The position numbers were made by a program, and so were the translations under genes. Positions 1 to 64,000 of a DNA stretch of 64,000 nucleotides are shown here, in pieces; the stretch's first letter is position 1; the number at the start of each line of letters is the position of its first letter. The notes under the pieces are model-generated. The model saw nothing but the letters and a program-made list of their open reading frames with translations. It had not been told where the DNA came from and did no database searches. This DNA comes from Candidatus Hydrogenedentota bacterium (GTDB lineage Bacteria; Hydrogenedentota; Hydrogenedentia; Hydrogenedentales; SLHB01), in contig BTWA01000009.1 of NCBI GenBank assembly GCA_045863295.1, forward strand, positions 64,001-128,000. Reading direction: 5' to 3'.

Positions 1-2172
1 GTTGTTGCCGGAGATGGCGGTTTCGCCGGTGAGGCATTCCCAGAAGACGAGGCCGAGGGAGTAGATGTCGGAACGGGCATCGGCGTCTTTGCCGAGGACT
101 TGTTCGGGGGCCATGAAACTGGGGGTGCCCATGATGACGCCTTGTTGGGTCATGCGGGAGTCTTCGGCTTTGGCGAGGCCGAAGTCGGTGAGTTTGACGA
201 GTCCGCCTTTGGCGAGGAGGATGTTTTCGGGTTTGATGTCGCGGTGGACGATGCCGGCGTCGTGTATGGCGGCCAGGGCGTTGCAGGCCTGTCCGATGAT
301 GTTGATGGCTTCGCGGGGGGGCAGGCCGGCCTTTCGCATGGACAGGTGTTTTTGCAGGTTGGGGCCTTCGATGAATTCCATGGCGATGTAGGCTTTGCCG
401 ACGCTGGCGCTGATGTCGTAGATGGCGATGATGTTGGGGTGCGAAATCTTCGCGGCCGTGCGGGCTTCGCGGATGAATCGCTGGCGGAATTCATCGGAGT
501 TGTCGACAAGATTGCCGATGAATTTTAACGCTACGGGCCGGTCGAGTTGGGTGTCGCGGGCCATGTAGACGACGCCCATGCCTCCGCGTCCGAGTTCCTT
601 GTCGAGGACGTAGCGTCCGCCGAGGGAGGTCTGGACGGTGGTCATCAGTTGCGTGCCGGGATCGGCAGAGGCGGGTTGCGGGCCGCCGCCGGAAATGGAG
701 CCGCTGGGTCCGGCGGTCATCTGACCGCTTAGCTGGGCCTGCATGGAGATGCGCGAGGCGACGCTGGAGAGACGTTGAGAGACATCGCGAAACGAGCGGT
801 TGACGGCGCCGATCTTGAGCAGGATTTCCTTGGACTTATCGAGCTTGCCGAGCTGTTCGTAGGCGAGCGCGAGCATGTACCAGTATTCGATGTTGTTGGT
901 TTCCACGCGTTTGTTCGTGAGGTGGTTTTCGAGCGTGGCGGCGCAATGTTCGTAGTCGTGCGTTTCCCAGAAGCAGCGGCCGAGCAGCGCGCGCGAAGTG
1001 TCGAAGGTGGAATCCGTTTCCGGGATTTTCTGGAGCACCTTGATGCCGGCTTCGTAGCGCGTGGCCTGGGCGTATGCGAGACCGGCGCGGGCAAAATCAC
1101 CAGCCTTTTCAAAACACTCGGCGGCGCGCAGCGGGTCGGCGGCTTTGGAGAAGCACTCGCCGGCCTTGAGGATGTCGCCGGATTGGACAAAGGCCATGGC
1201 GGCTTCTTTCCACTGGCTCTTCATTTCGTGGTAGCGGCCGACGATGCGGGAGGCTTCCTTGGTTTTTCCGGCGGCCTTCATGCATTCGGCGGCTTCTTCC
1301 AGTTTGCCTGCGAGCACGAACACTTCGCCTGCACGCACGAGATCGCCGGCTTCCTTGAAGAGCGCGGCGGCGAGATCGAACTTTTTCGATTTTTCGAAGC
1401 GTTGGGCAAGGTGTGGCTGCAATTGTTTGAGCACATCCGCGGGCACTTTTTCCTTGGCGGCGTCGTTGGCCAGCATGGCGAAGCATTCTTCGGCGGCAAC
1501 GACCTGTTCTTCCACGGCATCCGTCGGATTCGAGAAATAGTCGAGGTAGACTTCGGCGGCCTCGCGGTATTTGGCGGCCTTCCGGTAGGCGGATGCGGAG
1601 AGGGCCTTGCGTCCGGCTTGGGCGTAGGCCTTGGCGGATTCGAAATGCTTGCCGCATTCGCCAAAAAGACGGCCGGCGGTTTCAAAGTCGCCTTCCTTCA
1701 AAAGCAGTTTCGCGGCCTTGGCGGTATACCCGGCCAGGGCGAGTTCGCGGGCGGACTCACGCTTTTGTCCGGCTTTCTTGTACCACTTGGCGGCATCCTT
1801 GTGGCGGTTGACGGAGGCGTAGGCCTTTGCGACGCCGAGGTAGTTTCGTTCGCCTTTCAGGCGCTTTACCGTGCCTTCGAGGTTCTGCGCCGCCTCCAGG
1901 TTCTGAACGAAATCCTGGCCCGCGGGCGCGCCACCCCCCGACGCACCGAGTGCGCGAATGTCGCGGCCATCCGCGAGGCGATTGCGGTTCATCAGGTTCG
2001 AGACGATATCCCATACTTTCGATAAGACGCTTTTCAGGATGTACAGCAGAATCAGCGTCAGTACGAGTTTCGTGATGAAGACGACAATGTCGCTGGCCGG
2101 CAGGCCAAATCGCAGGAGGATATTGACCGGAATATTGAGGATGCCGTTCCAGTACCAAGTGATAAGGCCCAT
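1..2172 (-). CDS. Membrane-anchored Ser/Thr protein kinase with TPR/SNAP-like repeats (3' end beyond window)
   Basis: Absent from the ORF track because no stop lies in the window. Manual minus-strand translation from ATG 2172 (MGLITWYWNG..., hydrophobic N-terminus) is in frame with Hanks motifs VHRDIKPENILL, LTDFGLA, GTPSFMAPEQ and DARSDIYSLG at 60-260. The middle has Ala-rich helical repeats. Confidence 0.9.
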   Translation of the reverse strand, partial: MGLITWYWNGILNIPVNILLRFGLPASDIVVFITKLVLTLILLYILKSVLSKVWDIVSNLMNRNRLADGRDIRALGASGGGAPAGQDFVQNLEAAQNLEGTVKRLKGERNYLGVAKAYASVNRHKDAAKWYKKAGQKRESARELALAGYTAKAAKLLLKEGDFETAGRLFGECGKHFESAKAYAQAGRKALSASAYRKAAKYREAAEVYLDYFSNPTDAVEEQVVAAEECFAMLANDAAKEKVPADVLKQLQPHLAQRFEKSKKFDLAAALFKEAGDLVRAGEVFVLAGKLEEAAECMKAAGKTKEASRIVGRYHEMKSQWKEAAMAFVQSGDILKAGECFSKAADPLRAAECFEKAGDFARAGLAYAQATRYEAGIKVLQKIPETDSTFDTSRALLGRCFWETHDYEHCAATLENHLTNKRVETNNIEYWYMLALAYEQLGKLDKSKEILLKIGAVNRSFRDVSQRLSSVASRISMQAQLSGQMTAGPSGSISGGGPQPASADPGTQLMTTVQTSLGGRYVLDKELGRGGMGVVYMARDTQLDRPVALKFIGNLVDNSDEFRQRFIREARTAAKISHPNIIAIYDISASVGKAYIAMEFIEGPNLQKHLSMRKAGLPPREAINIIGQACNALAAIHDAGIVHRDIKPENILLAKGGLVKLTDFGLAKAEDSRMTQQGVIMGTPSFMAPEQVLGKDADARSDIYSLGLVFWECLTGETAISGNN

Positions 2173-2314
2173 GCGCGCGTCCCTTGTCCCCGAAGATTGT
2201 GCCCACAACGTTAGCCGTATAGTACGAAAAATCACGCGGGTCAACAAGGTGCGGACTTGGATGCGGCCAAGAGTACTTCGGGATCGGCAGGCGGTGCGGG
2301 ATATCGCACCCGTT

Positions 2315-4660
2315 TCAGGCCCGGTTTTTGGCGGCGCGGCTGGGCGTCAAGGTGAGTAGGACAAACCGGTCGTCCTGAAGAAGACGTTTTTCGACGGTTT
2401 CTGGCGAGAGTTGCATGGCGCGCTGGAGCGTGTCGCGCGATCGCTGGATTTCGCCCAATTGGGCGTATGCGGCAGCGCACTCGTAGTGGGAGTCCACGTC
2501 TTTTTGGTCCAGTGCGGACAGAATGGTATAGCCGCGGGCGAGGGTGGCGAATTCTCCGGCTTCCCAGAGCGCGGCGATGACCGCGCTGTCGTCCGCCGCC
2601 GGCGGGCTTTCCGTCTCATTCATGCGGGAGTCAATGACCTTCTGAAACGCCAATTCCAATTGGCGCGTATCGTCGTCCGCCTTCATGGCGGCAAGGAATT
2701 CGGCCGGGTCGTTTCCTTGAGGCAACCGCCGCAGGCATTGTTCGGCATATTTCAACGCGTCGTCCTGTTTGCCGAGGCGCGTGGATGCCAACGCCACCAG
2801 GCGCCAGGTATCCGGGCTATCCGGCTGCATGGATAACGCAATTCTCGCATACTCGACGGCCTTGGCGGGTTCGGCTTGGTGCCGGAACGCGCCGGAGAGG
2901 GGCTTCAAGACATCGCAGAGGGCGGCTGCCAGATCAGGGTCGCTGTTGGCAAGGCTATCCAAGTGCACCCGCTCAAGGTCACCCGCGAACGAGCGGGGTT
3001 CCGAGTCCGGCAGACGCGGGTACACGAGAATGCCTCCGCGAATCTGGGCGCGGCGCAGGAGCCAAGGGGAGGACACTCCTGCAAAGCAGACCGGTCGGTC
3101 TGGGAAGTGGGTGAGAATGACATCCCATAGTAGGGGGTCGGGTTCGTGTCCTGGGTCTGCGGGGGGCGGCGCCGGTTCCGGGGAGTCTTGTGCAAACCGG
3201 ACCGGAGTCAACGCAGGCCGGACTTCGGCGCCTTGTTCCTTTTGATATTGGGAGACGATGTCCAGCGGGGCGTTCATGGCCAGGAGCGACACGTCTTCGC
3301 GGATGCCGTGGCCGCGCTGGGCCGTCACCAGGAGGGAGCCCAGTCTTGGCGAGCCTACCACGAGGACGGCATTCTCGGGGCAGGAATCCAGAATTGAGCG
3401 GGCTATCGTGACGGGTGCAGGCCCTCGGCGAATAATGCCGTCCCTCCATTGAAAGAACAGGGTAGCTGTGCCCACGAGTAGCAAGAGCAACGGACCGATA
3501 GATCGATGCAGCCGTTGGGTATTCACTTTGGAGCATAGAAAACCCAGGGCGGCGGAGGCAGATACTGAGGTCATGGCCAGGAGTATCAGCGTGGGGGCGT
3601 TCGAGTCCGGTACGAACGGGGAGTGTACGGGATTCGTGAGAAATGGGTAGAGGGGTCCCATCATGAGGAAAATGCAGGCGGCCAAGAGCATTGCGGGACG
3701 CAGTGACCGAGAAGCCGCCGTTAGCAATCCCGCCGCTGTAAGTACCAATACCGGCAGGGACAATTCCCGGAGAAGCAGGGGGCCAAAGACCCAAGTGGGT
3801 TCCGCGCCCCAAAGCAATGGCGTGGGTCCCTGAGACCATTGCAGCACGGCAAGTTGCAGGGGAATGTTGTTGTAGGCCTGGATGAGCGGATAAACCGCGC
3901 ATCCCAGGAAGAATGCAACGGCCATGGTCACTGCAACCAGGAAGACACGGTTACTTGCGGAGGGCCGGGACAACGCGTAGACAATCGCCGGGACAAACAG
4001 CCATGCCGTTCCCGGGTGGTTCACCGCCGAAAGCCCGAGGAGTAAACCGGATACCGCCAACATGGGCAATCTCTGCGGATCACGAATGATGAACAAGATA
4101 GCCCAAGCCGCGGTTACCAGGAGCAATGTGAGGCTGTCGGGACCGGGCGCGGTCGCCGCGTATATCCAGGTCGGGCACAGCCCCGCCGCGAGACCGCCGA
4201 TGACCCCGGCGAACAGGGCCTCCCACCGGCGGGTCATTCGCGAAAGGAGGCCGGCGATACCGGCGGCCAGGAATCCCGCGGCGGCCGCTACAGCCAAGGC
4301 ATTCAGGAGATTCAACCGGGCCAGGTGCGCCGCCGAAGATGATTCAGGGCCGGTGGGCACGAATACGGCGGTTAGGACCCCCATCCCGGCCGGCGTCGAG
4401 CCGGTCAGCAGCGAGCCCATCCACTCAGAGGCCGAGACGTTATCGGGGACGCGCCCTTTGTATTCCGCGGCCAGAAGGCCCCATACGACAATTCCCGCAA
4501 CAGCCGCTGCCCTGAGGGATGGGTGCCTTGGTGCATTTTCAGGGCTTTTAGCAGACGAGTCCGTCGCCCAGCCTTCGATTTCCTCGATAGGGTTGGGTTC
4601 GTAGGCGGGCTCCGCCATTTCGGCAGCTGCCGTGGGGATATCAGCTTGATTGTTTTGCAC
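2315..4660 (-). CDS. Multi-TM membrane protein, DUF2723/GT-C-like, with C-terminal TPR repeats
   Basis: 781-aa ORF with about 10 hydrophobic segments, 'GLLLGLSAVNH' and 'ILDSCPENAVLVV' resembling DUF2723 proteins, and C-terminal TPR-like helices. Confidence 0.65.
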   Translation of the reverse strand: MQNNQADIPTAAAEMAEPAYEPNPIEEIEGWATDSSAKSPENAPRHPSLRAAAVAGIVVWGLLAAEYKGRVPDNVSASEWMGSLLTGSTPAGMGVLTAVFVPTGPESSSAAHLARLNLLNALAVAAAAGFLAAGIAGLLSRMTRRWEALFAGVIGGLAAGLCPTWIYAATAPGPDSLTLLLVTAAWAILFIIRDPQRLPMLAVSGLLLGLSAVNHPGTAWLFVPAIVYALSRPSASNRVFLVAVTMAVAFFLGCAVYPLIQAYNNIPLQLAVLQWSQGPTPLLWGAEPTWVFGPLLLRELSLPVLVLTAAGLLTAASRSLRPAMLLAACIFLMMGPLYPFLTNPVHSPFVPDSNAPTLILLAMTSVSASAALGFLCSKVNTQRLHRSIGPLLLLLVGTATLFFQWRDGIIRRGPAPVTIARSILDSCPENAVLVVGSPRLGSLLVTAQRGHGIREDVSLLAMNAPLDIVSQYQKEQGAEVRPALTPVRFAQDSPEPAPPPADPGHEPDPLLWDVILTHFPDRPVCFAGVSSPWLLRRAQIRGGILVYPRLPDSEPRSFAGDLERVHLDSLANSDPDLAAALCDVLKPLSGAFRHQAEPAKAVEYARIALSMQPDSPDTWRLVALASTRLGKQDDALKYAEQCLRRLPQGNDPAEFLAAMKADDDTRQLELAFQKVIDSRMNETESPPAADDSAVIAALWEAGEFATLARGYTILSALDQKDVDSHYECAAAYAQLGEIQRSRDTLQRAMQLSPETVEKRLLQDDRFVLLTLTPSRAAKNRA

Positions 4661-5133
4661 GACGCTTTGACCCGGACTGACGCCTAGGATTTACTATAGC
4701 ATACAAGGGGTTAGTGTTGACTATTTGATTGACATAAGTTGAAGCGTCCTGGGGAATTCTCTATAACCGTTGTCAGCGCCCTGTGTTCGGGGGATGCGAC
4801 CGACGACCACCGCCATATTGTAATTGAGAGGTGGTTCAGAGTATTGTGTCTCGCCCCCGCACTGGGAGTGGTTTGTGCGGGTGGGCACTGTTGACGGGCA
4901 TTGCATTTTCCGCCCGTTGAGGGTGAGTATAGTGCGACGGAAGCGGCGTTTGCCCGCGGGCGTGTTGCAACGCCTGGGCCACATCCGTAATGAGTGCGTG
5001 GGGAAGTCTCACCGGATGCGACGAAGTGCCTTTGAGCATGGGTCGTTCGCGTACAGTTGCCTGGCGATCGTACATGTTGGAGTACGGCGGGGTGGGTCTG
5101 GGGTAATCACAACCACCGAAAGGTACTAATGGC

Positions 5134-5859
5134 TTGCGCTACGCACTGATCTCCGATATTCACGCCAACCTCGATGCACTCAATGCGGTGTTGGCCCGTA
5201 TCGAAACGATTGGGGTGGACCAGATAGTCTGCCTGGGGGACGCGGTTGGATACAACGCGAATCCCGATGAGTGCATTAATATCCTCCGAGAGCGCAATAT
5301 CCCTACCATTTGCGGCAATCATGACGCCGTGGCGTGTGGCTTGGAAGAGCCTTACGGTTTCAACCCCGTTGCTTTTTCGGCGGTCATGTGGACGCGGGAG
5401 CATATCAGCCCGGATAACCTGAAGTGGTTGCACGATTTGCCCGTGAATCTGACGTTTGACCATTTTCTGGCGGCGCACGGTTCGCCCACGGATCGGGACT
5501 GTTACATGTTTACGTGGGAGGACATTTTGCCGCACATGACCTATCTGGAAGAGCGGAATCTTCAGGTATGTTTTTTCGGACATACGCATAGTCCTGGTAT
5601 CTTTTCGTCGGACGGGACGTACACCGTTGACGATGACTCCCGATTCGCCCTGGGCGATGGGAAACTCTTTTTCATCAATCCGGGTTCGGTAGGCCAGCCT
5701 CGCGACGGCGATTCTCGCGCGTCATTCGGCTTGTTTGACTCGGAGAGCAAGGTGTTCGAGTTGGTTCGTCAGGAATACGACATTGATCAGGCCGCGCAGC
5801 GGATAGTGGACGCGGAGTTGCCACCGTTTCTGGCGGAACGGTTGTACCTCGGGCGGTAA
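5134..5859 (+). CDS. Metallophosphoesterase (calcineurin-like, YfcE/Metallophos_2 family)
   Basis: Motifs SDIHAN, LGDAVGY, GNHD, HGSP, GHTH and NPGSVGQPRDG. Confidence 0.92.
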   Translation: MRYALISDIHANLDALNAVLARIETIGVDQIVCLGDAVGYNANPDECINILRERNIPTICGNHDAVACGLEEPYGFNPVAFSAVMWTREHISPDNLKWLHDLPVNLTFDHFLAAHGSPTDRDCYMFTWEDILPHMTYLEERNLQVCFFGHTHSPGIFSSDGTYTVDDDSRFALGDGKLFFINPGSVGQPRDGDSRASFGLFDSESKVFELVRQEYDIDQAAQRIVDAELPPFLAERLYLGR

Positions 5860-5919
5860 TCGCCCGCATTGGACCGTGGCCCCAGGATTTTGGCGGGCGC
5901 GCGGTTTGGAAACGGAGTC

Positions 5920-6519
5920 ATGGGTAAGCAACGCATTGGAAACATCGACCGCAAGACCGCGGAAACACAGATCAAGCTTCGCCTCGCGCTGGATGGCCAA
6001 GGCACGTCCAAGTTGAAGACCGGCATTGGTTTTTTCGATCACATGTTGACGCACATTGCCAAGCACGGGCATTTGGACCTTTCGGTGGATGCCAAGGGCG
6101 ACCTTGAAGTTGATGCCCACCACACGGTGGAAGACGTGGGCATTTGCTTTGGCAAGGCGTTGCTGGAAGCGCTGGGCGACTGCAAGGGCATAGTGCGGTA
6201 TGGGCATGCACTCGTTCCCATGGACGAAGTGCTTGCCGAGGCGGCGATCGATTTCAGCGGCCGTCCTTACCTTGGCTTTCACGCGGACATGCCGGTGGGC
6301 CGGGTAGGCGAATTCGATACGGAATTGACCCAGGAATTTTTTCGCGCGGTGGCTTCGAATGCGCGCTGCACGTTGCATTTGACGTTGCGGCACGGGGGAA
6401 ACGCGCACCACTGCATCGAGGGGCTTTTCAAGGCGTTTGCGCGGGCGCTGGACCAGGCGGTTTCGATTGATCCGCGGGTGACCGGCGTTCCGTCGACCAA
6501 GGGCATGTTGGAAGTGTAG
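5920..6519 (+). CDS. hisB: Imidazoleglycerol-phosphate dehydratase (monofunctional)
   Basis: TGIGFFDHML, DAHHTVED, PMDE, NAHHCIE and PSTKG. ATG 5920 follows GGAG. Confidence 0.97.
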   Translation: MGKQRIGNIDRKTAETQIKLRLALDGQGTSKLKTGIGFFDHMLTHIAKHGHLDLSVDAKGDLEVDAHHTVEDVGICFGKALLEALGDCKGIVRYGHALVPMDEVLAEAAIDFSGRPYLGFHADMPVGRVGEFDTELTQEFFRAVASNARCTLHLTLRHGGNAHHCIEGLFKAFARALDQAVSIDPRVTGVPSTKGMLEV

Positions 6520-6561
6520 CCCGGGGCATTGCGCGCACAACGAATTGGGAACCACGCCGTT

Positions 6562-7392
6562 ATGATTAAACATTTGCTCGTTCCGACGGACGGAAGCGAC
6601 CGGGCGACGACCGCCATTCGATATGCCACGGCGGTGGCCAAACAGTACGGGGCCAAGATCCACGGGCTGCATGTGGTGGACGTCCGTCTTTTGGAGGGGC
6701 CGATCCTTCGGGATGTATCCGCCTCGCTGGGCACCGCTCCCTACGCGAACTACCAGGGCAATATCAGTATGATTCTCGAAGAGCGCGGCAAGGCGGCGCT
6801 CGAAGTCGTACGGAAGGCATGCGAAGAGCAGGGCGTGCCCGTGGAACTGCATCTGGAGACCGGTCTGGTCGTTCGCACCATTGTGGAAAGCGCGACCTTG
6901 ACCGATCTCGTCATTTTGGCCCGTAGCGGGGAACATTCGGAATGGCTCGAAGGCGTGCTCGGATCGACGACCAGTTCCGTAGTCCGCCGGTCCGAACGGC
7001 CAGTGTTGATCACGGGCATTGAGACGCCGGGGCGAAATGCCTTTTTGCTGGCCTACGACGGGTCCAGCCATGCCCGGCGCGCGCTGCAAATCGCGGCCGA
7101 CGTGAGCCGGGACTGGTCTGTGCCGTTACATCTGCTGCTCGTGGGCGAAGACCATGCGACGGTGTGGTTGGATGAGGCCAAGAGCTATTTGGACCCCCAT
7201 GGCGTATCGTTCGAGTACACAGTCAGAAACGGGGATCCGAGCGAGACGATTGTGGAGCATGCCCGGGAAATTGGGGCTGATTTATTGATTATGGGCGCGT
7301 TTGGACACAGCAAGGTGCGGGAGTGGGTGGTAGGCAGCACCACCGCTTATGTGATGAACAAGGTGCATTGTCCGGTCCTGCTGACACGCTGA
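6562..7392 (+). CDS. Universal stress protein, tandem Usp domains
   Basis: LLVPTDGS...LGSTT..VVR..RPVL, then LLAYDGS...DLLIMGAFGHS...VGSTT...CPVL. Confidence 0.92.
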   Translation: MIKHLLVPTDGSDRATTAIRYATAVAKQYGAKIHGLHVVDVRLLEGPILRDVSASLGTAPYANYQGNISMILEERGKAALEVVRKACEEQGVPVELHLETGLVVRTIVESATLTDLVILARSGEHSEWLEGVLGSTTSSVVRRSERPVLITGIETPGRNAFLLAYDGSSHARRALQIAADVSRDWSVPLHLLLVGEDHATVWLDEAKSYLDPHGVSFEYTVRNGDPSETIVEHAREIGADLLIMGAFGHSKVREWVVGSTTAYVMNKVHCPVLLTR

Positions 7393-7565
7393 GACTGGAA
7401 ATTTGGGGAGGTCCGCGGGTTTATTTTTTTCTGTGCCCCATTCCCGTAGAATACTGCGGAAACTGGAGGCTGGGGTGTGTGCCGGATACGAGGGGCCCAA
7501 TCAAGGCCAGCCGCCTCTCCCCGCCGACCTGCATTTCAATCCGCTGATGAAAGGCCTGGATTTTC

Positions 7566-8441
7566 ATGATTCGATCCAAAGTGGTGGAAAAAGTTGTTGA
7601 GCGTACCGGCGATCTTCCGGCTATGCCGGAGTTGGTGGCCGAAGTATTGCGACTGACGGACGATCCGCTCACGGATATGAGTGAGGTGAGCGAGGTGCTG
7701 GAACGCGATCCGGCATTGACAGCCAAGATTCTGCGTATCAGCAACTCGCCGTACTACGGCATGAAGCAGTATGTGGGAACACTCAAACTTGCTTTGGTGA
7801 TTCTGGGCGTTCGCGAAGTTCGCAACATTGTGCTGGGCGTATCGGTATTTGATGCTTTGAAAGACGATCGCGTCGGCGGATTCGGGGTGAAAGAGTACCT
7901 GAACCACTCGTTTCTCGTGGGTGGACTCTCCAAGGCGCTTGCAATTCGTTTGCGATCAGGCGTGCAGGGCGAAGCGTTTGTTGCGGGTCTGCTACATGAC
8001 ATGGGCAAGCTGATCATGATCAAGCAATTGCGGGACGACTACGTGAAAATTTTGAAGGCGACCGGAGGATCCGGGGCGATTCTGTGCGTTTCGGAGATCG
8101 CCAAATTCGGATTTTCCCATAGCCATGCGGCGGCCGCGCTGGCCATACGCTGGAATTTTCCCGAGACGCTCGCGGACTCGCTGCTCTATCATCACCCAGC
8201 GGAAGGCATGAGCCTTTCGCAGGCCAAAGATCCCCAATTGGCCGCAGTTGTCCGGATCGCAAACTTGTGCGCTCATGACGAGTTTTCCGGTGAAGATGGC
8301 GCGCCGTTTCTTGCGGGTGAAGATACCGAGGCGTGGGAGATACTTGACGCGACCCCAGATCCGCTGCCTCCCGCCACGCGATACACCGCGCTCGCGGGAT
8401 TGCGGCAGGAATTAAAAGACTCTTCACCTCCAAGTTTCTAG
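7566..8441 (+). CDS. HDOD domain signal-transduction protein
   Basis: LPAMP, DPALTAKILRISNSPYYG, AGLLHDMGK, WNFP and YHH. Confidence 0.92.
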   Translation: MIRSKVVEKVVERTGDLPAMPELVAEVLRLTDDPLTDMSEVSEVLERDPALTAKILRISNSPYYGMKQYVGTLKLALVILGVREVRNIVLGVSVFDALKDDRVGGFGVKEYLNHSFLVGGLSKALAIRLRSGVQGEAFVAGLLHDMGKLIMIKQLRDDYVKILKATGGSGAILCVSEIAKFGFSHSHAAAALAIRWNFPETLADSLLYHHPAEGMSLSQAKDPQLAAVVRIANLCAHDEFSGEDGAPFLAGEDTEAWEILDATPDPLPPATRYTALAGLRQELKDSSPPSF

Positions 8442-8482
8442 TTCGCCAAATTAGCCATGATTGGCCTGTTCAGGGTGGCAGT

Positions 8483-8716
8483 ATGACATTCAAGAAGATT
8501 AATAAGGTTGAACTGAAACGCCGAGAGGACTTGCAGGACATCGACACTGAGTTGGATGCCGCGCTGCAGCACTTGGATTCCGCTGTGGAGAACATTGGAC
8601 GGTTGCTTGAGACCATCGAGAAGGTTGGTACTCAGGGAGTTTTTGCCGAATTGCCGGATGAGGGAGAGGTGGTTCCGGAGGCGTCGAGCACGACTCCAGA
8701 GGGGACGCCTTCCTGA
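8483..8716 (+). CDS. Hypothetical 77-aa acidic, coiled-coil-like protein
   Basis: Fills the gap after the HDOD gene on the same strand; heptad-like pattern; no family recognised. Confidence 0.55.
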   Translation: MTFKKINKVELKRREDLQDIDTELDAALQHLDSAVENIGRLLETIEKVGTQGVFAELPDEGEVVPEASSTTPEGTPS

Positions 8717-8855
8717 TTTTGTTTTTGAGTATTCTTCATCTGATTTCCCGGTGATACCACTATTCACACCCGGGTCCGTTTCTTCCTTTTTGTTTCAATT
8801 GTGTTGTGTTTTTAGTATATAACACATTGAAATTAGGCAGTTTATGAAATTAGTT

Positions 8856-8884
8856 TTGTTGATTGGGAGTGGTCGTGCTATAGT
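8856..8884 (+). promoter_or_regulatory. Putative sigma70 promoter with extended -10
   Basis: TTGTTG-N17-TATAGT with TG at -15/-14, 32 nt upstream of ATG 8917 and its AAGGAGG RBS. Confidence 0.5.
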
Positions 8885-8916
8885 GAGATTGGGGTAGGGT
8901 GCGAAAGGAGGCGGGT

Positions 8917-11664
8917 ATGACGCTTCATTCTGCCGATATCTATCCCGAGCTTGATCTAATCAGTCATCCTGCCCGCCGGGAGCCTGCCTATGCCCGGGCG
9001 GAGAACAAGCGCGGCACGTTGGGCAACGGCTTCCTGGAAGTCCGCCTGTCGCTGGAGGGAAAACGGACCGAGTCCGCCACCATCGAAAACAAGTTGATAG
9101 GGGAGTCGTATCAACTTGCATTCAGTCCTGTCGAAGCGATTTGCGAAAGCGGCACCATATCGGCCGAGAGTTTCCGTGTGACCCAGGTTGAGTCGCGAGG
9201 ATCGAGCGATATGGCATCGCTCACGATTCACGGCGACTGCGGCTGGTTCAAGAGCTCCGTGTCGTACGTTGTTGCGCGGGGCGAGCACGTGATGCGCAAG
9301 ACGGTAGTGCTGCATGGTTTCACGCGCGAGGCGCGTGTTAACGAAGTATCGCTGTTCAAACACGAGGTGGATGCATCCTATGACCTGCGGGTGCACGACG
9401 CTGGGATGTTTTCGCCGGTTGTGTTTTTGCGCGGTGCAGACGGCGGCTTGTTTTTTTGTGCGGAGTTCCTTGGTTATTTTTCGGAGGTCAAGAATCGATC
9501 GCTCCGATTCTATTATTACCCGGCGCATGACGTAGTACCCGGGCACAGTTTCCGGTTGATGACCGCGTGCATCGGTGTTTATGGGCTCGTTGGCCGGCCT
9601 TACAGCAATCCTTATCACGAAACCGGGGCGGAGTTGGATGAAGGCGAGGCGTCCTGGTTTCGCGAGTACTTGATGCAGGGCGCTCCGCCGCAGGGTGCGC
9701 CGGTGGTAGAAGTCGCGGGATTTCCGTTTGGATTGGAAGGTCCGAGCGACCTTGAGACGCTGGATCAATGCGGCTGGTTTTCCGCGGAACGGGTTTATCT
9801 TCCGAATTTGCTACGCTCGCCGGCTTCGTATCCGCATCGTGCTTCAGTTTCGCACCGGCTGGGCGACGAGGGGATATCCGCCACGCTGGCGCTGGGTCAC
9901 GACATCCCGCAGAGCCTTCACTGGCTGGCGTTGTCACCGCATGGTTTGCCTGCGACGCCGGATGTTGGCGCCTGTTTTGGATTTGACGAGTTCCGCGACT
10001 ATTTGATTGATCGTTACCAGATGCTGCTCGAGCTGTACCGATTTCGGGACATCGAGGTAAGCGGCACTCCGATAGTGCCGTGCAGCAATCCGGGCCACGA
10101 CCATGGGTCGGGTCTGGAATCGTTGCAGAAGGCTTTTTGGGGGTTAATCGAAGTTGTCGCGGCCTTGCGAGAGAGCGTGGGGCATGTGGGTTGTTCCGGT
10201 CCGTATGCCGCCTATGGCGCGGGACTGGCTCGGATCTGCGACTGGATGACCGGTTTGGCCGATGCTCACCCTTTGCCCTTGCCCGACATTCATGTGGGCC
10301 GATTGTTTGCGGATATGAACCGGCTGTATTTTCGCCGGTCACATGCGTTCTTGCTTCCGCTGTGCAAGATGGGCAATACGATAGGCTTCTCGCCTGCCTC
10401 CAGTCCGTCCGCTCCTTACCCTGGCGCGGATCATTTTCCGTGGTACTGCTATCACGACAGTGCGGGCTGGCGCTATGCGGTATTGTCGGCCGTTGCGACG
10501 GGCCACAGGCATCGGATCTTCGCGGTGCCGGCGGATCTGGGCGAGGAGGATCGCGCGTTTGCCCGGCATTGGTTTGGGTGGCAGGCGCGCAACCTTTGTT
10601 CGCACCGTCATGTGCTTGAAATTCTGGATTGTCCCGGGCTTGGTAACGTGGACGGATATGCCTATGCGGATGCCCGCGGCGCAACCGTGTTTTTATTCAA
10701 CTGCTCGTATGACGAGCAGGATGTTCAGCTTCGTCCGCATCTTCACCGTGACGCGGACTACGTGTTTCGCGAAGTATATCCATGTGATCGGCTGTACCTG
10801 GGGCCTTCCAACGGATTGTTTCGCCGGGATAGCGTGTTGGGATTACGCTTGAAGCCGCGCGAGGCGCGCGTTGTTGAGATGGTTCGCCGATCGCCGGCAT
10901 CGGCGAAGCGCAAGCGTCCCGAGGTATTTGGATGTTCCTATCGGGAGGACGACGAGCACGTGGTCCTCCTGGGCGAGGCGGGATCGCGTTGCGATGTGGG
11001 TGTGCGGATGGGCGATCGGTATCAGGTACACGACATCCGTTTTCCTGGTACCGCGTTTCCACGTCATTTGCGCGATTGGACCTATACGGTGCGCGCGTAC
11101 CGCGATGGGGCCGAACAATTGCCCGCGGGACAGTTTCCCGGCAAGGTCTGCACGCCGGAGATGTTGGAGCGGCGCAACGTATGGCTGTATACGAAGTTGA
11201 ACGTGCCGCGCGAATATGCCAGCCGGATACATTGTTCTCCCTTTGAGTTGCAACGTCCGTGCTGGGCCTATCCGGATTGCCTGTTTTTTGTGGTACGGTT
11301 TGAAGGGCCGGCCATGTTTGATCCGATCCGGACGGGCACGGACGAAGTCGGCGTGCCGGAAGGGTACAAGACGCAAGTGCCCATCAAGTGCGGGATCGAT
11401 TTGGCGCCGCTCAATCTGGGCTTGCGTGCGTGGATCAACGGAGAGGAATGCACGGTACATTCCGCACTGGCGGCGTGGCGGGGTTTTTCCCCCAATGCCA
11501 ATCCCGTTACGGCGTACTTTTTCGAGGCCGGGAGCAAGTTGCGGTTTGGCCATCAGAACCATGTGGTATTGTTTGCGAACCGATTTGACGCGGGCGCGTT
11601 CAAAGGGATTATGATCGAGCATCTCCCCGAACTCCCGGCGGAACGCATTTTGGAAGTGAAGTGA
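8917..11664 (+). CDS. Large hypothetical protein, possibly a divergent glycoside-hydrolase-like multi-domain protein
   Basis: 915-aa ORF with AAGGAGG RBS. The beta-rich N-terminus (LGNGFLEVRL...IENKL) and 'ATVFLFN' domain resemble alpha-galactosidase-type architecture. Its stop overlaps the next gene (GTGA). Confidence 0.5.
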   Translation: MTLHSADIYPELDLISHPARREPAYARAENKRGTLGNGFLEVRLSLEGKRTESATIENKLIGESYQLAFSPVEAICESGTISAESFRVTQVESRGSSDMASLTIHGDCGWFKSSVSYVVARGEHVMRKTVVLHGFTREARVNEVSLFKHEVDASYDLRVHDAGMFSPVVFLRGADGGLFFCAEFLGYFSEVKNRSLRFYYYPAHDVVPGHSFRLMTACIGVYGLVGRPYSNPYHETGAELDEGEASWFREYLMQGAPPQGAPVVEVAGFPFGLEGPSDLETLDQCGWFSAERVYLPNLLRSPASYPHRASVSHRLGDEGISATLALGHDIPQSLHWLALSPHGLPATPDVGACFGFDEFRDYLIDRYQMLLELYRFRDIEVSGTPIVPCSNPGHDHGSGLESLQKAFWGLIEVVAALRESVGHVGCSGPYAAYGAGLARICDWMTGLADAHPLPLPDIHVGRLFADMNRLYFRRSHAFLLPLCKMGNTIGFSPASSPSAPYPGADHFPWYCYHDSAGWRYAVLSAVATGHRHRIFAVPADLGEEDRAFARHWFGWQARNLCSHRHVLEILDCPGLGNVDGYAYADARGATVFLFNCSYDEQDVQLRPHLHRDADYVFREVYPCDRLYLGPSNGLFRRDSVLGLRLKPREARVVEMVRRSPASAKRKRPEVFGCSYREDDEHVVLLGEAGSRCDVGVRMGDRYQVHDIRFPGTAFPRHLRDWTYTVRAYRDGAEQLPAGQFPGKVCTPEMLERRNVWLYTKLNVPREYASRIHCSPFELQRPCWAYPDCLFFVVRFEGPAMFDPIRTGTDEVGVPEGYKTQVPIKCGIDLAPLNLGLRAWINGEECTVHSALAAWRGFSPNANPVTAYFFEAGSKLRFGHQNHVVLFANRFDAGAFKGIMIEHLPELPAERILEVK

Positions 11665-12818
11665 GCACTCGTCCCCTGAAGATTTTATTGACTGACCCCC
11701 ATCTCAAAGGCGGGGGACAGGTACGCTATGTAGAGAAGCTGGCGAGTGAACTGACCCAGTTGGGGCATTCGGTTGCGATTGGCTGCAAGCGCGAGAGTGT
11801 GCTGGTGGAGTCCGCTCGTCTGGCGAAGTGCGGGTTGGTCAACCGGTTTCACTATCGTGGAGGACTGCGGCCTACGTGCTGGTTTGATGACGTGCGAACC
11901 GTGAAGGGGTACATCCAGGCTGAGGCGCCGGACATCCTCCATGCCAATGGATCGCAAGACCACTGGGTGAGCGCCATCGCCAATCGCTTGATGGGTTTCC
12001 CTGTGTGCATGGTACGGTCGCGGCACAACACCTACCCGGTCAGCGAAAATATTTTGAACCGGACGCTCAACCTGCGATGGACCGATTATCAAATCGCGGT
12101 GTGCGAAGAAGTGCGCGAGATGCGCATCTCGCGGCCCGTTTTCGACGCTGATCGGATGGCGTCCATCCACAATGGCGTGGATCCCGACGAATACAAGCCT
12201 GACGCGGAGGTGCGCAAGCGCGTGCGCGAGGAGTTTGGTTACACCAACGGGCAGGTTGTGCTGGGCATGGCGGCTCGTTTGACGGAAGCGAAAGGACACC
12301 GTTATCTGTTCGAAGCGGCAGTGGATTTGTCGAAGGCGTTTCCCAATGTTCGGTTGCTGTTACTGGGTCGTGGGGATCTGGAAAACGATCTCAAGGCAAT
12401 GGCACGGGAACTGGGCATCGACGGCATTACACACTTCGCGGGATTTCGCACCGACGTGGGTGATTGCATTCAGGCGTTTGATATAGGCGTCCAACCGTCC
12501 ATTGCGTGCGAGGCGTCGTCCTTCAGCGTGATGGAACAGATGGCCACGGAAAAACCGATCGTGGCATCTGACCATGGCGGCACGAAAGAGATCGTACGCG
12601 ACGGTATCGATGGACATATTGTTCGTCAGGGCGAGACTTTGCCGTTGATGGAGGCGCTGCGCTCACTTATTGCCGACGAAGAGAAGCGGCGGACCATGGG
12701 CCGTTCAGCGCGGACGCGCGTGGCTGACGAATTTTCCCTGGCCAAACTAGCGGAAAGGACAGTAGCGGCATACCGGCATGCGCTGGAGTTGCACCAGGCA
12801 CGGGGGACCAGACGTTGA
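11661..12818 (+). CDS. Glycosyltransferase family 4 (GT-B)
   Basis: GGGQ near the N-terminus, IHNGVD, ARLTEAKGH, E-x7-E (EASSFSVME) and SDHGG. Confidence 0.92.
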   Translation: MSTRPLKILLTDPHLKGGGQVRYVEKLASELTQLGHSVAIGCKRESVLVESARLAKCGLVNRFHYRGGLRPTCWFDDVRTVKGYIQAEAPDILHANGSQDHWVSAIANRLMGFPVCMVRSRHNTYPVSENILNRTLNLRWTDYQIAVCEEVREMRISRPVFDADRMASIHNGVDPDEYKPDAEVRKRVREEFGYTNGQVVLGMAARLTEAKGHRYLFEAAVDLSKAFPNVRLLLLGRGDLENDLKAMARELGIDGITHFAGFRTDVGDCIQAFDIGVQPSIACEASSFSVMEQMATEKPIVASDHGGTKEIVRDGIDGHIVRQGETLPLMEALRSLIADEEKRRTMGRSARTRVADEFSLAKLAERTVAAYRHALELHQARGTRR

Positions 12819-12943
12819 CACGGCGTGGAGCAGCCCGTGTGGACTATTTACCTTGTGGTCAAAACACAAGGACTGCGTGTGGGTTTCTTCCGAAAATCCA
12901 TTTCAAACTTTTCGGGGTATTCCCCGATGTGTCCGTTTAGATC

Positions 12944-14020
12944 ATGCGGATTCTCCATATAGACGAACAGACGGGTTGGCGCGGGGGCGAGCAGCAGGCG
13001 AGTTACTTAATTGCAGGGTTGGTGCGGCGCGGCCACGAATGCATTATTGCGGGCCGGCCCGGGTCCGAGTTCCTGAAGCGTGATCACGGCGCGCCGGATG
13101 CGCCCAGGCTGTCGTTGCCCATGCGTGGAGAGGCCGATGTAATCAGTGCATGGCGATTGGCCGCTTCGGCGCGCAAATACGGGATTGACATTCTCCATGC
13201 CCATTCCAGCCATGCGCATGCGCTGGCGATTCTTGCACGGGCGTTGGGTGCGCATGCAAAGGTTGTGGTTACGCGCCGGGTTGATTTTGTACCGAAGAAC
13301 CACTTGTTCAACCGCTGGAAGTATCGATCGCCGGATTTCACGGTCGCCATATCCGGACTTGTGCAACGGATACTGACGCGGATCGGTGTGCCTGAATCCC
13401 GGTTACGAGTTGTGTATAGCAGCATCGATCCCGCTCGGTTTGACGTGGAGCCTTTGCCTCGGGCGGCATTCGGAGTGCCTGACGACGTGCCATTGTTGGG
13501 TAACGTGGCGGCCTTGGTAGGGCACAAAGATCATGCGACGCTTTTGTCGGCCATGCCCGCGGTGTTAAAAGCCATTCCCCAATTGCACCTGATTATTGCG
13601 GGCGAAGGGCCACTGCGCCCGCACTTGGAATCGCAAATCGCCACGCTGGGACTGGGCCATGCCGTTCACCTGCTTGGCTATCGCAACGACGTTCCGCAGT
13701 TGTTGCGGACGATGGATGCCTTTGTCATGTCCAGCAAGGAAGAGGGGCTCGGTACCTCGATTCTGGATGCCATGTGCTGTGGAATTCCCGTGATTGCGAC
13801 GGCGGGCGGGGCCATTCCTGAAATCGTCAAACCGGGCGACACGGGGTACCTTGCCGAGGCACGAAACCCGGATTCACTGGCGAGGGAAATCATAATTGCA
13901 TTTGGCAATCCATTGGAGATGAAACGCCGGGCTGAATGCGCTCGGAGCATGGTGAGTGAATCCTTTTCCGTAGACTCGATGGTCGAAGACTATCTCCGAA
14001 TCTATATGCAACTGATGTAG
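12944..14020 (+). CDS. Glycosyltransferase family 4 (GT-B)
   Basis: WRGGEQQ, ALVGHKDH, EEGLGTSILDAM and GGAIPEIV. Confidence 0.92.
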   Translation: MRILHIDEQTGWRGGEQQASYLIAGLVRRGHECIIAGRPGSEFLKRDHGAPDAPRLSLPMRGEADVISAWRLAASARKYGIDILHAHSSHAHALAILARALGAHAKVVVTRRVDFVPKNHLFNRWKYRSPDFTVAISGLVQRILTRIGVPESRLRVVYSSIDPARFDVEPLPRAAFGVPDDVPLLGNVAALVGHKDHATLLSAMPAVLKAIPQLHLIIAGEGPLRPHLESQIATLGLGHAVHLLGYRNDVPQLLRTMDAFVMSSKEEGLGTSILDAMCCGIPVIATAGGAIPEIVKPGDTGYLAEARNPDSLAREIIIAFGNPLEMKRRAECARSMVSESFSVDSMVEDYLRIYMQLM

Positions 14021-14144
14021 ACCTACTGGATGCTTCTGCCCGCATACATGCGAAAATGGAATTACCACCCTTGATGCATGTACGATCAGGGTTACTCTAC
14101 GGCATTGAAATCACGTCAACCGGGTTTTAACCGCGCACACATCC

Positions 14145-16043
14145 ATGAGCATCGTACGCCTCGAAAATGTCCACAAATCCTACAACGCCAAACCTGTGTT
14201 GCGTGGAGTCTCCTTGCAGGTGGAGTCGGGGGATAAAATTGGTTTGATAGGCCGCAACGGCACGGGCAAAAGCACCATTTTCCGTTTGATATTGGGCGAC
14301 GCGGAGCCTGAGCAGGGCGTCATTGAGCGGATGCGCCGTGCTCGGGTGGCGTGTTTGGAGCAGCTGCCTGCGTTTAAGCCTGAGGCGACCATTTTTGACG
14401 TTGTGATGGAAGGGTTTCGCGAATTGCTCGATCTTGAGCACGAACTCAATGCCATGGGGGACCGGTTGGGCGATGGCGACGAGACGGCGCTCGCGCGGTA
14501 CAGCGAAAAGCTGGATGCCTTTCAGGCCAAAGGTGGGTATGAATTCCGGACAAATGCGAAGCGGGTGCTGCATGGGCTTGGGTTCACCGTGGACGATTTT
14601 AACCTTCACGCCAAGGCGCTGAGCGGCGGACAGCGCAGCCGCCTGATGCTTGCGCTGGTATTGTTGAAGGACGCGGATTTGCTGTTGCTTGACGAGCCGG
14701 AGAACCATCTTGATCTGGAAGCGCAAGAGTGGCTGGAGGACTTTCTTCAGGAATGGCCCCGCGCGCTCATGATCATTTCCCACGACCGGCGCACGTTGAA
14801 TGCGGTTTCGAACCGCATCATTGAAGTCGAACGGGGCGAGGTGAGGTGGTTTACGGGCAACTACGATGCCTACGTGGCGAACAAGGCGTTGATTCTGGAG
14901 CAGCAGCAGAAAGACTATGACCGGCAACAGAAGCACATTGACAAAGAGACGAAGTTAATCGACAAATTCCGTTACAAGGCATCCAAGGCTGCGTTTGCGC
15001 AAAGCCGGCTGAAGAAGTTGGAAAAGTTGGAATTGATCGATGCACCAGAGAGCGAGCAGCGCGCGGCGGTGTTCCGGTTGGGCGAAGTGGTGCGCAGCGG
15101 TGCGGTGGTGTTGGAGGCAAAGAATCTGTCGATGGCGTATGGAGCGCTCCAGCTTTACCGGGATGTGAAGTTTGCCATTGAGCGAGGCGAGCGCGTGGGC
15201 ATTGTCGGCCCGAACGGCGCGGGCAAGACCACGTTGTTGCGTCATTTGGCTGGCCGTCTGCCGGGCGGGTCCGGGGAAGTCCGTGTGGGTCACAAGGTGC
15301 AGGTGGGGTTCTACGATCAGCATCATGAGTCGATGAACCCCAACGGGGACGTGATGAGCGAGGTACACTCCGTGGATCCTGAACTGAAGCCCGAGGAAGT
15401 TAGGCGTTTCATGGGCCGGTTCCTTTTCACGGGTCAGGATGTGTTTAAGCCGATTGCCGTGTTGAGCGGTGGCGAATTGAGCCGGGTTGCATTGGCAAAG
15501 CTGATACTTGGCGGGTCCAATTGCATATTGCTCGATGAACCCACGAACCATTTGGATATTGCGTCGCGCGAGGCGTTGGAAGATGCGCTTTCCGAGTTTC
15601 CGGGCACGCTCGTCATGGTGTCTCACGATCGGGCACTGATAGATCGGTTGGTGGACAAGCTGATTATTCTTGAGCGCGGTACGGCTACCGTGCATTTGGG
15701 TAACTACACAAGCTACCGCTGGAAACTTTCCCAGACCCCCGATAGTGCACGGAAGACCGACAAGGACGAGGTGCTCAAGATTCGCCGGAACGATCCGGTG
15801 CAAAAGCAGAAGATCGACGAGAAAGAGCGGCGAAAGAAGCGGAAAGAACTGGAGAGTCTCGAGCGGGATATTGCTGCCATGGAAGAGACTCTCGAGGATT
15901 TTGACAAACGGTTTTTGAATATCGATCCCGCGGACTACGAGGGGGCGCGCAAGCTCAAAGATGACTATGACGGCCTCAAGCGCGATTTGAGCGAGTTGTA
16001 CGAAAGCTGGGAAGTGCTCGCCTCCGAGGTCGATCAGAAGTAG
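14145..16043 (+). CDS. ABC-F family ATP-binding protein (Uup/YheS-like) with C-terminal coiled coil
   Basis: Two NBDs (GRNGTGKST/LSGGQ/DEPENHLD and GPNGAGKTT/LSGGE/DEPTNHLD); no TM segments. Confidence 0.95.
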   Translation: MSIVRLENVHKSYNAKPVLRGVSLQVESGDKIGLIGRNGTGKSTIFRLILGDAEPEQGVIERMRRARVACLEQLPAFKPEATIFDVVMEGFRELLDLEHELNAMGDRLGDGDETALARYSEKLDAFQAKGGYEFRTNAKRVLHGLGFTVDDFNLHAKALSGGQRSRLMLALVLLKDADLLLLDEPENHLDLEAQEWLEDFLQEWPRALMIISHDRRTLNAVSNRIIEVERGEVRWFTGNYDAYVANKALILEQQQKDYDRQQKHIDKETKLIDKFRYKASKAAFAQSRLKKLEKLELIDAPESEQRAAVFRLGEVVRSGAVVLEAKNLSMAYGALQLYRDVKFAIERGERVGIVGPNGAGKTTLLRHLAGRLPGGSGEVRVGHKVQVGFYDQHHESMNPNGDVMSEVHSVDPELKPEEVRRFMGRFLFTGQDVFKPIAVLSGGELSRVALAKLILGGSNCILLDEPTNHLDIASREALEDALSEFPGTLVMVSHDRALIDRLVDKLIILERGTATVHLGNYTSYRWKLSQTPDSARKTDKDEVLKIRRNDPVQKQKIDEKERRKKRKELESLERDIAAMEETLEDFDKRFLNIDPADYEGARKLKDDYDGLKRDLSELYESWEVLASEVDQK

Positions 16044-16046
16044 TCC

Positions 16047-16565
16047 TTATTCGCCGGGTTCGATTTTGGGTAGGGCCGTTTCTGATGGTTCACCGGATTC
16101 CGTATTGTCCTGCACCCGTTTCCAGACCGTGGTTTTGCCGAATGCAGGCAGACCGACGTAGCCACGGACATGGAGCGTGTCCGGGGCCGGCAATGACATT
16201 ACGCTGTCATACGTATTGCCGTGGTAGGCGTCGTAAATCGAGCCCTCATTCCATGATTCCTTGCCGTCAAACGAGAATCCATAGAAGAGCACGAGACCGA
16301 TGATCGGATCATCATGGCGTGTCTTGTCCGGGTTTGCTTTATCGGTTTTGGGCTTGCCTTCGTCCGGGTGGCCTTTGGGGTAGTTGGGTTCCTTCATCCA
16401 GACGATTTTTCCCTCATACCTTCCGTTATCGTTCTTGTACACCTGTACCCGCGCGCCGCCGTTTTCAGCTTCCCATAACCCGAGTACATCGTCATCGGAA
16501 ATGGCGAAACCTTGAGCACATGTGAGGCATAGCAAGAGTGCCGCAATGGTGTGTCTGTACATCAT
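16047..16565 (-). CDS. Secreted DUF2147 family protein
   Basis: Signal peptide; GLW, YEGKIVW, D.ANPD, IIGL, GSIYD...G.TY and LHVRGYVG...GKTTVWKR. Confidence 0.88.
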   Translation of the reverse strand: MMYRHTIAALLLCLTCAQGFAISDDDVLGLWEAENGGARVQVYKNDNGRYEGKIVWMKEPNYPKGHPDEGKPKTDKANPDKTRHDDPIIGLVLFYGFSFDGKESWNEGSIYDAYHGNTYDSVMSLPAPDTLHVRGYVGLPAFGKTTVWKRVQDNTESGEPSETALPKIEPGE

Positions 16566-16636
16566 GTCGATCTTTTCCGGTTTTGTGTTTCGTTCCGATG
16601 CATTCAGAATTGTCGCGGGGATATGTCAATTGCGAC

Positions 16637-16671
16637 AAAAAAAGCCGCTCCGGCGTACAGGCCGAAGCGGC
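16637..16671 (-). terminator. Rho-independent terminator between the DUF2147 paralogs
   Basis: Minus strand GCCGCTTCGGC-ctgtac-GCCGGAGCGGC (one G-U pair) followed by T7. Confidence 0.8.
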
Positions 16672-16688
16672 AGTAAGGCGACTTGATT

Positions 16689-17249
16689 TTATTTTGCCGG
16701 GGCGCTTTGTTCCTGGGGTGCGGCGCTTTGGGTTGCGGCGTCAGTTTTTTCCTTTTCCAGGACTTCTTTGGGTACTCGTTTCCAGACGGTGGTGCGGCCC
16801 AGTGCAGGGATACCGAGGTATCCTCGCACATTCAGCGTGTCTGCGCCGTCGAGCGTCATCATGCACTTGTAAGTCTTTCCGTTTTCGGGGTCGTATACCG
16901 TGCCGCCTGACCAGGTTTCTCCGTCAAAGTCGAACCCCTGCACCAGATTCAGTCCAATAATGGGATTATTGTGTTTTTCCGGATCGGGATTGTTTTGATC
17001 GGTTTTGGGCTTGCCTGCGTCTTTGTGTCCCTCTTCGTAGAGGGGATCTTTCAGCCATACGATTTTGCCGTGGTACTTATTTTCCTTATCTTTGTAGACT
17101 TCTACGCGGGCGCTGTTGCCGTCCGTATACCAAATACCGAGTACATCGTCCGGACCTGGGGCGGCAAAAGCCCAGGGAGCCAGAGTCACTGAGAAGCCGA
17201 CGGCCACAAGCAGCATGGTTGCACGAGTACGCACAGGGAAATCCTCCAA
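16689..17249 (-). CDS. Secreted DUF2147 family protein (paralog)
   Basis: Signal peptide; GIWYT, YHGKIVW, DQNNPDP, VYDPENGKTYKC and LNVRGYLG...GRTTVWKR. The true start may lie a few codons downstream. Confidence 0.88.
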   Translation of the reverse strand: MEDFPVRTRATMLLVAVGFSVTLAPWAFAAPGPDDVLGIWYTDGNSARVEVYKDKENKYHGKIVWLKDPLYEEGHKDAGKPKTDQNNPDPEKHNNPIIGLNLVQGFDFDGETWSGGTVYDPENGKTYKCMMTLDGADTLNVRGYLGIPALGRTTVWKRVPKEVLEKEKTDAATQSAAPQEQSAPAK

Positions 17250-17493
17250 TTGAATCGTCGTAACACCTGTTTTGACGCCGAGCTACCCGAAACGGTTTAC
17301 AGGATAATACGGAAGGAATCCACCGAACGGCAAGCGGGACGTGGGTGTGTCTTTTAGAATCGGTATGGACGTACATATGCCACGACGGACGCCGCCACGG
17401 CGAATTTGACTGGTTGTGATTATCTTGTTTTGGGCTGACGCCAGAACGCATCATGGTTCGGGCACGATTCATTCAACGAGAGGGCGAGCCGAC

Positions 17494-20214
17494 ATGCGGG
17501 CATCCATTTGGGCGTACGTTGCATTCAGTATCGTTTCCGTGACCTGCTTTGCCGAAGTGAAGCATCCTGTCAACCGTATCCAGTTTGAGGGGCCGATGCG
17601 GGACCGGGTGGAGGCCGTTGTGTCTGAATGGGCGTTGCCCGCACCGGAGGCGAATCCGGGGATGCTGGAGATGTTTCGTTTACGGGACCGGCAGCCGGAT
17701 TACGAAGATCCGGTTCCTTGGGCGGGCGAATTCGCTGGCAAGTACTTGCAGTCGTGTGTGCTGTTGCGGCGGATGTCTGCCAACCCGGAATTGGAAGGGC
17801 ACACGCGCCGATTTGTGCATGACCTAATCGCGACGCAGGCGGACGACGGCTATTTGGGGCCATTTCGCAAAGAAGAACGGTTGCTTGGCCATTGGGATTT
17901 GTGGGGCCACTACCATGTGATGCTTGGTTTGTACATGTGGTATGCCGAGACTGGCGATCGGGCCGCGCTGGATTGCGCAACGCGCGCGGCGGACCTTGTG
18001 TGTGCGACTTACCTTGATGGGGACAAGACCGTGCATGACGCGGGGTCGCATGAAATGAACATGGCGATCATTCACGTCATGGGCCTGCTTTACCGAGAGA
18101 CCGAGAACCCGCGTTACTTGAAGCTGATGCGGCAGGTTGAGTTGGATTGGGAAAAGGCGCCGGCGGGCGACTATTTGCGGACAGCGCTTGATGGCAAGGA
18201 GTTTTTCGAGACCCCCAAGCCGCGGTGGGAGAGTCTACATCCCATGCAGGGGCTCACGGAGTTTTACCGCATCACCGGAGATGAGAAGTACAAGCAGGCG
18301 CTGATGCATCATTGGCACAGCATCCACCGTTGGGACATACACAACGCGGGCAGTTTCTCGACCAATGAGGGGGCGGTTGGCAATCCGTTCAAGCCGGGAT
18401 CGATCGAGACCTGCTGCACGGTGGCGTGGATCGCGTATAGCATTGACGCGTTGGCGCTGTCCCGCGACAGCCTTGTGGCGGACGCGATAGAACGGTCGAC
18501 TTGGAATGCGGTGCTGGGTTACTTGCACCCCAGCGGACGCTGGTGCACGTACGACACGCCGATGGACGGGAAGCGGCTGGCCAGCGCGCATTCGATTGTA
18601 TTTCAGTCAAGACCGGGGACGCCGGAATTGAATTGTTGTTCCGTGAATGGACCGCGGGGATTGGGTTTGATTGCGGAGTGGGCTGTAACGGACGACGAGG
18701 GCGGAATTTATGTCAACTACTACGGCCCGTGCCGCATTGATGCGACGTTGACGAACGGGGAACACTGGGGCATTGAAGAGTCAACCGCGTATCCGAATGA
18801 GGGTGAAATTCGAATAGCGTTCACGCCCTCCGGGACTATCGAGCGCACGATTCATTTTCGCATTCCCTCGTGGAGCCGGAGGACATCGATCCGGGTGGAC
18901 AATGAAGCGCCCGCAGACGCCATACCCGGTACCTATCATGCTATTCGAAGAACTTGGCAGCCAGGGGACACCGTGACATTGGACGTGGATTTGAGTGTCT
19001 GGTCTATTCGCGGTGATTCCTACGTCGATCACAAGTCATCGGTTTTTCGGGGACCGATCTTGTTGACCTACGATCAGAAGTTCAACGCCGTGGAGCCGGG
19101 CATGTTGCCTGAACTCGATCTGCTGAATCTGTCGTTGGAGCCGGAAGCGGTTGTGACGCAGTTTAGCCCGATTGCAGCCTACAGGGCGGCATCGGGAAGT
19201 ACAACGCTTACGCTGGTGGACTACGCGTCGGCAGGGGCCAGCGGTACGGCGTACCGTTCATGGATGCCGGCGAGAAATGGCGAACCATCGCCATTCAGAC
19301 TTCTGCGACCCACGGGCAATTTACCGGTACGTTCGGACCGGCCGCTACTGCTCACATGGATGCCGAGCGTACCCGGATCATTGTACGAAGTGACGCTGGG
19401 CGAAGGTCCTGACCGTTCGCAATCGTTGAAGACGTGGACGGATGTGGACCAGCCGTATGTCATTTTGGATAGCGGCTTGGAAGCCGGCAAGACGTACTAT
19501 TGGCAGGTGGCGGCCAAGACCGAGGGGCGGGAGGTGGCAGCCTTGAATGGTCCCAAGGCGTTCGATGTTGTTGCACCGGATGCAAGCGTGGGGACGGGCG
19601 AAGTGTTGATTCACGCATCGCTACACGGCACGGCGGATCCGGCCACGGGTGTGCTTCGCGAGGCGGCGGCCGTGGTTCCGGCCATGGGGTATCGGGGCGA
19701 GGAGGGAACGGGGCTCGCGTTTGATGGCAAGACCAGCAAGGTTGTTTACCGGGTGGACGATTTCCCCGTGCTTGATTACACGTTATCCATCTTGGTGAAG
19801 CCCCAGGGGCCGCAACAGAAAGGGCAGCAGTGGTATCAGATATGTTCGGCATGGAAGAAGGGTATGGACGACCCGCTTCGCATCTCACTGGTAGACGGCC
19901 GTGTGGTCGCGCAGATGGAAATGGCCAAAGGCGGCGCGCGGATTGATGGTCCCGCGATCCCTGATCATGCGTGGACACGCGTGACTTTGGTCAAGGACCG
20001 GAGTGAATTGCGGCTTTATATCAATGGGCAGTTTTTCGGGCAGACTGTTGTGCCGGAGTTGTTGGACACCGAGGCGGATTCACTGGGTATTGGCTGCAAT
20101 CCCAACTTTGGGCAATTGGAGGGGCTTTCGGCGGTGTTTTCTAATTTGGTTTTTGAAAGCGTGGCCCGTTCAGACGCGGAGATTCTCACGGCGTACACGC
20201 AGACGGCCAAATGA
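17494..20214 (+). CDS. Secreted GH127-family (beta-L-arabinofuranosidase-like) glycoside hydrolase with FN3-like and LamG-like C-terminal domains
   Basis: Signal peptide after ATG 17494; GEFAGKY, QADDGYLG, IETCCT, NCCSVNG and FRIPSW, then YYWQV (FN3-like) and WTRVTLVK..LRLYING (LamG-like). Confidence 0.85.
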   Translation: MRASIWAYVAFSIVSVTCFAEVKHPVNRIQFEGPMRDRVEAVVSEWALPAPEANPGMLEMFRLRDRQPDYEDPVPWAGEFAGKYLQSCVLLRRMSANPELEGHTRRFVHDLIATQADDGYLGPFRKEERLLGHWDLWGHYHVMLGLYMWYAETGDRAALDCATRAADLVCATYLDGDKTVHDAGSHEMNMAIIHVMGLLYRETENPRYLKLMRQVELDWEKAPAGDYLRTALDGKEFFETPKPRWESLHPMQGLTEFYRITGDEKYKQALMHHWHSIHRWDIHNAGSFSTNEGAVGNPFKPGSIETCCTVAWIAYSIDALALSRDSLVADAIERSTWNAVLGYLHPSGRWCTYDTPMDGKRLASAHSIVFQSRPGTPELNCCSVNGPRGLGLIAEWAVTDDEGGIYVNYYGPCRIDATLTNGEHWGIEESTAYPNEGEIRIAFTPSGTIERTIHFRIPSWSRRTSIRVDNEAPADAIPGTYHAIRRTWQPGDTVTLDVDLSVWSIRGDSYVDHKSSVFRGPILLTYDQKFNAVEPGMLPELDLLNLSLEPEAVVTQFSPIAAYRAASGSTTLTLVDYASAGASGTAYRSWMPARNGEPSPFRLLRPTGNLPVRSDRPLLLTWMPSVPGSLYEVTLGEGPDRSQSLKTWTDVDQPYVILDSGLEAGKTYYWQVAAKTEGREVAALNGPKAFDVVAPDASVGTGEVLIHASLHGTADPATGVLREAAAVVPAMGYRGEEGTGLAFDGKTSKVVYRVDDFPVLDYTLSILVKPQGPQQKGQQWYQICSAWKKGMDDPLRISLVDGRVVAQMEMAKGGARIDGPAIPDHAWTRVTLVKDRSELRLYINGQFFGQTVVPELLDTEADSLGIGCNPNFGQLEGLSAVFSNLVFESVARSDAEILTAYTQTAK

Positions 20215-20217
20215 GCT

Positions 20218-20255
20218 AAAAAAGTGTGCCGGCAGACGAATGCGTCTGCCGGCAC
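20218..20255 (-). terminator. Terminator hairpin between convergent GH127 and pckG
   Basis: Perfect 13-bp stem GTGCCGGCAGACG-aatg-CGTCTGCCGGCAC (20226-20255); T6 tract follows on the minus strand. Confidence 0.85.
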
Positions 20256-20276
20256 TATAGAAGGTCTTACTGTTGT

Positions 20277-22115
20277 TTAGTGTTGCTGGTGGGTCGGTTC
20301 CCAGTGTTCGGGAGCGCGCCAGAGTTGTGACAGCATCAATTGCCGCATGAACACGAATTCTTTTGGCAGTCGATCGTAGACGCGCATGAACAATTCTTCA
20401 TGGGAAAGGATTTCCGCCTGCCATGCATCGCGATCGACCGACATGACCTCGGTGAAATCATCCTCTGAGAATTCGATTCCGGTCCAATCGATGTCTTCAT
20501 AGCGAGGCATCCAGCCTAGCGGGCTTTCCTCGGCGTAGGCTTTTCCTCGCACACGGTCGACCACCCATTTCAGGATGCGCATATTCTCTCCGAATCCGGG
20601 CCACGCGAAGTTGCCGTCCTTGTTCTTACGGAACCAGTTCACGCCGAAGATGCGCGGGGGATTGTTGATGACTCGGCCCATATCCAACCAGTGGCTCCAG
20701 TAATCGCCCATGTGGTATCCGATGAACGGGAGCATGGCAAATGGATCGCGGCGGACTTTGCCGACCGCGCCGACTGCCGCGGCGGTAGTTTCCGACCCCA
20801 TGGCGGCCGCCAAATAGACCCCGTAGTTCCAGTTGTAGGCTTGCATGACCAGCGGCACGGTTGTGCTGCGGCGGCCGCCGAATATGAATGCACTCACGGG
20901 CACGCCTTCGGGGTTTTCGAATTCCGAATCCACGCAGGGGCAGTTTTTCACGGGGGCGGTGAAGCGGGCATTCGGGTGCGAGGACTTGCCCTCGCTTTTG
21001 GGTGTCCATTCCTGGCCGCGCCAATCGGTCAGCTTGGCGGGCGGTTCCGGTGTCATGCCTTCCCACCAGACATCGCCTTCTGGGGTGAGGGCGACATTGG
21101 TGAAGATGCAATCGCGCTTGATGCTTTCCATGGCGTTGGGGTTGGATTCATAGGATGTTCCAGGGGCTACGCCAAAGAAACCGCATTCCGGATTGATGGC
21201 GTACAGGCGTCCGCCCGGTCCGGGTTTTATCCACGCGATATCGTCGCCGATGGTTGTAATTTTGTACCCGTCAAATGCGGGCGGGGGAATAATCATGGCG
21301 AAGTTGGTTTTGCCGCACGCGCTCGGAAATGACGCGGCGACATAGGTTTTTTCTTTGTCGGGGGTTTCCACGCCGAGGATGAGCATGTGTTCGGCGAGCC
21401 AGCCTTCGTCGCGCGCCATGCAGGATGCGATACGTAGGGCGAAACATTTCTTGCCGAGCAATGCGTTGCCGCCGTATCCGCTTCCATACGACCAGATTTC
21501 CCGTGTGTCCGGGAAATGAGTGATGTACTTTTCCTTATTATTGCAGGGCCAGGCGACGTCTTTTTGCCCGGGCGCCAGGGGCATCCCCACGGAATGGATG
21601 CAATGGACGAATTCGCCGTCTTCTCCGAGGGTATCCAATACCTTTTTGCCGACGCGCGTCATGATGTGCATGTTGACGACGACATACGGCGAATCGGTCA
21701 ATTCCACGCCGATATGCGCGATGGACGACCCGATGGGCCCCATGCTGAACGGAATGACATACATGGGCCGGCCCTTCATGCAGCCCTTGAACAGGCGCTT
21801 GAGGGTTTTCTTCATGTCTTTGGGGTCGACCCAGTTATTGGTGGGGCCGGCGTCTTGCTTGCGGCGGCTGCAAATAAACGTCCGGTCTTCCACACGGGCG
21901 ACATCCTGGGGGTCGGAGCGAAAGAGGAAGCTGTTGGGACGCAACTTTTCATTGAGTTTGATGGCCATCCCCGACGTGACCATTTCCCCCATTAACTGGT
22001 CGTATTCGGCCTTGGAGCCGTCACACCACACGACCTTTTCGGGCTGGCACAGGGTTTCCATGTCGGCAACCCACTTTTTAAGTTTTTCGTGATTTACGCT
22101 ACCTACAATGCCCAT
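20277..22115 (-). CDS. pckG: Phosphoenolpyruvate carboxykinase (GTP)
   Basis: [50 protein letters not shown] and [13 protein letters not shown] 22115 follows AGGAAGG. Confidence 0.97.
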
Positions 22116-22482
22116 TGAAAACGTTCCTTCCTGGGGCCGCCTTTCTGGGGGTTGCAGCCTTTTCCGCCTGGGAATAAGGGGGTCATCATGCTTCATTGGG
22201 GGGCAGCTTGAGATAGCCGCGCATTCGCGACTGGGATCATAGTCGATTTGGGACTTGGCTATCAATTCGAGGGGTGAAACCGATGGTATTTGTTGCCTGG
22301 ATCGCACAATGTGTTTTCGGGGAAGGCGGCGTGGATAGAGTTCCAGTATGAGAAAACTGCGAGACACGAAGTTTCGTTACCGCGGTATAGATATTGGCCG
22401 ACGCGACGACTTGATTGCGTTGGCGGAACAGTTTGGCCCATAATCAGGTTTTCATGGGGCCGGGATACGACCATTCGAAATT

Positions 22483-22512
22483 GTTGACAAATGGCTGTCA
22501 ACGGCTTAGTCT
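22483..22512 (+). promoter_or_regulatory. sigma70 promoter with overlapping palindromic operator, upstream of the small-gene array
   Basis: TTGACA (22484-89)-N17-TAGTCT (22507-12). The -35 box forms the left arm of GTTGACA-N6-TGTCAAC. Confidence 0.6.
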
Positions 22513-22526
22513 ATGGCGGAGGAAAC

Positions 22527-22727
22527 GTGGGGTACGAGTCAGGAGTGAACTTACCATCGGGGATCCGGCGTCACTTCAGGAACCTTTCACGGCCCAGGGC
22601 CGTGGCGGTTACGGTTGCGACGCCTGCGGAAATTCAGTTCACCAAGGCCCAGTGGGCGGTCCTCAATGCCTTGTTGTCTTTGGAACAGTCCAAGACCGAT
22701 AAAGTGAATGAGCAAGCCGGTTCATGA
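22527..22727 (+). CDS. Small protein 1 (66 aa) of the tandem leader-motif family
   Basis: GTG 22527 after GGAGG, downstream of the predicted promoter. Contains RHFRNLSRPRAVA, a divergent form of the motif in the next two genes. Confidence 0.55.
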   Translation: MGYESGVNLPSGIRRHFRNLSRPRAVAVTVATPAEIQFTKAQWAVLNALLSLEQSKTDKVNEQAGS

Positions 22728-22819
22728 CCGTGCCGGCCAGTTTGCCGATGCCGCCGGAACGATTCCGCGGAGTCAGGATCGGCGGTCACGTGCTGCCGTA
22801 AGGAGGAGACGGAGGTAAC

Positions 22820-23080
22820 ATGAAGCATCACCGACTGATAACGCGGAAGCCCGTGCAGGGTCAGACTGCGCTTGCCGTGAAATTGGATTTCAAGGTAGGT
22901 TTGAGCGACCTTGCATTTCTCGCTACAGGGTTTGTGGCAAATTTCCTTATTGAGTTTTACGACATCATCGGTGGGTTCCCGACGAACGGGTCTGGCGGCA
23001 CCGGCGGTGACACGGGAGGCGATGGCGGTACCGGTGGCGACACCGGCGGCGACACCGGCGGTGATACGGGTAATGAATAA
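22820..23080 (+). CDS. Small protein 2 (86 aa): leader motif, hydrophobic helix, DIIGG, Gly/Asp/Thr repeat tail
   Basis: GGAGGT RBS; MKHHRLITRKPVQGQTALAVKLD; clear paralogy with 23131-23367. Confidence 0.85.
   Translation: MKHHRLITRKPVQGQTALAVKLDFKVGLSDLAFLATGFVANFLIEFYDIIGGFPTNGSGGTGGDTGGDGGTGGDTGGDTGGDTGNE
22994..23072 (+). repeat. Coding tandem repeat, (GGDT/GGT/GGD)n
   Basis: Degenerate 9-12-nt units such as GGCGGCGACACC, encoding GGTGGDTGGDGGTGGDTGGDTGGDTG. Confidence 0.85.
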
Positions 23081-23130
23081 CGCAGCCCAGTGATCAGCAA
23101 GTTGGCGATTGTACAGCAGGAGACACTGAA

Positions 23131-23367
23131 ATGAAGGCGAGCATGAACCATTGTCGGGCCATTACAAAGTCGCCATCCACGGCTCAAACGGCCTTGGCGC
23201 TAAAGCTCGATGCTTATTTGGCCATTATAACCAATATGTTTACCTCGGGCTTGATCCTTTGGGAAGCAAGCACGGGCGGTTGGTGGGCCGCGTGGCTTGA
23301 CATTATCGGCGGTGAAAACGTCGATGTCGTGTTTGGTCAGAACAACCAAGACACCACGACGGAATAG
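23131..23367 (+). CDS. Small protein 3 (78 aa): leader motif, hydrophobic Trp-rich helix, DIIGG, acidic tail
   Basis: AGGAG RBS (alternative ATG at 23143); MNHCRAITKSPSTAQTALALKLD is 14/23 identical to protein 2. Confidence 0.85.
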   Translation: MKASMNHCRAITKSPSTAQTALALKLDAYLAIITNMFTSGLILWEASTGGWWAAWLDIIGGENVDVVFGQNNQDTTTE

Positions 23368-23401
23368 ACATCCGCGAAGCCGGTCGTTATCCAGTCATTT
23401 T

Positions 23402-23436
23402 GGGCGAACGCATGGACAATGCGTTCGCCCTTTTTT
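23402..23436 (+). terminator. Rho-independent terminator closing the small-gene array
   Basis: Perfect 12-bp stem GGGCGAACGCAT-ggaca-ATGCGTTCGCCC followed by TTTTTT. Confidence 0.9.
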
Positions 23437-23631
23437 GTTTGGGATAGCCTACATTCTTCACCGCGCTTAAAGCGTGTGTGGGACAAGATCTCCTGCACAA
23501 TGATTAGGACTGGGAGAGAGGATATCTGACGAGCAAGCCGCAATTTTGGATGAGCACAATTGGAAAGGGGCTACCCGGTTTTCTGCTGGGATGTGGCTCT
23601 CTTGTTTGGCGATGTACGTGCAATATTCGGG

Positions 23632-25017
23632 CTAATCGCCTGCTTCGCTGGGCGCGTCCAGGCCCAGTTGGTCCATTTTATATTTCAGGATCCGGCGGGT
23701 GGTGTGGAGTATTTCGGCGGCCTTGGATTGCACATAGTCGGATTTTTCCAGCGCCCTTTGAATGAGAAACCGTTCCAAGCGCTGCGTAGCTTCATCCAAG
23801 GATAGCCCCTCAAATTCAGCGAGGGATCCTTCCACCGGCCCTTCGGAAGATTCGGTGGGTGTCAGTATGCCCTGCAGGTTTGTTTTTCTAATTTCCTTTT
23901 CGTGCGGATTCAGTACCAGAATTCGCTCGACCATGTTTTCCAATTCGCGGATGTTTCCGGGCCAGTCATACCCAGTCATCACGGCCATGGCATCGGGTGC
24001 AAACCGATCCACGGTGCTGTTGACGCGGGTGCGGTGTTTGGCGATGAAGAAGGAGACGAGACCGGGGATATCTTCGCGGCGTTTGCGCAGCGGCGGCAAT
24101 TCTATGTGCAGCACGTTGATGCGGTAATACAGGTCTTCGCGAAATGTTCCGGCCTTCACGCAACTCTTCAGTTCGCGGTTTGTGGCGCAGATAAAGCGCA
24201 CGTCGACTTCGATTACCTTTGAGCTGCCCACGGGGTAGATGTGGCCGTTTTGCAGCACGCGCAATAGTTTGGCCTGGGCTTCCAACGGCATTTCGCCAAT
24301 TTCGTCGAGGAAAAGACTTCCGCCATCCGCTACTTGCACCTTGCCCATGCGCTTTTCGATCGCGCCGGTGAAGGCGCCTTTTTCGTGGCCGAACAATTCG
24401 GCTTCGACCAACTGGTCTGGAATCGCACAGCAGGATACGGGCACAAACGCTTTTTGCGAGCGGGGTCCGCCGGAATGAATGGCACGCGCCAGCAGGTCCT
24501 TGCCAGTGCCGCTTTCACCGGTGATCAAAACAGTGCTATCGACTTCCATGGCGCGTTTGGCCATGGCCAATGTCTGCCTTAATGCAACGCTCTCACCGAC
24601 GATGGACTCGAAGCCCGCGGAGCCGGCCTCGCGCAGCACGGTCAATTCCCGGTCGCGCATGTAGTCCGACAAGGTCTTGTCGATGGTGTGTATGAGTTCT
24701 TCGACGTCGAACGGTTTGATGATGTACTCGCGCGCTCCTCGCTTCATGGCTTCGACGGCGTCTGCGACAGATTTGAGAGCGGTGACCACCGCGACCGGGG
24801 GCATCACGCCGCGCCGTTGCATTTCGTCGAGCACTTGAAATCCGCTCATGCCGGCCATCATGAGATCGAGGAGCATCAGATCGACGTGGTTATCCTCAAG
24901 AATCTTAAGTGCCTTGGGACCATCTTCCGCGAGGAGGACCCGGTACTGATCCTGAAGGATCATCCGGTACGATTCCCGGATGCTGAGCTCGTCGTCAACC
25001 GCCAGTATGGTTTTCAT
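23632..25017 (-). CDS. sigma54-dependent response regulator (REC-AAA+-Fis HTH; NtrC/AtoC/PrsR-like)
   Basis: ILAVDDE...LLDLMM, GESGTGKD, GAFTGA, FLDEIGE, FREDLYYR, WPGNIRELEN and a C-terminal HTH. Start 25017 overlaps the upstream gene by 23 nt. Confidence 0.95.
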   Translation of the reverse strand: MKTILAVDDELSIRESYRMILQDQYRVLLAEDGPKALKILEDNHVDLMLLDLMMAGMSGFQVLDEMQRRGVMPPVAVVTALKSVADAVEAMKRGAREYIIKPFDVEELIHTIDKTLSDYMRDRELTVLREAGSAGFESIVGESVALRQTLAMAKRAMEVDSTVLITGESGTGKDLLARAIHSGGPRSQKAFVPVSCCAIPDQLVEAELFGHEKGAFTGAIEKRMGKVQVADGGSLFLDEIGEMPLEAQAKLLRVLQNGHIYPVGSSKVIEVDVRFICATNRELKSCVKAGTFREDLYYRINVLHIELPPLRKRREDIPGLVSFFIAKHRTRVNSTVDRFAPDAMAVMTGYDWPGNIRELENMVERILVLNPHEKEIRKTNLQGILTPTESSEGPVEGSLAEFEGLSLDEATQRLERFLIQRALEKSDYVQSKAAEILHTTRRILKYKMDQLGLDAPSEAGD

Positions 25018-26980
25018 GAACGCCTCGTACGAGCGGTTCCGCGGTTTTTGCAGCGGCCGTAGGGGGGATAGCATCGGACTTTGCGCTTGAGACCAGCGGT
25101 ACCGAGAGGCGGAACCGGCACCCCTGCGGGCCGGGGATATACTCCAGCGTTCCGCCATGCATCACGGCCGTCCGTCGCGCCAGTGTGAGGCCCAGTCCCA
25201 TTCCTTTTTCGCGCGTGCTGAAGAAAGGCAGGAATATCAACGGCACGAATTGTTCCGGGACGCCGGGGCCCGAATCGGTGACGGTGATCTCGATGCGGTT
25301 GTTGGACTCGCCGGAGGCGACCGTGATTACACCGCCTTCGGGCATGGCCTCAATCGCATTTTTTACCAGGTTGTGTATGGCTTGGGCAACGTACACGGGA
25401 TCCATTTCCGCCGGCGTGATGGATGGATCCAGTTGTCGATTCAAACGGATTCCTGCAGCGCCCAGCTTTTCGCGGAACGAGTCCAGCACAGTATTTATGG
25501 TGTCGTTTATGTGCACGCGTTGCAGCGCCATTTTGGGTTGGCGGGCAAAATCAAACAGACTTTCCACCACGCGGTTGATGCGCGCGACTTCTCCCATGAC
25601 TGTTTCGCAGAATTGATCGCGGAAGTCTTGCGATTCATATTTTTTGGGCAACAGTTGCGCAAAGGTATTGATGGCCACGAGGGGATTCTTGATTTCCTGC
25701 GCTACACGTGCGGAAAGGAACTCCCAGAACGGGCTGGTTTCCAGGTCGTCCTGGGCAGTCCGCTCGTCCATGGCGGGTATGGGCGCCATGAGCACGACGG
25801 CTCCGTCGCCTTCCAAGACGGAAACGCTAACGCCCAAGATAGTATTTGTAGCTCTGTCGCGGACGGTATGACGTAGAACCGGTCTGTTTTCTCGGAGTGC
25901 CTGCAAGACGACGTGAGCGAGTTCCGAGCCGAGCCGTTGCACGCTTCGGCCTATATGATCGTTTGCGGATACCTGCAGGAATTTTTCCGCGCTGGCATTC
26001 ATCATCGAGATGGTGTTGTCCGCTCGCACAAAAATCACGCCGCTGGTCAGGCGAGCAATGGCGGTATCCAACTGTGTTTGTTTTTCGGCCACCGCGTCGT
26101 AGGTTTGGGCATTGTCCAGAGCGATGGACGCGCAGCGTGCGAACGAGGTCAGCAGGTCACGTTCTTCCTGGCTATAGGCGCGTCCGGTCGCTTTTTCGCC
26201 TATCAGGATAGCGCCGACGACACGGCCGGCGCGCAGCAGAGGCACGCCAAACCGCGCCCCCAAAAGCCGCATGTGTTTGGCGGCAGGCGCCTGAGCAGGC
26301 AAGAGATTGCGATCGATCAGGCATGGGTTCTCTTCAAAGCACCGCATGAGCCCCGCGGCGAACCCGAGCCGAAGCGAATCGGTCAGCGCGGGTGAAAGAC
26401 CGACACCCACCGCGACTCGTGCTTCGCCGCCCTGTTCCAGCAGAATTGCCGTGCGAACCGGGTCGAAGATATCTGAGACGGCATCCTGTAGCGTTTGCAG
26501 CAATCGTTGCGGGTCTTGCAACATGCCGGCGGCGCGACCGAGCCAGCGCAACGCCGTTTGATGCTGGGACAAGTGCGCCGCAGGGGTAATGTCCGCAGGC
26601 GCTGGCGGCGCAATTATTTCGACAGTGCGTTCCAACGGCCTTGCGCGATCCATTGCGGCATGCAGATCGGCGCAATTGAACGGTTTGGGCAACGCTGCCG
26701 AGGCCCCAGCGAGAAGATAGGACGCGAGCGTTTCGGAGTCGCTGTAGTTGGACAAGACGATGACCGGCGTGTCGGGCGAGACACCGCGCAATTGGCGCAA
26801 GGCGTCACGCCCCTGGGTGCGCCAATCGTCGAGTATGACTACGTCGGCATTGACGGCGATCATTCGACGGATAGCCTGTTCGACATTGGGTTCAAAGAGC
26901 GCGACAGATGCATCCGGCAGTGCGGCTGCCAGGGATTCGCGCAAGGCTTTGTCTTCCGCAACGATGAGTACCAGATTCAT
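24995..26980 (-). CDS. REC-GAF-PAS-HisKA-HATPase protein lacking the phosphoacceptor His (pseudokinase)
   Basis: H-box reads RVAQEIKNPL. N/G1/F/G2 boxes are intact (NLVKNA, DSGPGV, PFFST, GMGLGL). ATGA overlap with the upstream kinase. Confidence 0.88.
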   Translation of the reverse strand: MNLVLIVAEDKALRESLAAALPDASVALFEPNVEQAIRRMIAVNADVVILDDWRTQGRDALRQLRGVSPDTPVIVLSNYSDSETLASYLLAGASAALPKPFNCADLHAAMDRARPLERTVEIIAPPAPADITPAAHLSQHQTALRWLGRAAGMLQDPQRLLQTLQDAVSDIFDPVRTAILLEQGGEARVAVGVGLSPALTDSLRLGFAAGLMRCFEENPCLIDRNLLPAQAPAAKHMRLLGARFGVPLLRAGRVVGAILIGEKATGRAYSQEERDLLTSFARCASIALDNAQTYDAVAEKQTQLDTAIARLTSGVIFVRADNTISMMNASAEKFLQVSANDHIGRSVQRLGSELAHVVLQALRENRPVLRHTVRDRATNTILGVSVSVLEGDGAVVLMAPIPAMDERTAQDDLETSPFWEFLSARVAQEIKNPLVAINTFAQLLPKKYESQDFRDQFCETVMGEVARINRVVESLFDFARQPKMALQRVHINDTINTVLDSFREKLGAAGIRLNRQLDPSITPAEMDPVYVAQAIHNLVKNAIEAMPEGGVITVASGESNNRIEITVTDSGPGVPEQFVPLIFLPFFSTREKGMGLGLTLARRTAVMHGGTLEYIPGPQGCRFRLSVPLVSSAKSDAIPPTAAAKTAEPLVRGVHENHTGG

Positions 26981-29532
26981 GGCTGGCTACTCACGGAAGC
27001 GTTTGCGTTGTTGGGGTCCCATCCTTGCCGCATTTTGGGTGGTGGATCGAGAGGGAGGAGGATAACGAACGAGGCACCTCCCGACGGGTTATTTTCCACG
27101 TAAATTTGTCCGGCGTGTTCGCTGATGATTCCGTGCACGACGGATAGGCCGAGGCCGCTGCCCCGGTCCTTTGTGGTGAAGAACGGAGTGAAAATGCGAT
27201 CCAGGGCGTCGGGGGCGATCCCCGTGCCGGTGTCGGACACAGTGACTTTGACGCACTCTCGAACCGGCTTTGGCCCGTGGCCGTTGCTGCTGTAGAGAGA
27301 CGCCTGGTCGCGTGCAGCGGTAATGGTCAAAGTTCCCCTTCCGTGGTCCTTCATGGCATCGATGGCGTTGAGTACTAAATTCAAGAAAACCTGATGCAAC
27401 TGCTGTTCATCGCCGTAAATGCATGTGCAATCCGTGGCCAGCTTGGTTTCGACGCCAATGATGCCTTTACGGATCTGATTCTCCAGCAGAATGAGGACCT
27501 CCTCGATGATAGCATGAAGATTCTGAGGCGCAAAATTCGCAGGCTTGGGCCTCGCGAAGTGGAGCAGGCGCGTGACGATGGAATCGATTCTCTCCACTTC
27601 GGTTGGAACCACATCGCTGAACGTGTTTCGAAAATCGGGATCGTTGTAACGGTCCATGAGAAGTTGTGCGAAGGTCTTGATGGATACGAGTGGGTTTTTG
27701 ATTTCATGCGCCATGCCGGCGGCGAGCGTGCCAATAGAGGAGAGCCGGTGGGCGCGCTGCATGCTTTGTTCCAGGCGTTTCAAATGCGTGAGGTCGTATA
27801 ACAACGCCATCGCGCCCGTGACTTCCTCGTCCACGGTAGTGAGACACGAGGAGGACATGGCCACGGAAATGCGGTCGCCGTTGGGCCCGGTGATGACGGT
27901 TTCATAGTCGTGAACACTTTGTCGCGTAGTGAGGGTTTGTCTTATGACACTGGCCACTTCGGGCGTAAGCACATCGACGTGTGCGCCGATCTTAATCGGA
28001 CCGAGCAATTCGACGGCGCCTTGATTTACCGTAGTGACTTCGCCGCTGGTGTTTACGGCGACGACGCCGCCGCGCATGTTACTGAGGATGCGGGCGCGAT
28101 GCAGGTTGGCTTCCTCTAGCGCGCGGTAGAGGCGTGCATTTTCGATGGCCGCGGCCAGAGGCCCCGCGAGTGCCTGAAATGCCAGGACGTCTTCCGCTGT
28201 AAAGATGTCCTTTGACGTTTTTTGACTGAGGGTCATAATACCCACCAGCGTTGATTTTTGAATTAGCGGCACCGCCATGTAGGCGTCCAACTCCGCGAGG
28301 AGTTCGGCGATTCGCACGCGGTCGGCGGAGGGTTTTCCGTGAATCAATTGTTCCAGCACGAGGGGGGTCGGGTTTAGGTGCAGGTAGTCGAGCAGCATGC
28401 CGAACTGGTGGAGGCGTCCACCCATTTCGCGCCTATCGCTCGAGTACTCAGTAATCAGGATATCCTTGTCCTTGGGATCGACCAAATGGATTCGGATGGT
28501 CTTCACGCCGAGGGTCTGTTGGATGTTCGTGCAGACGGATTCCATGAGTTCGTCAATCTGCACAGTTTGCGAAGCCTTTTCGCTGACGCGTGCGAGCAAT
28601 TGCTGGGCGTCGTAGTGACGCTTGAGAATCACGCGTTTGGCGATCAGTTGCAGGCGTTCCTTCAGGGGTTCCAGAAAGACGGCGATCACGATGGCGGCGA
28701 GCAGGGCGGTGATGATATCGGCGTCGCCGCGGGCGATGCTCAATCCATAATGGGCCAACACAAACGCGCCCACGAAGATAAGTACGACAAACCCCGTGGT
28801 GACCGTGTATACCGCGGTGGCGGACAGGATTACCCACACGTCCATCAAGTGGTACCGGATCATGGCGTAGGCGAAGATGGCCATGGTGGGCAGCACGAAA
28901 ACAGGTCCATAGGGTTCGAAGAAGCGGATTCCGAGGAATACCAAAAGCATGTTCGTAATGAAACCGAGGATGGCGACGACAAACACGCCCAGGATTACGT
29001 GTTGAATCTGGCGGCGTTGAATGCCGGACGAAACCCGCAGTTTCCGGAACAGGTTGATGTAGATCAGAATTAGCGCCAGTACGCCCAGCGGAAAGAATCC
29101 GAAATTGAAGACCGGTCCGTACACCACGTTGGGATAGCCCGTGGATTTTGCCTCGACGGTGACAAAATAGTAGGGATCGGGCAGGAAGCAAAGTACAATG
29201 AGGGCCAGCCCCACGACGTAAAAGAAGATGACGGCGGAGCGCGAGCCTTGGAACCGTCCTGTGGGGGAGTAGCAAACAAAGTTATAAAACGTGCCGGGGA
29301 ACAGACACGCAATAATGAATGTGGATCGCATCCAGAAGCGCGCATCTTCGACGTTGGTGCAATGGATAATGGCGAAAACGCCGAGGACCCACAACATCAG
29401 ATTCGTGGACAGGGCAGCGAATGCGATGTGATTGACACGGCGGTGGTTGTGGCCAAGGACGATTGCCGTGAGCGCAAGGCAAGACAGGGCGGAGAGGATT
29501 TGGAAAAATCCTGTGACGTCAATCCACCACAT
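26977..29532 (-). CDS. Membrane sensor histidine kinase (HisKA_7TM-like multi-TM, GAF, PAS, HisKA, HATPase)
   Basis: About 9 N-terminal TM segments; GAF ending AIENARLY; GMAHEIKNPL; NLVLNA, DTGTGI, PFFTTK and GSGLGL. ATG overlaps the ketosynthase stop (TGATG). Confidence 0.93.
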   Translation of the reverse strand: MWWIDVTGFFQILSALSCLALTAIVLGHNHRRVNHIAFAALSTNLMLWVLGVFAIIHCTNVEDARFWMRSTFIIACLFPGTFYNFVCYSPTGRFQGSRSAVIFFYVVGLALIVLCFLPDPYYFVTVEAKSTGYPNVVYGPVFNFGFFPLGVLALILIYINLFRKLRVSSGIQRRQIQHVILGVFVVAILGFITNMLLVFLGIRFFEPYGPVFVLPTMAIFAYAMIRYHLMDVWVILSATAVYTVTTGFVVLIFVGAFVLAHYGLSIARGDADIITALLAAIVIAVFLEPLKERLQLIAKRVILKRHYDAQQLLARVSEKASQTVQIDELMESVCTNIQQTLGVKTIRIHLVDPKDKDILITEYSSDRREMGGRLHQFGMLLDYLHLNPTPLVLEQLIHGKPSADRVRIAELLAELDAYMAVPLIQKSTLVGIMTLSQKTSKDIFTAEDVLAFQALAGPLAAAIENARLYRALEEANLHRARILSNMRGGVVAVNTSGEVTTVNQGAVELLGPIKIGAHVDVLTPEVASVIRQTLTTRQSVHDYETVITGPNGDRISVAMSSSCLTTVDEEVTGAMALLYDLTHLKRLEQSMQRAHRLSSIGTLAAGMAHEIKNPLVSIKTFAQLLMDRYNDPDFRNTFSDVVPTEVERIDSIVTRLLHFARPKPANFAPQNLHAIIEEVLILLENQIRKGIIGVETKLATDCTCIYGDEQQLHQVFLNLVLNAIDAMKDHGRGTLTITAARDQASLYSSNGHGPKPVRECVKVTVSDTGTGIAPDALDRIFTPFFTTKDRGSGLGLSVVHGIISEHAGQIYVENNPSGGASFVILLPLDPPPKMRQGWDPNNANASVSSQP

Positions 29533-30779
29533 CAATTACATTTCCTGAGCACCAAAGCGCCGTGCGTGCCTCCGAAGCTCATGGCCGTTACGATGGCTGT
29601 CCGCACGTCATTATAGCGCGCCTTTTTGGGAACGTAGTCGAGGTCGCACTCAGGGTCGGGATCCTGGAGGTTGATGTTGGGCGCGACGATACCTTCCTGA
29701 ATGGCCAGCAGGGCGGCGCCTATGCTGTAGAGGCCCCCCGCGGAATAGGGCTGTCCGGTCATGGACTTTGTGGCCGAGAGGGGGATCCGGTAGGCCTGTT
29801 TTGCCAGCGCTTTTTTGTAGGCGGCGGTTTCGGATCGATCGTACATGGGCAGGGAGACCCCGTGGCAAAAGGCGGCATCGATGTCTTCCGGCGATGTGCC
29901 GGCATCTTGAATGGCCGTGCTCATGGCGCGTGCCAGGGCCGCGCCTTCCCGTTCCAGGGTTAGCAAGTTGTTCGCCTCGGCGGAGGAGCCGTATCCGCCC
30001 ACTTCGGCCAGGATGGTGGCGCCTCGTTCCCTGGCGTGTCCGAGCCTTTCCAATACCAGGGCGGCCGAGCCTTCGCTCAAGACGATGCCATCGCTGTTTC
30101 GATCGAAAGGCCGCATTGCCTTTTCGGGAGCGTCGTTCATTTTGGAGAGGATGCCCAGTGCGCAGGAAGCGGCAATGGTCAGTTCTGTTAGCGGCGCTTC
30201 GGTAGCGCCGACGACCGCCATGTCGGCACGTCCGGAGCGGATTTGGGCAACGCCCCATGAGACTACATCGAGCCCAGTGGAACAACCGCTGGCCAACGTC
30301 ACCGCAGGTCCTCGCAGGCCGTGCGTGACACTGATGTATGCTGTTGCGCCGTGGCCTGACGATGCAGACGTAGTGAGTTTGTCCAGATTGGTCCAACCGC
30401 CGGTTTCATAGGATGTTCGATGGCGCAGATAGTGTTCGTCTGGTGAGCCCACGCTGGTTCCGAAGGCCGTGGCCATGCGTTCGGGATCGTACGTGCCGGG
30501 TACATATGAGGAATCGTCCAATGCCAGGCGGGCCGAGCCGGCGGCCAAGTGGACGTGGCGATACCACCGCCGGACATCGGCTTTTTTCATGAATTCAGAA
30601 GGGTCGTAATCGCGGACTTCCCCCGCAATTTTGCATGGAAAAGGGGTTGGATCGAAACGTTCGATACGGCGCACGCCCGAGCGTCCTTCGCGCAACGAAG
30701 ACCAAAAGGCCTTTCGCCCGACACCGTTGCAGGCGACAATCCCGAACCCTGTGACTACTATTGGTTCTCTGATTATCAT
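29532..30779 (-). CDS. Beta-ketoacyl-ACP synthase II (FabF/KS-alpha)-like protein with atypical active site
   Basis: IVVTGFG, LRGP, SGCSTGLD (Cys), RPFD..SDG.VLSEG, CHG, KSMTGQ (canonical KSMTGH) and SFGG. Confidence 0.88.
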   Translation of the reverse strand: MIIREPIVVTGFGIVACNGVGRKAFWSSLREGRSGVRRIERFDPTPFPCKIAGEVRDYDPSEFMKKADVRRWYRHVHLAAGSARLALDDSSYVPGTYDPERMATAFGTSVGSPDEHYLRHRTSYETGGWTNLDKLTTSASSGHGATAYISVTHGLRGPAVTLASGCSTGLDVVSWGVAQIRSGRADMAVVGATEAPLTELTIAASCALGILSKMNDAPEKAMRPFDRNSDGIVLSEGSAALVLERLGHARERGATILAEVGGYGSSAEANNLLTLEREGAALARAMSTAIQDAGTSPEDIDAAFCHGVSLPMYDRSETAAYKKALAKQAYRIPLSATKSMTGQPYSAGGLYSIGAALLAIQEGIVAPNINLQDPDPECDLDYVPKKARYNDVRTAIVTAMSFGGTHGALVLRKCN

Positions 30780-30897
30780 GATGAGTTGCCGTTCTATGCG
30801 CGTCGCGGACGGCGCATGCCGGGTTGCGCCTGTGTAGCGCATCCGCTAAATTCGCCACGATTCCCCCGGCCGGGCACACTACGCGCGGCCGATATTT

Positions 30898-32601
30898 TTA
30901 AGCCTGACTCGCGACGCCGCCGCGCGTGGCATCCAGCGGTTCGAAAGCTACGCGGCGCGGCGCAATGCAGACTGCTTCGTTAAATTGCATGACGAATTCA
31001 GCAATTCCGGAGGTGTCGCCTTCGAGGAGTTCGCGCTGGATGCGATCGCCGAACAGGCTTTCGCCTCCGTCATAGCCGACGAGGCGCGCAATACGCAGGA
31101 GCGGTTCCGGCGTGGATGCATGAACGCCAATCTCTTCGATATCTTTGATTAGTTCTTCACGTTCGGCGAGTGCCTGGGCCAAGCTGAGTTTTCCGATTTG
31201 ATAGGGCAACGCGCGCCAGCGATCTTGTGGAAGCGGAAACCGGCGGCGGCGCTTGATCATGTGATGCAAGTAGGCCGACTCATCCACACCGAATCCAAAC
31301 CGTTTCGGATCGCGGAACCAAAGAGAGAAAGGCGTCAAGCCGGGAAAAATGACCGGCGCGGCACTGGGCTTGGTGCGTTGGAGAATACGAAGGGTTTCAC
31401 AACGCGTGTGGTAGTCGTCCCACGGGCAGGGATACGAAAACGAAGCCACCGTGAAGAGCCCTGCGTTGCGGCTTGCGCGCAGTACGGTCTCGGCCTCGGT
31501 GACGGTAAAGCCAGTGCCGTAAAACTGATCGAGGAGGCGTTGACTGCCAGTGCCAATCTCAAAGGCCAGCGACATGCACCCGGACTGGCGCAAGGAATGC
31601 ATTGCGGCTGGCACCATGCGCCTTACATTGCTTGTACGCGTGTAGCGGATGCGCATGCCCCGCCGGATCAATTCGTTGGCCACGGCGGCCACGTGCGACG
31701 CGGGTGCGTGAGAGCCCGTGAATGCGAACGCGCGCGCGCCGAACAGGGTGCCTAGACGCCACATTTCGTGACACACGGCCGTCACCGGTTTCATGCTGAG
31801 CGAGCGGTCGGGGCTGATGCAGGGGTCCCCATTGCCCGGATGTGGATTCCCACGGGAATCCTCCACTTCAAACACGCGCAGCTTTTCGCCGTGGCGAAGC
31901 GCTGGATAGATGTCAATTTCGTAGGCGAGATTGGGAAGGCTGGACAACGTTGCGCCTGGCTGGCGCGGTGTACGAGCGAGAGTACGTCCACGCCGGACGA
32001 CCAAATTTGAAACACCACCCCACGAATCGGGCTGTTCGATTTTCTCGGCAATGGCGACCAAAGTCATTTCCGGGTCGCCGATGCACAGGCAGTCAAAGGA
32101 ATCAAACGCCAGCATCACGGACTCGCTGTGTTGGCTGGCCGCTTCGCCGAAACCGACGATGCGCAGTTTGGGGCGAAGTCCTCGCAGGCGGGAGGCAATG
32201 CGTGAGGCGCAAGGCAAATCTTCCACCGAGCGCAGGTGAAACGCAGCGAAATGGAGCCCACGCACATTTGCAAGCGCAACGGCAATGGAGTCGCAGAGTT
32301 CGTTTTGCCGTTGGCGAAAGGCTTTGTCTGCGGAGCGGATTTGCCAGAGTGTGTGCAGGGTCTCAAGGGGGTTAATGGAATCGTCGCCGACTACTCGATC
32401 CGCAATGCGCCTCGCCGTGTCACTCAACCCACCGGAGACCAGGCTTTCGACCACTTCTACGGAGCCATAGTCGTAGATGCGGGTTGTGTGTCCTGCATCC
32501 AGCAGCGATCCGGCGGTTGCCGCCAGGACTCTGTCCGGCATAAGCGCCTGTGGATCAAAGGGATATCCAGGGCAGTACACGAGGGCGCTGCAGGTTTTCA
32601 T
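30898..32601 (-). CDS. B12-binding/radical-SAM-like protein lacking the CxxxCxxC motif
   Basis: AAGGAG RBS. Class-B-methylase-like layout (AGSLLDAGHTTRIYD, FDCLCIGDPE, SGCMSLAFEIGTGSQRLLD), but SRGNPHPGNGDPC stands where SRGCxxxCxFC is expected. Confidence 0.8.
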   Translation of the reverse strand: MKTCSALVYCPGYPFDPQALMPDRVLAATAGSLLDAGHTTRIYDYGSVEVVESLVSGGLSDTARRIADRVVGDDSINPLETLHTLWQIRSADKAFRQRQNELCDSIAVALANVRGLHFAAFHLRSVEDLPCASRIASRLRGLRPKLRIVGFGEAASQHSESVMLAFDSFDCLCIGDPEMTLVAIAEKIEQPDSWGGVSNLVVRRGRTLARTPRQPGATLSSLPNLAYEIDIYPALRHGEKLRVFEVEDSRGNPHPGNGDPCISPDRSLSMKPVTAVCHEMWRLGTLFGARAFAFTGSHAPASHVAAVANELIRRGMRIRYTRTSNVRRMVPAAMHSLRQSGCMSLAFEIGTGSQRLLDQFYGTGFTVTEAETVLRASRNAGLFTVASFSYPCPWDDYHTRCETLRILQRTKPSAAPVIFPGLTPFSLWFRDPKRFGFGVDESAYLHHMIKRRRRFPLPQDRWRALPYQIGKLSLAQALAEREELIKDIEEIGVHASTPEPLLRIARLVGYDGGESLFGDRIQRELLEGDTSGIAEFVMQFNEAVCIAPRRVAFEPLDATRGGVASQA

Positions 32602-33054
32602 AGGCGCTCCTTGCCTTCAGTATCGAGTGCGACCCCACGGACCCATGTCGGCGAAGGTACCACAAGATGTAGAAATCGCCATCACTCTCCGAACGCACAA
32701 TACATTATATGGCGTGGCGATTCTAGCAAAGCCACCATATTTATGCAACTGGAAATTTACGCCCCCATATCTTGAGCGGCATGAAGGCCGATTCGCAGTT
32801 TTCAGGGTAAGTGGCTGGCAGTAAATGGGTTGGTAGAGGCGCGGTTTTTCGTCGACTTCCTTGGGCATGGTAAGGAGGGCAGACACGGTGTTCGATGGTG
32901 CAGTTTTTCGCGGCATAGGTAATGTTTAAATTACAAAAGCAAACGTAAAATAAAAATTACAAAATATTGTTCATGTCCTCCTGTTGCCGCTGACGACGCA
33001 TAGTGGTCGCCATCTAAGATACCATGGTCTTTGATGCTACCATTTTGATAGAGA

Positions 33055-33085
33055 ACTCTCCATCGCTATCGCGGCGATGGAGAGT
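33055..33085. terminator. Hairpin downstream of the dehydrogenase gene, possible terminator
   Basis: 12-bp stem ACTCTCCATCGC-tatcgcg-GCGATGGAGAGT; only a weak U-tract. Confidence 0.45.
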
Positions 33086-33138
33086 AAAATATGCAGGGAG
33101 GAGTGCCTAAGCGCAATTGTAACAAAGTGAGATAAAGA

Positions 33139-34185
33139 TTACTTATTCCAATCTTGATATGCGTCGTAAATCTGTTGTCGCATGGTAGAAATGAAGGCTT
33201 CGGTCACGGGCTTGTCCGAGGCGACCGTGTACCACAATCCAACTTCATTGACGTACCAAGCCAACTTACGCAGTCCTTCGGCTACTTGGTCCCACGTGAG
33301 GTCCATGGCTTCCGGGCGGATATCCACGCCTGCGCGCTGGATCAGGCGAAGCATCTTGTCGGGTTCGTTTTCCTGCAGTGCCGACCCAATGTAGATACCG
33401 AGGCATACGGGTAGCCCGTGGATGAACTTCTTGTGGGTCATGTATTCGAGGGTGTAGAAGAGGAAGTGGTCGATACCCTCGATATGTCGGGGATTCCAGC
33501 CCGCGTTGTGAAATGCGGCGCCTCCCCATCGAAGCCCGGCGGCGAGGGCGCGGATGCCGGTTTCGTTCAGCGCGTGGATGTCGTCCAATTTGTCGACCAC
33601 ACTGTCCAGAACGGCTTTGGACTCGGCGCACAGGCCGGGGTCATAAGGCCATTGCTTTTCTGTTTTTCCCCGGTCATGGGCGAGTTTCCAGTCGTAGATG
33701 GCGGTGTGATAGCAGAAGACATCGCAGACGCCGCTTCGGTTGAGCAGTTTCGGGCCGTTTTGAATCACGTCGAAATCAATGTAGACGGCCTCGGGCACGG
33801 TGTAGGTGATGTAGCGCACCTTGCTGCCAAAGCGCATGCCGGCCCGGTGGCCGAAGGCGGCGTTGGTCGCCAGTGAGGTGGGCACTTGAAACAATGGTTT
33901 CCGGTCATGCCACGCGAAGATCTTGGCCACGTCGAGTGCCTGTCCGCCACCGAGGCCGATGACGGAATTGAATTTGGGCAGGCTGGCCATGTCCTTGACG
34001 ATGTCATCGTATTCCAGCGTTTTGACGAAATACGGCCCGGCGATGTTCTTGTCAAAGTGATGTTTGAATATGGGCCACAAATCTTCCATGGTGACCACGA
34101 GATAAGGTTGGTGCACGAAGTTCGGCAGTTCGCCGATGAGGTTGCGTCCGAAAATGGTGTTGAAGAAACTGGCTTGTGAGAACAT
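33139..34185 (-). CDS. Glycerol-1-phosphate dehydrogenase/glycerol dehydrogenase-like (DHQS/Fe-ADH superfamily)
   Basis: IGLGGGQALDVAK, VPTSLA, P.AVYIDFDVI, RSGVCD, EGIDH and HGLPVCLG. Confidence 0.8.
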   Translation of the reverse strand: MFSQASFFNTIFGRNLIGELPNFVHQPYLVVTMEDLWPIFKHHFDKNIAGPYFVKTLEYDDIVKDMASLPKFNSVIGLGGGQALDVAKIFAWHDRKPLFQVPTSLATNAAFGHRAGMRFGSKVRYITYTVPEAVYIDFDVIQNGPKLLNRSGVCDVFCYHTAIYDWKLAHDRGKTEKQWPYDPGLCAESKAVLDSVVDKLDDIHALNETGIRALAAGLRWGGAAFHNAGWNPRHIEGIDHFLFYTLEYMTHKKFIHGLPVCLGIYIGSALQENEPDKMLRLIQRAGVDIRPEAMDLTWDQVAEGLRKLAWYVNEVGLWYTVASDKPVTEAFISTMRQQIYDAYQDWNK

Positions 34186-34355
34186 CGGTGATTTCCCCCG
34201 CGTCTGAATTGCGTTTACAGCGGACCACAGGATACGAAGTGAACGTGTACACGATCAACGGCGAGCATTGGCCGGTGTACGATCGACGAACGATTCTCAG
34301 GTACTCTTCATTCTTGGTTTAATTCAGACACCTGATTACTTCCCCCGTTGTAGAG

Positions 34356-34757
34356 TCACACGGCCTGGCGGTTCCCTTCAAACATCGCGACTACAGGTTC
34401 CTTCATAAGCACGATGATGGTAAAAATACCCAGGATGGTGCCAAAGGGGATGCTCATGCATTCGAGGGCGGCAACCACGACGCAAAAGGTGCGGGACTGG
34501 CGGGCCTTTAGTTTTCGGCCCGCGGTAATGATGGCAAATGCGAAGGCCCATCCAATCAGAATGACGAGCGCACCGATGGCGATGAACACAAAGCCGATGA
34601 CGGCAGGGGGGGCGTCGTCGCCCGCGAAGGCGCCGGCCACCATGGCGATGCCCAGGATAATGTGGATAATTGGGATGCAGGAGAACAATGCGACCAACCC
34701 GCCAAATATGAAATGGAAAATGGCGAGCAAATCGAGATAGCGTTCGTCATCGGTCAT
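34356..34757 (-). CDS. Small integral membrane protein (3-4 TM)
   Basis: 133 aa, hydrophobic, with LDLLAIFHFI and C-terminal PFGTILGIFTIIVL; AAAGGA RBS. Confidence 0.75.
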   Translation of the reverse strand: MTDDERYLDLLAIFHFIFGGLVALFSCIPIIHIILGIAMVAGAFAGDDAPPAVIGFVFIAIGALVILIGWAFAFAIITAGRKLKARQSRTFCVVVAALECMSIPFGTILGIFTIIVLMKEPVVAMFEGNRQAV

Positions 34758-35043
34758 GACTGTATCCTTTCGGGTGCGAGCCTGGACGCCTTGGTGGTGT
34801 AGCGCGGCAAATCCCTAAAGTCCGGTTACGCTAAGAATAGCGGAATCTTTCGTTCGCGACGAGTTTCTCAACGGATTGAGGGGTCCCCCATGCCGGAATC
34901 CGTGATGGCCATAGGCGTTAATCGTGCGAGTTGGTAACGTTGAATTGCCATCCGTCTGCGCGGGTGGCATGATGGTGCCTGGGGTTTGTCTGCTTCGAGC
35001 CTATCCGAATGTTTCTGTTCGGTGAACGCTTGGGAGGTATCGT

Positions 35044-36765
35044 ATGGATCGCAGGACGTTTCTCTCACTTGCAGGAGTTGCCGGTATGAGTACTCTCCTA
35101 GGGGGCGCTTCTTCCGCTCAGGAACGTTCAGGCGCACCCATCAACGAGATGTTGTTGCGTGGGCGGAATCAGAACCGGTCCACGGTGGTGGCGCGGCATG
35201 GGATGGTTTGCACGAGCCAGCCGCTGGCAAGTCTTGCGGGAATTGATACTTTGCGAGCTGGCGGGTCGGCCGTTGATGCGGCCATTGCGGCCAACGCGAT
35301 GCTGGGTCTGACCGAACCGATGAGTTGCGGACTCGGGGGCGACTTGTTTGCGATTGTCTGGTGGGAGAAGGAGAAGAAGCTGTATGGCCTGAACGCGAGC
35401 GGCCGATCGCCGTATGCGTGGAGTCTTGAGGCCGCGAAGTCGTTAAACTTGGAATCGATCCCTTCGCAGAGTCCGTTGGCATGGAGCGTGCCGGGATGCG
35501 CGAGCGGCTGGGCCGCACTTGCGGAGAAGTTTGGCGCGATCCCGTTCAAGGACGTGCTTCAACCCGCGATTACGACGGCGCGCGATGGATTTCCCGTATC
35601 CCCAATCATTGCGCGCGGCTGGCCGTTTCCGACCAAGTTCGAGAATTTGGGCAAGACCTATGCGCCGGGTGGCCAACATCCGCGCTTTGGCGATATTTTT
35701 CAAAACCCGGCGCTGGCCAACACGCTGGAGATACTCGCACGGGACGGCGCGCAGGCCTATTACCAGGGCGAGATAGCGGAGAAGCTGGTGCGCTTCTCGG
35801 AGAGCGTGGGCGGCAAGTTTGCCTTGAAGGATTTTACGGATCACACGGCCACGTGGGTGGAACCGGTAAGCACTTCGTATCGTGGTTACGATGTATGGGA
35901 GATTCCGCCCAACGGCCAGGGCATTGCGGTGCTTCAAATCCTGAACTTGTTGGAGCACTTTGATATTGGGTCGCTGACGCCCAATTCCGCGGAGCATTTG
36001 CATCTGTTTATCGAAGCCAAGAAGCTGGCTTACGAAGATCGGGCGATATACTACGCGGATCCGGAGAAGGCCGATGTGCCGGTGGATTGGCTCATTTCGA
36101 AGGATTACGGCAAGGAACGGGTTCAACTCATCAATCCCAACAAGGCCAGCATGTCGGTGAAACCGGGAGCAATGGATGGGTCGACCGATACGATCTATCT
36201 GGCCACGGCCGATCGACACGGCAACATGGTTTCGTTTATTCAAAGCATCTACAGCGGTTGGGGATCGCATTTTGCGCCGGAGGACTTGGGATTCGCGATA
36301 CAGAATCGCGGTTCGGCCTTTACGCTGAATGCCGATCATCGCAACCGTCTGGAACCTCACAAGCGTCCCTTCCACACCATCATTCCCGGTTTTCTTACGC
36401 GCGAAGGGAAGGCGGTGATGCCCTTTGGCGTAATGGGCGGCGATTTTCAGCCGCAGGGCCATAGCCAGGTGCTGATGAATATGATCGACTTTGGGTACTC
36501 GGTGCAGCAGGCCGGCGATCAACCGCGCATTGAGCACGCGGGCAGCAGCGACCCCGACGGTTCGCGCATGGAAGGTGCCGGCATTGTAGCGTGTGAACGT
36601 CACATCGGCGACGATGTGAAAGAGAAACTTGCAGCCCTGGGACATACGCTCAAGCCCGGTTTCCAGGAATTCGGCGGGTATCAGGCAGTATGGCGCGAAG
36701 ATGATCCGTTGCGCTATTTCGGCGGTTCGGATCCCCGCAAGGATGGCTGCGCGATTGGCTACTGA
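35044..36765 (+). CDS. ggt: Gamma-glutamyltransferase with twin-arginine (Tat) signal
   Basis: MDRRTFL Tat motif; GG.AVDAAIA, CGLGGDLF, IPPNGQG, nucleophile DT-IYL..AD..GNMVS, KRPFHTIIP, GVMGG..QPQGH and SDPRKDG. Confidence 0.95.
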   Translation: MDRRTFLSLAGVAGMSTLLGGASSAQERSGAPINEMLLRGRNQNRSTVVARHGMVCTSQPLASLAGIDTLRAGGSAVDAAIAANAMLGLTEPMSCGLGGDLFAIVWWEKEKKLYGLNASGRSPYAWSLEAAKSLNLESIPSQSPLAWSVPGCASGWAALAEKFGAIPFKDVLQPAITTARDGFPVSPIIARGWPFPTKFENLGKTYAPGGQHPRFGDIFQNPALANTLEILARDGAQAYYQGEIAEKLVRFSESVGGKFALKDFTDHTATWVEPVSTSYRGYDVWEIPPNGQGIAVLQILNLLEHFDIGSLTPNSAEHLHLFIEAKKLAYEDRAIYYADPEKADVPVDWLISKDYGKERVQLINPNKASMSVKPGAMDGSTDTIYLATADRHGNMVSFIQSIYSGWGSHFAPEDLGFAIQNRGSAFTLNADHRNRLEPHKRPFHTIIPGFLTREGKAVMPFGVMGGDFQPQGHSQVLMNMIDFGYSVQQAGDQPRIEHAGSSDPDGSRMEGAGIVACERHIGDDVKEKLAALGHTLKPGFQEFGGYQAVWREDDPLRYFGGSDPRKDGCAIGY

Positions 36766-37621
36766 TTCGCCGTCCGAGCCGAAACCTCCGCGTGTTTCCA
36801 TTGTCATACCCTCCTGGGATGGTCATCGCGACGGGTGCGTGCCCCGGTTGTTGGCCAGCATCGAGGAGCAGACGTTTCGGGACTACGAGGTCATTGTCAT
36901 CCAGGGCGTGTCGCCGCAGGGCCGTGCCATTAACCAAGGGGCGGCCAGGGCGCGCGGTGAGATACTCGTGATTCTCGACGACGACAGCCGGCTTGCGGAT
37001 GAACACGTGATTGAACGGCTTGTCCATTGCCTCGATGCCGATGGGCGGGTGGGCATGGCCGGAGCGAGCATCATTCTGCCGCCGGATGTTTCTTCCTTTC
37101 AGCGCCGTGCCGCTCGGCAATTTCCGCGATTTAATACCCCCATCGTACGCGAAGTGACCGACAGCGATTTGGCGTGCCACGGCTGCTGCGCGTTTCCCAA
37201 GAGCGTGTTTGAATCCGTCGGCCGCGAGCGGGAAGACATAGTTCGTGGCCTCGATCCCGATTTGCGTGTGCGGCTGCGCGCGGCGGGCTATCGCGTCGTG
37301 CTAGTGCCCCATGCGGCGATATACCATCCCATGCCGGACGGGTGGGGCAAGTTGATTCGCATCTTTTTCCGGAACGGCTATGGGTCGGCCTATGCCTACA
37401 AGTTTCATGCGGACAGCGTCTACGAGACGCACGAAGCGCTGCATGAATCCAGTTTTCGCCCGACTACCGGGTTTGTTTTCCGGTTGTTGCGTTATCCGTT
37501 TCGTCTCGCCAAGGCCGTGCTGCAGGGCCGCCTGATCCGGTTCGTGGCGTATCTTGCCTATGCGACCGGTTACCTCTGGGGATTGGCGGTTGCCAGGAAG
37601 GCTGTTTCGCCGACTGTATGA
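36743..37621 (+). CDS. Glycosyltransferase family 2
   Basis: VSIVIP, AINQGA..ARGEILVILDDDS and D.DLRVRL..AGY. Start uncertain (ATG 36743 or TTG 36755); either overlaps the ggt end. Confidence 0.85.
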   Translation: MAARLATDSPSEPKPPRVSIVIPSWDGHRDGCVPRLLASIEEQTFRDYEVIVIQGVSPQGRAINQGAARARGEILVILDDDSRLADEHVIERLVHCLDADGRVGMAGASIILPPDVSSFQRRAARQFPRFNTPIVREVTDSDLACHGCCAFPKSVFESVGREREDIVRGLDPDLRVRLRAAGYRVVLVPHAAIYHPMPDGWGKLIRIFFRNGYGSAYAYKFHADSVYETHEALHESSFRPTTGFVFRLLRYPFRLAKAVLQGRLIRFVAYLAYATGYLWGLAVARKAVSPTV

Positions 37622-37726
37622 CTGTACGGATTGGCTGATTGCCACGGAGTTGCAATTTTCGTTCGGCTGGCGGATGATCGCGCGTTCTCAGATACGACAA
37701 GGCGATTCATCGCATATGGGGGAGCC

Positions 37727-39034
37727 ATGCAGACCGTCAGTGAACAAGCCCGCATTCTGCCCAAGAACTACAAGTGGTACATCGTCGGCATGCTGTGGTT
37801 CATGGCGTTTTTTAATTACGCCGACCGGCAGGCACTTGCCTCGGTTTTGCCGCTCATAAAAGAAGACTTCACGCTGAGCGATACGCAGTTGGGCATTGTG
37901 ACCGCGGCGTTCGCTTGGATATACGGCCTCGGCGCACCCTTTGCCGGATACATCGTCGATCGGGTGCGCCGGAAAACGGCCATTCTTGCGGGTCTTCATG
38001 CGTGGAGCTTAATCTGCATGGCGACGGCACTTTCCACGAATTACCTTTCGCTGGCATTTTTTCGTGCGCTCGAAGGCATCGGCGAGACGTTTTACTTCCC
38101 GGCTTCCATGTCTTTGATTAGTGACTACCACGGCAGGAAAACGCGATCCCGCGCGATGGGCTTGCATCAGACCAGCGTATATGCCGGTACAATCGGCGGA
38201 GGTTTTTTTGCCGGTCTGATTGGGCAGTACTATGGATGGAAGTGGTCGTTTGTGGTGTTTGGCGGATTGGGCATTCTGCTTGGCATCGTATTGCACAAGT
38301 TGGTGGTTGAGCCTGTGCGCGGCGCCGCGGACGAAGAGGATACCGGCATCAAACATGAGGTTGTGCGGTCGGGCATGTCTGTCGCAGACACGGCCAAGCT
38401 CATATTTACCACCCCAACGACCCTCTTTTTGTTGGGCGCATTTCTGTGCGCCAACTTCGTGGCGACGGTCATGCTGGCGTGGATGCCCACTTATCTTCAC
38501 CGCAATTTCGGTTTGAGTTTGGCGGGCGCGGGTTTTACCGCCGTATTCTATCTTCAAATGGCCAGCATGGTTGCTTCTCCCATCGGCGGCTGGATTGCAG
38601 ATACGCTGCGTCGCAAGATGTTTGGGGGCCGAATGATTGTTCAGGCGGTCGGGGTTCTGTGCGGGGCTCCTTTCGTATACTTGTGCGGTGTAACCCAGGA
38701 GCTTGCGACATTGGTCATCGTGCTGACCTGTTGGGGTTTCTGCAAAGGGCTCTACGACGCGAACATTTTCGCCTCAATTTACGATGTCATTCCCGCCAAC
38801 GCACGCGGGATGGCGGCTGGCCTGATGAATTGCATCGGATGGTTGGCCGGAGGCGGAACAGCTCCAATCATTGTAGGCGCCTTGGCTGACCGGTACGATT
38901 TGGGTACGGCCATCGCTGTAACGTCGTGTATGTACGTACTGGCAGGCATCGTGTTGATGTTGGGCGCGCTCTTGTTTATCAAGAAGGACTCCCTCAAGGT
39001 ACAAGCGCATTTGGGCGCGGCGCCTACTTCATGA
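37727..39034 (+). CDS. Major facilitator superfamily transporter (spinster/ACS-like)
   Basis: FNYADRQ, motif A GYIVDRVRRK and GWIADTLRR; about 12 TM segments; GGAG RBS before ATG 37727. Confidence 0.92.
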   Translation: MQTVSEQARILPKNYKWYIVGMLWFMAFFNYADRQALASVLPLIKEDFTLSDTQLGIVTAAFAWIYGLGAPFAGYIVDRVRRKTAILAGLHAWSLICMATALSTNYLSLAFFRALEGIGETFYFPASMSLISDYHGRKTRSRAMGLHQTSVYAGTIGGGFFAGLIGQYYGWKWSFVVFGGLGILLGIVLHKLVVEPVRGAADEEDTGIKHEVVRSGMSVADTAKLIFTTPTTLFLLGAFLCANFVATVMLAWMPTYLHRNFGLSLAGAGFTAVFYLQMASMVASPIGGWIADTLRRKMFGGRMIVQAVGVLCGAPFVYLCGVTQELATLVIVLTCWGFCKGLYDANIFASIYDVIPANARGMAAGLMNCIGWLAGGGTAPIIVGALADRYDLGTAIAVTSCMYVLAGIVLMLGALLFIKKDSLKVQAHLGAAPTS

Positions 39035-39418
39035 TTCCTGTCCAAAATTTGGATCTCTCTTGTCCAAATAGTATACACCGGGGTTAAAAACGGCCTCTGC
39101 CAGCTCAGATCTTTTGGACTCGAATAGGGCAATTTTCGAGTCAAATTCTGGCTCAAAGTCCGCCTTGCTTATAGTCTCAAGCCGATGCTCTTTTAGTCAT
39201 AACTATTTACTAAATAGATGGTTATGAATCAAATCCCCAGTATCTTCATTAGTTTAAGGATTTGCGCGAATTCCTTCTTTTTATTGACTTACCGAACCTG
39301 CGGACGTAATGGACAGTCAAATCATATGGTAAAGTAGACATCGTAGCTGTTCGGCGGTTGGTGAGTTTGTTCCCGGCTGCCGTTAGGGCACGAAAGGCAG
39401 AGTTCCTGGGTGGTATCG

Positions 39419-42283
39419 ATGATTGTACGTTTGGGGATAGTGTGTCTTGCCGTTTTCGCGGGATTTACCGGTTACGCACAGAACCGGCGCGCGATCATTG
39501 TCGTTGGCGGCACCACCAGCGTTCCGAACGCGGCGGAGTACAAGAAGCTTTCTGATCAGGCGTATTCTGTGCTGAAGGCGCAGGGCTATACGGATGCCAA
39601 CATTTCTTTCTTATCTCCCCATACTACGTCTGCTGGTCGAGACGGGGCGACGACGTCGGCGCAGCTTCAGAGTGATCTTACAAGCTGGGCGGCGTCTTCC
39701 ACTTTGGACCTTGTCCTCTACTTGATTGGTCCTGGCACGTACGACTCGTTTCAATTGAACGCGACCGAGTCAATATCGTCGACGACGCTGGATGGTTGGC
39801 TAGATACGTTGCAGACTACCTTGCCTAATCCTTTGGTCGTGATTATGGAGTTTGACACGGCGGGCGCCTTTCTCGACAAGTTGCGGGCGACTGGCGGCAA
39901 GGTTCGCATCAATATCGCCACTTGCGACTATTGGGGTCCTGCCAGTTTCCTTCGCAACGGCCGGTTTTCTTTTTCCATTTATTTCTGGTCTCAGATTTTG
40001 TACGGTTCGAACGTGAACTCGGCGTTCAATAATGCGCTGGATGCGATGACGCGCTGCAGTTTGCGCCAGACGCCGCTGCTTGATGACGACGGCGACGGCG
40101 AATACAACGCATTTAATGACGGGTTTGAAGCCCAGAATTTTGTTGTGGGCAACGGTACGCTGGTGCCCGATCAGGATCCCTCCATTGGTACGTTCACCGC
40201 GCCTTCGACGATTCAGGGTGGCGATGACAAGGAGATTCGTGCGGAGAACGTAGTTACATTCGGTGCGCTTGCAGGTGTAGAGGTATTGTTTGTCGATCCG
40301 GATTTTTTTGTGCCGGAGATTGGTCAACCATTCTCGAACATTACCTTTGAAACGCTTGCGCCACAGGGTGGCGCCGTATTCAATACGTTCTACGATGGCT
40401 TTGAAAAACTGGGCGTGCACCGCCTTGTGGCAATCGTTTATGACGTGGACGGACGGGTGTCGCATCCGTTCAATATTGAGTTGACCAACGAGGGTCTGCC
40501 CGGCCAGCAGGACCTGTTTGAAGACGACGACGCAGTTGCCCGTGCCTACTGGTATGGACTTGGCGGACCCCGCCAGCATCGCAATTTTCACGATGCGGGC
40601 GATGTCGACTGGGTTGTTTTTTTCGGCCGGGCCGAGGACAACAGCCAAGGCGATTTCAATGCCGAGTGTGTTCGCGACGGTGCGTACGTGACGGATTGCG
40701 TTCTTGAACTCTATGACGGTACCGGCACGACTTTGTTGGACAGTGGCGACGGTCATCTTGAATACGAGACTCCTCCGACCGGCAAGTATGCTTTGCGTAT
40801 CCGTCATAAGACCAACCAGTTTGGGCCAAACACGTACTACGAATTACGCATATGGCGCTTCCTTGTCGGTCCGGCCGTCACGGGCAACTTGCAATTGCTT
40901 GTGCAGAATGCGAGCAACAGCAGTCCGGTGGCTGGAGCGGAAGTCAACGTAACCAAACTGGGTGAGCCCGCGCTGAACTTCAAGGTGTTTACGGATGGAT
41001 TGGGCCAGACGCCTCAGTTGTCTCTTGAAGAGGCGACGTATCAGGTGAACGTTGCCAAGGCCCCGGACTTTACGCAAAGCAGCACCAACGCGTTCATGTC
41101 TGCTGGCGCGACGACTTTTCATCAAGTCATGCTGAACCCGGTGGGCGGCGGCGGTCTGACCGTGACCTCACCCAACGGCGGGGAGACGCTTGTCAAGAAC
41201 GCGGTGCACAACATTCAGTGGACCGGGGCCAGCGGCAACGTGAAGATCGTATTGTTGCAGGGCGCCGCGGAAGTGTTGCCCATTGCTGAGTCGACGGCCA
41301 ATACAGGCAGCTTTGCGTGGACGGTGCCTGGTTTCATGACGCCGGCAAACGACTATCGTGTGCAAATCTATCAGTTGCCGGGCACCGCGGTGTCGGATAT
41401 CAGCAACAACTTCTTTTCCATTGCCGAACAGGGTACGACTCCGCCGCCACCCGGCCGAAAGTCGGCATTGGAGAAGTTGAATGTCCCGATTGCAGAGTCA
41501 ACGATGCCGGCGAATCCGGAGGAACTGACGGCCGGCCAACCGCTGTCCTTGCGCGTATCCGGCCATGGGAAAGTCGACCCTGCCACCATTTGGATGACTG
41601 TTGAAGGCGATCAGGGATATCGGAGTGACCAGTGTCGGTGGCAGGCCATCGCGCCGGACAACTCGGACGGCTGGATAACGCATGAGTTTGCCCAAAACGC
41701 GGCCCATGCGGAGGCGCTGTGGGTGCGTGCAGGTGCAGTGACCTCGGATGGCGCTGCCATTGAATTGCCTGTACAGCGTTTCGTTGCGGGTGGGAGTTCC
41801 GCGGCAAAGTCGATGACGGATAGCCTGGCGCCGGAATTCTTTGTTTCGCCCCTGCCGGCTGACGAGGGCAGTACCGTTTCGCAAGTATACCGTGTGAGCC
41901 CGGCGGCGGTATTCGACACACCGCGTACCGTAACCATACCGCTCTCGTCAAACGCAACAGCGGATGCCGTAACCGTTTTTTACTTTAGCGAATCGACATC
42001 TCATTTGGGGTGGTACGCGGCTGACGAAGTGACGGGCTTTACCATTCCGGGCAGCTTGCGTATCGAAACCGTGGGCGGTGTGCCGCATGCGGTATTTGAG
42101 ATTTTGCACGGTGGAGTAGTGCAAATTGCGAAGCCTGCGCGAACGAGCCTTTCCGGTTTTGGATTGACTCTGGAAGTGCAGGGCGGCCGTTCGGCGATTG
42201 CCGGATTTGCGGTTGTCCTCTCTGGCGTACTGTTCGCCTTGTGGGTCTTGCTTTTGTATCGTCCACTCGGCGCCCGGCGTTGA
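39419..42283 (+). CDS. Secreted, C-terminally anchored protein with a degenerate C13/caspase-like domain and beta-sandwich domains
   Basis: Signal peptide; colinear homology with the C-terminal half of the next gene; LTVTSPNGGE Ig-like domain; C-terminal TM plus basic tail. Confidence 0.8.
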   Translation: MIVRLGIVCLAVFAGFTGYAQNRRAIIVVGGTTSVPNAAEYKKLSDQAYSVLKAQGYTDANISFLSPHTTSAGRDGATTSAQLQSDLTSWAASSTLDLVLYLIGPGTYDSFQLNATESISSTTLDGWLDTLQTTLPNPLVVIMEFDTAGAFLDKLRATGGKVRINIATCDYWGPASFLRNGRFSFSIYFWSQILYGSNVNSAFNNALDAMTRCSLRQTPLLDDDGDGEYNAFNDGFEAQNFVVGNGTLVPDQDPSIGTFTAPSTIQGGDDKEIRAENVVTFGALAGVEVLFVDPDFFVPEIGQPFSNITFETLAPQGGAVFNTFYDGFEKLGVHRLVAIVYDVDGRVSHPFNIELTNEGLPGQQDLFEDDDAVARAYWYGLGGPRQHRNFHDAGDVDWVVFFGRAEDNSQGDFNAECVRDGAYVTDCVLELYDGTGTTLLDSGDGHLEYETPPTGKYALRIRHKTNQFGPNTYYELRIWRFLVGPAVTGNLQLLVQNASNSSPVAGAEVNVTKLGEPALNFKVFTDGLGQTPQLSLEEATYQVNVAKAPDFTQSSTNAFMSAGATTFHQVMLNPVGGGGLTVTSPNGGETLVKNAVHNIQWTGASGNVKIVLLQGAAEVLPIAESTANTGSFAWTVPGFMTPANDYRVQIYQLPGTAVSDISNNFFSIAEQGTTPPPPGRKSALEKLNVPIAESTMPANPEELTAGQPLSLRVSGHGKVDPATIWMTVEGDQGYRSDQCRWQAIAPDNSDGWITHEFAQNAAHAEALWVRAGAVTSDGAAIELPVQRFVAGGSSAAKSMTDSLAPEFFVSPLPADEGSTVSQVYRVSPAAVFDTPRTVTIPLSSNATADAVTVFYFSESTSHLGWYAADEVTGFTIPGSLRIETVGGVPHAVFEILHGGVVQIAKPARTSLSGFGLTLEVQGGRSAIAGFAVVLSGVLFALWVLLLYRPLGARR

Positions 42284-42384
42284 CGGTTTGCCTCTTTAAT
42301 TGTAGTACTTGATCGAGGGGAGTAGATTCGTTTGCCGTGCTATACTGTGAACCGCATCTTCGTTCACATGGTTGCAGCGAAACA

Positions 42385-45300
42385 ATGAAGTATACCCGGT
42401 TACAAGGCCCAGGCAGGCTGGCACTTCTCATTGCGGCGGTGTGTTCGCTTTTTTCCGTATCGCCGTTAGAGGTGGGCGCGACTGAATACCGGTTCGAACG
42501 CATGTGGCCGACCCTGCAACAGCCATGGTATTTCGGCACGCCCGGCGACGTTACCTACGATCAATTTTCCGATCACGTGTACGTCCTTGATTCCTTCAAC
42601 CACCGTGTGGAGAAGTATACGCGAGACGGCCAGTTCGTTTTGCGTTGGGGGGTACAAGGGGACGACCCCGGTGAGTTCTTTTCCCCGCAGGGGATTTGTG
42701 TTGACTATTTCAGCAATGTCTACGTAGCCGATACGGGCAATGACCGGATTCAGAAATTTACGCCTAACGGCGAGTTTATCATGGAGTGGGGCAGTTTCGG
42801 GACTGGAGCGAGCCAATTCGACGAGCCTACGGGCATCGAAATCGATTATTACGGTGGATTGTGGGTGACAGACAAGAAGAATCACCGCATTCACAAGTAC
42901 GACTTTCTGGGAAACTTTATCGGGGTCGTGGGAACCCAGGGTTCGGGTCCGCTTCAATTTAACGAGCCTTGGGACATCTGCATTGACAACTATCTCGGCT
43001 ACGTGTTTGTCTCCGACAGTTTGAACGATCGCATTCAGGTGCTCGATCTCAATGGATTCTTCTGGTTCAACTTCGGCGGTACGGGAACTGGTCCCAAGCA
43101 ATTTGATTACCCAATCGGTTTGGAGATGGATTTCTCCGGCTATCTCCATGTCGTGGACGAAAGCAATAATCGCATACAGACGTTCTATCCGAACGTGTCG
43201 CTTCTGGACTATGACTTTGTCCATGAGTTCGGCATGCAGGGTTCGGGGGAATCGCAATTCTGGAGTCCGCGCGGGCTTGCGGTGGACCGTGATTACAATC
43301 TCTACATCGCGGATTGGTTGAACTCTCGTTTGCAAAAGGTCACGTGGTTCGGCGACTACCTTGATTCCTGGACGAGTTCCGGGCCTCAACTAGGCCGTTT
43401 TGGATTTCCGCGGGGCATTGCGCGCGACAGCCAGGGCCGCATTTACGTTGCGGAATTTATCGGCGAGCGGGTGACTGTATTCAGTCCACAAGGCGAGCCG
43501 TTGGAAACTTTCGCGGCGGATGATGGCGGCAATGGCATCGCGATTGATTCCAACGACAACATATTTGTCGTGACAGAATCCAATTTGGTACGACGTTATA
43601 CGCGAGATATCAACGGCGTTGTTGTGGAGAATGCGCAGTTTGACGGTACGGCGCAGGGGCAGACCCCGCTGAACGCGCCCTGGTCTGTTGCGTGCGATGC
43701 CACGGGTGACGTTTATGTGGCCGATTTCAACAACGATCGCATCCAGGTGTTCAGCAATACCGGGACTTGGGAGCGGACGATTGGGACTGCCGGCAGCGGC
43801 GATGGCCAACTCAACAATCCGTCCGGCGTCTTTGTATACAACGGCGAGTTGTACGTGGCTGACGGCGACAACGATCGCGTCCAGGTATTCACGTTGACAG
43901 GAAACTTCGTGCGGAAATGGGGAAGCGACGGATCGGGGCCGGGGCAATTTGACGGGACGGCGGGTATTACCGTGGATGCGTCTGGAAATGTATATACAGG
44001 CGATCTGGGCAATGGCCGAATCAATGTATTTAATACGCAAGGCGTGTTTCAGGGAGATTTCGGCGAATTGGGCACGGCGCCCGGCCAGTTTTTTAACCCT
44101 ATCGCACTATCCACGGACGCGTCGGGCAACGTGCTTGTCGCCGAATTGAGCATCCATCGCGTTCAGGCGATTAAGCCCATTGCCGTAAGCAGCAATGCCA
44201 AGGCTGTTATCGTAGCGGCGGGCGGTCCGTTTCCGGGCAACAACTTGTGGGACGCCACTCAGTTCTGCGCCAATTTTGCTTACCGGTCGTTGCTTTTCCA
44301 GGGCTATGACAAGGGTGCCATCCAGTATCTTTCCTCGAATCAGTCCCTCGATCTCGACAGTAACGGCTTGCCTGATGACGTAGATGCCGATGCGACCAAC
44401 GCCAACCTACAACAAGCGATAACACAATGGGCGACCGGCGCAAGTGAACTGGTGATTTATCTGGTCAACCACGGGGGACAGGGCACGTTCCGCATGAGCG
44501 AGTCCGAAACCTTGAGCGCCGCATCCCTCGCCGGGTGGGTCAACGCGTTTCAGAATCAGGCCAACGCGAAGATCATTGCGATTTACGACGCATGTCAATC
44601 CGGCAGTTTTCTGACCGCGCTTCAGGGCGCCAATCGCATCGTGATGACGAGCGCAACCGGCAATGAGAATGCTCACTTTCTTAGCGGCGGATCCATTTCA
44701 TTTTCCAACTTTTTCTGGACCCAGGTGTTTAATGGGTACTCCGTTACGGATTCGTTCAATTACGCCAAAGACTCCTTGGGGCAGTCCATACAATTGCAGA
44801 CGCCGCAGTTGTACGATCCTGGTAACGTCGCGGCCACGACTTTCATTGGTAATGGCACACCGACCGTGGGAGACCGTCCAGTCATCAATTCGGTGACGCC
44901 GCCGCAGAACATCAACGGGGTGACGACTGCGACCATCGATGCCGATGTGACCGATCCGGACGGACTTGCCCGCGTGTGGATTGTGATTCAACCGCCGGGA
45001 TATGCGCCGCCCTCCGCGGACAATCCTGTACAGGATTTTCCGAGCCTGGATCTCACGCCCGACACCGGCAACACCTGGACGGGCGAGTACGCTGATTTTA
45101 CGATTCCGGGTACGTACAACATTGCGGTGTACGCGCGTGATCGCGCTGGCGACACCTCCGTACCTGTTTCCACTGCAGTTACGGTAAATAATCCGCTCCG
45201 CCGCCGCGCCATCATCCTGGCTACGGGAACGACGAATAAAGTGGCGTATGACTTGATCAAGCCCAACGCCGATTTGGCCTATAGCGCCATGAAGCAACAG

Positions 45301-48033
45301 GGGTTCTCGGATGACGACATTTATTTCATGAGTCCGGTCGCCAATTCGCCTGGCCATGACGCTTCACCCACGCTTGCAACACTGGATTTTCGCATACAGC
45401 AGGCGGCCACGTCGGGCCAGGACTTGACCTTATTTCTGGTAGGGCGCGCCGGCGCGGACGGCTTCGACGTGAACGACACGGAAGTGTTGACCCCGGCTAC
45501 GCTGAAAGGATGGTTAGACACCCTGCAGAACACACTGCCGGGGCCGGTTGTGTGCATTTTCGATTTCAATGGGGCGGGCAACTTTGTCAACGGCCTCACC
45601 CCGCCAACCGGCAAGTCGCGCATACTCGTTGGAAGTACAAAGGCGACTGGATCGGCGGCATTCACCAATGGTGGCCGCGTATCATTTTCGCATTATTTCT
45701 GGTCGCAGGTGTTGAACGGCGCGCACGTGCATTCCGCGTTCGGCCAGTCGTTCATTGGCATGCAATCCATCGGCACACAGCAAGTGGCCCAGATCGACGA
45801 CAACGGCAATGGCACGCCCAATGAAAAGGAAGACGGTGGGCTTGCCCGCAACTATCGGATTGGCGCGGGCGTGTTGCTGGCGGGCGACGCGCCGCAGATC
45901 GGCAAGCTCGTATTGCCCGCGCAATTGCAGGGTCAGACCTCGTTAACGATTCGTGCCGAAGGGGTCACTTCGACGACCGGCATTGCACAAAACGGGGTAT
46001 GGGCCACTCTGGTGGGTCCCGCGGTTTTGCCTCCTGGCGAAGGCCAGGTGTTTTCGACGTTGCCGACGGTGACGTTGAATCCTTTGGGCAACAATGTATT
46101 CGAAAACGTATTTGCTGGGCTGGGCCGTATCGCACGTTATAAGGTGACGGTATTCGCCAAAGACATCCAGGACAATGTGTCGTTTCCAAAGTCGGGCGAA
46201 GTGATTCAAGTAGGCGCTGCCGGGCAACCTGACTTTTTTGAAGACGACGATGTTGTTGACCGGGCCGTATGGTTCGGCATCAATGGTCCGTTGCAGACGC
46301 ATAATTTTCACGATCCAGGCGACGTGGACTGGCTGCGGTTTTACGGCGAAACCGGCGACGGAATCACGGTCGAGACCGTCGGCCTGGGATCCACTTGTGA
46401 CACGGTGGTTGAAGTGTACAACGCGGCGGGCACTACGCTGCTCGCCAGCAATGACGACCGCTTTCCCGGCGATTTATCGTCGTATCTAGTCTACACCGTG
46501 CCGGCCACCGGGTTGTTTACCGTGAAGGTGCGTCACAACAACCCCGCGACCTCGGGGCAAAACACTTATTACGATGTACGTGTTTGGCGTGAGATAGGCC
46601 CTGCGTTGGACGGCTTCATGTTGGTTCGCGTCGTAAACGGCGCCAATGGATCCATACTCCAGAACGCCAGTGTGACGATTACCAAGACGGATGAACCGGC
46701 CTACAATTTCAATACGACGACCAATTTCAAAGGCGAGACATCGATGTTGACGCTGAAGGCGGCTACGGGCGGCACATCCTATCAGGTGACTGCGCGCTCA
46801 TTGCCGTTCTTTGGAGACACGTCCGTGTCGTCCCAAGTATTCTCCGGCAGCACGTCGCAGCCGCAAGTTACCATCAATCCCATCCCAGGCACCGGCAGCA
46901 TCACGGTGACGGCGCCCAACGGGGGCGAGAATTGGGTGCACGGTGCGTTTGTACCGGTGCAGTGGACGGCCAACGCACCAGCCACTCAAAACGTCCGCAT
47001 TGAATTGCTGAAAGGAGGCGCGCTTTCCCGTACGCTGACCGGTTCAACACCCAACAACGGCTCGTTTAATTGGCAAGTGCCCACCGATTTGGTTCAGGGT
47101 ACGGACTATACCGTACGCGTGTCCTCGTTGACGGAGCAGAATGTAAGCGATACGAGCAACGGCAATTTCAATGTGTCTGGCGGCACGACGCCACCTCCGC
47201 CGCCCCCGCCAAGCCGCAAATCGGCCATTGAGATGGTAACCGGAACCATCGCGGAAGAAGTGCTTCCCGCGGACAACGACGGGGGCATTATCGCGCGCGA
47301 CCAGGCCATAGCGGTGCGTGTGCGAGGATTTGGACCGATCGATCCAGGTTCCGTTCAATGCACAGTGGAAGGTTCGCTGGGATATGCCGCGGGCGGGGCC
47401 CAATGGATTGATGTCACGGGCGACGGCACCGATGGGTGGGCGGTATTTACGCCGGCCGTTCCGTACGCGCCGAATGAAACGTTGACGGTTAGCGTGCATG
47501 CGTCCCTCGCAGACGGTACAGCCGTGGAACCGCTTGTCTTTGAGTTCGTCACCGGTTTGGCGTTTCTGAGCGAACCCGATTCGGAGCCAGCCCTTGAGCT
47601 GTTGAGCGGCCACAGTGCACTTTCGGAATCGTGGGGTGAAGGGGTGGGCGACGTGTACCGTCTTTCGCCAGTGGGTCCTTTTGATGTGGGCGTGCCTGTG
47701 CAACTGCCCGTGCCGGCGGGATACAGCCCCAGCGATTTGCGGGTGTTTTACCACAGTGAATCCGATCGGCACGCTGGCTGGTACCCTGCCGAGGCCGTGG
47801 AAGGCTGGGTCGCGCCCGGCAGTGTACGCGAAGTCACTGTGGACGGCGCTGCCTATCTGGAATTTGAGGCTCATCACAGCGGCGTGGTTCAATTGGGTGC
47901 GCCTTCCGAAGTAGGCGCGTCCGGGGTGGTCCTCGTGGGCCGTCTCAGTTCGTGGGCTGCGTTCGCAGGAGTCTTGGCCGGTACGCTGGTACTGACTGCG
48001 CTGCTGACGCACCGCCTGCGAGGCAAGGCCTGA
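42385..48033 (+). CDS. Large surface protein: NHL beta-propellers, intact C13/legumain-like protease domain, degenerate second copy, Ig-like domains, C-terminal TM
   Basis: Signal peptide; about 12 NHL repeats (F..P.GI.VD...NVYVADTGNDRIQKF); YLVNHGG...YDACQSGSF dyad; ITVTAPNGGE; TM followed by HRLRGKA. Confidence 0.88.
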   Translation: MKYTRLQGPGRLALLIAAVCSLFSVSPLEVGATEYRFERMWPTLQQPWYFGTPGDVTYDQFSDHVYVLDSFNHRVEKYTRDGQFVLRWGVQGDDPGEFFSPQGICVDYFSNVYVADTGNDRIQKFTPNGEFIMEWGSFGTGASQFDEPTGIEIDYYGGLWVTDKKNHRIHKYDFLGNFIGVVGTQGSGPLQFNEPWDICIDNYLGYVFVSDSLNDRIQVLDLNGFFWFNFGGTGTGPKQFDYPIGLEMDFSGYLHVVDESNNRIQTFYPNVSLLDYDFVHEFGMQGSGESQFWSPRGLAVDRDYNLYIADWLNSRLQKVTWFGDYLDSWTSSGPQLGRFGFPRGIARDSQGRIYVAEFIGERVTVFSPQGEPLETFAADDGGNGIAIDSNDNIFVVTESNLVRRYTRDINGVVVENAQFDGTAQGQTPLNAPWSVACDATGDVYVADFNNDRIQVFSNTGTWERTIGTAGSGDGQLNNPSGVFVYNGELYVADGDNDRVQVFTLTGNFVRKWGSDGSGPGQFDGTAGITVDASGNVYTGDLGNGRINVFNTQGVFQGDFGELGTAPGQFFNPIALSTDASGNVLVAELSIHRVQAIKPIAVSSNAKAVIVAAGGPFPGNNLWDATQFCANFAYRSLLFQGYDKGAIQYLSSNQSLDLDSNGLPDDVDADATNANLQQAITQWATGASELVIYLVNHGGQGTFRMSESETLSAASLAGWVNAFQNQANAKIIAIYDACQSGSFLTALQGANRIVMTSATGNENAHFLSGGSISFSNFFWTQVFNGYSVTDSFNYAKDSLGQSIQLQTPQLYDPGNVAATTFIGNGTPTVGDRPVINSVTPPQNINGVTTATIDADVTDPDGLARVWIVIQPPGYAPPSADNPVQDFPSLDLTPDTGNTWTGEYADFTIPGTYNIAVYARDRAGDTSVPVSTAVTVNNPLRRRAIILATGTTNKVAYDLIKPNADLAYSAMKQQGFSDDDIYFMSPVANSPGHDASPTLATLDFRIQQAATSGQDLTLFLVGRAGADGFDVNDTEVLTPATLKGWLDTLQNTLPGPVVCIFDFNGAGNFVNGLTPPTGKSRILVGSTKATGSAAFTNGGRVSFSHYFWSQVLNGAHVHSAFGQSFIGMQSIGTQQVAQIDDNGNGTPNEKEDGGLARNYRIGAGVLLAGDAPQIGKLVLPAQLQGQTSLTIRAEGVTSTTGIAQNGVWATLVGPAVLPPGEGQVFSTLPTVTLNPLGNNVFENVFAGLGRIARYKVTVFAKDIQDNVSFPKSGEVIQVGAAGQPDFFEDDDVVDRAVWFGINGPLQTHNFHDPGDVDWLRFYGETGDGITVETVGLGSTCDTVVEVYNAAGTTLLASNDDRFPGDLSSYLVYTVPATGLFTVKVRHNNPATSGQNTYYDVRVWREIGPALDGFMLVRVVNGANGSILQNASVTITKTDEPAYNFNTTTNFKGETSMLTLKAATGGTSYQVTARSLPFFGDTSVSSQVFSGSTSQPQVTINPIPGTGSITVTAPNGGENWVHGAFVPVQWTANAPATQNVRIELLKGGALSRTLTGSTPNNGSFNWQVPTDLVQGTDYTVRVSSLTEQNVSDTSNGNFNVSGGTTPPPPPPPSRKSAIEMVTGTIAEEVLPADNDGGIIARDQAIAVRVRGFGPIDPGSVQCTVEGSLGYAAGGAQWIDVTGDGTDGWAVFTPAVPYAPNETLTVSVHASLADGTAVEPLVFEFVTGLAFLSEPDSEPALELLSGHSALSESWGEGVGDVYRLSPVGPFDVGVPVQLPVPAGYSPSDLRVFYHSESDRHAGWYPAEAVEGWVAPGSVREVTVDGAAYLEFEAHHSGVVQLGAPSEVGASGVVLVGRLSSWAAFAGVLAGTLVLTALLTHRLRGKA
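42520..44170 (+). repeat. NHL repeat array (protein-level repeats)
   Basis: Recurrent G.G.GQF..P.G[IL]..D...[VL]YVAD..N.R[IV]Q units of about 47 aa; boundaries approximate. Confidence 0.85.
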
Positions 48034-48074
48034 TCCCGGCACGACACGGCTTTTATACCCAGGCGGCTCAACGG

Positions 48075-48896
48075 TTGAGCAGTTCGACGTTAAAGCGACT
48101 GGTCAAAATGACCATCAAGCGTGCGGCACTAACCATCGGCCGTTTCACGCCGCGGTTGCGTGGGAGCCGGATTCTCACGTATCACAGCGTCGGATTTCGT
48201 CTCCACGAAATGAACGTACAACCGGACCGGTTTCGCGAACAAATGACGTGGCTGGCGAAGCACCACCCTTGCATTACCCTTGGACAGGCAGCCTCCGGTG
48301 CGCACGGCGTCGCGATCACATTCGACGACGGCTATACCGACAATCTGCATGTGGCGGCCCCAATTCTGCGCGAATTGAACATTCCCTTCACTGTGTTCAT
48401 GGTGGCCGGTCGTGCGGGAGGCTTGCTGGCTCACGACACCGACCTTGAAACCAGCCGGATCATGACGTGGGACGAAGTGCGCGCCGTGGAAGCCGGCGGC
48501 GGGGAAGTGGGAGGTCATACCATGACCCACGCACGCTTGTCTCGCCTGAATGAAGACGAGCAGCGCCGGGAGATTGGTGAATGCGCGCGTGTGCTGGCGC
48601 GCGAGTTGGGGGAGCGGCCCCGGCCTTTTGCCTATCCCTACGGTAGCGCCGCCGATTTCAATGAGACCAGCCAGCGGCTGGTTCGTGAGATGGGTTTCAC
48701 TTTGGCGGTATCCAACCGGTACGGGGCCAACACGTCCAATGCTGACCTTTGGGCGTTACGACGGATTTGGATCGACGAAACGGACACACTCGCCATGTTT
48801 CAAGCCAAGGTGGACGGCCGTCTGGATCTTCTGTCCGCCCTCGAAACGCCGGCTGCGCTTTGGGGTCGAAGGACTCTGAACCGGCTTTCGGCGTAA
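48075..48896 (+). CDS. Polysaccharide deacetylase (NodB/CE4)
   Basis: ILTYHSV, ITFDDGY, GHTMTH and FAYPYG. Start uncertain (TTG 48075 or ATG 48108). Confidence 0.9.
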   Translation: MSSSTLKRLVKMTIKRAALTIGRFTPRLRGSRILTYHSVGFRLHEMNVQPDRFREQMTWLAKHHPCITLGQAASGAHGVAITFDDGYTDNLHVAAPILRELNIPFTVFMVAGRAGGLLAHDTDLETSRIMTWDEVRAVEAGGGEVGGHTMTHARLSRLNEDEQRREIGECARVLARELGERPRPFAYPYGSAADFNETSQRLVREMGFTLAVSNRYGANTSNADLWALRRIWIDETDTLAMFQAKVDGRLDLLSALETPAALWGRRTLNRLSA

Positions 48897-49133
48897 GAAA
48901 ATGGAACTATCGCGGATGGCTGGCGACTGCCGTCCGCGATACTTCCAAAAGGTAGTGATAGTTGCGCTTTCGATTTCGACTTTTCTTTGTTCTACCAGGT
49001 AAAACGTCTATCTCTTGGTAAATGTTGACAACGGATGCATCGATTGCGATTGCTTTGGCGGGGGCTGCGTTTTCCCGTTCGCCTACCTCATTCGTATGTG
49101 GCTAAAATTAAAGGTTTTAGGTCGTTTTCGCGG

Positions 49134-49162
49134 TTGCGGCCCCCCCTGCCCTGTGGTATACT
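49134..49162 (+). promoter_or_regulatory. Putative sigma70 promoter of the fliM operon
   Basis: TTGCGG-N17-TATACT with extended TG, 44 nt upstream of fliM. Confidence 0.5.
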
Positions 49163-49206
49163 CGCCGGGTAAACGGAAGGGAAGTGCTTAAAGGAATACG
49201 CTGTTT

Positions 49207-50193
49207 ATGGCCGACATTCTCAGCCAAGACGAAGTCGATATGCTGTTGAATGCAGTCGCGCGGGGCGATTTGGAAGTCGAAGAACCGGCTTTCGACCGCG
49301 CCGATACCCGCGACATGATGCACTACGACTTCAGGCGGCCGGAGCGGGTATCCAAGGAGCAACTCAAGGGGTTACAAAGTCTTTTCGAGGCGTTCGCGCG
49401 TGAATTGAGCATCGCGATGCCTCCGTTTCTTCGGACGGTTGTGCGTGTGGATCTTGTTTCCATAGACCAACTTACATATGACGAGTTTATTCTTTCCATA
49501 TCGCGCCCGACGTCAATGTCGGTCATCAACATGTCTCCCTTGGAAGGTAATGCGGTCATTGAGCTTAGCCCCACGATTGTGTTTCCTATCGTGGATCGGG
49601 TTTTAGGGGGGAAGGGCGCGACTTTATCCAGGCCGCGCGAGCTGACAGAAATAGAGAATCGTATCGTCCACCGCATTATGCTTATGATTCTTGACAGCTT
49701 GAAGCGCTCCTGGGAGCAGTTGATCGAGTTTCGTCTTTCGGTATCGCACCAGGAAAGCGATCCGCTGATTGTGCAAATCGTGGCCGGTAGCGAAATGGTC
49801 ATTCTGGTGGCGTACGAGATTCATATTGGCGACACGTCCGGCACGATGAACATGTGCATTCCCTTGCTGGTATTGAATCCGGTATTGGATCAGATTTCGC
49901 AACAAACTCGATTCATTCGCCGAATGAGCACGGAGATGGCGGAGCGCACGCGCAGCCAGATATTCCGGATAATGCGCAAGGCGCTGGTGCCGGTGGATGC
50001 CATTCTTGGCCGTGTAAATTTGCCATTGCACGAAGTGCTGCAATTGGAAGTGGGTGACGTAATTTTGCTGGATTCCGACGTGAAGTCGCCGGTTCCGGTG
50101 GAGGTGGGCGGTGTGCACCGATTTCGTGCACAGCCCGGCCGCCGCGGTGAGCAGAGTGCCGTGCAACTTGTGCAATTGATTGTGGACGATTGA
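49207..50193 (+). CDS. fliM: Flagellar motor switch protein FliM
   Basis: CheY-binding ILSQDEVDMLL, YDFRRPERVSKEQL, QLTYDEF, RELTEIE and a C-terminal SpoA domain. Confidence 0.96.
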   Translation: MADILSQDEVDMLLNAVARGDLEVEEPAFDRADTRDMMHYDFRRPERVSKEQLKGLQSLFEAFARELSIAMPPFLRTVVRVDLVSIDQLTYDEFILSISRPTSMSVINMSPLEGNAVIELSPTIVFPIVDRVLGGKGATLSRPRELTEIENRIVHRIMLMILDSLKRSWEQLIEFRLSVSHQESDPLIVQIVAGSEMVILVAYEIHIGDTSGTMNMCIPLLVLNPVLDQISQQTRFIRRMSTEMAERTRSQIFRIMRKALVPVDAILGRVNLPLHEVLQLEVGDVILLDSDVKSPVPVEVGGVHRFRAQPGRRGEQSAVQLVQLIVDD

Positions 50194-50251
50194 ACGTTCG
50201 CGGGACTGCCGTAGTTGAAGAGTCCGTTGATATCAGGAGGTTCAGGCAACC

Positions 50252-50638
50252 GTGGCCGATAAAGAATCCGAGTCGTTGGGTCAAGAAGAAGTAGGTGAAA
50301 TCTTGAGCGCGCTGGAAGGGATGCAGGACGAAGAGCCTCAGCCTAAACCCACGCCCAAGAAGGAGGCCAAGTCTCCTGTCGGCAACATAGACATGGTGCT
50401 GGACATCAAGCTGACGGCCACGGCACGGCTTGGGCGTGTAGAGATGCCCATTGGCGAAGTGTTGACCTTGGGACCGGGTTCCATCATTGAAGTGGGTCAC
50501 TCGGTGGATGAACCGGTTGAATTGATGGTCAATGACAAGCTGATAGCCCGAGGCGACGTTGTGGTCGTGGACGAAAAATTTGGTTTGCGCATCACCGAGA
50601 TCGTGAGCCCAGCGGAGCGTATAGAAAGCCTTGGCTAA
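50252..50638 (+). CDS. fliN: Flagellar motor switch protein FliN
   Basis: NIDMVLDI.L...LG, L.PGSIIE, EPVELMVN.KLIARGDVVVVDEKFGLRITEI; AGGAGG upstream. Confidence 0.95.
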   Translation: MADKESESLGQEEVGEILSALEGMQDEEPQPKPTPKKEAKSPVGNIDMVLDIKLTATARLGRVEMPIGEVLTLGPGSIIEVGHSVDEPVELMVNDKLIARGDVVVVDEKFGLRITEIVSPAERIESLG

Positions 50639-51437
50639 AACCCATCCGAGCCCAGCGTTTGCTGCCGCCTTAGGCGCCGCGGATCCCGCGGTGGAAAAGG
50701 ACCTGTGGGCGCGCTGGAAGGAACGCGGCGATCCTCGGGCGAGGGAACTTATCATCGTCCGCTACATGCGGGTGGTGAAGTTCATTGCGGGCCGCATGGC
50801 GATGCACGTGCCCAACAACGTCGAGTTGGACGACCTGATAGGGTGGGGCGTTCTGGGCTTATTGGATGCGATTGACAAGTTCGATCCGCAACAGGATGTG
50901 AAGTTTTCGACGTACGCGTCGATTCGCGTGCGTGGCGCGATATTGGACCAGATTCGATCCCTGGATTGGGCGCCCCGGTCCTTGCGGGCCATGGCGCGGC
51001 GGGTTGGATCCGCGCGCGACAAATTGCGGCAGACTCAGGGCCAGGAACCTTCGGTTGACGCGATTGCCGAAGTGCTTGGCACCACGCCGGAATCGGTCGA
51101 GGAGACCATGAGCCAGTTGCAGTCCGTGCAGGTTTTGTCGTTGTACGATTACCTGCCTGCGGAGGATAACGCGGAGTTGCGCAAGCTGGATATGGTCCGT
51201 GACAAGAACGCGGCGGATCCAGCAGAGTCGTTGTCGGAGCAAGAACGGCAGACTCGCATCGTGCAGGCCATCATGGGCCTGCCCGAGCAGCAGCAAAAGG
51301 TGCTGCACTTGTACTATTATGAAGAATTGACCCTGAAAGAAATCGGGGCGGTGTTAAGTGTGACGGAATCGCGGGTGTCGCAGATTCACAGCGCCGCAGT
51401 GAAGACCTTGCGGAATGCGGTGCGCAAAGGCGATTAA
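50631..51437 (+). CDS. fliA: RNA polymerase sigma-28 factor (FliA/WhiG)
   Basis: DDLIGWGVLGLLDAIDKFDP, FSTYA..RVRGAILD.IRSLDWAPRSLR and LYYYEELTLKEIG.VL.VTESRVSQIH. Confidence 0.96.
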   Translation: MAKTHPSPAFAAALGAADPAVEKDLWARWKERGDPRARELIIVRYMRVVKFIAGRMAMHVPNNVELDDLIGWGVLGLLDAIDKFDPQQDVKFSTYASIRVRGAILDQIRSLDWAPRSLRAMARRVGSARDKLRQTQGQEPSVDAIAEVLGTTPESVEETMSQLQSVQVLSLYDYLPAEDNAELRKLDMVRDKNAADPAESLSEQERQTRIVQAIMGLPEQQQKVLHLYYYEELTLKEIGAVLSVTESRVSQIHSAAVKTLRNAVRKGD

Positions 51438-51439
51438 CC

Positions 51440-51778
51440 ATGCCTCAACCTATCGATATGCAGACGGAAGTGGCCCGGGTCACCGCCGTGGAGCGCATTC
51501 AACAGGTGGCAGGGCGTCTTTCGCTTGCCGCGCAACAGCATCAGGCCAATCAGGCGGCGGCGGAGCAACTGGCCGCCGAGACACAGGTGCAGCAGTCGCA
51601 TGCGGCGGAAAACCCCGACGTGGATGCGGAAGGCCGGCGTAAGAACCCGTTTGCCGGGCGGCGGCGGCGCAAGGCCGAGGGTATGGAAGAGCCGCATTCG
51701 GATCCCCGCCGGGATGCGGCGCAGAAGCCGGTAATTCAAGACGGCGAAAGCGAACATCATCTCGACGTGACGGTGTAA
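51440..51778 (+). CDS. Hypothetical flagellar-operon protein (112 aa)
   Basis: 2 nt after fliA; MPQPIDMQ N-terminus and ...HHLDVTV C-terminus resemble small proteins found after fliA. Confidence 0.7.
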   Translation: MPQPIDMQTEVARVTAVERIQQVAGRLSLAAQQHQANQAAAEQLAAETQVQQSHAAENPDVDAEGRRKNPFAGRRRRKAEGMEEPHSDPRRDAAQKPVIQDGESEHHLDVTV

Positions 51779-51844
51779 ATCCGGCGTTCGCGCGGGTGAC
51801 TTGGGTAGACACTTGCGCGGCGACAACATACTGGAAGTGAGACG

Positions 51845-52744
51845 GTGCCAACGTTGTCCAGTTTAGCGGGCCCGCTAATTATGGCGGGAGGTCTTGTATT
51901 GCTTGCGCTTGCAGTCATATTGCTGCAAGATTTGCGGCGCAGGCGCGATCTCATGCCCAAGACAAACCCGGCCAATCCACAAACCGATCTGACGCATATG
52001 CGTTTGCTTATTCAGACCATGCGCGATTTATTGGATCAACAGAAGAGCCTTGCCCACCAATTGAATGCGGCGCTGGATAAGAAGGTGGTCTATATCCGTG
52101 ACAGCGTGGACGCGGCGATGAAAGATCTGGAGATGGTTCGTGGGGTTCTGAAAGAAACGGTGGAATTGGTGGAGCAAGTGCGCCAACGCCCTGAGTTGGG
52201 CGCGGCGCCCGCCAATGTCGCACCGCTGAAACTGCGTGTGCTCGAAAAGGCGGCCGAGCGCGCCGATTCTGAAATTGGGGATGATGCCGCGGGGTCCGTC
52301 CAGGTGATCGCGCTTCCAAAGTCACCGCCGGCGGACGAGGAAGTCCTGAATACGTGGGTTGGTCTCGATTTCCCCGGAGAAGAGCCGGATACCTTTTCAT
52401 TTGTGGATGTGCCTGATCAGGCTCCAGAGGCCCCTGATGATGCGGAAGCCGCGCGCGATGCATTTCGCGCGCTGTTGCTGGATTTTGAATCGACCCACCC
52501 GGAGCGCGAAAAGCGCAAACTTGCCTCTGTGTCAGTGTCGCCTGGGCCCAAGTCGTCCTCCAGTAATGGAGGCAGCCACGGCCCAGCAAACGGGGGTTCG
52601 GCAAAGTCCACGACGCCGGTTCAGTCGCGGGTGTATGAATACAGCGACGCCGGTATGAGCATTGCCCAAATTGCGAAGGAATTGGGCATCGGCAAAGGCG
52701 AGGTCCGGCTCATTTTAAGCCTGCGAAAGGCCAGGGACCGGTAG
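51845..52744 (+). CDS. Membrane-anchored coiled-coil protein with C-terminal HTH-like motif (DUF6115/SwrB-like)
   Basis: N-terminal TM, coiled coil, and C-terminal GMSIAQIAKELGIGKGEVRLILSL. Confidence 0.75.
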   Translation: MPTLSSLAGPLIMAGGLVLLALAVILLQDLRRRRDLMPKTNPANPQTDLTHMRLLIQTMRDLLDQQKSLAHQLNAALDKKVVYIRDSVDAAMKDLEMVRGVLKETVELVEQVRQRPELGAAPANVAPLKLRVLEKAAERADSEIGDDAAGSVQVIALPKSPPADEEVLNTWVGLDFPGEEPDTFSFVDVPDQAPEAPDDAEAARDAFRALLLDFESTHPEREKRKLASVSVSPGPKSSSSNGGSHGPANGGSAKSTTPVQSRVYEYSDAGMSIAQIAKELGIGKGEVRLILSLRKARDR

Positions 52745-52745
52745 C

Positions 52746-54176
52746 ATGGCAGGCCCCGCCGGTGTGTCGCCCACCATCGTGTTGAGTCCGGAGGGAGCTG
52801 CCCTGGCCGCTTGGTTGCGGCCCGGCCTTGAAATCAAAGGCCGCATCGCAGAAAACCCCGCTGGTCTTTCGTTTGTGTCTGGAAGTCGAACTCTTCCGCT
52901 CGGGCCCCAACCCGGTCTAACGGCAGGCCAGAACGTATTGTTGCAGGTGATTCGCGGTGATGCGGGACTGCAATTCAAGCTTTCCATATTGCCGAACACC
53001 GCCAACGCACCCGTTCCTCAATTGCCCATACCACCGGTTCTGATTCCCGTTGCCCAGGATTTGTTTCAAGGTACGGTCCCGGCGACAGTGCAAAAGGATG
53101 CGCAGGGACTTTCGTTGCTGATCCAGGGGCAGCGTGTACCGTTGCCCGCAGGGACGGCGTTCCAGCCCGGTCAGGTCGTGGACGCAAAAGTTGTTATGCA
53201 TTCCGGTCAGGCATTTTTATCCCTGCAGCCGGCATCTTCATCGACAGTGGAGCGCTTGCCGGAAATCATGTTGGCGGTACTGAAGGCGCTGGGGGCGACG
53301 GCAAAGCCGGACGCGGCGCGCGCGATACCTTGGCATGCTGTTCGCGAGAACTCCGCCGCGGTAAGGCAGGTATTGTCGTTGTTCGTGATGCGGCAGCCGT
53401 TGGGCGCCGATCTTCAGCAAGTGGCCGCCTACGTGGCGCAGGGTGTGGAGGCCGGAGTCCTTCCACGCGGCGTGTTGGATGCGCTCACGCAACTGTTGGA
53501 TTTATTCGGCAAAAACGAGCCGGAGGCGTTGGCCGGGGCATTGAAGCAGTGGCGTGGCAGCGCGGACACTCAGTTGGAGACACGCCTTGCACAAGCGCTG
53601 GCGCGCGGACAGGGTGATGCCGCGGTGGAGCTGTTACGCGAGAGCATCCGGGGACATCTTGCCCAAGCACGCAGCCATGACGCATTTACCGCCCTGCTCC
53701 GCGAACGTGGCCAGTTGGATCCATTTGTGGCGGCGGCGGACCGGTTGACGGACCGTCTTGCCGGGGCGGCGCTACAGAATCTTCATGCCACGGACGGCGC
53801 ATATTGGTTCATGGAGTTGCCGTTTAATTCGGAAGGTCCGTTGGAAAGCGCGCAAATTCACGTCATGGGAGATGGACGTAACCGCCGCGAAGTGGACCCG
53901 AGCCAGGCGACAATTGCCATGGACCTGCACTTATCGCAAATCGGCCCTCTCTGGATACAGTTGACGTTTCGCAATGGTGCTTGTTCCTGCCTGTTTCGAT
54001 CGGCCGATTCGGACGTGCTCGACGCGGTTCGAAAACAGTCGGACGAATTGGTGACGGGACTGCGCGAGGCGGGCTATCCCGGCAGCGCCATTCGGACCGA
54101 ACCGTGGGACGAGGATCGCCTTGCGGCGGTGGCAGCGCTCTTCAAGCCCATTGGAGGCGTGAATGCCACCGCGTAG
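52746..54176 (+). CDS. FliK-like protein (C-terminal hook-length-control-like domain)
   Basis: C-terminal FMELP...AQIHV...IAMDLHLSQIGPLWIQL...L..GL.EAGY; directly precedes a FlhB-C-like gene. Confidence 0.65.
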   Translation: MAGPAGVSPTIVLSPEGAALAAWLRPGLEIKGRIAENPAGLSFVSGSRTLPLGPQPGLTAGQNVLLQVIRGDAGLQFKLSILPNTANAPVPQLPIPPVLIPVAQDLFQGTVPATVQKDAQGLSLLIQGQRVPLPAGTAFQPGQVVDAKVVMHSGQAFLSLQPASSSTVERLPEIMLAVLKALGATAKPDAARAIPWHAVRENSAAVRQVLSLFVMRQPLGADLQQVAAYVAQGVEAGVLPRGVLDALTQLLDLFGKNEPEALAGALKQWRGSADTQLETRLAQALARGQGDAAVELLRESIRGHLAQARSHDAFTALLRERGQLDPFVAAADRLTDRLAGAALQNLHATDGAYWFMELPFNSEGPLESAQIHVMGDGRNRREVDPSQATIAMDLHLSQIGPLWIQLTFRNGACSCLFRSADSDVLDAVRKQSDELVTGLREAGYPGSAIRTEPWDEDRLAAVAALFKPIGGVNATA

Positions 54177-54230
54177 CCCACACGGAAGAGGGGTGTCGAG
54201 GGTGCAAGGAATCCTTTGCAGGGAGGGTCT

Positions 54231-54542
54231 ATGAGCGATTCACCACGGCATATCAGCAAGAAGGCGGTGGCGTTGCGCTACGATTTGTCACGTGACTCCG
54301 CCCCCAAAGTGGTGGCTAAAGGCGAGCGGCTGCGTGCGGAGGCCATCATTGCGTTGGCCCGGGAACACGGCGTGCACATACAGGAAGATCCCGATCTGGT
54401 TGCCGTGTTGGGCAAGCTTGATTTGAACACGGAGATTCCGGAGGCGCTGTACCGTGCCGTGGCTGAAGTGCTCGCTTTTGTGTACCGCTTGAATCAGAGT
54501 TTCAGCGGACCGGAAGAGTCATTACCCCGCGTCAAATCTTGA
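54231..54542 (+). CDS. Stand-alone FlhB C-terminal-like protein (EscU/YscU/HrcU family, FlhX/YlqH-like)
   Basis: KAVALRYD....APKVVAKG...AE.II.LA.EHGV.I.ED..LV..L...EIPE.LY.AVAEVLAFVY. Confidence 0.92.
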   Translation: MSDSPRHISKKAVALRYDLSRDSAPKVVAKGERLRAEAIIALAREHGVHIQEDPDLVAVLGKLDLNTEIPEALYRAVAEVLAFVYRLNQSFSGPEESLPRVKS

Positions 54543-55704
54543 TAACCGTTTTGTCTTTCCACAGCCGCCAGGCTATTGCGTACACGACCAGATAGAATAC
54601 AACGAACCCGAGCAAACCTGGAACAATACTGGCCCCGTCATGCTCGAAGCGTTCAGGCAGGTAGCTCCCATTGATGGCAAGCAGCGAGTATTGTACGAGG
54701 TAGATTACGAGGGGATTCAGGCCCAGCACGGTGAGGTGCGGAAACTCGAATTCCTTGATGTCGTTGACCAGATAGAAGAACAGGTACGCGACAAATGCGC
54801 AACTGGTCGCAATGAAGATGAATGGAGGAAGCGACCAACGTTTTGCGAACATCCAGTACTCGCCGAACTGTTGATAGGACTCCCATTGCGGTTTTAAGAG
54901 GGCATACGACGCGAACGCCGCCGCGGCCAACGACACAATGAAGATCAATGACGTCCTCACGATCTTCTTTGAATCGCCTTCTTCCATCAAATCGTAGGCA
55001 ATGGTTCCGCAGAGGAGTACAAACGCGTATGCCAGGGGGCTGAGCGGCCCTCCGTTCATGCTCCGTCCGTTCATCCATTCGTGGTAACCGGTTCCCATAT
55101 ACAATGCGGTGAACAGGGCAAGTGATGCCAAACCAAACGCAAGGCGGATGGCTGCGCTTTTTTCAATGACGAGCAGCACGACGATTCCGGATAAACCTAT
55201 CTGGCACAGCGCGTCCCACCAGTCGATGTGCGCGGCCGGTCCGTAAAAGATGATGCCTAGAAAGACGAGGATAAGGTAGCGCTTGAACGCGGCGAATCGC
55301 GCGGGCCATAGCCCTTCCTTTTCGATGCGCCGTGCAATGGACAACCGGAACCCCATGCCCACAACGAAAACAAACAGCGGCGCGATGGTATCCGCGTAGC
55401 TGAAATTGGTCCGGGTATGTTCGAACCATCCCGGCATCCAATGAAAGTTTCCGAGATAATTGACCGCGATCATGCCAAAGATGGCGTAGCCGCGTAGTTG
55501 ATCAATGGACAAAATGCGTGTTGGCTTCTGCTTCATCGATGGTACGGCCGCGGGTTTCGCGGCCGGTTGGGCCGCCGGACGCGTGTTGTTCTTCGTTGCC
55601 TGGATGGACCGGCCGCACAAGGTGCATTTTCCGGTCGCTCCCAGTTTATCCGCGGGAATTGGCATTTCATGACCGCATTCGCAGGTCAAGAGTATCGTGT
55701 TCAA
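54532..55704 (-). CDS. Heparan-alpha-glucosaminide N-acetyltransferase-like membrane acyltransferase with N-terminal zinc ribbon
   Basis: TTG 55704 after GGAG; CECG-x13-CTLC; RILSIDQLRG..IFGMI.VN, H, ADTIAPLFVFVVG, KRWS and LGLNPLVIY. Confidence 0.82.
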   Translation of the reverse strand: MNTILLTCECGHEMPIPADKLGATGKCTLCGRSIQATKNNTRPAAQPAAKPAAVPSMKQKPTRILSIDQLRGYAIFGMIAVNYLGNFHWMPGWFEHTRTNFSYADTIAPLFVFVVGMGFRLSIARRIEKEGLWPARFAAFKRYLILVFLGIIFYGPAAHIDWWDALCQIGLSGIVVLLVIEKSAAIRLAFGLASLALFTALYMGTGYHEWMNGRSMNGGPLSPLAYAFVLLCGTIAYDLMEEGDSKKIVRTSLIFIVSLAAAAFASYALLKPQWESYQQFGEYWMFAKRWSLPPFIFIATSCAFVAYLFFYLVNDIKEFEFPHLTVLGLNPLVIYLVQYSLLAINGSYLPERFEHDGASIVPGLLGFVVFYLVVYAIAWRLWKDKTVIKI

Positions 55705-56033
55705 CGCCTGTACTCCGGGGGACGGTTTAGTGCACCGTGGTGCATGTCCTGGAGGAAAGTCCATGGACGCGCAAGAAGAAATGAAGTATAGCAGGTTGGC
55801 TCCGGGAATGAGAAGCCCATGAACACGCTCAATAGCCCAATCTGGGCACGTTATTCGTAGGGGGTGCGGTCGAGGTTGGCAAGTTTCCGTAGGCGAACTG
55901 GCATGGTTTTCAGCGCCTTGCAGAATTCTTTATAGTATTCCGGTATCTGCAGACGGGGTTCCGCCGGGCGTTGTGGGACTCTGTTCGACCTGTGTCGGGC
56001 ATTCCGCAGTCATTTTCGAACGAGGTACTGGGT

Positions 56034-58616
56034 GTGAGCGAAGAGAAGCAGTTGGAACGTGTCAAAGGGGACGAGACTGCGGCGGAGGCGCCGGTTGCCG
56101 ATGCCACCGTTGCGGACGGGCAGGCGCCATTGACGGATCGCGAGACAAACGAGGCCGCTTTGGAAGAGCGCCTTGCCGAGCCTGTGTTTACGGGGATGGA
56201 AGGTATTGACAAAGCGCAGGTCTGGATTGCGGCGTTTCTTCTAGTGATTGCGGGGGCAATCGCCTTTTCCAATATTTTTGGCGCGGAGTTCTACCTGCCC
56301 GATCGTCAGCAGGTACTGGAGCAGCCCGCGGCCCGTCATTTCACGACGCTTCCCGAGGCACTTGGAAGGGTACCGGGCGGCCCCATCGCGGTGTGGACCT
56401 ACGCGATGCACTGGATAACCGGAGGCGACGCACCCCGGTTTTTGCGCGCGTTCCATTTGACGTTGCATCTCCTGAACGGCGTGCTGGTGTTTTTGCTGTG
56501 CAGGCGTCTGATGCCGAAGGGGACTCCCGAGCCGGTTTCGCTGACCGCGGGTCTCCTGTTCGTGTTGCATCCCGCCAACACCGAGACCGTTATTACGGCG
56601 CTTGGCCGGCCCTATTTGTTGGGCCTGTTCTTTGTTATGAGTTCACTTATTCTGGCCCTTCGCGCGATCGAACATCGCAGAAACCTTTTCAGTGTGGAAG
56701 GCAGCGCCGCAGTTCTGTGCTTTGTGTTGGCGTGGGGGTGTTCGCCTCTGGCGTGGATTGTGCCGCCGATGGCGTTGGTGTTCGACGCTCAGGTAAACCG
56801 GGGTATTCGCAGGCAATCGTGGACTGTGCATGCAAGTTTGTGGGCCGTGGCAATTCTATGCGTGGCGACCGCGTATGCATACCGGCAGACCCTTCCCCAG
56901 GAGATTCCGTTCGACGCAGGGAAAGACGCGTATCCGTTGGAGGCGTATGCACAGGCGGTAACCCAGGGCGTGATGACCAGCATCAGTCCGACGAGCCTTA
57001 GTCCTGTTTATGCGATTCCCGACTCCGATGAATTGACAGCAAACCCCCGTGCGGACATCACGTTGGCACTGTCCCTGATCGTGCCGATGATTCTTGCGGG
57101 CCTTTTTCTCAGCGCACGGCGGATTGCTCCAGGCGTCGCGCTGGTCTGGTTTGGATTGGCCTTTGTTGCGGTAGCGGTCGGGTTCTCACCCGAAAACCCC
57201 TACAGCGATCGATGGGTCTATGGCCCCATCGCGGGCTTGGCGATGATAGTGCCGTGGGTACTGGTTCAGTTGAAGCGCCAACCGAAGGCGCAGCGAATCG
57301 CGGGCGGGGCAATCGCCGTTTTACTGTTGGCGGCGGCCGTGGGCGTATTTCTTCGCAACCAGACGTGGCGTAGCGAGGTCGCGTTGTGGATGGATGCCGC
57401 ATCGAAGTCGCCGGATGCGGCACTTCCCTACCAAGCGTTGGGGGCCATCCACACGGCTCGGGCGGAGGAAGTCCTGATGCATCAAGCCGGGGCTGCCGCG
57501 GGAACCGCGGCCGGAGCGGCCCAACAGCGAGAAGCGGCTGACCGCTTCATGCGTCTTGCGGAGGAAAGGCTTCGTCAGGCCGTGCAGCGCGACGGCGAGC
57601 ATGTACCGTCGCTGCTGAACTCCGGCTTGGTCCATGAGTTTTACCGGCGGTACAGCGAGGCGAGCGAGGTGTACATCCGCGCGTTGCACATTGATCCGGC
57701 GAATCCTCAAATCGCGGCCCGGCTTGGCCGCGCGTATCAAGGGTTGCATGCCGAGACCGGCAATCGGGCCGATTTGCAGCGTGCCGTGGAACATTACGGC
57801 CGTGCCGATCGCTTGAACGGACTCGATAGTACCGGGCGGATTGCCTATTCGTTTTGTCTTCTGGCCATCCGCGATATAGAAAATGCCGCTCGGCAACTCG
57901 ACCTTGCGGCGGGCAACGATCCGGAGTCCCCCGCGGCGAACCAGCTGAAATTTGTCCGGCAGTCCCTGATTCAAATCCGGCAGGACGAAATGAAGGCCAT
58001 GGAGGCGTTGCGCCAGAATCCTTCGGATAGGGCTGGGTTGCTCGGCGAGGCGAGTGTATTGTTTGGCCGGGGACGCGCGCTTCAGGCGTTGTATGTTCTC
58101 AGCGGACTTATGAAGGGGCCTCAGAGCGAACTTGATGCATGGGTACTGATGGGCTTGATCAAAGGATACATGGACGACGAATCGTCGTTTTTGAGTGCGT
58201 ATCAACCCCCGGTGGCGCAGGAAGGCGCCCCTTCTCCATGGACTGTGCTGGCGACAGCGTGTGTACAATCCGATTTGTGGGGGAGTGCGGAGGAGTATCT
58301 GAACGCTTCCGCGTTGCGGCCGGGCGGAGTACAAAAGCCGCTCCTCGTGCTTGCGCAACTGGCACTGCAGCTTCAACAACCGCAGAGGGCGTTGCAGCTT
58401 CTGGATACCGCATCCAATACGTATGCTGACGATCCGCAGCCTTGGCTTATGTTGTGCGACATGGCCATTGCGGGTGGCAATGCGCAAACCGCTGCCCGGT
58501 ATCTTGCGGAAGCGGAGAAGCGGAACGCGAAGCCGGAAGACATCGCGTCCAGGCGCGACAAGGTGGGCACCCAAGCCACACCGGAACAACCGACGTTTGA
58601 TACCATCATCCGCTGA
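56034..58616 (+). CDS. TMTC-like multi-TM GT-C protein with C-terminal TPR repeats
   Basis: FH..LHLLNGVLVF, LLFVLHPANTETV...GR, SDRWVYGP and RNQTWRSEVALW.DA..KSP, then TPRs; GTG 56034 after GAGG. Confidence 0.85.
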   Translation: MSEEKQLERVKGDETAAEAPVADATVADGQAPLTDRETNEAALEERLAEPVFTGMEGIDKAQVWIAAFLLVIAGAIAFSNIFGAEFYLPDRQQVLEQPAARHFTTLPEALGRVPGGPIAVWTYAMHWITGGDAPRFLRAFHLTLHLLNGVLVFLLCRRLMPKGTPEPVSLTAGLLFVLHPANTETVITALGRPYLLGLFFVMSSLILALRAIEHRRNLFSVEGSAAVLCFVLAWGCSPLAWIVPPMALVFDAQVNRGIRRQSWTVHASLWAVAILCVATAYAYRQTLPQEIPFDAGKDAYPLEAYAQAVTQGVMTSISPTSLSPVYAIPDSDELTANPRADITLALSLIVPMILAGLFLSARRIAPGVALVWFGLAFVAVAVGFSPENPYSDRWVYGPIAGLAMIVPWVLVQLKRQPKAQRIAGGAIAVLLLAAAVGVFLRNQTWRSEVALWMDAASKSPDAALPYQALGAIHTARAEEVLMHQAGAAAGTAAGAAQQREAADRFMRLAEERLRQAVQRDGEHVPSLLNSGLVHEFYRRYSEASEVYIRALHIDPANPQIAARLGRAYQGLHAETGNRADLQRAVEHYGRADRLNGLDSTGRIAYSFCLLAIRDIENAARQLDLAAGNDPESPAANQLKFVRQSLIQIRQDEMKAMEALRQNPSDRAGLLGEASVLFGRGRALQALYVLSGLMKGPQSELDAWVLMGLIKGYMDDESSFLSAYQPPVAQEGAPSPWTVLATACVQSDLWGSAEEYLNASALRPGGVQKPLLVLAQLALQLQQPQRALQLLDTASNTYADDPQPWLMLCDMAIAGGNAQTAARYLAEAEKRNAKPEDIASRRDKVGTQATPEQPTFDTIIR

Positions 58617-58654
58617 CCTGTTGTATGCAGGCCTCAGGGTGGAAAGGGCCGCAC

Positions 58655-59338
58655 ATGGATACCGCCGATCTGCAGACTGTATTGACCCGGTTGTTCGTGG
58701 CGGTTTTGCTTTCGGGACTGTTGGGGTTGGAGCGAGAACGCAGAGGGCGCGCCGCCGGGTTGCGCACGCACATTCTCGTGTGTCTGGGGTCCACCGTGGC
58801 CATGATCATTTCTGAATATTTTGCGCGTGCCCTGCAGGCATCCGGTTCGCCGGTGTGGATGGACCAGGGCCGCGTTGCCGCAGGGATTATTACCGGGATT
58901 GGCTTTCTGGGCGCGGGGACGATCATGACTCACGCGGGCGCGCCACGAGGTCTCACTACGGCGGCCATGGTCTGGTTTGCGGCTATCCTTGGGGTGGGGG
59001 TTGGCGCGGGCTATCTGACTCTTTCGGCCATTGCGACCGCCTTTGCCCTGGCCAGTACGTACGGCCTGGAGCGGCTCGAGAATTTCATCCCTTCACACGA
59101 ACGCATGGCCGTGAAGATGCGAATGAAAGGCGATATGAGCCAGGCCGACGCGGTCGAGAATTACTTTACCGCCCATGGATTTCACGTGCTCCAACATCAG
59201 AGCCACGTTGGCAAGGAAGGCAACCTGATTCAAGTATCGTATGAATTGGGGTGCCGTCAGCGGCCGCGCATTTCGGCATTTGTCAACGACGTTTGTTCGG
59301 CCGTACCCGCCATACAGGAAATCGAAGTGGATTATTGA
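58655..59338 (+). CDS. MgtC/SapB family membrane protein
   Basis: GLERE...RAAGLRTHILVCLGS, RVAAGIITGIGFLGAG and GLTTAA.VW; C-terminal ACT-like domain. Confidence 0.93.
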   Translation: MDTADLQTVLTRLFVAVLLSGLLGLERERRGRAAGLRTHILVCLGSTVAMIISEYFARALQASGSPVWMDQGRVAAGIITGIGFLGAGTIMTHAGAPRGLTTAAMVWFAAILGVGVGAGYLTLSAIATAFALASTYGLERLENFIPSHERMAVKMRMKGDMSQADAVENYFTAHGFHVLQHQSHVGKEGNLIQVSYELGCRQRPRISAFVNDVCSAVPAIQEIEVDY

Positions 59339-59365
59339 CGGCGATTGCCGCGAGGAATCGAGTTC

Positions 59366-60520
59366 ATGCGTTTTTCCGCCTTGTGTCTTTTCGTGCTGGG
59401 TATGACGGCCACCGCGGACCCCACGTATTTCGATCGGGTAAAACGGGTGTTGGAATCCGTCCGCACGGATGTTTCCGCGATGACAGGGCCCGCCGAAGCC
59501 GCAGCTTCGCGTGTGTCGGCTGGCGGCCATCTGTGGGTCGCAGGACACAAGACATTGGTCAGCGAGTTATCGGGCCGTGCGGGCGGCCTCATGTGCGTTC
59601 AAAGCCTTGGCGACGACGCACCCGCGGCCGGCGACGTCGTGATATTCGGGAACGTGGGTAAGGCGCCTTTGCCGGATTCATTGCGCAATTCCGGGGCTCT
59701 GATCGTCGTGTTGGGTGACGAGCCCGTCGGCCCGACCGTTTTCTGCTTGCCTGTGTATGCCAATGAGAACGGCGTTTCCGAGACCTTGGCGAGTACGATA
59801 CCTGCATGGGTATTCACGGGCGAACTGGTGGCAGCGCTGACGCGTCTCGGCACGATGCCGGTCATTTTTGAGACCATTGGCATGCCCGGCGGTGTGCCGC
59901 GCATTCAGAAGTATCAGGCGCAAGGTCTCCTTTTTCACACGGATCGCACGGTGCCGCCCGTGGCGGCCGGTGTAGTAGGACTGGCGTATTGCGACAAGGC
60001 CGTTGGGGCGTTGGATCGCGTGCAGCGCGAGTGCGGCGGCAAGCTGCTTCGAGTGGCGCAATGGGCGGCGGAATCGAAACGAGCGGGCAAGAAGGTCCAC
60101 ATGTACAGCATGGGGCATATGTTTCCGGCGGAGGTGGAAGAGACGGCAATCGGCGGTCTATTTACTTCCACCGCTTACTACTCGGGTTTCAGCTACATCG
60201 ATCAGCCGGCCTATGATTTTGACGACGGTGACACGGTGGTGCATATCGGCTATCAGCACCCGCCGTATGAGCTTCTGGAAAAGGTGGGATCATCGGGGGC
60301 GCGCATTGCCTATGTGGACATTTTGGAGCATCGAGATTATCGCGATAATCAGAATGTGATTTGGATTGACCCGATGTGGATGTGGGCCGATGGGTGCGTC
60401 CGCATCGATGGTTACGATGTGCCGATGCTGCCCTTGTCGGGTGTTATCAACGGCGCTATTGCGTGGGAAATCTACCGGTCCACTTCAGAGTCGCTGGGTG
60501 AATCCGGTGGGGGTAAATAG
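59366..60520 (+). CDS. Putative exported protein with two SIS-like domains
   Basis: Signal-like N-terminus; two halves with a similar alpha/beta pattern (GGHLWVAG..GDVVIFG and GKKVHMYSMGH..GDTVVHIG). Confidence 0.55.
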   Translation: MRFSALCLFVLGMTATADPTYFDRVKRVLESVRTDVSAMTGPAEAAASRVSAGGHLWVAGHKTLVSELSGRAGGLMCVQSLGDDAPAAGDVVIFGNVGKAPLPDSLRNSGALIVVLGDEPVGPTVFCLPVYANENGVSETLASTIPAWVFTGELVAALTRLGTMPVIFETIGMPGGVPRIQKYQAQGLLFHTDRTVPPVAAGVVGLAYCDKAVGALDRVQRECGGKLLRVAQWAAESKRAGKKVHMYSMGHMFPAEVEETAIGGLFTSTAYYSGFSYIDQPAYDFDDGDTVVHIGYQHPPYELLEKVGSSGARIAYVDILEHRDYRDNQNVIWIDPMWMWADGCVRIDGYDVPMLPLSGVINGAIAWEIYRSTSESLGESGGGK

Positions 60521-60659
60521 GGGTCTAAACCGGCAGTTCAATCCTTGCAAACCGATGCCGGCTGCCACCCAAGGCCGATGGCGTGTCGTGGCATGTAACA
60601 AACTCTTGTCAGCCCGGTACTAATGTACGGTTCTTAGGGCAACAAGGAGGAACGTTACC

Positions 60660-60785
60660 ATGCCTTTCGATCTCACGGCGATAGTGACTCAGATTATTGG
60701 AATTCTCATTGGCCTGTTGCTTCCGGCTCTGGAATCCCTCGGCATTCCGACGGAATTCCTGGAAGCGTTTTTGCCGAAGGCTTAG
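60660..60785 (+). CDS. 41-aa hydrophobic small protein (not in ORF track)
   Basis: AAGGAGG RBS 9 nt upstream; MPFDLTAIVTQIIGILIGLLLPALESLGIPTEFLEAFLPKA*; sits in an otherwise empty intergenic gap. Confidence 0.7.
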   Translation: MPFDLTAIVTQIIGILIGLLLPALESLGIPTEFLEAFLPKA

Positions 60786-60847
60786 TCTTCGCCTGGACCG
60801 GGGGTAGTACCGGTTCAACCAGTTTTACAGTCCGTCTGGTGTGCACT

Positions 60848-62275
60848 TTAACAGCGCACCAGACGGACTTGTTTTTTTCGTAGCAAGTTCGTCAGACGCT
60901 GCATGGCGAGGCCCGCGATGACTGTGTAGAACGGCTCCGTCATGAATCGGAACCGATGAACTTCGAGTATTTCCAGTGCGATTCCCATAAAGGCGACGTA
61001 TGCAATCGTGAATAACATGTATGCGAGCAATTGCCTGTCCGCAGGTTCCGCCTTGATGGCGATCGTTGCGCCGATAACCACCAGCAGAACAAGTCCCCCA
61101 AACAAGCCTGGGTAGACCGTCCGCCCCAACAGCGCACGGCCGGACTCGGGCACGATGCACTTCCAATACAGGATGCGGTCCCACGCGTCCAACCAAGGCT
61201 TCAACACAGCCACGTTTGGCGATTCGTAGCCGTAGTGTGACGGCGACTTGAAGTAGTTGACGAATGCCTGTGTACACGTGAGGACATAGGCGGAAGGCCG
61301 ATACGCGAAGGCGGCCCATGCGTCGCGGCCGTAGGCTTGCGAGATGGCAATTTGAGCGAATTGATTGTAGTTCAGTTGCCCGCTCGACTTGGCTTCCTCT
61401 GACAAGCAGGGCACGCTGGCATAGGGTCCGGGATGCCGGTATTCGGGTGGGTAGTTCGAGACGGCGGTGAAGCGGTTGCGCAGTGAAACGGGGGAGAGCA
61501 CGCCTTCGGCCACCAGGTGTTCCCGTTCGGCCCACGGTAGATTGCCGGCCGTTTTGATCCACAAGTGTTTGCCTGTCCAGGTGCAGACAGTGAATTGGCC
61601 AAACTCGAATCTGTTCTTGACATAGAAGCTGGACAGGGCGAGCAGCGCAACCGTCGCACAGACAGCGGCGCGACGACGGTGCCTTGAAACGATGATAACC
61701 CATGCGGACACGATCGCAACATACACGATGTGAAATACAGTGCGTATTCCGCCGAGAAGAAACAGGCACGCAAAGAAACCCGCGTATGCACCACGGGTGC
61801 GGTTTCTTGACGCGGCGTTAAGACACACCGCGGATATCACGACACATGCGGCACAGGGCAACTCATACAGGAGCATGTGCTCGTACAATAAGAATGACGG
61901 GGACACCGCGAACAAGGAGCTTACTCCGTAGGCGAGTCCAGGATTCACCCCCAGCCTGCGCTGCAAGCGGTATACGGAAACGTAGACAGCAAAACCGGCG
62001 ATCAGATTCGCGGCGTGAAAAAGAATGGCTGCATGGACGCCGGCGAGCTTCAAGACAACGCCTATATATGCATTAAATAGAGGCGGTTGGATGTGCAGAT
62101 ACCAGAGTGATTCCCACAATCGGTCACGTAGTAGCTGCGGATCCAGATACTGCATGAAGACGCCCAGTGCGGAATCATCGAACCGGAACCCGCAACCGTA
62201 CGCGACGATGCGTGTAGCGCAAAATGTAGCCGTAAGCGCCAGGGCAGATTTCGTTTTATCAGCGCTGAGTTTCAT
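60848..62275 (-). CDS. Multi-TM membrane protein, GT-C/PMT-like
   Basis: About 10 TM segments; HIQPPLFN, SPSFLLYE...YE and RFRF..EP. Confidence 0.6.
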   Translation of the reverse strand: MKLSADKTKSALALTATFCATRIVAYGCGFRFDDSALGVFMQYLDPQLLRDRLWESLWYLHIQPPLFNAYIGVVLKLAGVHAAILFHAANLIAGFAVYVSVYRLQRRLGVNPGLAYGVSSLFAVSPSFLLYEHMLLYELPCAACVVISAVCLNAASRNRTRGAYAGFFACLFLLGGIRTVFHIVYVAIVSAWVIIVSRHRRRAAVCATVALLALSSFYVKNRFEFGQFTVCTWTGKHLWIKTAGNLPWAEREHLVAEGVLSPVSLRNRFTAVSNYPPEYRHPGPYASVPCLSEEAKSSGQLNYNQFAQIAISQAYGRDAWAAFAYRPSAYVLTCTQAFVNYFKSPSHYGYESPNVAVLKPWLDAWDRILYWKCIVPESGRALLGRTVYPGLFGGLVLLVVIGATIAIKAEPADRQLLAYMLFTIAYVAFMGIALEILEVHRFRFMTEPFYTVIAGLAMQRLTNLLRKKQVRLVRC

Positions 62276-62396
62276 AGCTCGCTATCATGGCACGGGCACG
62301 ACTCCACGCGGTAAGGGGAAATTGCGCGGAAAGTGGAGACCGCGTGGCGCAGAATTGCCGGTCACAAGCACGCGTTGCGAGCCCGGACTATCTCTA

Positions 62397-64000
62397 TCAG
62401 AACGAAACTTCCCAGGCAACGTCGCCGGGTTGTGTCGTAATCACGGTCAAAGTGGTGATACGGTCATTTTGCATATAGCCGATATCCATCGCTCCGGCAA
62501 CTCCTCTCGTCGGGAGCATTCCTTCGGGCGCGAGAATACGAATTGGGTATTCGCCGGGTCGCGGCGCGCTGACCACGCCGGTCAGGGTTTTGGACGATGC
62601 GTTCCATTCGCCTTTTACGGTACCCGCGTCTGACTGGAGGACGTGTGAACCCGCGGCGAGGACACTGGGCACATCCCTGTGCGGGGCGATGACGAAAAGC
62701 CCATGGCTTTCCGGAGCGACCTCCACGTCAACCCCGCCTTGCGCTGTGCCGTAGTACTTGTCTTCCCAAAGATTATAAACAGTGCGGTATGTTTCGGCGT
62801 TGAGGCCCATGGCCGCGAAGTCGATACGAATGGTCTTTGGCTTACTGGCATCATCGTTCATGACCGCCGCAACGAACGTGTCAGTCAGGCCGGTCTTCGA
62901 GACCCAGACCTGCGGGCGCTCCTGCAAGAAATAGTCGAGAGGCAGGGCTGGCCGGTCTGCGGCCGGCATCAGTTTTCTCAAGGATTCAAGCGCATTGCGG
63001 GGGATGTGCGAAGGAACCCCGCTCAAGTGTATCGGGCCGCCCAGCATGGCCCGCAACGTAGCTTCGGACAGTGCGGCTGGGGCGTTGGTCGTAAACGACT
63101 CCAATTCAATGGGAGCGCCGCCCGCATGCCACAGGGCGGGATGTTCGTACCATGTGTCGGCGATGTGGCCGTGCGGCTTTTCGATCATGTAGCCGTCGGC
63201 AAACGTGGCGATAAAGGGCATGTGCAAACCGGCATAAATGGGCCGGTCTGGACCCAGAGCCTCGCGCGCGAGGGTCAATACGCGGCGAATTGCTTCTACA
63301 CGGGTGAACGCCTTGTTACTGAACCTCTCGACGCACCAGAGCGCGTGCAGGTCGGCGATGGGAGTGGCCGCATCCAAGTGCCACTCGTTTACCGCCCGGG
63401 CGATGGAATCGCGCATGTGTTGTTCCACCTCGGGTAGACCGATATCGAGCACGCGCCTATCCTTTCCGACCCAAATCTGGCCGTTTGTTGTGGCGGGCGC
63501 GATCCAGTCCGGATGTTCGCGTACGATGGAGGAGTCCGCAGGTACGGTGACGAGGTTGAGTGGCAGGCCGATATGAATGTTCTGCTTGCGCGCGGATTCG
63601 ACAACGGATCCGAAGTTTTCCGGGGCGATATTGGCTGCTGCTTCCAGAGGGGCGTTGTTTAGCGGCCATGCGTGGCCTAGCATGGCGTAGTTCCATCCGA
63701 GCGCTGTGTAACGTTCCGAGAGGTTTTCGGCCTCGTACATCAGAGCGTCGTTGCTTTCAATTTCGTCCGACAGCACGATGCCTTGGGGCGAGGATGTCTT
63801 GCGATGGGTTGTCTTCTGTACGACCGCGACTGCCTGGCCGAATCGTTCGAGGCCCTTGACGGCAGACTCGTCGGTTACTCCCAGGTATACCGTCTCGGAC
63901 TCAAGGCGTCCGCCGGGCGGGACCTCAACGGGCGGGTCGTATACATTGGCGATTTGAAAGCGTTGAAAGCGGGGTCCGATATTGCGTGCGTCGGACCAGA
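62397..64000 (-). CDS. Alpha-galactosidase (GH27/GH36)-like protein, divergent; 5' end beyond window
   Basis: The frame stays open from 63776 to the window edge (..VPPGGRLESETVYLG..). HIGL.L, SSIVREHPDW, LDIGLPEVEQHM..., and a C-terminal beta domain (VYNLWEDKYYG). Confidence 0.7.
   Translation of the reverse strand, partial: WSDARNIGPRFQRFQIANVYDPPVEVPPGGRLESETVYLGVTDESAVKGLERFGQAVAVVQKTTHRKTSSPQGIVLSDEIESNDALMYEAENLSERYTALGWNYAMLGHAWPLNNAPLEAAANIAPENFGSVVESARKQNIHIGLPLNLVTVPADSSIVREHPDWIAPATTNGQIWVGKDRRVLDIGLPEVEQHMRDSIARAVNEWHLDAATPIADLHALWCVERFSNKAFTRVEAIRRVLTLAREALGPDRPIYAGLHMPFIATFADGYMIEKPHGHIADTWYEHPALWHAGGAPIELESFTTNAPAALSEATLRAMLGGPIHLSGVPSHIPRNALESLRKLMPAADRPALPLDYFLQERPQVWVSKTGLTDTFVAAVMNDDASKPKTIRIDFAAMGLNAETYRTVYNLWEDKYYGTAQGGVDVEVAPESHGLFVIAPHRDVPSVLAAGSHVLQSDAGTVKGEWNASSKTLTGVVSAPRPGEYPIRILAPEGMLPTRGVAGAMDIGYMQNDRITTLTVITTQPGDVAWEVSF

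Follow-up and report, generated by a model that had tools for sequence, protein, structure and literature searches.

Small leader peptides of a Hydrogenedentota gene array as probable precursors of a SCIFF-derived maturation system

Within a stretch of 64,000 nucleotides from a Candidatus Hydrogenedentota bacterium (the window) three small frames on the + strand are flanked by the gene of a GTP-type PEP carboxykinase, which is divergent, and by a convergent gene for a sigma-54 response regulator. The encoded peptides share an N-terminal leader, which raises the question of what they are made for and by which machinery they are handled. A preliminary description had proposed a self-contained array of exported or processed peptides. 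We found that the array is self-contained with respect to transcription, whereas the candidate machinery is located on another contig. Table 1 lists the features.

Table 1. Coordinates of the array, the adjoining PEP carboxykinase gene and the candidate operon (window positions unless a contig is named)
Feature	Position	Strand	Details
GTP-type PEP carboxykinase gene	20277..22367	-	Pfam PEPCK_GTP; true start probably downstream of longest-frame start
Probable sigma-70-type promoter	22484..22512	+	-35 TTGACA 22484-22489, 17 nt spacer, weak -10 TAGTCT 22507-22512
ORF1, variable third leader peptide	22527..22727	+	66 aa from GTG 22527, or 60 aa from GTG 22545
ORF2 ribosome-binding site GGAGGT	22811..22816	+	sequence
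ORF2, S1 of the conserved pair, 86 aa	22820..23080	+	leader ~1-14, helix 17-51, Gly/Thr/Asp tail
ORF3 ribosome-binding site AGGAG	23118..23122	+	sequence
ORF3, S2 of the conserved pair, 78 aa	23131..23367	+	leader, proximal K-L-D, hydrophobic core, acidic tail
Intrinsic terminator	23402..23436	+	perfect 12-pair stem + T-run
Main operon	G000:C30:36365-43614 (L025:12366-19615)	-	leader peptides through RRE-SPASM-GNAT fusion

The array and its conserved peptide pair

The terminator had been described as perfect and this was confirmed: the stem and T-run reached z = -6.1 and none of 200 shuffles folded as well. The two spacers of the array folded no better than shuffles. The promoter had been called near-consensus, which holds for the -35 hexamer, a perfect TTGACA; the -10 element TAGTCT matches at three of six positions and the automated promoter scan of the window did not call the array promoter. 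TTGAC was present upstream in 38 of 66 homologous arrays. We also observed that TTGACA is followed after 6 nt by its reverse complement TGTCAA (22484-22501), which places one -35 hexamer on each strand; the two may belong to a divergent pckG promoter or form an operator. In a wastewater metatranscriptome we detected a 240-nt contig identical to positions 22899-23138, the sole record among 27 in its run at 99% or above. As this is a single study and a DNA origin is possible, the contig supports transcription of the array weakly. Among the matches listed for a second run (X1, probably DNA) there was no piece of the array.

Each of the tandem frames had been credited with a ribosome-binding site. 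This is correct for ORF2 and ORF3, whose sites (GGAGG and AGGAG, respectively) are well spaced; ORF3 has a second ATG at 23143. The start of ORF1 is uncertain. Its leader motif begins at codon 22569 with no ATG in frame beside it, the candidate ATG at 22491 lies inside the promoter, for GTG 22527 the ribosome site falls approximately at the expected transcription start, and GTG 22545 overlaps the best AGGAG. ORF1 has lysines near its C-terminus, and a search of 134 other genomes returned no clear ortholog and two marginal matches, both within long frames. For ORF2 and ORF3 we recomputed the identity over the first 23 aligned residues and obtained the 14 identical positions reported before. ORF2 contains no cysteine and ORF3 a single one, in the leader. 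The AlphaFold model of ORF2 (mean pLDDT 70) predicts an unstructured leader, one helix and a disordered tail.

Homologs turned out to be widespread among relatives. A profile of 25 homologs matched in 120 of the 135 Hydrogenedentota genomes at E up to 0.05, and in the protein library the same profile found 223 representatives. Among the best 150 of these 149 were at most 123 aa long, and the sole long sequence was a frog mucin. We compared 75 array loci, which were taken from the best matches and are not a random sample. With the filter used, 59 loci encoded two peptides, 7 encoded three and 9 only one. The last two peptides of the array form a fixed pair, S1 (ORF2) followed by S2 (ORF3), with a median spacer of 24 nt, and the homology between S1 and S2 extends past the leader (hhalign 93.7%). 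As anticipated, the pair is conserved and under purifying selection with a dN/dS of ~0.15 (within genera 0.16 for S1 and 0.14 for S2, from 96 pairs each that are not independent and have dS near saturation). The absence of a named family was also borne out: ORF1, ORF2 and ORF3 had no match in Pfam or NCBIfam, ORF3 had none in the ESM Atlas, and for the family peptides Pfam, NCBIfam, the PDB and the ESM Atlas gave no match.

Across the 132 pair peptides, Q follows the leader in 100 cases and is a plausible new N-terminus, and 123 of the cores are free of cysteine. Where the helix starts, a lysine is kept in 60 of 66 S1 and 61 of 66 S2 peptides, ORF2 (K-L-D-F) and ORF3 among them. A distal lysine is present in 73 of the 74 peptides from the operon described below, in 60 of 66 S2 peptides (as [WYFV]-K) and in 37 of 66 S1 peptides; it is absent from both ORF2 and ORF3.

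The leader and the candidate machinery

From 108 pattern-matched ORFs, three of which were later discarded as noise, we obtained the leader consensus M-[KR]-H-[ILV]-[RK]-x-[IVL]-[ST], often followed by P-x-x-A. A matrix of 14 positions trained on 216 peptides of other genomes gave 32.2 bits for ORF2, 29.9 for ORF3 and 20.0 for ORF1. The genome does hold further motif-bearing paralogs, as the earlier reading required: nine small ORFs in all scored at least 14 bits. In the reversed genome no ORF of 25-110 aa reached this score, although one 23-aa ORF scored 21.2. Looser leader patterns yielded about 14 candidates on 8 contigs. These matrix and profile matches agree with the earlier reading of a conserved, lineage-specific N-terminal leader on paralogous small helical peptides with a RiPP-like logic. 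A general export tag had been suggested as well. However, the leader is on no long protein, as no long ORF of the genome reached 14 bits; together with the short lengths of the best library matches, this led us to discard the leader as a tag of large exported proteins.

Single leader peptides with unrelated cores and neighbours are scattered over this genome (L016:7391-7543, L017:5918-6034, L019:6167-6286, L019:18944-19138, L021:925-1077 and 1280-1447, L022:6722-6913 and G000:C10:94684-94836). The short, lysine-rich and non-hydrophobic peptide at L017:5918-6034 resembles a metagenome peptide (L244:189-323), and this likeness in sequence suggests another conserved subfamily that does not resemble an exported helix. 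Elsewhere in the genome, a 1191-aa frame at G000:C27:42642-46217 has an N-terminus that may be Cas9-like.

The family leader resembles the SCIFF/CteA leader. A metagenome scan was conducted with a ribosome site followed by MKHI[KR]x[ILMF][ST], a query drawn from the family consensus with the SCIFF likeness already in mind. It returned at least 117 stretches, and at least 87 of them encode six-cysteine SCIFF-like precursors (at least 49 distinct, many on gut contigs); all four that were tested pass TIGR03973. The other matches listed were mostly N-termini of long proteins, and a few were cysteine-free peptides. The window leaders, which have H or C at position 4 compared to I in SCIFF, do not match this query. 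On the 14-position family matrix the SCIFF leaders scored a median of 11 bits, because they are without the P-x-x-A-Q part. The M-K-H-x-[RK]-x-[IVL]-[ST] segment looks like an RRE-docking leader of the SCIFF/CteA type. The CteA leader is described as binding CteB as a beta-strand that extends the RRE sheet (PMC6231123, PMC8326336). Metagenome peptides that carry the family leader on non-SCIFF cores, one cysteine-free and helical and one cysteine-rich, were also observed (L177:852-1010, L199:1511-1669, L249:3-323), hinting at a reuse of the leader in other lineages.

The operon on contig C30 encodes three leader peptides, three GNAT-fold proteins, an intramembrane protease of the CPBP/Rce1 type, an ABC ATPase, a membrane protein and a 642-aa fusion protein. 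A peptidase and a transporter beside paralogs had been looked for, and the CPBP protease and the ABC ATPase are both there. The membrane protein had no Pfam match and is presumed to be a permease, by its position only. No lanthionine synthetase was found among the operon genes. One operon peptide shares its Gly/Asp/Thr tail type with ORF2, and the operon cores show a weak likeness to the S1 and S2 cores (hhalign 0.1-19%). We examined 45 operon loci and found synteny in most, with two free GNATs in most relatives and a third in 5 loci.

For the 642-aa protein the sole sequence match in the PDB was CteB, aligned over the RRE and in the SPASM region. Its model (pLDDT 85) gave CteB as the first fold match, followed by the GNATs SpeG/RimL. 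The protein is a CteB-like RRE-barrel-SPASM-GNAT fusion without the radical-SAM cluster motif: in the 38 maturase loci, 4 of which are duplicates, CxxxCxxC was never found and the second SPASM cysteine set was found in every case. Against TIGR03974 the C30 maturase scored 71 bits, where the cut-off is 425. The invariant acids D29, E62 and E66 of the RRE align with acids of ScfB RREs beside true SCIFF genes. In the CPBP protease E134/E135/R139, H175 and H213 are invariant over 33 rows and the catalytic motifs are intact. The nearest solved relatives of the operon GNATs are the SpeG spermidine (amine) acetyltransferases. We detected the canonical CoA loop R/Q-x-x-G-x-G/A in none of 32 rows for GNAT3 and in 2 of 32 for GNAT1, so these proteins may transfer no acyl group or take it from a different donor. 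A regex count of this loop in the fused GNAT (17/34) was discarded, as it had matched a different strand in the rows shown. A separate observation concerns genome G032, in which an intact radical-SAM/SPASM gene with CxxxCxxC precedes a gene for a 428-aa protein with many Cys-x-Ser-Asp repeats (L068:7990-10765), a candidate for a separate poly-thioether system.

Linking the array to the operon

The array loci, of 1.6-5.5 kb each, contained no operon gene. We compared the occurrence of the two loci across genomes. The RRE was found in 122 of the 135 genomes of the phylum. The pair profile and the RRE were both present in 117 and both missing in 10, with 3 genomes having the pair only and 5 the RRE only. 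On closer inspection three of the eight discordant genomes proved to carry both (G032 through the C-terminal part of the maturase, G070 and G041 through leader peptides), and the remaining five are 60-91% complete. Nine of the ten double-negative genomes belong to one family. In six of the double-negative genomes we inspected the site next to the Ser/Thr kinase gene that often faces the array. The ends of pckA and the kinase gene are separated by 8, 24 and 40 nt in G072, G074 and G080, respectively, and in G073 an ABC-F gene overlaps the kinase stop, leaving no room for the pair between the flanking genes in four of the six. The gap is filled by a TMEM175-family gene in G037 and spans 361 nt with an ambiguous short frame in G076. 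A search for GNAT3 and CPBP orthologs found none in the four operon-less genomes queried and strong matches in the sister G071, and the all-peptide profile had no match in three of three. Operon-bearing sister genomes retain the pair. In a kinase tree of 58 genomes the six operon-less genomes formed one clade (support 99/91), so the joint loss of the two unlinked loci counts as a single event: telling, yet only one.

Based on 7-mer counts we saw no operator shared between the upstream regions of array and operon, just sigma-70-like elements. A complex prediction for the RRE (95 aa) with residues 1-45 of ORF2 scored 0.04 and 0.03, with the controls not folded, and counts neither for nor against docking.

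We conclude that ORF1-3 are probably precursors of a phylum-wide maturation system derived from SCIFF and are handled in trans; with a SCIFF-like docking leader, processing of the array peptides by the distant operon is probable. We infer the binding, acylation, cleavage and export steps as follows. The leader would, very likely, dock as a beta-strand on the RRE of the C30 protein. The radical-dead protein might then serve as a scaffold presenting the helical core to the GNATs, which would acylate an amine, likeliest a conserved lysine, a step whose chances we put a little short of even. If acylation targets the distal lysine, the pair of this genome escapes, as ORF2 and ORF3 are without it. 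On balance, the CPBP protease would cut the leader near the P-x-x-[AGS]-Q junction and the ABC system would export or insert the core. For the products we lean slightly towards a housekeeping job in the envelope or in signalling, possibly of S1 and S2 together, rather than a use as weapons. A wider reading is conceivable, if doubtful. In it the SCIFF leader and RRE would have become a genome-wide address tag for a route dedicated to the maturation and export of small proteins. The radical-dead scaffold, the non-canonical GNAT folds, the CPBP protease and the ABC system would act on no fewer than four orthologous helical microproteins encoded at two unlinked loci, and on some lineage-specific extras, which would end up as a conserved set of signals or as a conserved structure of the envelope or surface.

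The array and the operon could also be linked in trans with no tailoring involved. The radical-dead protein and the degenerate GNATs would then be a chaperone or targeting complex that does no more than deliver amphipathic peptides to the protease and the exporter, and the leader would be the address tag of a route for secreting small proteins. The radical cluster is gone, the CoA loop is missing in nearly all free GNAT rows, the cores vary widely and the window pair has no distal lysine; the degenerate loops and the absent lysine in particular leave room for such a non-catalytic role. We consider it unlikely all the same, as GNAT3 is highly conserved (36 invariant columns over 32 rows, in keeping with an active site and equally with an interface), the cores retain lysines at set positions, and lysine-acylating GNATs are known in RiPPs (PMC8784127).

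A further explanation keeps the processing and changes the function, the pair then being a bacteriocin of two peptides for which the operon provides export. Bacteriocin loci can contain CPBP proteases and ABC exporters, and two co-transcribed amphipathic helical peptides with a median spacer of 24 nt would suit this role. However, the pair is near-universal in the phylum, evolves slowly, occupies a fixed position and has acidic cores (net charge -8 for ORF2 and -6 for ORF3), which argues for a housekeeping role, and there is no immunity-like gene at the array. We thus regard a weapon as improbable. A similar argument has been made for SCIFF, whose breadth was used against an antimicrobial role and which a review places under quorum sensing (PMC8326336).

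The pair may also be independent of the operon, having an ancestral leader and its own cytoplasmic or membrane role, e.g. by regulating the Ser/Thr kinase or PEP carboxykinase encoded next to it, or by being a substrate of one of them. The kinase gene faces the array in 45 of the 75 loci and a PEP carboxykinase gene adjoins and precedes it in 32, the S2 tails are rich in Thr/Ser, the co-loss of operon and pair is one event, and the pair cores are distinct from the operon cores. We nonetheless give this explanation only a slim chance. Both the kinase and the PEP carboxykinase remain where the pair is gone, the kinase ortholog of this genome is on contig C45 without adjoining peptides, the upstream neighbour is interchangeable (pckA in 23 loci, an ABC-F-like gene in 22 and pckG in 9), and the leader is conserved in both peptides. 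The PEP carboxykinase is a positional neighbour and not thought to be part of the peptide system.

Several characteristics of the neighbourhood were observed in their own right. Between pckA and pckG we see an apparent in-place swap of PEP carboxykinase isoforms (window 20277-22367; L003, L012, L254, L262), and the gene upstream of the array is divergent in the window alone. The kinase is a soluble single-domain Hanks-type Ser/Thr kinase (L002:2032-2862, L105:1498-2340), found order-wide with 57-66% identity in the genomes searched; it usually faces the array and stays where the array was lost. Window positions 23632-29535 encode the sigma-54 response regulator and two GAF/PAS histidine kinases (one 7TM, one with a receiver) in a PrsK/PrsR-like layout that scores below those NCBIfam cut-offs. 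As partners of the peptides these genes were dropped, as they neighbour only 1 of 75 arrays. At 17416-20214 lies a GH127 beta-L-arabinofuranosidase-like gene with a C-terminal laminin-G domain.

The class III prepilin site considered in the preliminary description, or export as Sec-type subunits, would fit a basic leader ending in G/A before a predicted helix but is highly improbable, as the next residue is Q or T (Q in 100 of 132 pair peptides), Glu+5 is absent, the leader is without a hydrophobic core, a 19-residue stretch above 1.6 on the Kyte-Doolittle scale occurs in just 11 of 132 pair peptides, and none of 105 members matched a pilin family in Pfam.

If the array peptides are indeed precursors processed in trans, a radical-SAM peptide pathway has dropped its radical chemistry and kept the leader-docking module, and the resulting system probably serves precursors spread across the chromosome in a whole uncultured phylum. 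The satellite pair would enlarge the set of substrates, and the empty site provides an evolutionary test of the in-trans link. Natural pair variants that have no distal lysine offer a way to tell acylation and export apart. Every part is small and expressible in a laboratory host, so the chemistry is directly testable, and a tolerant kit for leader-guided acylation and export would aid peptide engineering. Should the address-tag reading be true, Hydrogenedentota would have a RiPP-like secretion pathway with housekeeping duties, and its chemistry would be a novel one.

Comparison with known systems

Our literature search, with subscription papers mostly outside its scope, found no description of the Hydrogenedentota system. 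A term search of an RRE survey from 2025 (PMC12710340, main text) gave no match for the phylum, GNAT or SCIFF; RRE/SPASM mining tables could list the maturase. What is new here is another phylum-wide locus, along with the evidence that the empty sites give in favour of in-trans processing.

The closest relatives are the SCIFF ranthipeptides (TIGR03973; ScfB/CteB TIGR03974; PDB 5WGG). They have the same leader M-K-H-x-[KR]-x-[IL]-[ST], the N-terminal RRE, the barrel and the SPASM region of the partner are homologs of CteB, and the spread is likewise lineage-wide and housekeeping-like. In contrast to SCIFF, the cores here are without the six cysteines, the partner has lost CxxxCxxC and the first auxiliary-cluster cysteines and has gained a GNAT domain, and the precursors are numerous and mostly encoded at a distance from the enzyme. 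Over the own genome TIGR03973 gave only sub-threshold noise, as it did in 9 of 14 control genomes. Judged by these sequences, the system descends from SCIFF and falls outside SCIFF on both core and enzyme.

The selidamides (PMC8784127) resemble the system described here in their GNAT-fold maturases and in the constant positions of lysines in the core. They are reported with NHLP or Nif11 leaders and lanthionine synthetases, whereas we observed a SCIFF-type leader and no lanthionine enzyme, and an NHLP or Nif11 leader had no Pfam match among 105 peptides at E up to 1. Furthermore the GNATs here are SpeG/RimL-like and accompanied by a CPBP protease, and the acylation is only presumed. The array peptides appear to be neither selidamides nor pilins. 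The prochlorosins (PMC10783134) are alike in combining one maturase with many genome-scattered precursors that have a conserved leader and variable cores. Leader, enzyme and chemistry differ, and the prochlorosins are described as hypervariable, whereas the satellite pair is conserved across the phylum under purifying selection. The TMcins (PMC13712780) are hydrophobic helical RiPPs whose leader is removed by an intramembrane metalloprotease, a step that would have its counterpart here. However, the TMcin protease is of the S2P clan (PF11667) and the one here is a CPBP protease; TMcins are disulfide-bonded bacteriocins described without RRE or GNAT, and most cores here are not transmembrane-like. 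Among these systems, the one described here appears to work like an RRE-dependent RiPP with scattered precursors, with its RRE partner encoded in the same genome.

Follow-up and report, generated by a model that had tools for sequence, protein, structure and literature searches.

Two-component systems are among the best-studied signalling devices of bacteria. In CqsA/CqsS-LuxO and RpfF/RpfC, an enzyme gene adjoins the gene of a multi-transmembrane (multi-TM) kinase, and the circuit ends in a LuxO-type sigma54 regulator. DesK/DesR provides a parallel for a lipid-modification operon that carries its own regulator. Kinase-like proteins with regulatory roles include DivL, which has Tyr in place of His and controls CckA, and NifL, which binds NifA. 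A ketosynthase (KS) acting as the partner of a kinase was not found in the literature searched.

The locus described here lies in a 64,000-nt stretch of a Candidatus Hydrogenedentota genome, referred to as the window. Five same-strand genes, g1 to g5, occupy positions 23632-32601 on the minus strand, and all five reading frames are open. The features are, in the direction of transcription:

32659..32775, minus strand: promoter and operator region, from sequence reading, an alignment of 20 regions and PWM scans
30898..32601, minus strand: g1, class-B (B12-binding) radical-SAM-fold protein of 567 aa without CxxxCxxC
29532..30779, minus strand: g2, FabF-like KS with Cys-His-Gln (start at Met22; the ATG of the long ORF is at 30842)
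26977..29532, minus strand: g3, sensor histidine kinase with HisKA_7TM, GAF, PAS, HisKA (His present) and HATPase_c
24995..26980, minus strand: g4, REC-GAF-PAS-DHp-CA paralogue of g3 with Gln at the phospho-acceptor position
23632..25017, minus strand: g5, sigma54-dependent response regulator with REC, AAA+ with GAFTGA and a Fis-type HTH

Gene order and domain content were as described in the original prediction of a five-gene operon, and the claim that all five proteins are full-length also held, no interruption being found in any frame. With g2 starting at Met22 (position 30779), the gap between g1 and g2 is 118 nt. The g2 stop overlaps the g3 ATG as TGATG, the g3 stop overlaps the g4 start as ATGA, and g4 and g5 share 23 nt, in agreement with the earlier description; for both g2 and g5, orthologue alignments favoured the shorter of the possible starts. 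Neighbouring genes were considered as further members. An upstream Fe-ADH-like gene and a gene for a 133-aa protein were rejected because their adjacency to the cassette is not conserved, as were two small downstream ORFs, which are without relatives. Positions 22300-33200 gave no match to Rfam at E up to 0.1.

The conservation of the arrangement was examined across the Hydrogenedentota. The order rSAM-like gene (radical-SAM-like, as g1), KS, kinase, His-less kinase and regulator was complete through the regulator in 18 of 41 loci, and 10 of 10 further loci cut by a contig end kept the same order as far as they reach. Since no related locus whose downstream DNA is long enough departs from this order, the arrangement is far above chance. 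KS-kinase pairing was present in 81 of 135 genomes of the phylum, and near-identical fragments were found in four independent sludge metagenomes. For unsaturated pairs, dN/dS was 0.00-0.04 for the KS, on which constraint is strongest, 0.025-0.096 for g3, 0.019 for g4 and 0.07-0.21 for the rSAM-like protein. With an overall range of 0.00-0.21, and not near 1, these ratios speak against decay. The five genes are conserved together and evolve under purifying selection. The unusual residues recur as well: Gln was present in 21 of 21 KS orthologues (and in all 20 Hydrogenedentota rows of alignment A2, comprising the window and 19 loci) and in 20 of 20 orthologues of the second kinase. The substitutions are therefore clade-wide, and are neither strain-specific nor sequencing errors.

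For g2, Pfam matches were obtained to the N-terminal (PF00109, 153 bits) and C-terminal (PF02801, 79 bits) KS domains of the thiolase fold. Compared with Thermus thermophilus FabF (1j3n, E 2e-85), the protein has the same fold and length, and the Cys, the first His (CHGVS vs AHGTS) and the Lys are kept, together with the oxyanion-hole/gating Phe. The alignment confirmed the predicted substitution of the second His by Gln (KSMTGQ vs KSMIGH of 1j3n). Where FabF has HGTST, g2 has HGVSL, with both HGTxT threonines gone, and these are missing in all kinase-linked KS relatives; the gating loop reads SFGGTH vs GFGGHN of FabF. The score against TIGR03150 was 354.9 bits, below the equivalog cut-off of 493.75. 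A housekeeping acpP-fabF pair with a canonical triad is found elsewhere, on contig C3. FabF residues were numbered after PMC7138838. According to the review PMC9006962, transacylation requires the Cys and the oxyanion hole, and decarboxylative condensation is catalysed by the two His. Over 28 aligned sequences, the Cys, first His, Lys and Phe of the KS were invariant or nearly so. The term "degenerate", applied earlier to this enzyme, is thus an overstatement, since the KS retains all that acyl-enzyme formation needs. We propose that the KS may still load an acyl chain from an acyl-thioester, and that the second half-reaction would be handled otherwise than in FabF.

The association of this KS with a kinase extends to distant lineages. 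The non-canonical KS type gave at least 600 matching metagenome stretches, from which 80 loci were kept, and adjacency was counted on those metagenome contigs that continue downstream of the KS for 600 nt or more. A kinase ORF was directly adjacent in 46 of the 56 KS genes without HGTxT (33 of 40 Gln-type and 13 of 16 His-type), compared with none of 7 canonical HGTxT KS genes (FabF). Since the kinase-linked His-type enzymes keep both histidines, the Gln is not needed for coupling, which counts against the reading favoured below. For 27 of the adjacent kinases, the alignment to g3 begins at its 7TM N-terminus. In another variant of the cassette, Asp occupies the His position of a REC-kinase (6 of 6 cases). 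The KS and kinase occur together in other lineages with or without a radical-SAM gene, and it is these two genes that make up the widespread conserved core. No paper describing a KS-kinase cassette was found in the literature searched; relative to that literature, a condensing enzyme tied to a kinase, a His-less kinase and an activator is a new signalling design, and one that recurs in many environmental bacteria.

Tentatively, and at somewhat less than even probability, we favour the reading that the operon is a dedicated signalling cassette in which the KS-like protein serves as the input module of the membrane histidine kinase. The KS gene is translationally coupled to that of the 7TM-GAF-PAS kinase, and it is this pairing that recurs across distant lineages. 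Most likely the KS would make a hydrophobic product that is read by the 7TM or the GAF part of the kinase, and such a product may be a lipid-like signal; alternatively, the kinase may read the acylation state of the KS itself. The gene content of the cassette counts against the reading, as neither an ACP nor any other lipid gene is present in it. The absence of an ACP from the window, which had been reported, was borne out by a lack of PP-binding matches on its contig; the genome has three such matches, which fall on C8, C3 and C38.

The kinase g3 contains, by Pfam, HisKA_7TM, GAF, PAS, HisKA and HATPase_c domains. Hydropathy analysis with a 19-residue window gave about seven clear hydrophobic segments (eight peaks, two of them overlapping), corresponding to 7-9 TM segments. 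Its H-box is AHEIKNPL, and AHEIKNP was found in 21 of 21 rows of the alignment. In g4, which has REC, GAF, PAS, HisKA and HATPase_c domains, the H-box is AQEIKNPL, with Gln replacing the phospho-acceptor His (AQEIKNP in 20 of 20 rows). All four boxes of the g4 ATP-binding site (N, G1, F and G2) are conserved across orthologues, and its DHp segment is identical to that of g3 at 32 of 62 residues (52%) vs 28% overall. A weak match to the NifL model was obtained (61 bits vs a cut-off of 242). The acidic pair at the N-terminal end of the g4 REC domain varies among orthologues, and control of g4 by phosphorylation is therefore uncertain. As proposed here, g4 could not autophosphorylate. With its ATP-binding domain, a phosphatase motif of the form E-x-x-N and a docking helix resembling that of a kinase, it would most likely act as a REC-controlled phosphatase or competitor for g5, or as a heterodimer partner of g3.

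For g1, no Pfam family was matched at E up to 0.01, neither PF04055 nor PF02310 being recovered, and matches to NCBIfam were limited to weak ones with B12-radical-SAM models (E about 1e-11). An AF2 model (pLDDT 89.5) predicted a Rossmann-like domain and a partial TIM barrel, both of which are matched by class B enzymes. The top Foldseek match was TsrM (6wte, E 2e-18, TM 0.61), with further matches to MgmA, CysS, OxsB, AprD4 and TokK (range E 2e-18 to 1e-11). The cluster loop reads EDSRGNPHPGNGDPC, and in a profile alignment its EDSRG was placed on the start of the cluster-binding loop ETNRGCPYSCSFC of TokK and CysS. The reported lack of CxxxCxxC thus holds for g1 and is common to most of its relatives, but 3 of the 42 rows of the family alignment, the syntenic orthologues L012-L014, keep the motif, which has been lost at least three times within the rSAM-like family; strain specificity and sequencing error do not account for this loss either. 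A profile search with alignment A1 recovered no relatives past the 43 known, this being a shared-short-word search that cannot show absence outside the phylum.

The five-gene grouping of the original prediction needs refining in that the rSAM-like gene is not a fixed partner of the KS. The gene is present in 125 of 135 Hydrogenedentota genomes vs 81 of 135 for the KS, and it is retained in lineages that lack the KS, the kinases or the regulator. A complex prediction of the two proteins from alignments A1 and A2 gave a score of 0.00, which speaks neither for nor against their association. The rSAM-like relic is separable from the rest of the cassette, and its survival without KS or kinases makes its place in the circuit uncertain, a further point against the favoured reading. 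We suggest that the cluster-less g1 may be an older, separable gene at the operon head that no longer needs radical chemistry. Both enzyme-like proteins could also be regarded as non-catalytic pseudoenzymes, whose sole role in the complex with the kinase would be to bind a ligand or act as a scaffold. Such a role would suit an rSAM-like protein that has repeatedly lost its iron-sulfur motif yet is under selection, a KS without one His and both malonyl-site threonines, and a paralogous kinase that has lost its His. The invariance or near-invariance of the KS Cys, first His, Lys and Phe is nevertheless difficult to account for unless the Cys takes part in chemistry, and the rSAM-like gene is also maintained where no kinase is nearby. 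We therefore consider a purely non-catalytic role very doubtful.

The regulator g5 contains REC, Sigma54_activat (with GAFTGA) and HTH_8 domains and reaches no named equivalog cut-off; rpoN is encoded in the genome. Sigma54 promoters were sought with the pattern TGGCAC-N5-TTGCW, allowing up to 2 mismatches, which gave 25 matches in the window vs 36.6 expected and none upstream of g1. A conserved sigma54 site upstream of g1 or downstream of g5 was not found in 41 loci, nor was a site found beside the strongest operator-box sites in the genome (see below). That neither a g5 target gene nor a sigma54 promoter turned up close to the operon, whether in this window or among relatives, counts against the KS as a kinase input.

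The upstream region of the operon instead carries a sigma70-type promoter, the hexamers of which were picked by eye and with regex: a -35 element TTGCAT (32748-32743) and an extended -10 element TGCTAGAAT (32728-32720), with a 17-nt spacer. Four direct boxes with the core ATATnGTG / CnnAnATATnGTG are found in the same region, at spacings of 30, 32 and 40 nt:

32775-32761, minus strand: box
32745-32731, minus strand: box
32713-32699, minus strand: box (weak)
32673-32659, minus strand: box

Alignment of 20 upstream regions placed the rSAM-like genes of the family behind a phased box array with a spacing of 30-31 nt. By PWM scan, 89 box matches were found in 8,145 nt of upstream DNA vs 57 in 1.14 Mb elsewhere, and at least one box was present in 16 of 18 held-out loci. 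Binding of the boxes by g5 was rejected: they are still found in genomes in which no sigma54 activator comes closer to it than 40-46% identity, so that the candidate operator array is not accounted for by the regulator encoded in the operon. LexA and MraZ, also considered as box binders, were dropped since a 30-nt spacing does not fit them, and no LexA or RecA family was present among 35 flanking proteins scanned beside the top box sites. Beside the strongest of the other box arrays is a 149-aa ORF, which was not accepted as a gene because it resembles a non-coding shadow frame. The whole operon would, on these observations, be read from a sigma70-type promoter lying inside phased operator boxes for a different regulator.

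These results bear on a reading in which the system has the enzymes as its output. By analogy with DesK/DesR, the KS and an ancestral B12-radical-SAM enzyme would modify membrane fatty acids, the 7TM kinase would sense the membrane, and the regulator would adjust expression of these or other lipid genes. The strong constraint on the KS (dN/dS 0.00-0.04), with nucleophile and general base kept, is in keeping with this, as are the CxxxCxxC of L012-L014, the action of CysS and TokK on pantetheine-bound substrates (per their PDB titles) and a multi-TM sensor domain suited to membrane sensing. However, the window and the related loci are alike in having no sigma54 promoter upstream of g1, the operon has a sigma70-type promoter with boxes that occur also where the g5-type regulator is absent, and the rSAM-like gene was kept through at least three losses of the radical-SAM motif. 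The overlap of the KS stop with the kinase start, together with its recurrence in lineages without the radical-SAM gene, points to a stoichiometric partnership and not to a relation of regulator and target. A lipid-modification operon is accordingly judged rather unlikely.

A special case of the KS-input reading, in which the signal passes between cells, was also considered. Here the KS would be the synthase of a diffusible, lipid-like autoinducer, the 7TM kinase its receptor, and g5 would take the role of LuxO. A synthase gene beside a multi-TM kinase with sigma54 output would mirror CqsA/CqsS-LuxO, g5 matches the LuxO model with 354.9 bits (below the cut-off of 800), the catalytic Cys and His of the KS are kept, and the host comes, by the labels of the DNA runs, from dense sludge and bioreactor communities. 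Genes for export, ACP and tailoring are absent, though, and neither the His-less kinase nor the rSAM relic has a counterpart in CqsA/CqsS/LuxO or RpfF/RpfC. To our knowledge, translational coupling to the receptor is also atypical for autoinducer synthases. Quorum sensing of this type seems unlikely.

Returning to the KS as an input module of the kinase, g3 would phosphorylate g5, which would then switch on sigma54 promoters elsewhere in the genome. If the KS does feed lipid-metabolic information to the kinase, the state of the membrane or of fatty acids would be linked in a new way to the control of genes through sigma54. A wider proposal, which we put forward as speculation that is rather unlikely to hold, is that KS-like proteins form a new class of kinase input, widespread in uncultured bacteria: a covalent acyl-enzyme (thioester) sensor would report the state of acyl-ACP or lipid synthesis, and the His-less paralogue (Gln or Asp) would be a built-in phosphatase or brake. 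The cassette also provides natural examples of three conserved proteins that each lack a textbook catalytic residue, namely a cluster-less radical-SAM enzyme, a Cys-His-Gln KS and a His-less kinase, and it opens in vitro tests for organisms that resist cultivation.

Set against known systems, g2 shares fold, length, active-site Cys, first His, Lys and gating Phe with FabF/KAS II (1j3n, E. coli FabF), and differs in the second His, in HGVSL for HGTST, in SFGGTH for GFGGHN and in its sub-cut-off score; its gene overlaps that of a sensor kinase and does not adjoin acpP or fab genes. In its predicted fold and the modelled position of the EDSRG loop, g1 resembles the class B radical-SAM enzymes TsrM, MgmA, CysS, OxsB, AprD4 and TokK, from which it differs in lacking both CxxxCxxC and a Pfam match. 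The suggested likeness to PrsK/PrsR stands at the domain level, with a HisKA_7TM N-terminus on the kinase and an NtrC-type sigma54 regulator in common, but not beyond it: g3 scored 109.5 vs 300 bits against PrsK (TIGR02916) and g5 355 vs 502.6 bits against PrsR (TIGR02915), exosortase homologues are on contigs C14 and C6, not C9, and PrsK/PrsR lacks the KS, the His-less kinase and the rSAM gene. As in CqsA/CqsS-LuxO and RpfF/RpfC, an enzyme gene is paired with a multi-TM kinase and the output is a sigma54 regulator; the synthase family is different, g2 being a KS and not CqsA-type, and the cassette is without a LuxU-type phosphotransfer protein and has an additional His-less kinase. Finally, like DivL and NifL, g4 keeps DHp and ATP-binding domains without the phospho-acceptor His while under selection, and adjoins a true kinase and a sigma54 activator; it is set apart by its own N-terminal REC, GAF and PAS domains and by the replacing residue, which is Gln here and Asp in another variant of the cassette.

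Reading of the open frames bore out the original prediction of five consecutive genes on one strand, both in the ORFs themselves, which all lie on the minus strand without interruption, and in their domain content. The features are as follows.

30898-32601, minus strand: g1, 567 aa, with weak NCBIfam matches to B12-binding radical-SAM enzymes
29532-30779 from Met22 (long ORF start at 30842), minus strand: g2, FabF-like ketosynthase (KS)
26977-29532, minus strand: g3, sensor kinase with HisKA_7TM N-terminus followed by GAF, PAS, HisKA and HATPase_c
24995-26980, minus strand: g4, REC, GAF, PAS, HisKA and HATPase_c
23632-25017, minus strand: g5, NtrC-type sigma54 activator with Walker motifs, GAFTGA and Fis-type HTH

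The TGATG, ATGA and 23-nt overlaps and the 118-nt gap are exactly as had been described, and the reported lack of an ACP held for the whole of the window's contig, in which a domain search found no ACP domain. Alignment of g2 to the solved T. thermophilus FabF (1j3n, E 2e-85) showed that Cys, the first His and Lys are kept and that the second His is replaced by Gln. Seven to nine hydrophobic segments are present in g3, and AHEIKNPL of this kinase reads AQEIKNPL at the same site in g4.

For comparison across genomes, a pattern scan with one genome per species gave 41 loci encoding g1 relatives, from MAGs of Hydrogenedentota or MAGs otherwise labelled. Conservation of gene order, on which the original prediction depended, was found: 18 of the 41 loci carry the complete single-strand order from g1 through the regulator, and a further 10, interrupted by a contig end, agree up to the cut. 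One locus (L017) consists of g1 and the first 66 KS residues only; in four (L038-L041) a g5 orthologue (54-58% identity) directly follows the g1 relative, and in eight a distant g1 relative stands alone. A PfkB-family sugar kinase follows the regulator in 11 related loci (L002:9344-10246, L010:18989-19942 and nine more), not in the window. The GT2 glycosyltransferase at 36629-37621 of the window recurs near the cassette in five related loci, and flagellar genes at 49207-54176, some 17 kb away from the operon, code for FliM, a FliA-like sigma factor and a FliK-like protein. Convergent to the operon, two paralogous small ORFs (plus strand, 22820-23080 and 23131-23367; 86 and 78 aa) are each preceded by a good Shine-Dalgarno site, with a strong terminator at 23402-23430; the first ends in a C-terminal GGDTGGD repeat. 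No relatives of the two could be found in the loci, the genome or the protein collection.

The substitutions recur fully for KS and g4 and in part for g1. The KS Gln was found in 21 of 21 orthologues where the motif could be located, and in all 20 Hydrogenedentota rows of the KS alignment (window plus 19 loci), with Cys and the first His conserved throughout the orthologues aligned; the g4 Gln was present in 20 of 20 rows and the g3 His in 21 of 21. For g1, however, CxxxCxxC is kept in three syntenic loci (L012, L013 and L014), as well as in four metagenome proteins (P0026, P0030, P0034 and P0035). Pairwise Nei-Gojobori dN/dS values, restricted to pairs with dS <0.6, were 0.07-0.21 for g1, 0.00-0.04 for KS, 0.025-0.096 for g3 and 0.019 for g4, far from the value near 1 that decay would give. 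Sludge and activated-sludge contigs, taken from four DNA runs that belong to four separate studies, also cover pieces of the operon; two single-base changes were seen in them, and no insertion or deletion. The operon is the result of neither decay nor sequencing error.

No Pfam match was obtained for g1, and its best NCBIfam matches, B12-binding radical-SAM enzymes, score at E ~1e-11, far under the cut-offs; where those enzymes have CxxxCxxC, g1 has EDSRGNPHPGNGDPC. The AlphaFold2 model, for which 25 sequences of the family were used, is confident (pLDDT 89.5) and matched class-B radical-SAM enzymes, TsrM first (6wte, E 2e-18), followed by MgmA, CysS, OxsB, AprD4 and TokK. With the family profile, the EDSRG stretch aligns on the ETNRGCPYSCSFC loop of TokK and CysS, and the cysteines missing from g1 are therefore the cluster cysteines. 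The starred branches of a quick maximum-likelihood tree, in which L012 is mislabelled by trimming, force at least three changes of the CxxxCxxC character; the motif has therefore been lost repeatedly from a protein that remained under selection, and whose invariant residues include GSQ and P..DD.HT..E. In one genus the open frame of the g1 orthologue extends far 5' (1310 aa in L012, 1313 aa in contig C106 of genome G130), which could be a fusion or merely an unbroken frame.

Relatives of g1 were found in 125 of the 135 genomes of the phylum set (81 of 86 of high quality), and KS orthologues, at E <=1e-100, in 81 of 135 (52 of 86), being absent from two families (0 of 23 and 0 of 10 genomes). 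Where a g1 relative stands alone, the genome lacks a g5 orthologue as well, the closest activator in it being only 40-46% identical, and the genus of L039-L041 has g1 and g5 with KS and g4 orthologues absent from genomes about 80-90% complete. As g1 occurs without KS, g4 or g5, it is the most ancient of the five genes and the one least tied to the others; judged from this distribution, it is not an obligate KS subunit. Ceramidase-like and 3-keto-disaccharide-hydrolase-like genes lie near the g1 relative in loci of KS-less lineages (L028, L034, L035 and L041).

Alignment of 20 upstream regions predicted a sigma70-type promoter before g1 (CTTGCA, 17 nt, TGnTAnnAT), enclosed by three or four direct boxes with the core ATATnGTG; in none of the loci did a promoter scan show a sigma54 promoter before g1. 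In the window, the boxes were placed by weight matrix and sequence reading, in an array spanning 32659-32775.

32775-32761, minus strand: operator box
32745-32731, minus strand: operator box
32713-32699, minus strand: operator box
32673-32659, minus strand: operator box

By the box weight matrix, the 8,145 nt preceding g1 contain 89 matches and the other 1.14 Mb of locus DNA 57; of 18 loci outside the training set, 16 had at least one box and 10 at least two. The spacings between successive boxes (n = 54) are whole helical turns: 30-32 nt in 42 cases, 41-42 nt in five, 60-62 nt in five and 72 nt in two. This phased array is conserved across the order, upstream of the g1 relatives in L001-L041, and persists where KS, kinases and regulator are missing. 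Because boxes precede g1 also in lineages without g5, the operon's own regulator was excluded as the binder. Beyond the operon, about 58 further places of the window's genome, mostly intergenic, carry the motif (for example C4:140983-141078, C46:5801-5890, C20:80638-80655 and C4:15196-15213, by contig), frequently in the palindromic form ACAATATATTGT, and 19 of 25 multi-box clusters lie outside long ORFs. Beside these sites are genes for a Mur ligase, FtsK, an amidase, an O-antigen-ligase-like protein, a flagellar rod protein, MotA/ExbB, glycosyltransferases and several signalling proteins. The sites look like the regulon of a global regulator, and the neighbouring genes faintly suggest possible links to the cell envelope, division and motility.

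An exhaustive HMMER search with KS placed the orthologues in one 50%-identity cluster; the next matches were FabF-like proteins of at most 45% identity. Ten of these share the replacement of the second His by Gln, and one such outgroup is labelled Thermodesulfobacteriota. Metagenomes were then scanned with eight outgroup KS seeds, the pattern [ST]S[IV]KSM[ILT]GQ and a second, general pattern, whereby at least 600 stretches matched and 80 loci were kept. Adjacency was counted among kept loci with at least 600 nt downstream of KS.

Kinase adjacency of KS genes in metagenome loci
KS type; n; kinase directly adjacent; within 6 kb; none
Without HGTxT, all; 56; 46; 6; 4
Without HGTxT, Gln type; 40; 33; 4; 3
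Without HGTxT, His type; 16; 13; 2; 1
Canonical HGTxT; 7; 0; 0; 7

Among the adjacent kinases, 27 align from the 7TM N-terminus of g3. Three architectures recurred.

Architecture 1: KS, 7TM kinase, 7TM kinase, REC-kinase, kinase
Architecture 2: KS, kinase, AAA-like protein, sigma54 regulator, REC protein
Architecture 3: REC-kinase, sigma54 regulator, rSAM-like protein, KS, 7TM kinase

The REC-kinase of architecture 1 reads ARIADEIKNPL, with Asp at the His position, in six of six cases (L104, L106, L113, L123, L127 and L174), and one other g4-like fragment (L124) has His. A g1 relative lies directly upstream of KS in 6 of 41 metagenome loci with enough DNA. From the counts and architectures, the recurrent core is therefore an HGTxT-less KS, lacking the threonines of the malonyl site, with a sensor kinase, often joined by a His-less kinase paralogue, and the five-gene operon is one variant of it, the exact form being shown only for Hydrogenedentota.

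Every pattern-scan locus that could be matched by coordinates belongs to the window's own GTDB order. The cassette also occurs in MAGs titled Nitrospiraceae, Nitrospirales, FCB group or uncultured bacterium (L004, L006, L008, L010, L011, L016 and L018); five of these (L004, L008, L010, L016 and L018) match genomes that GTDB puts in the window's own family or order, and the deposited labels look wrong. The nearest Atlas cluster to g1, possibly its own, has 553 members, mostly Radical_SAM plus B12-binding, with Omnitrophota the commonest phylum. The metagenome contexts, on contigs that carry no taxonomy, and these neighbours agree in pointing to related cassettes beyond Hydrogenedentota.

In two papers (PMC9006962; PMC7138838), transacylation is ascribed to Cys and a backbone oxyanion hole (Cys, Phe400), and decarboxylative condensation with malonyl-ACP to two histidines. 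The cassette KS retains the transacylation residues and is altered in the condensation set (His340 to Gln, HGTST to HGVSL, GFGGHN to SFGGTH), for which reason it would still form an acyl-enzyme, without FabF condensation; a rival reading makes both enzyme-like proteins purely non-catalytic subunits. That the KS and kinase genes overlap start to stop even in distant lineages suggests joint action of their products, and our preferred, though tentative, reading is that KS is the input module of the kinase. Most likely, KS would supply the 7TM or GAF part with a hydrophobic ligand of its own making; alternatively, its own acylation may report acyl-thioester status to the kinase. The DHp of g4 is identical to that of g3 at 32 of 62 residues, against 28% overall, and g4 retains the Glu and Asn from H-E-x-x-N, along with every ATP-binding box; the acidic pocket of its REC domain varies among orthologues. 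Among HisKA kinases such features fit a protein that dephosphorylates the same regulator, competes for it or pairs with the kinase as a heterodimer, and by analogy g4 may act in one of these ways. The output would be g5 acting at sigma54 promoters, which the scan did not locate; rpoN is present in the window's genome.

The operon could also be read as a DesK-like lipid-modification operon or a quorum-sensing circuit, and no published description of the cassette was found in the literature searched. Identity of g3 and g5 with PrsK/PrsR was rejected, as was that of KS with FabF, from which it differs by score, by triad and by context. The fold of g1 is like that of radical-SAM enzymes, whereas motif and Pfam are not; on its predicted structure, g1 is radical-SAM by fold only.
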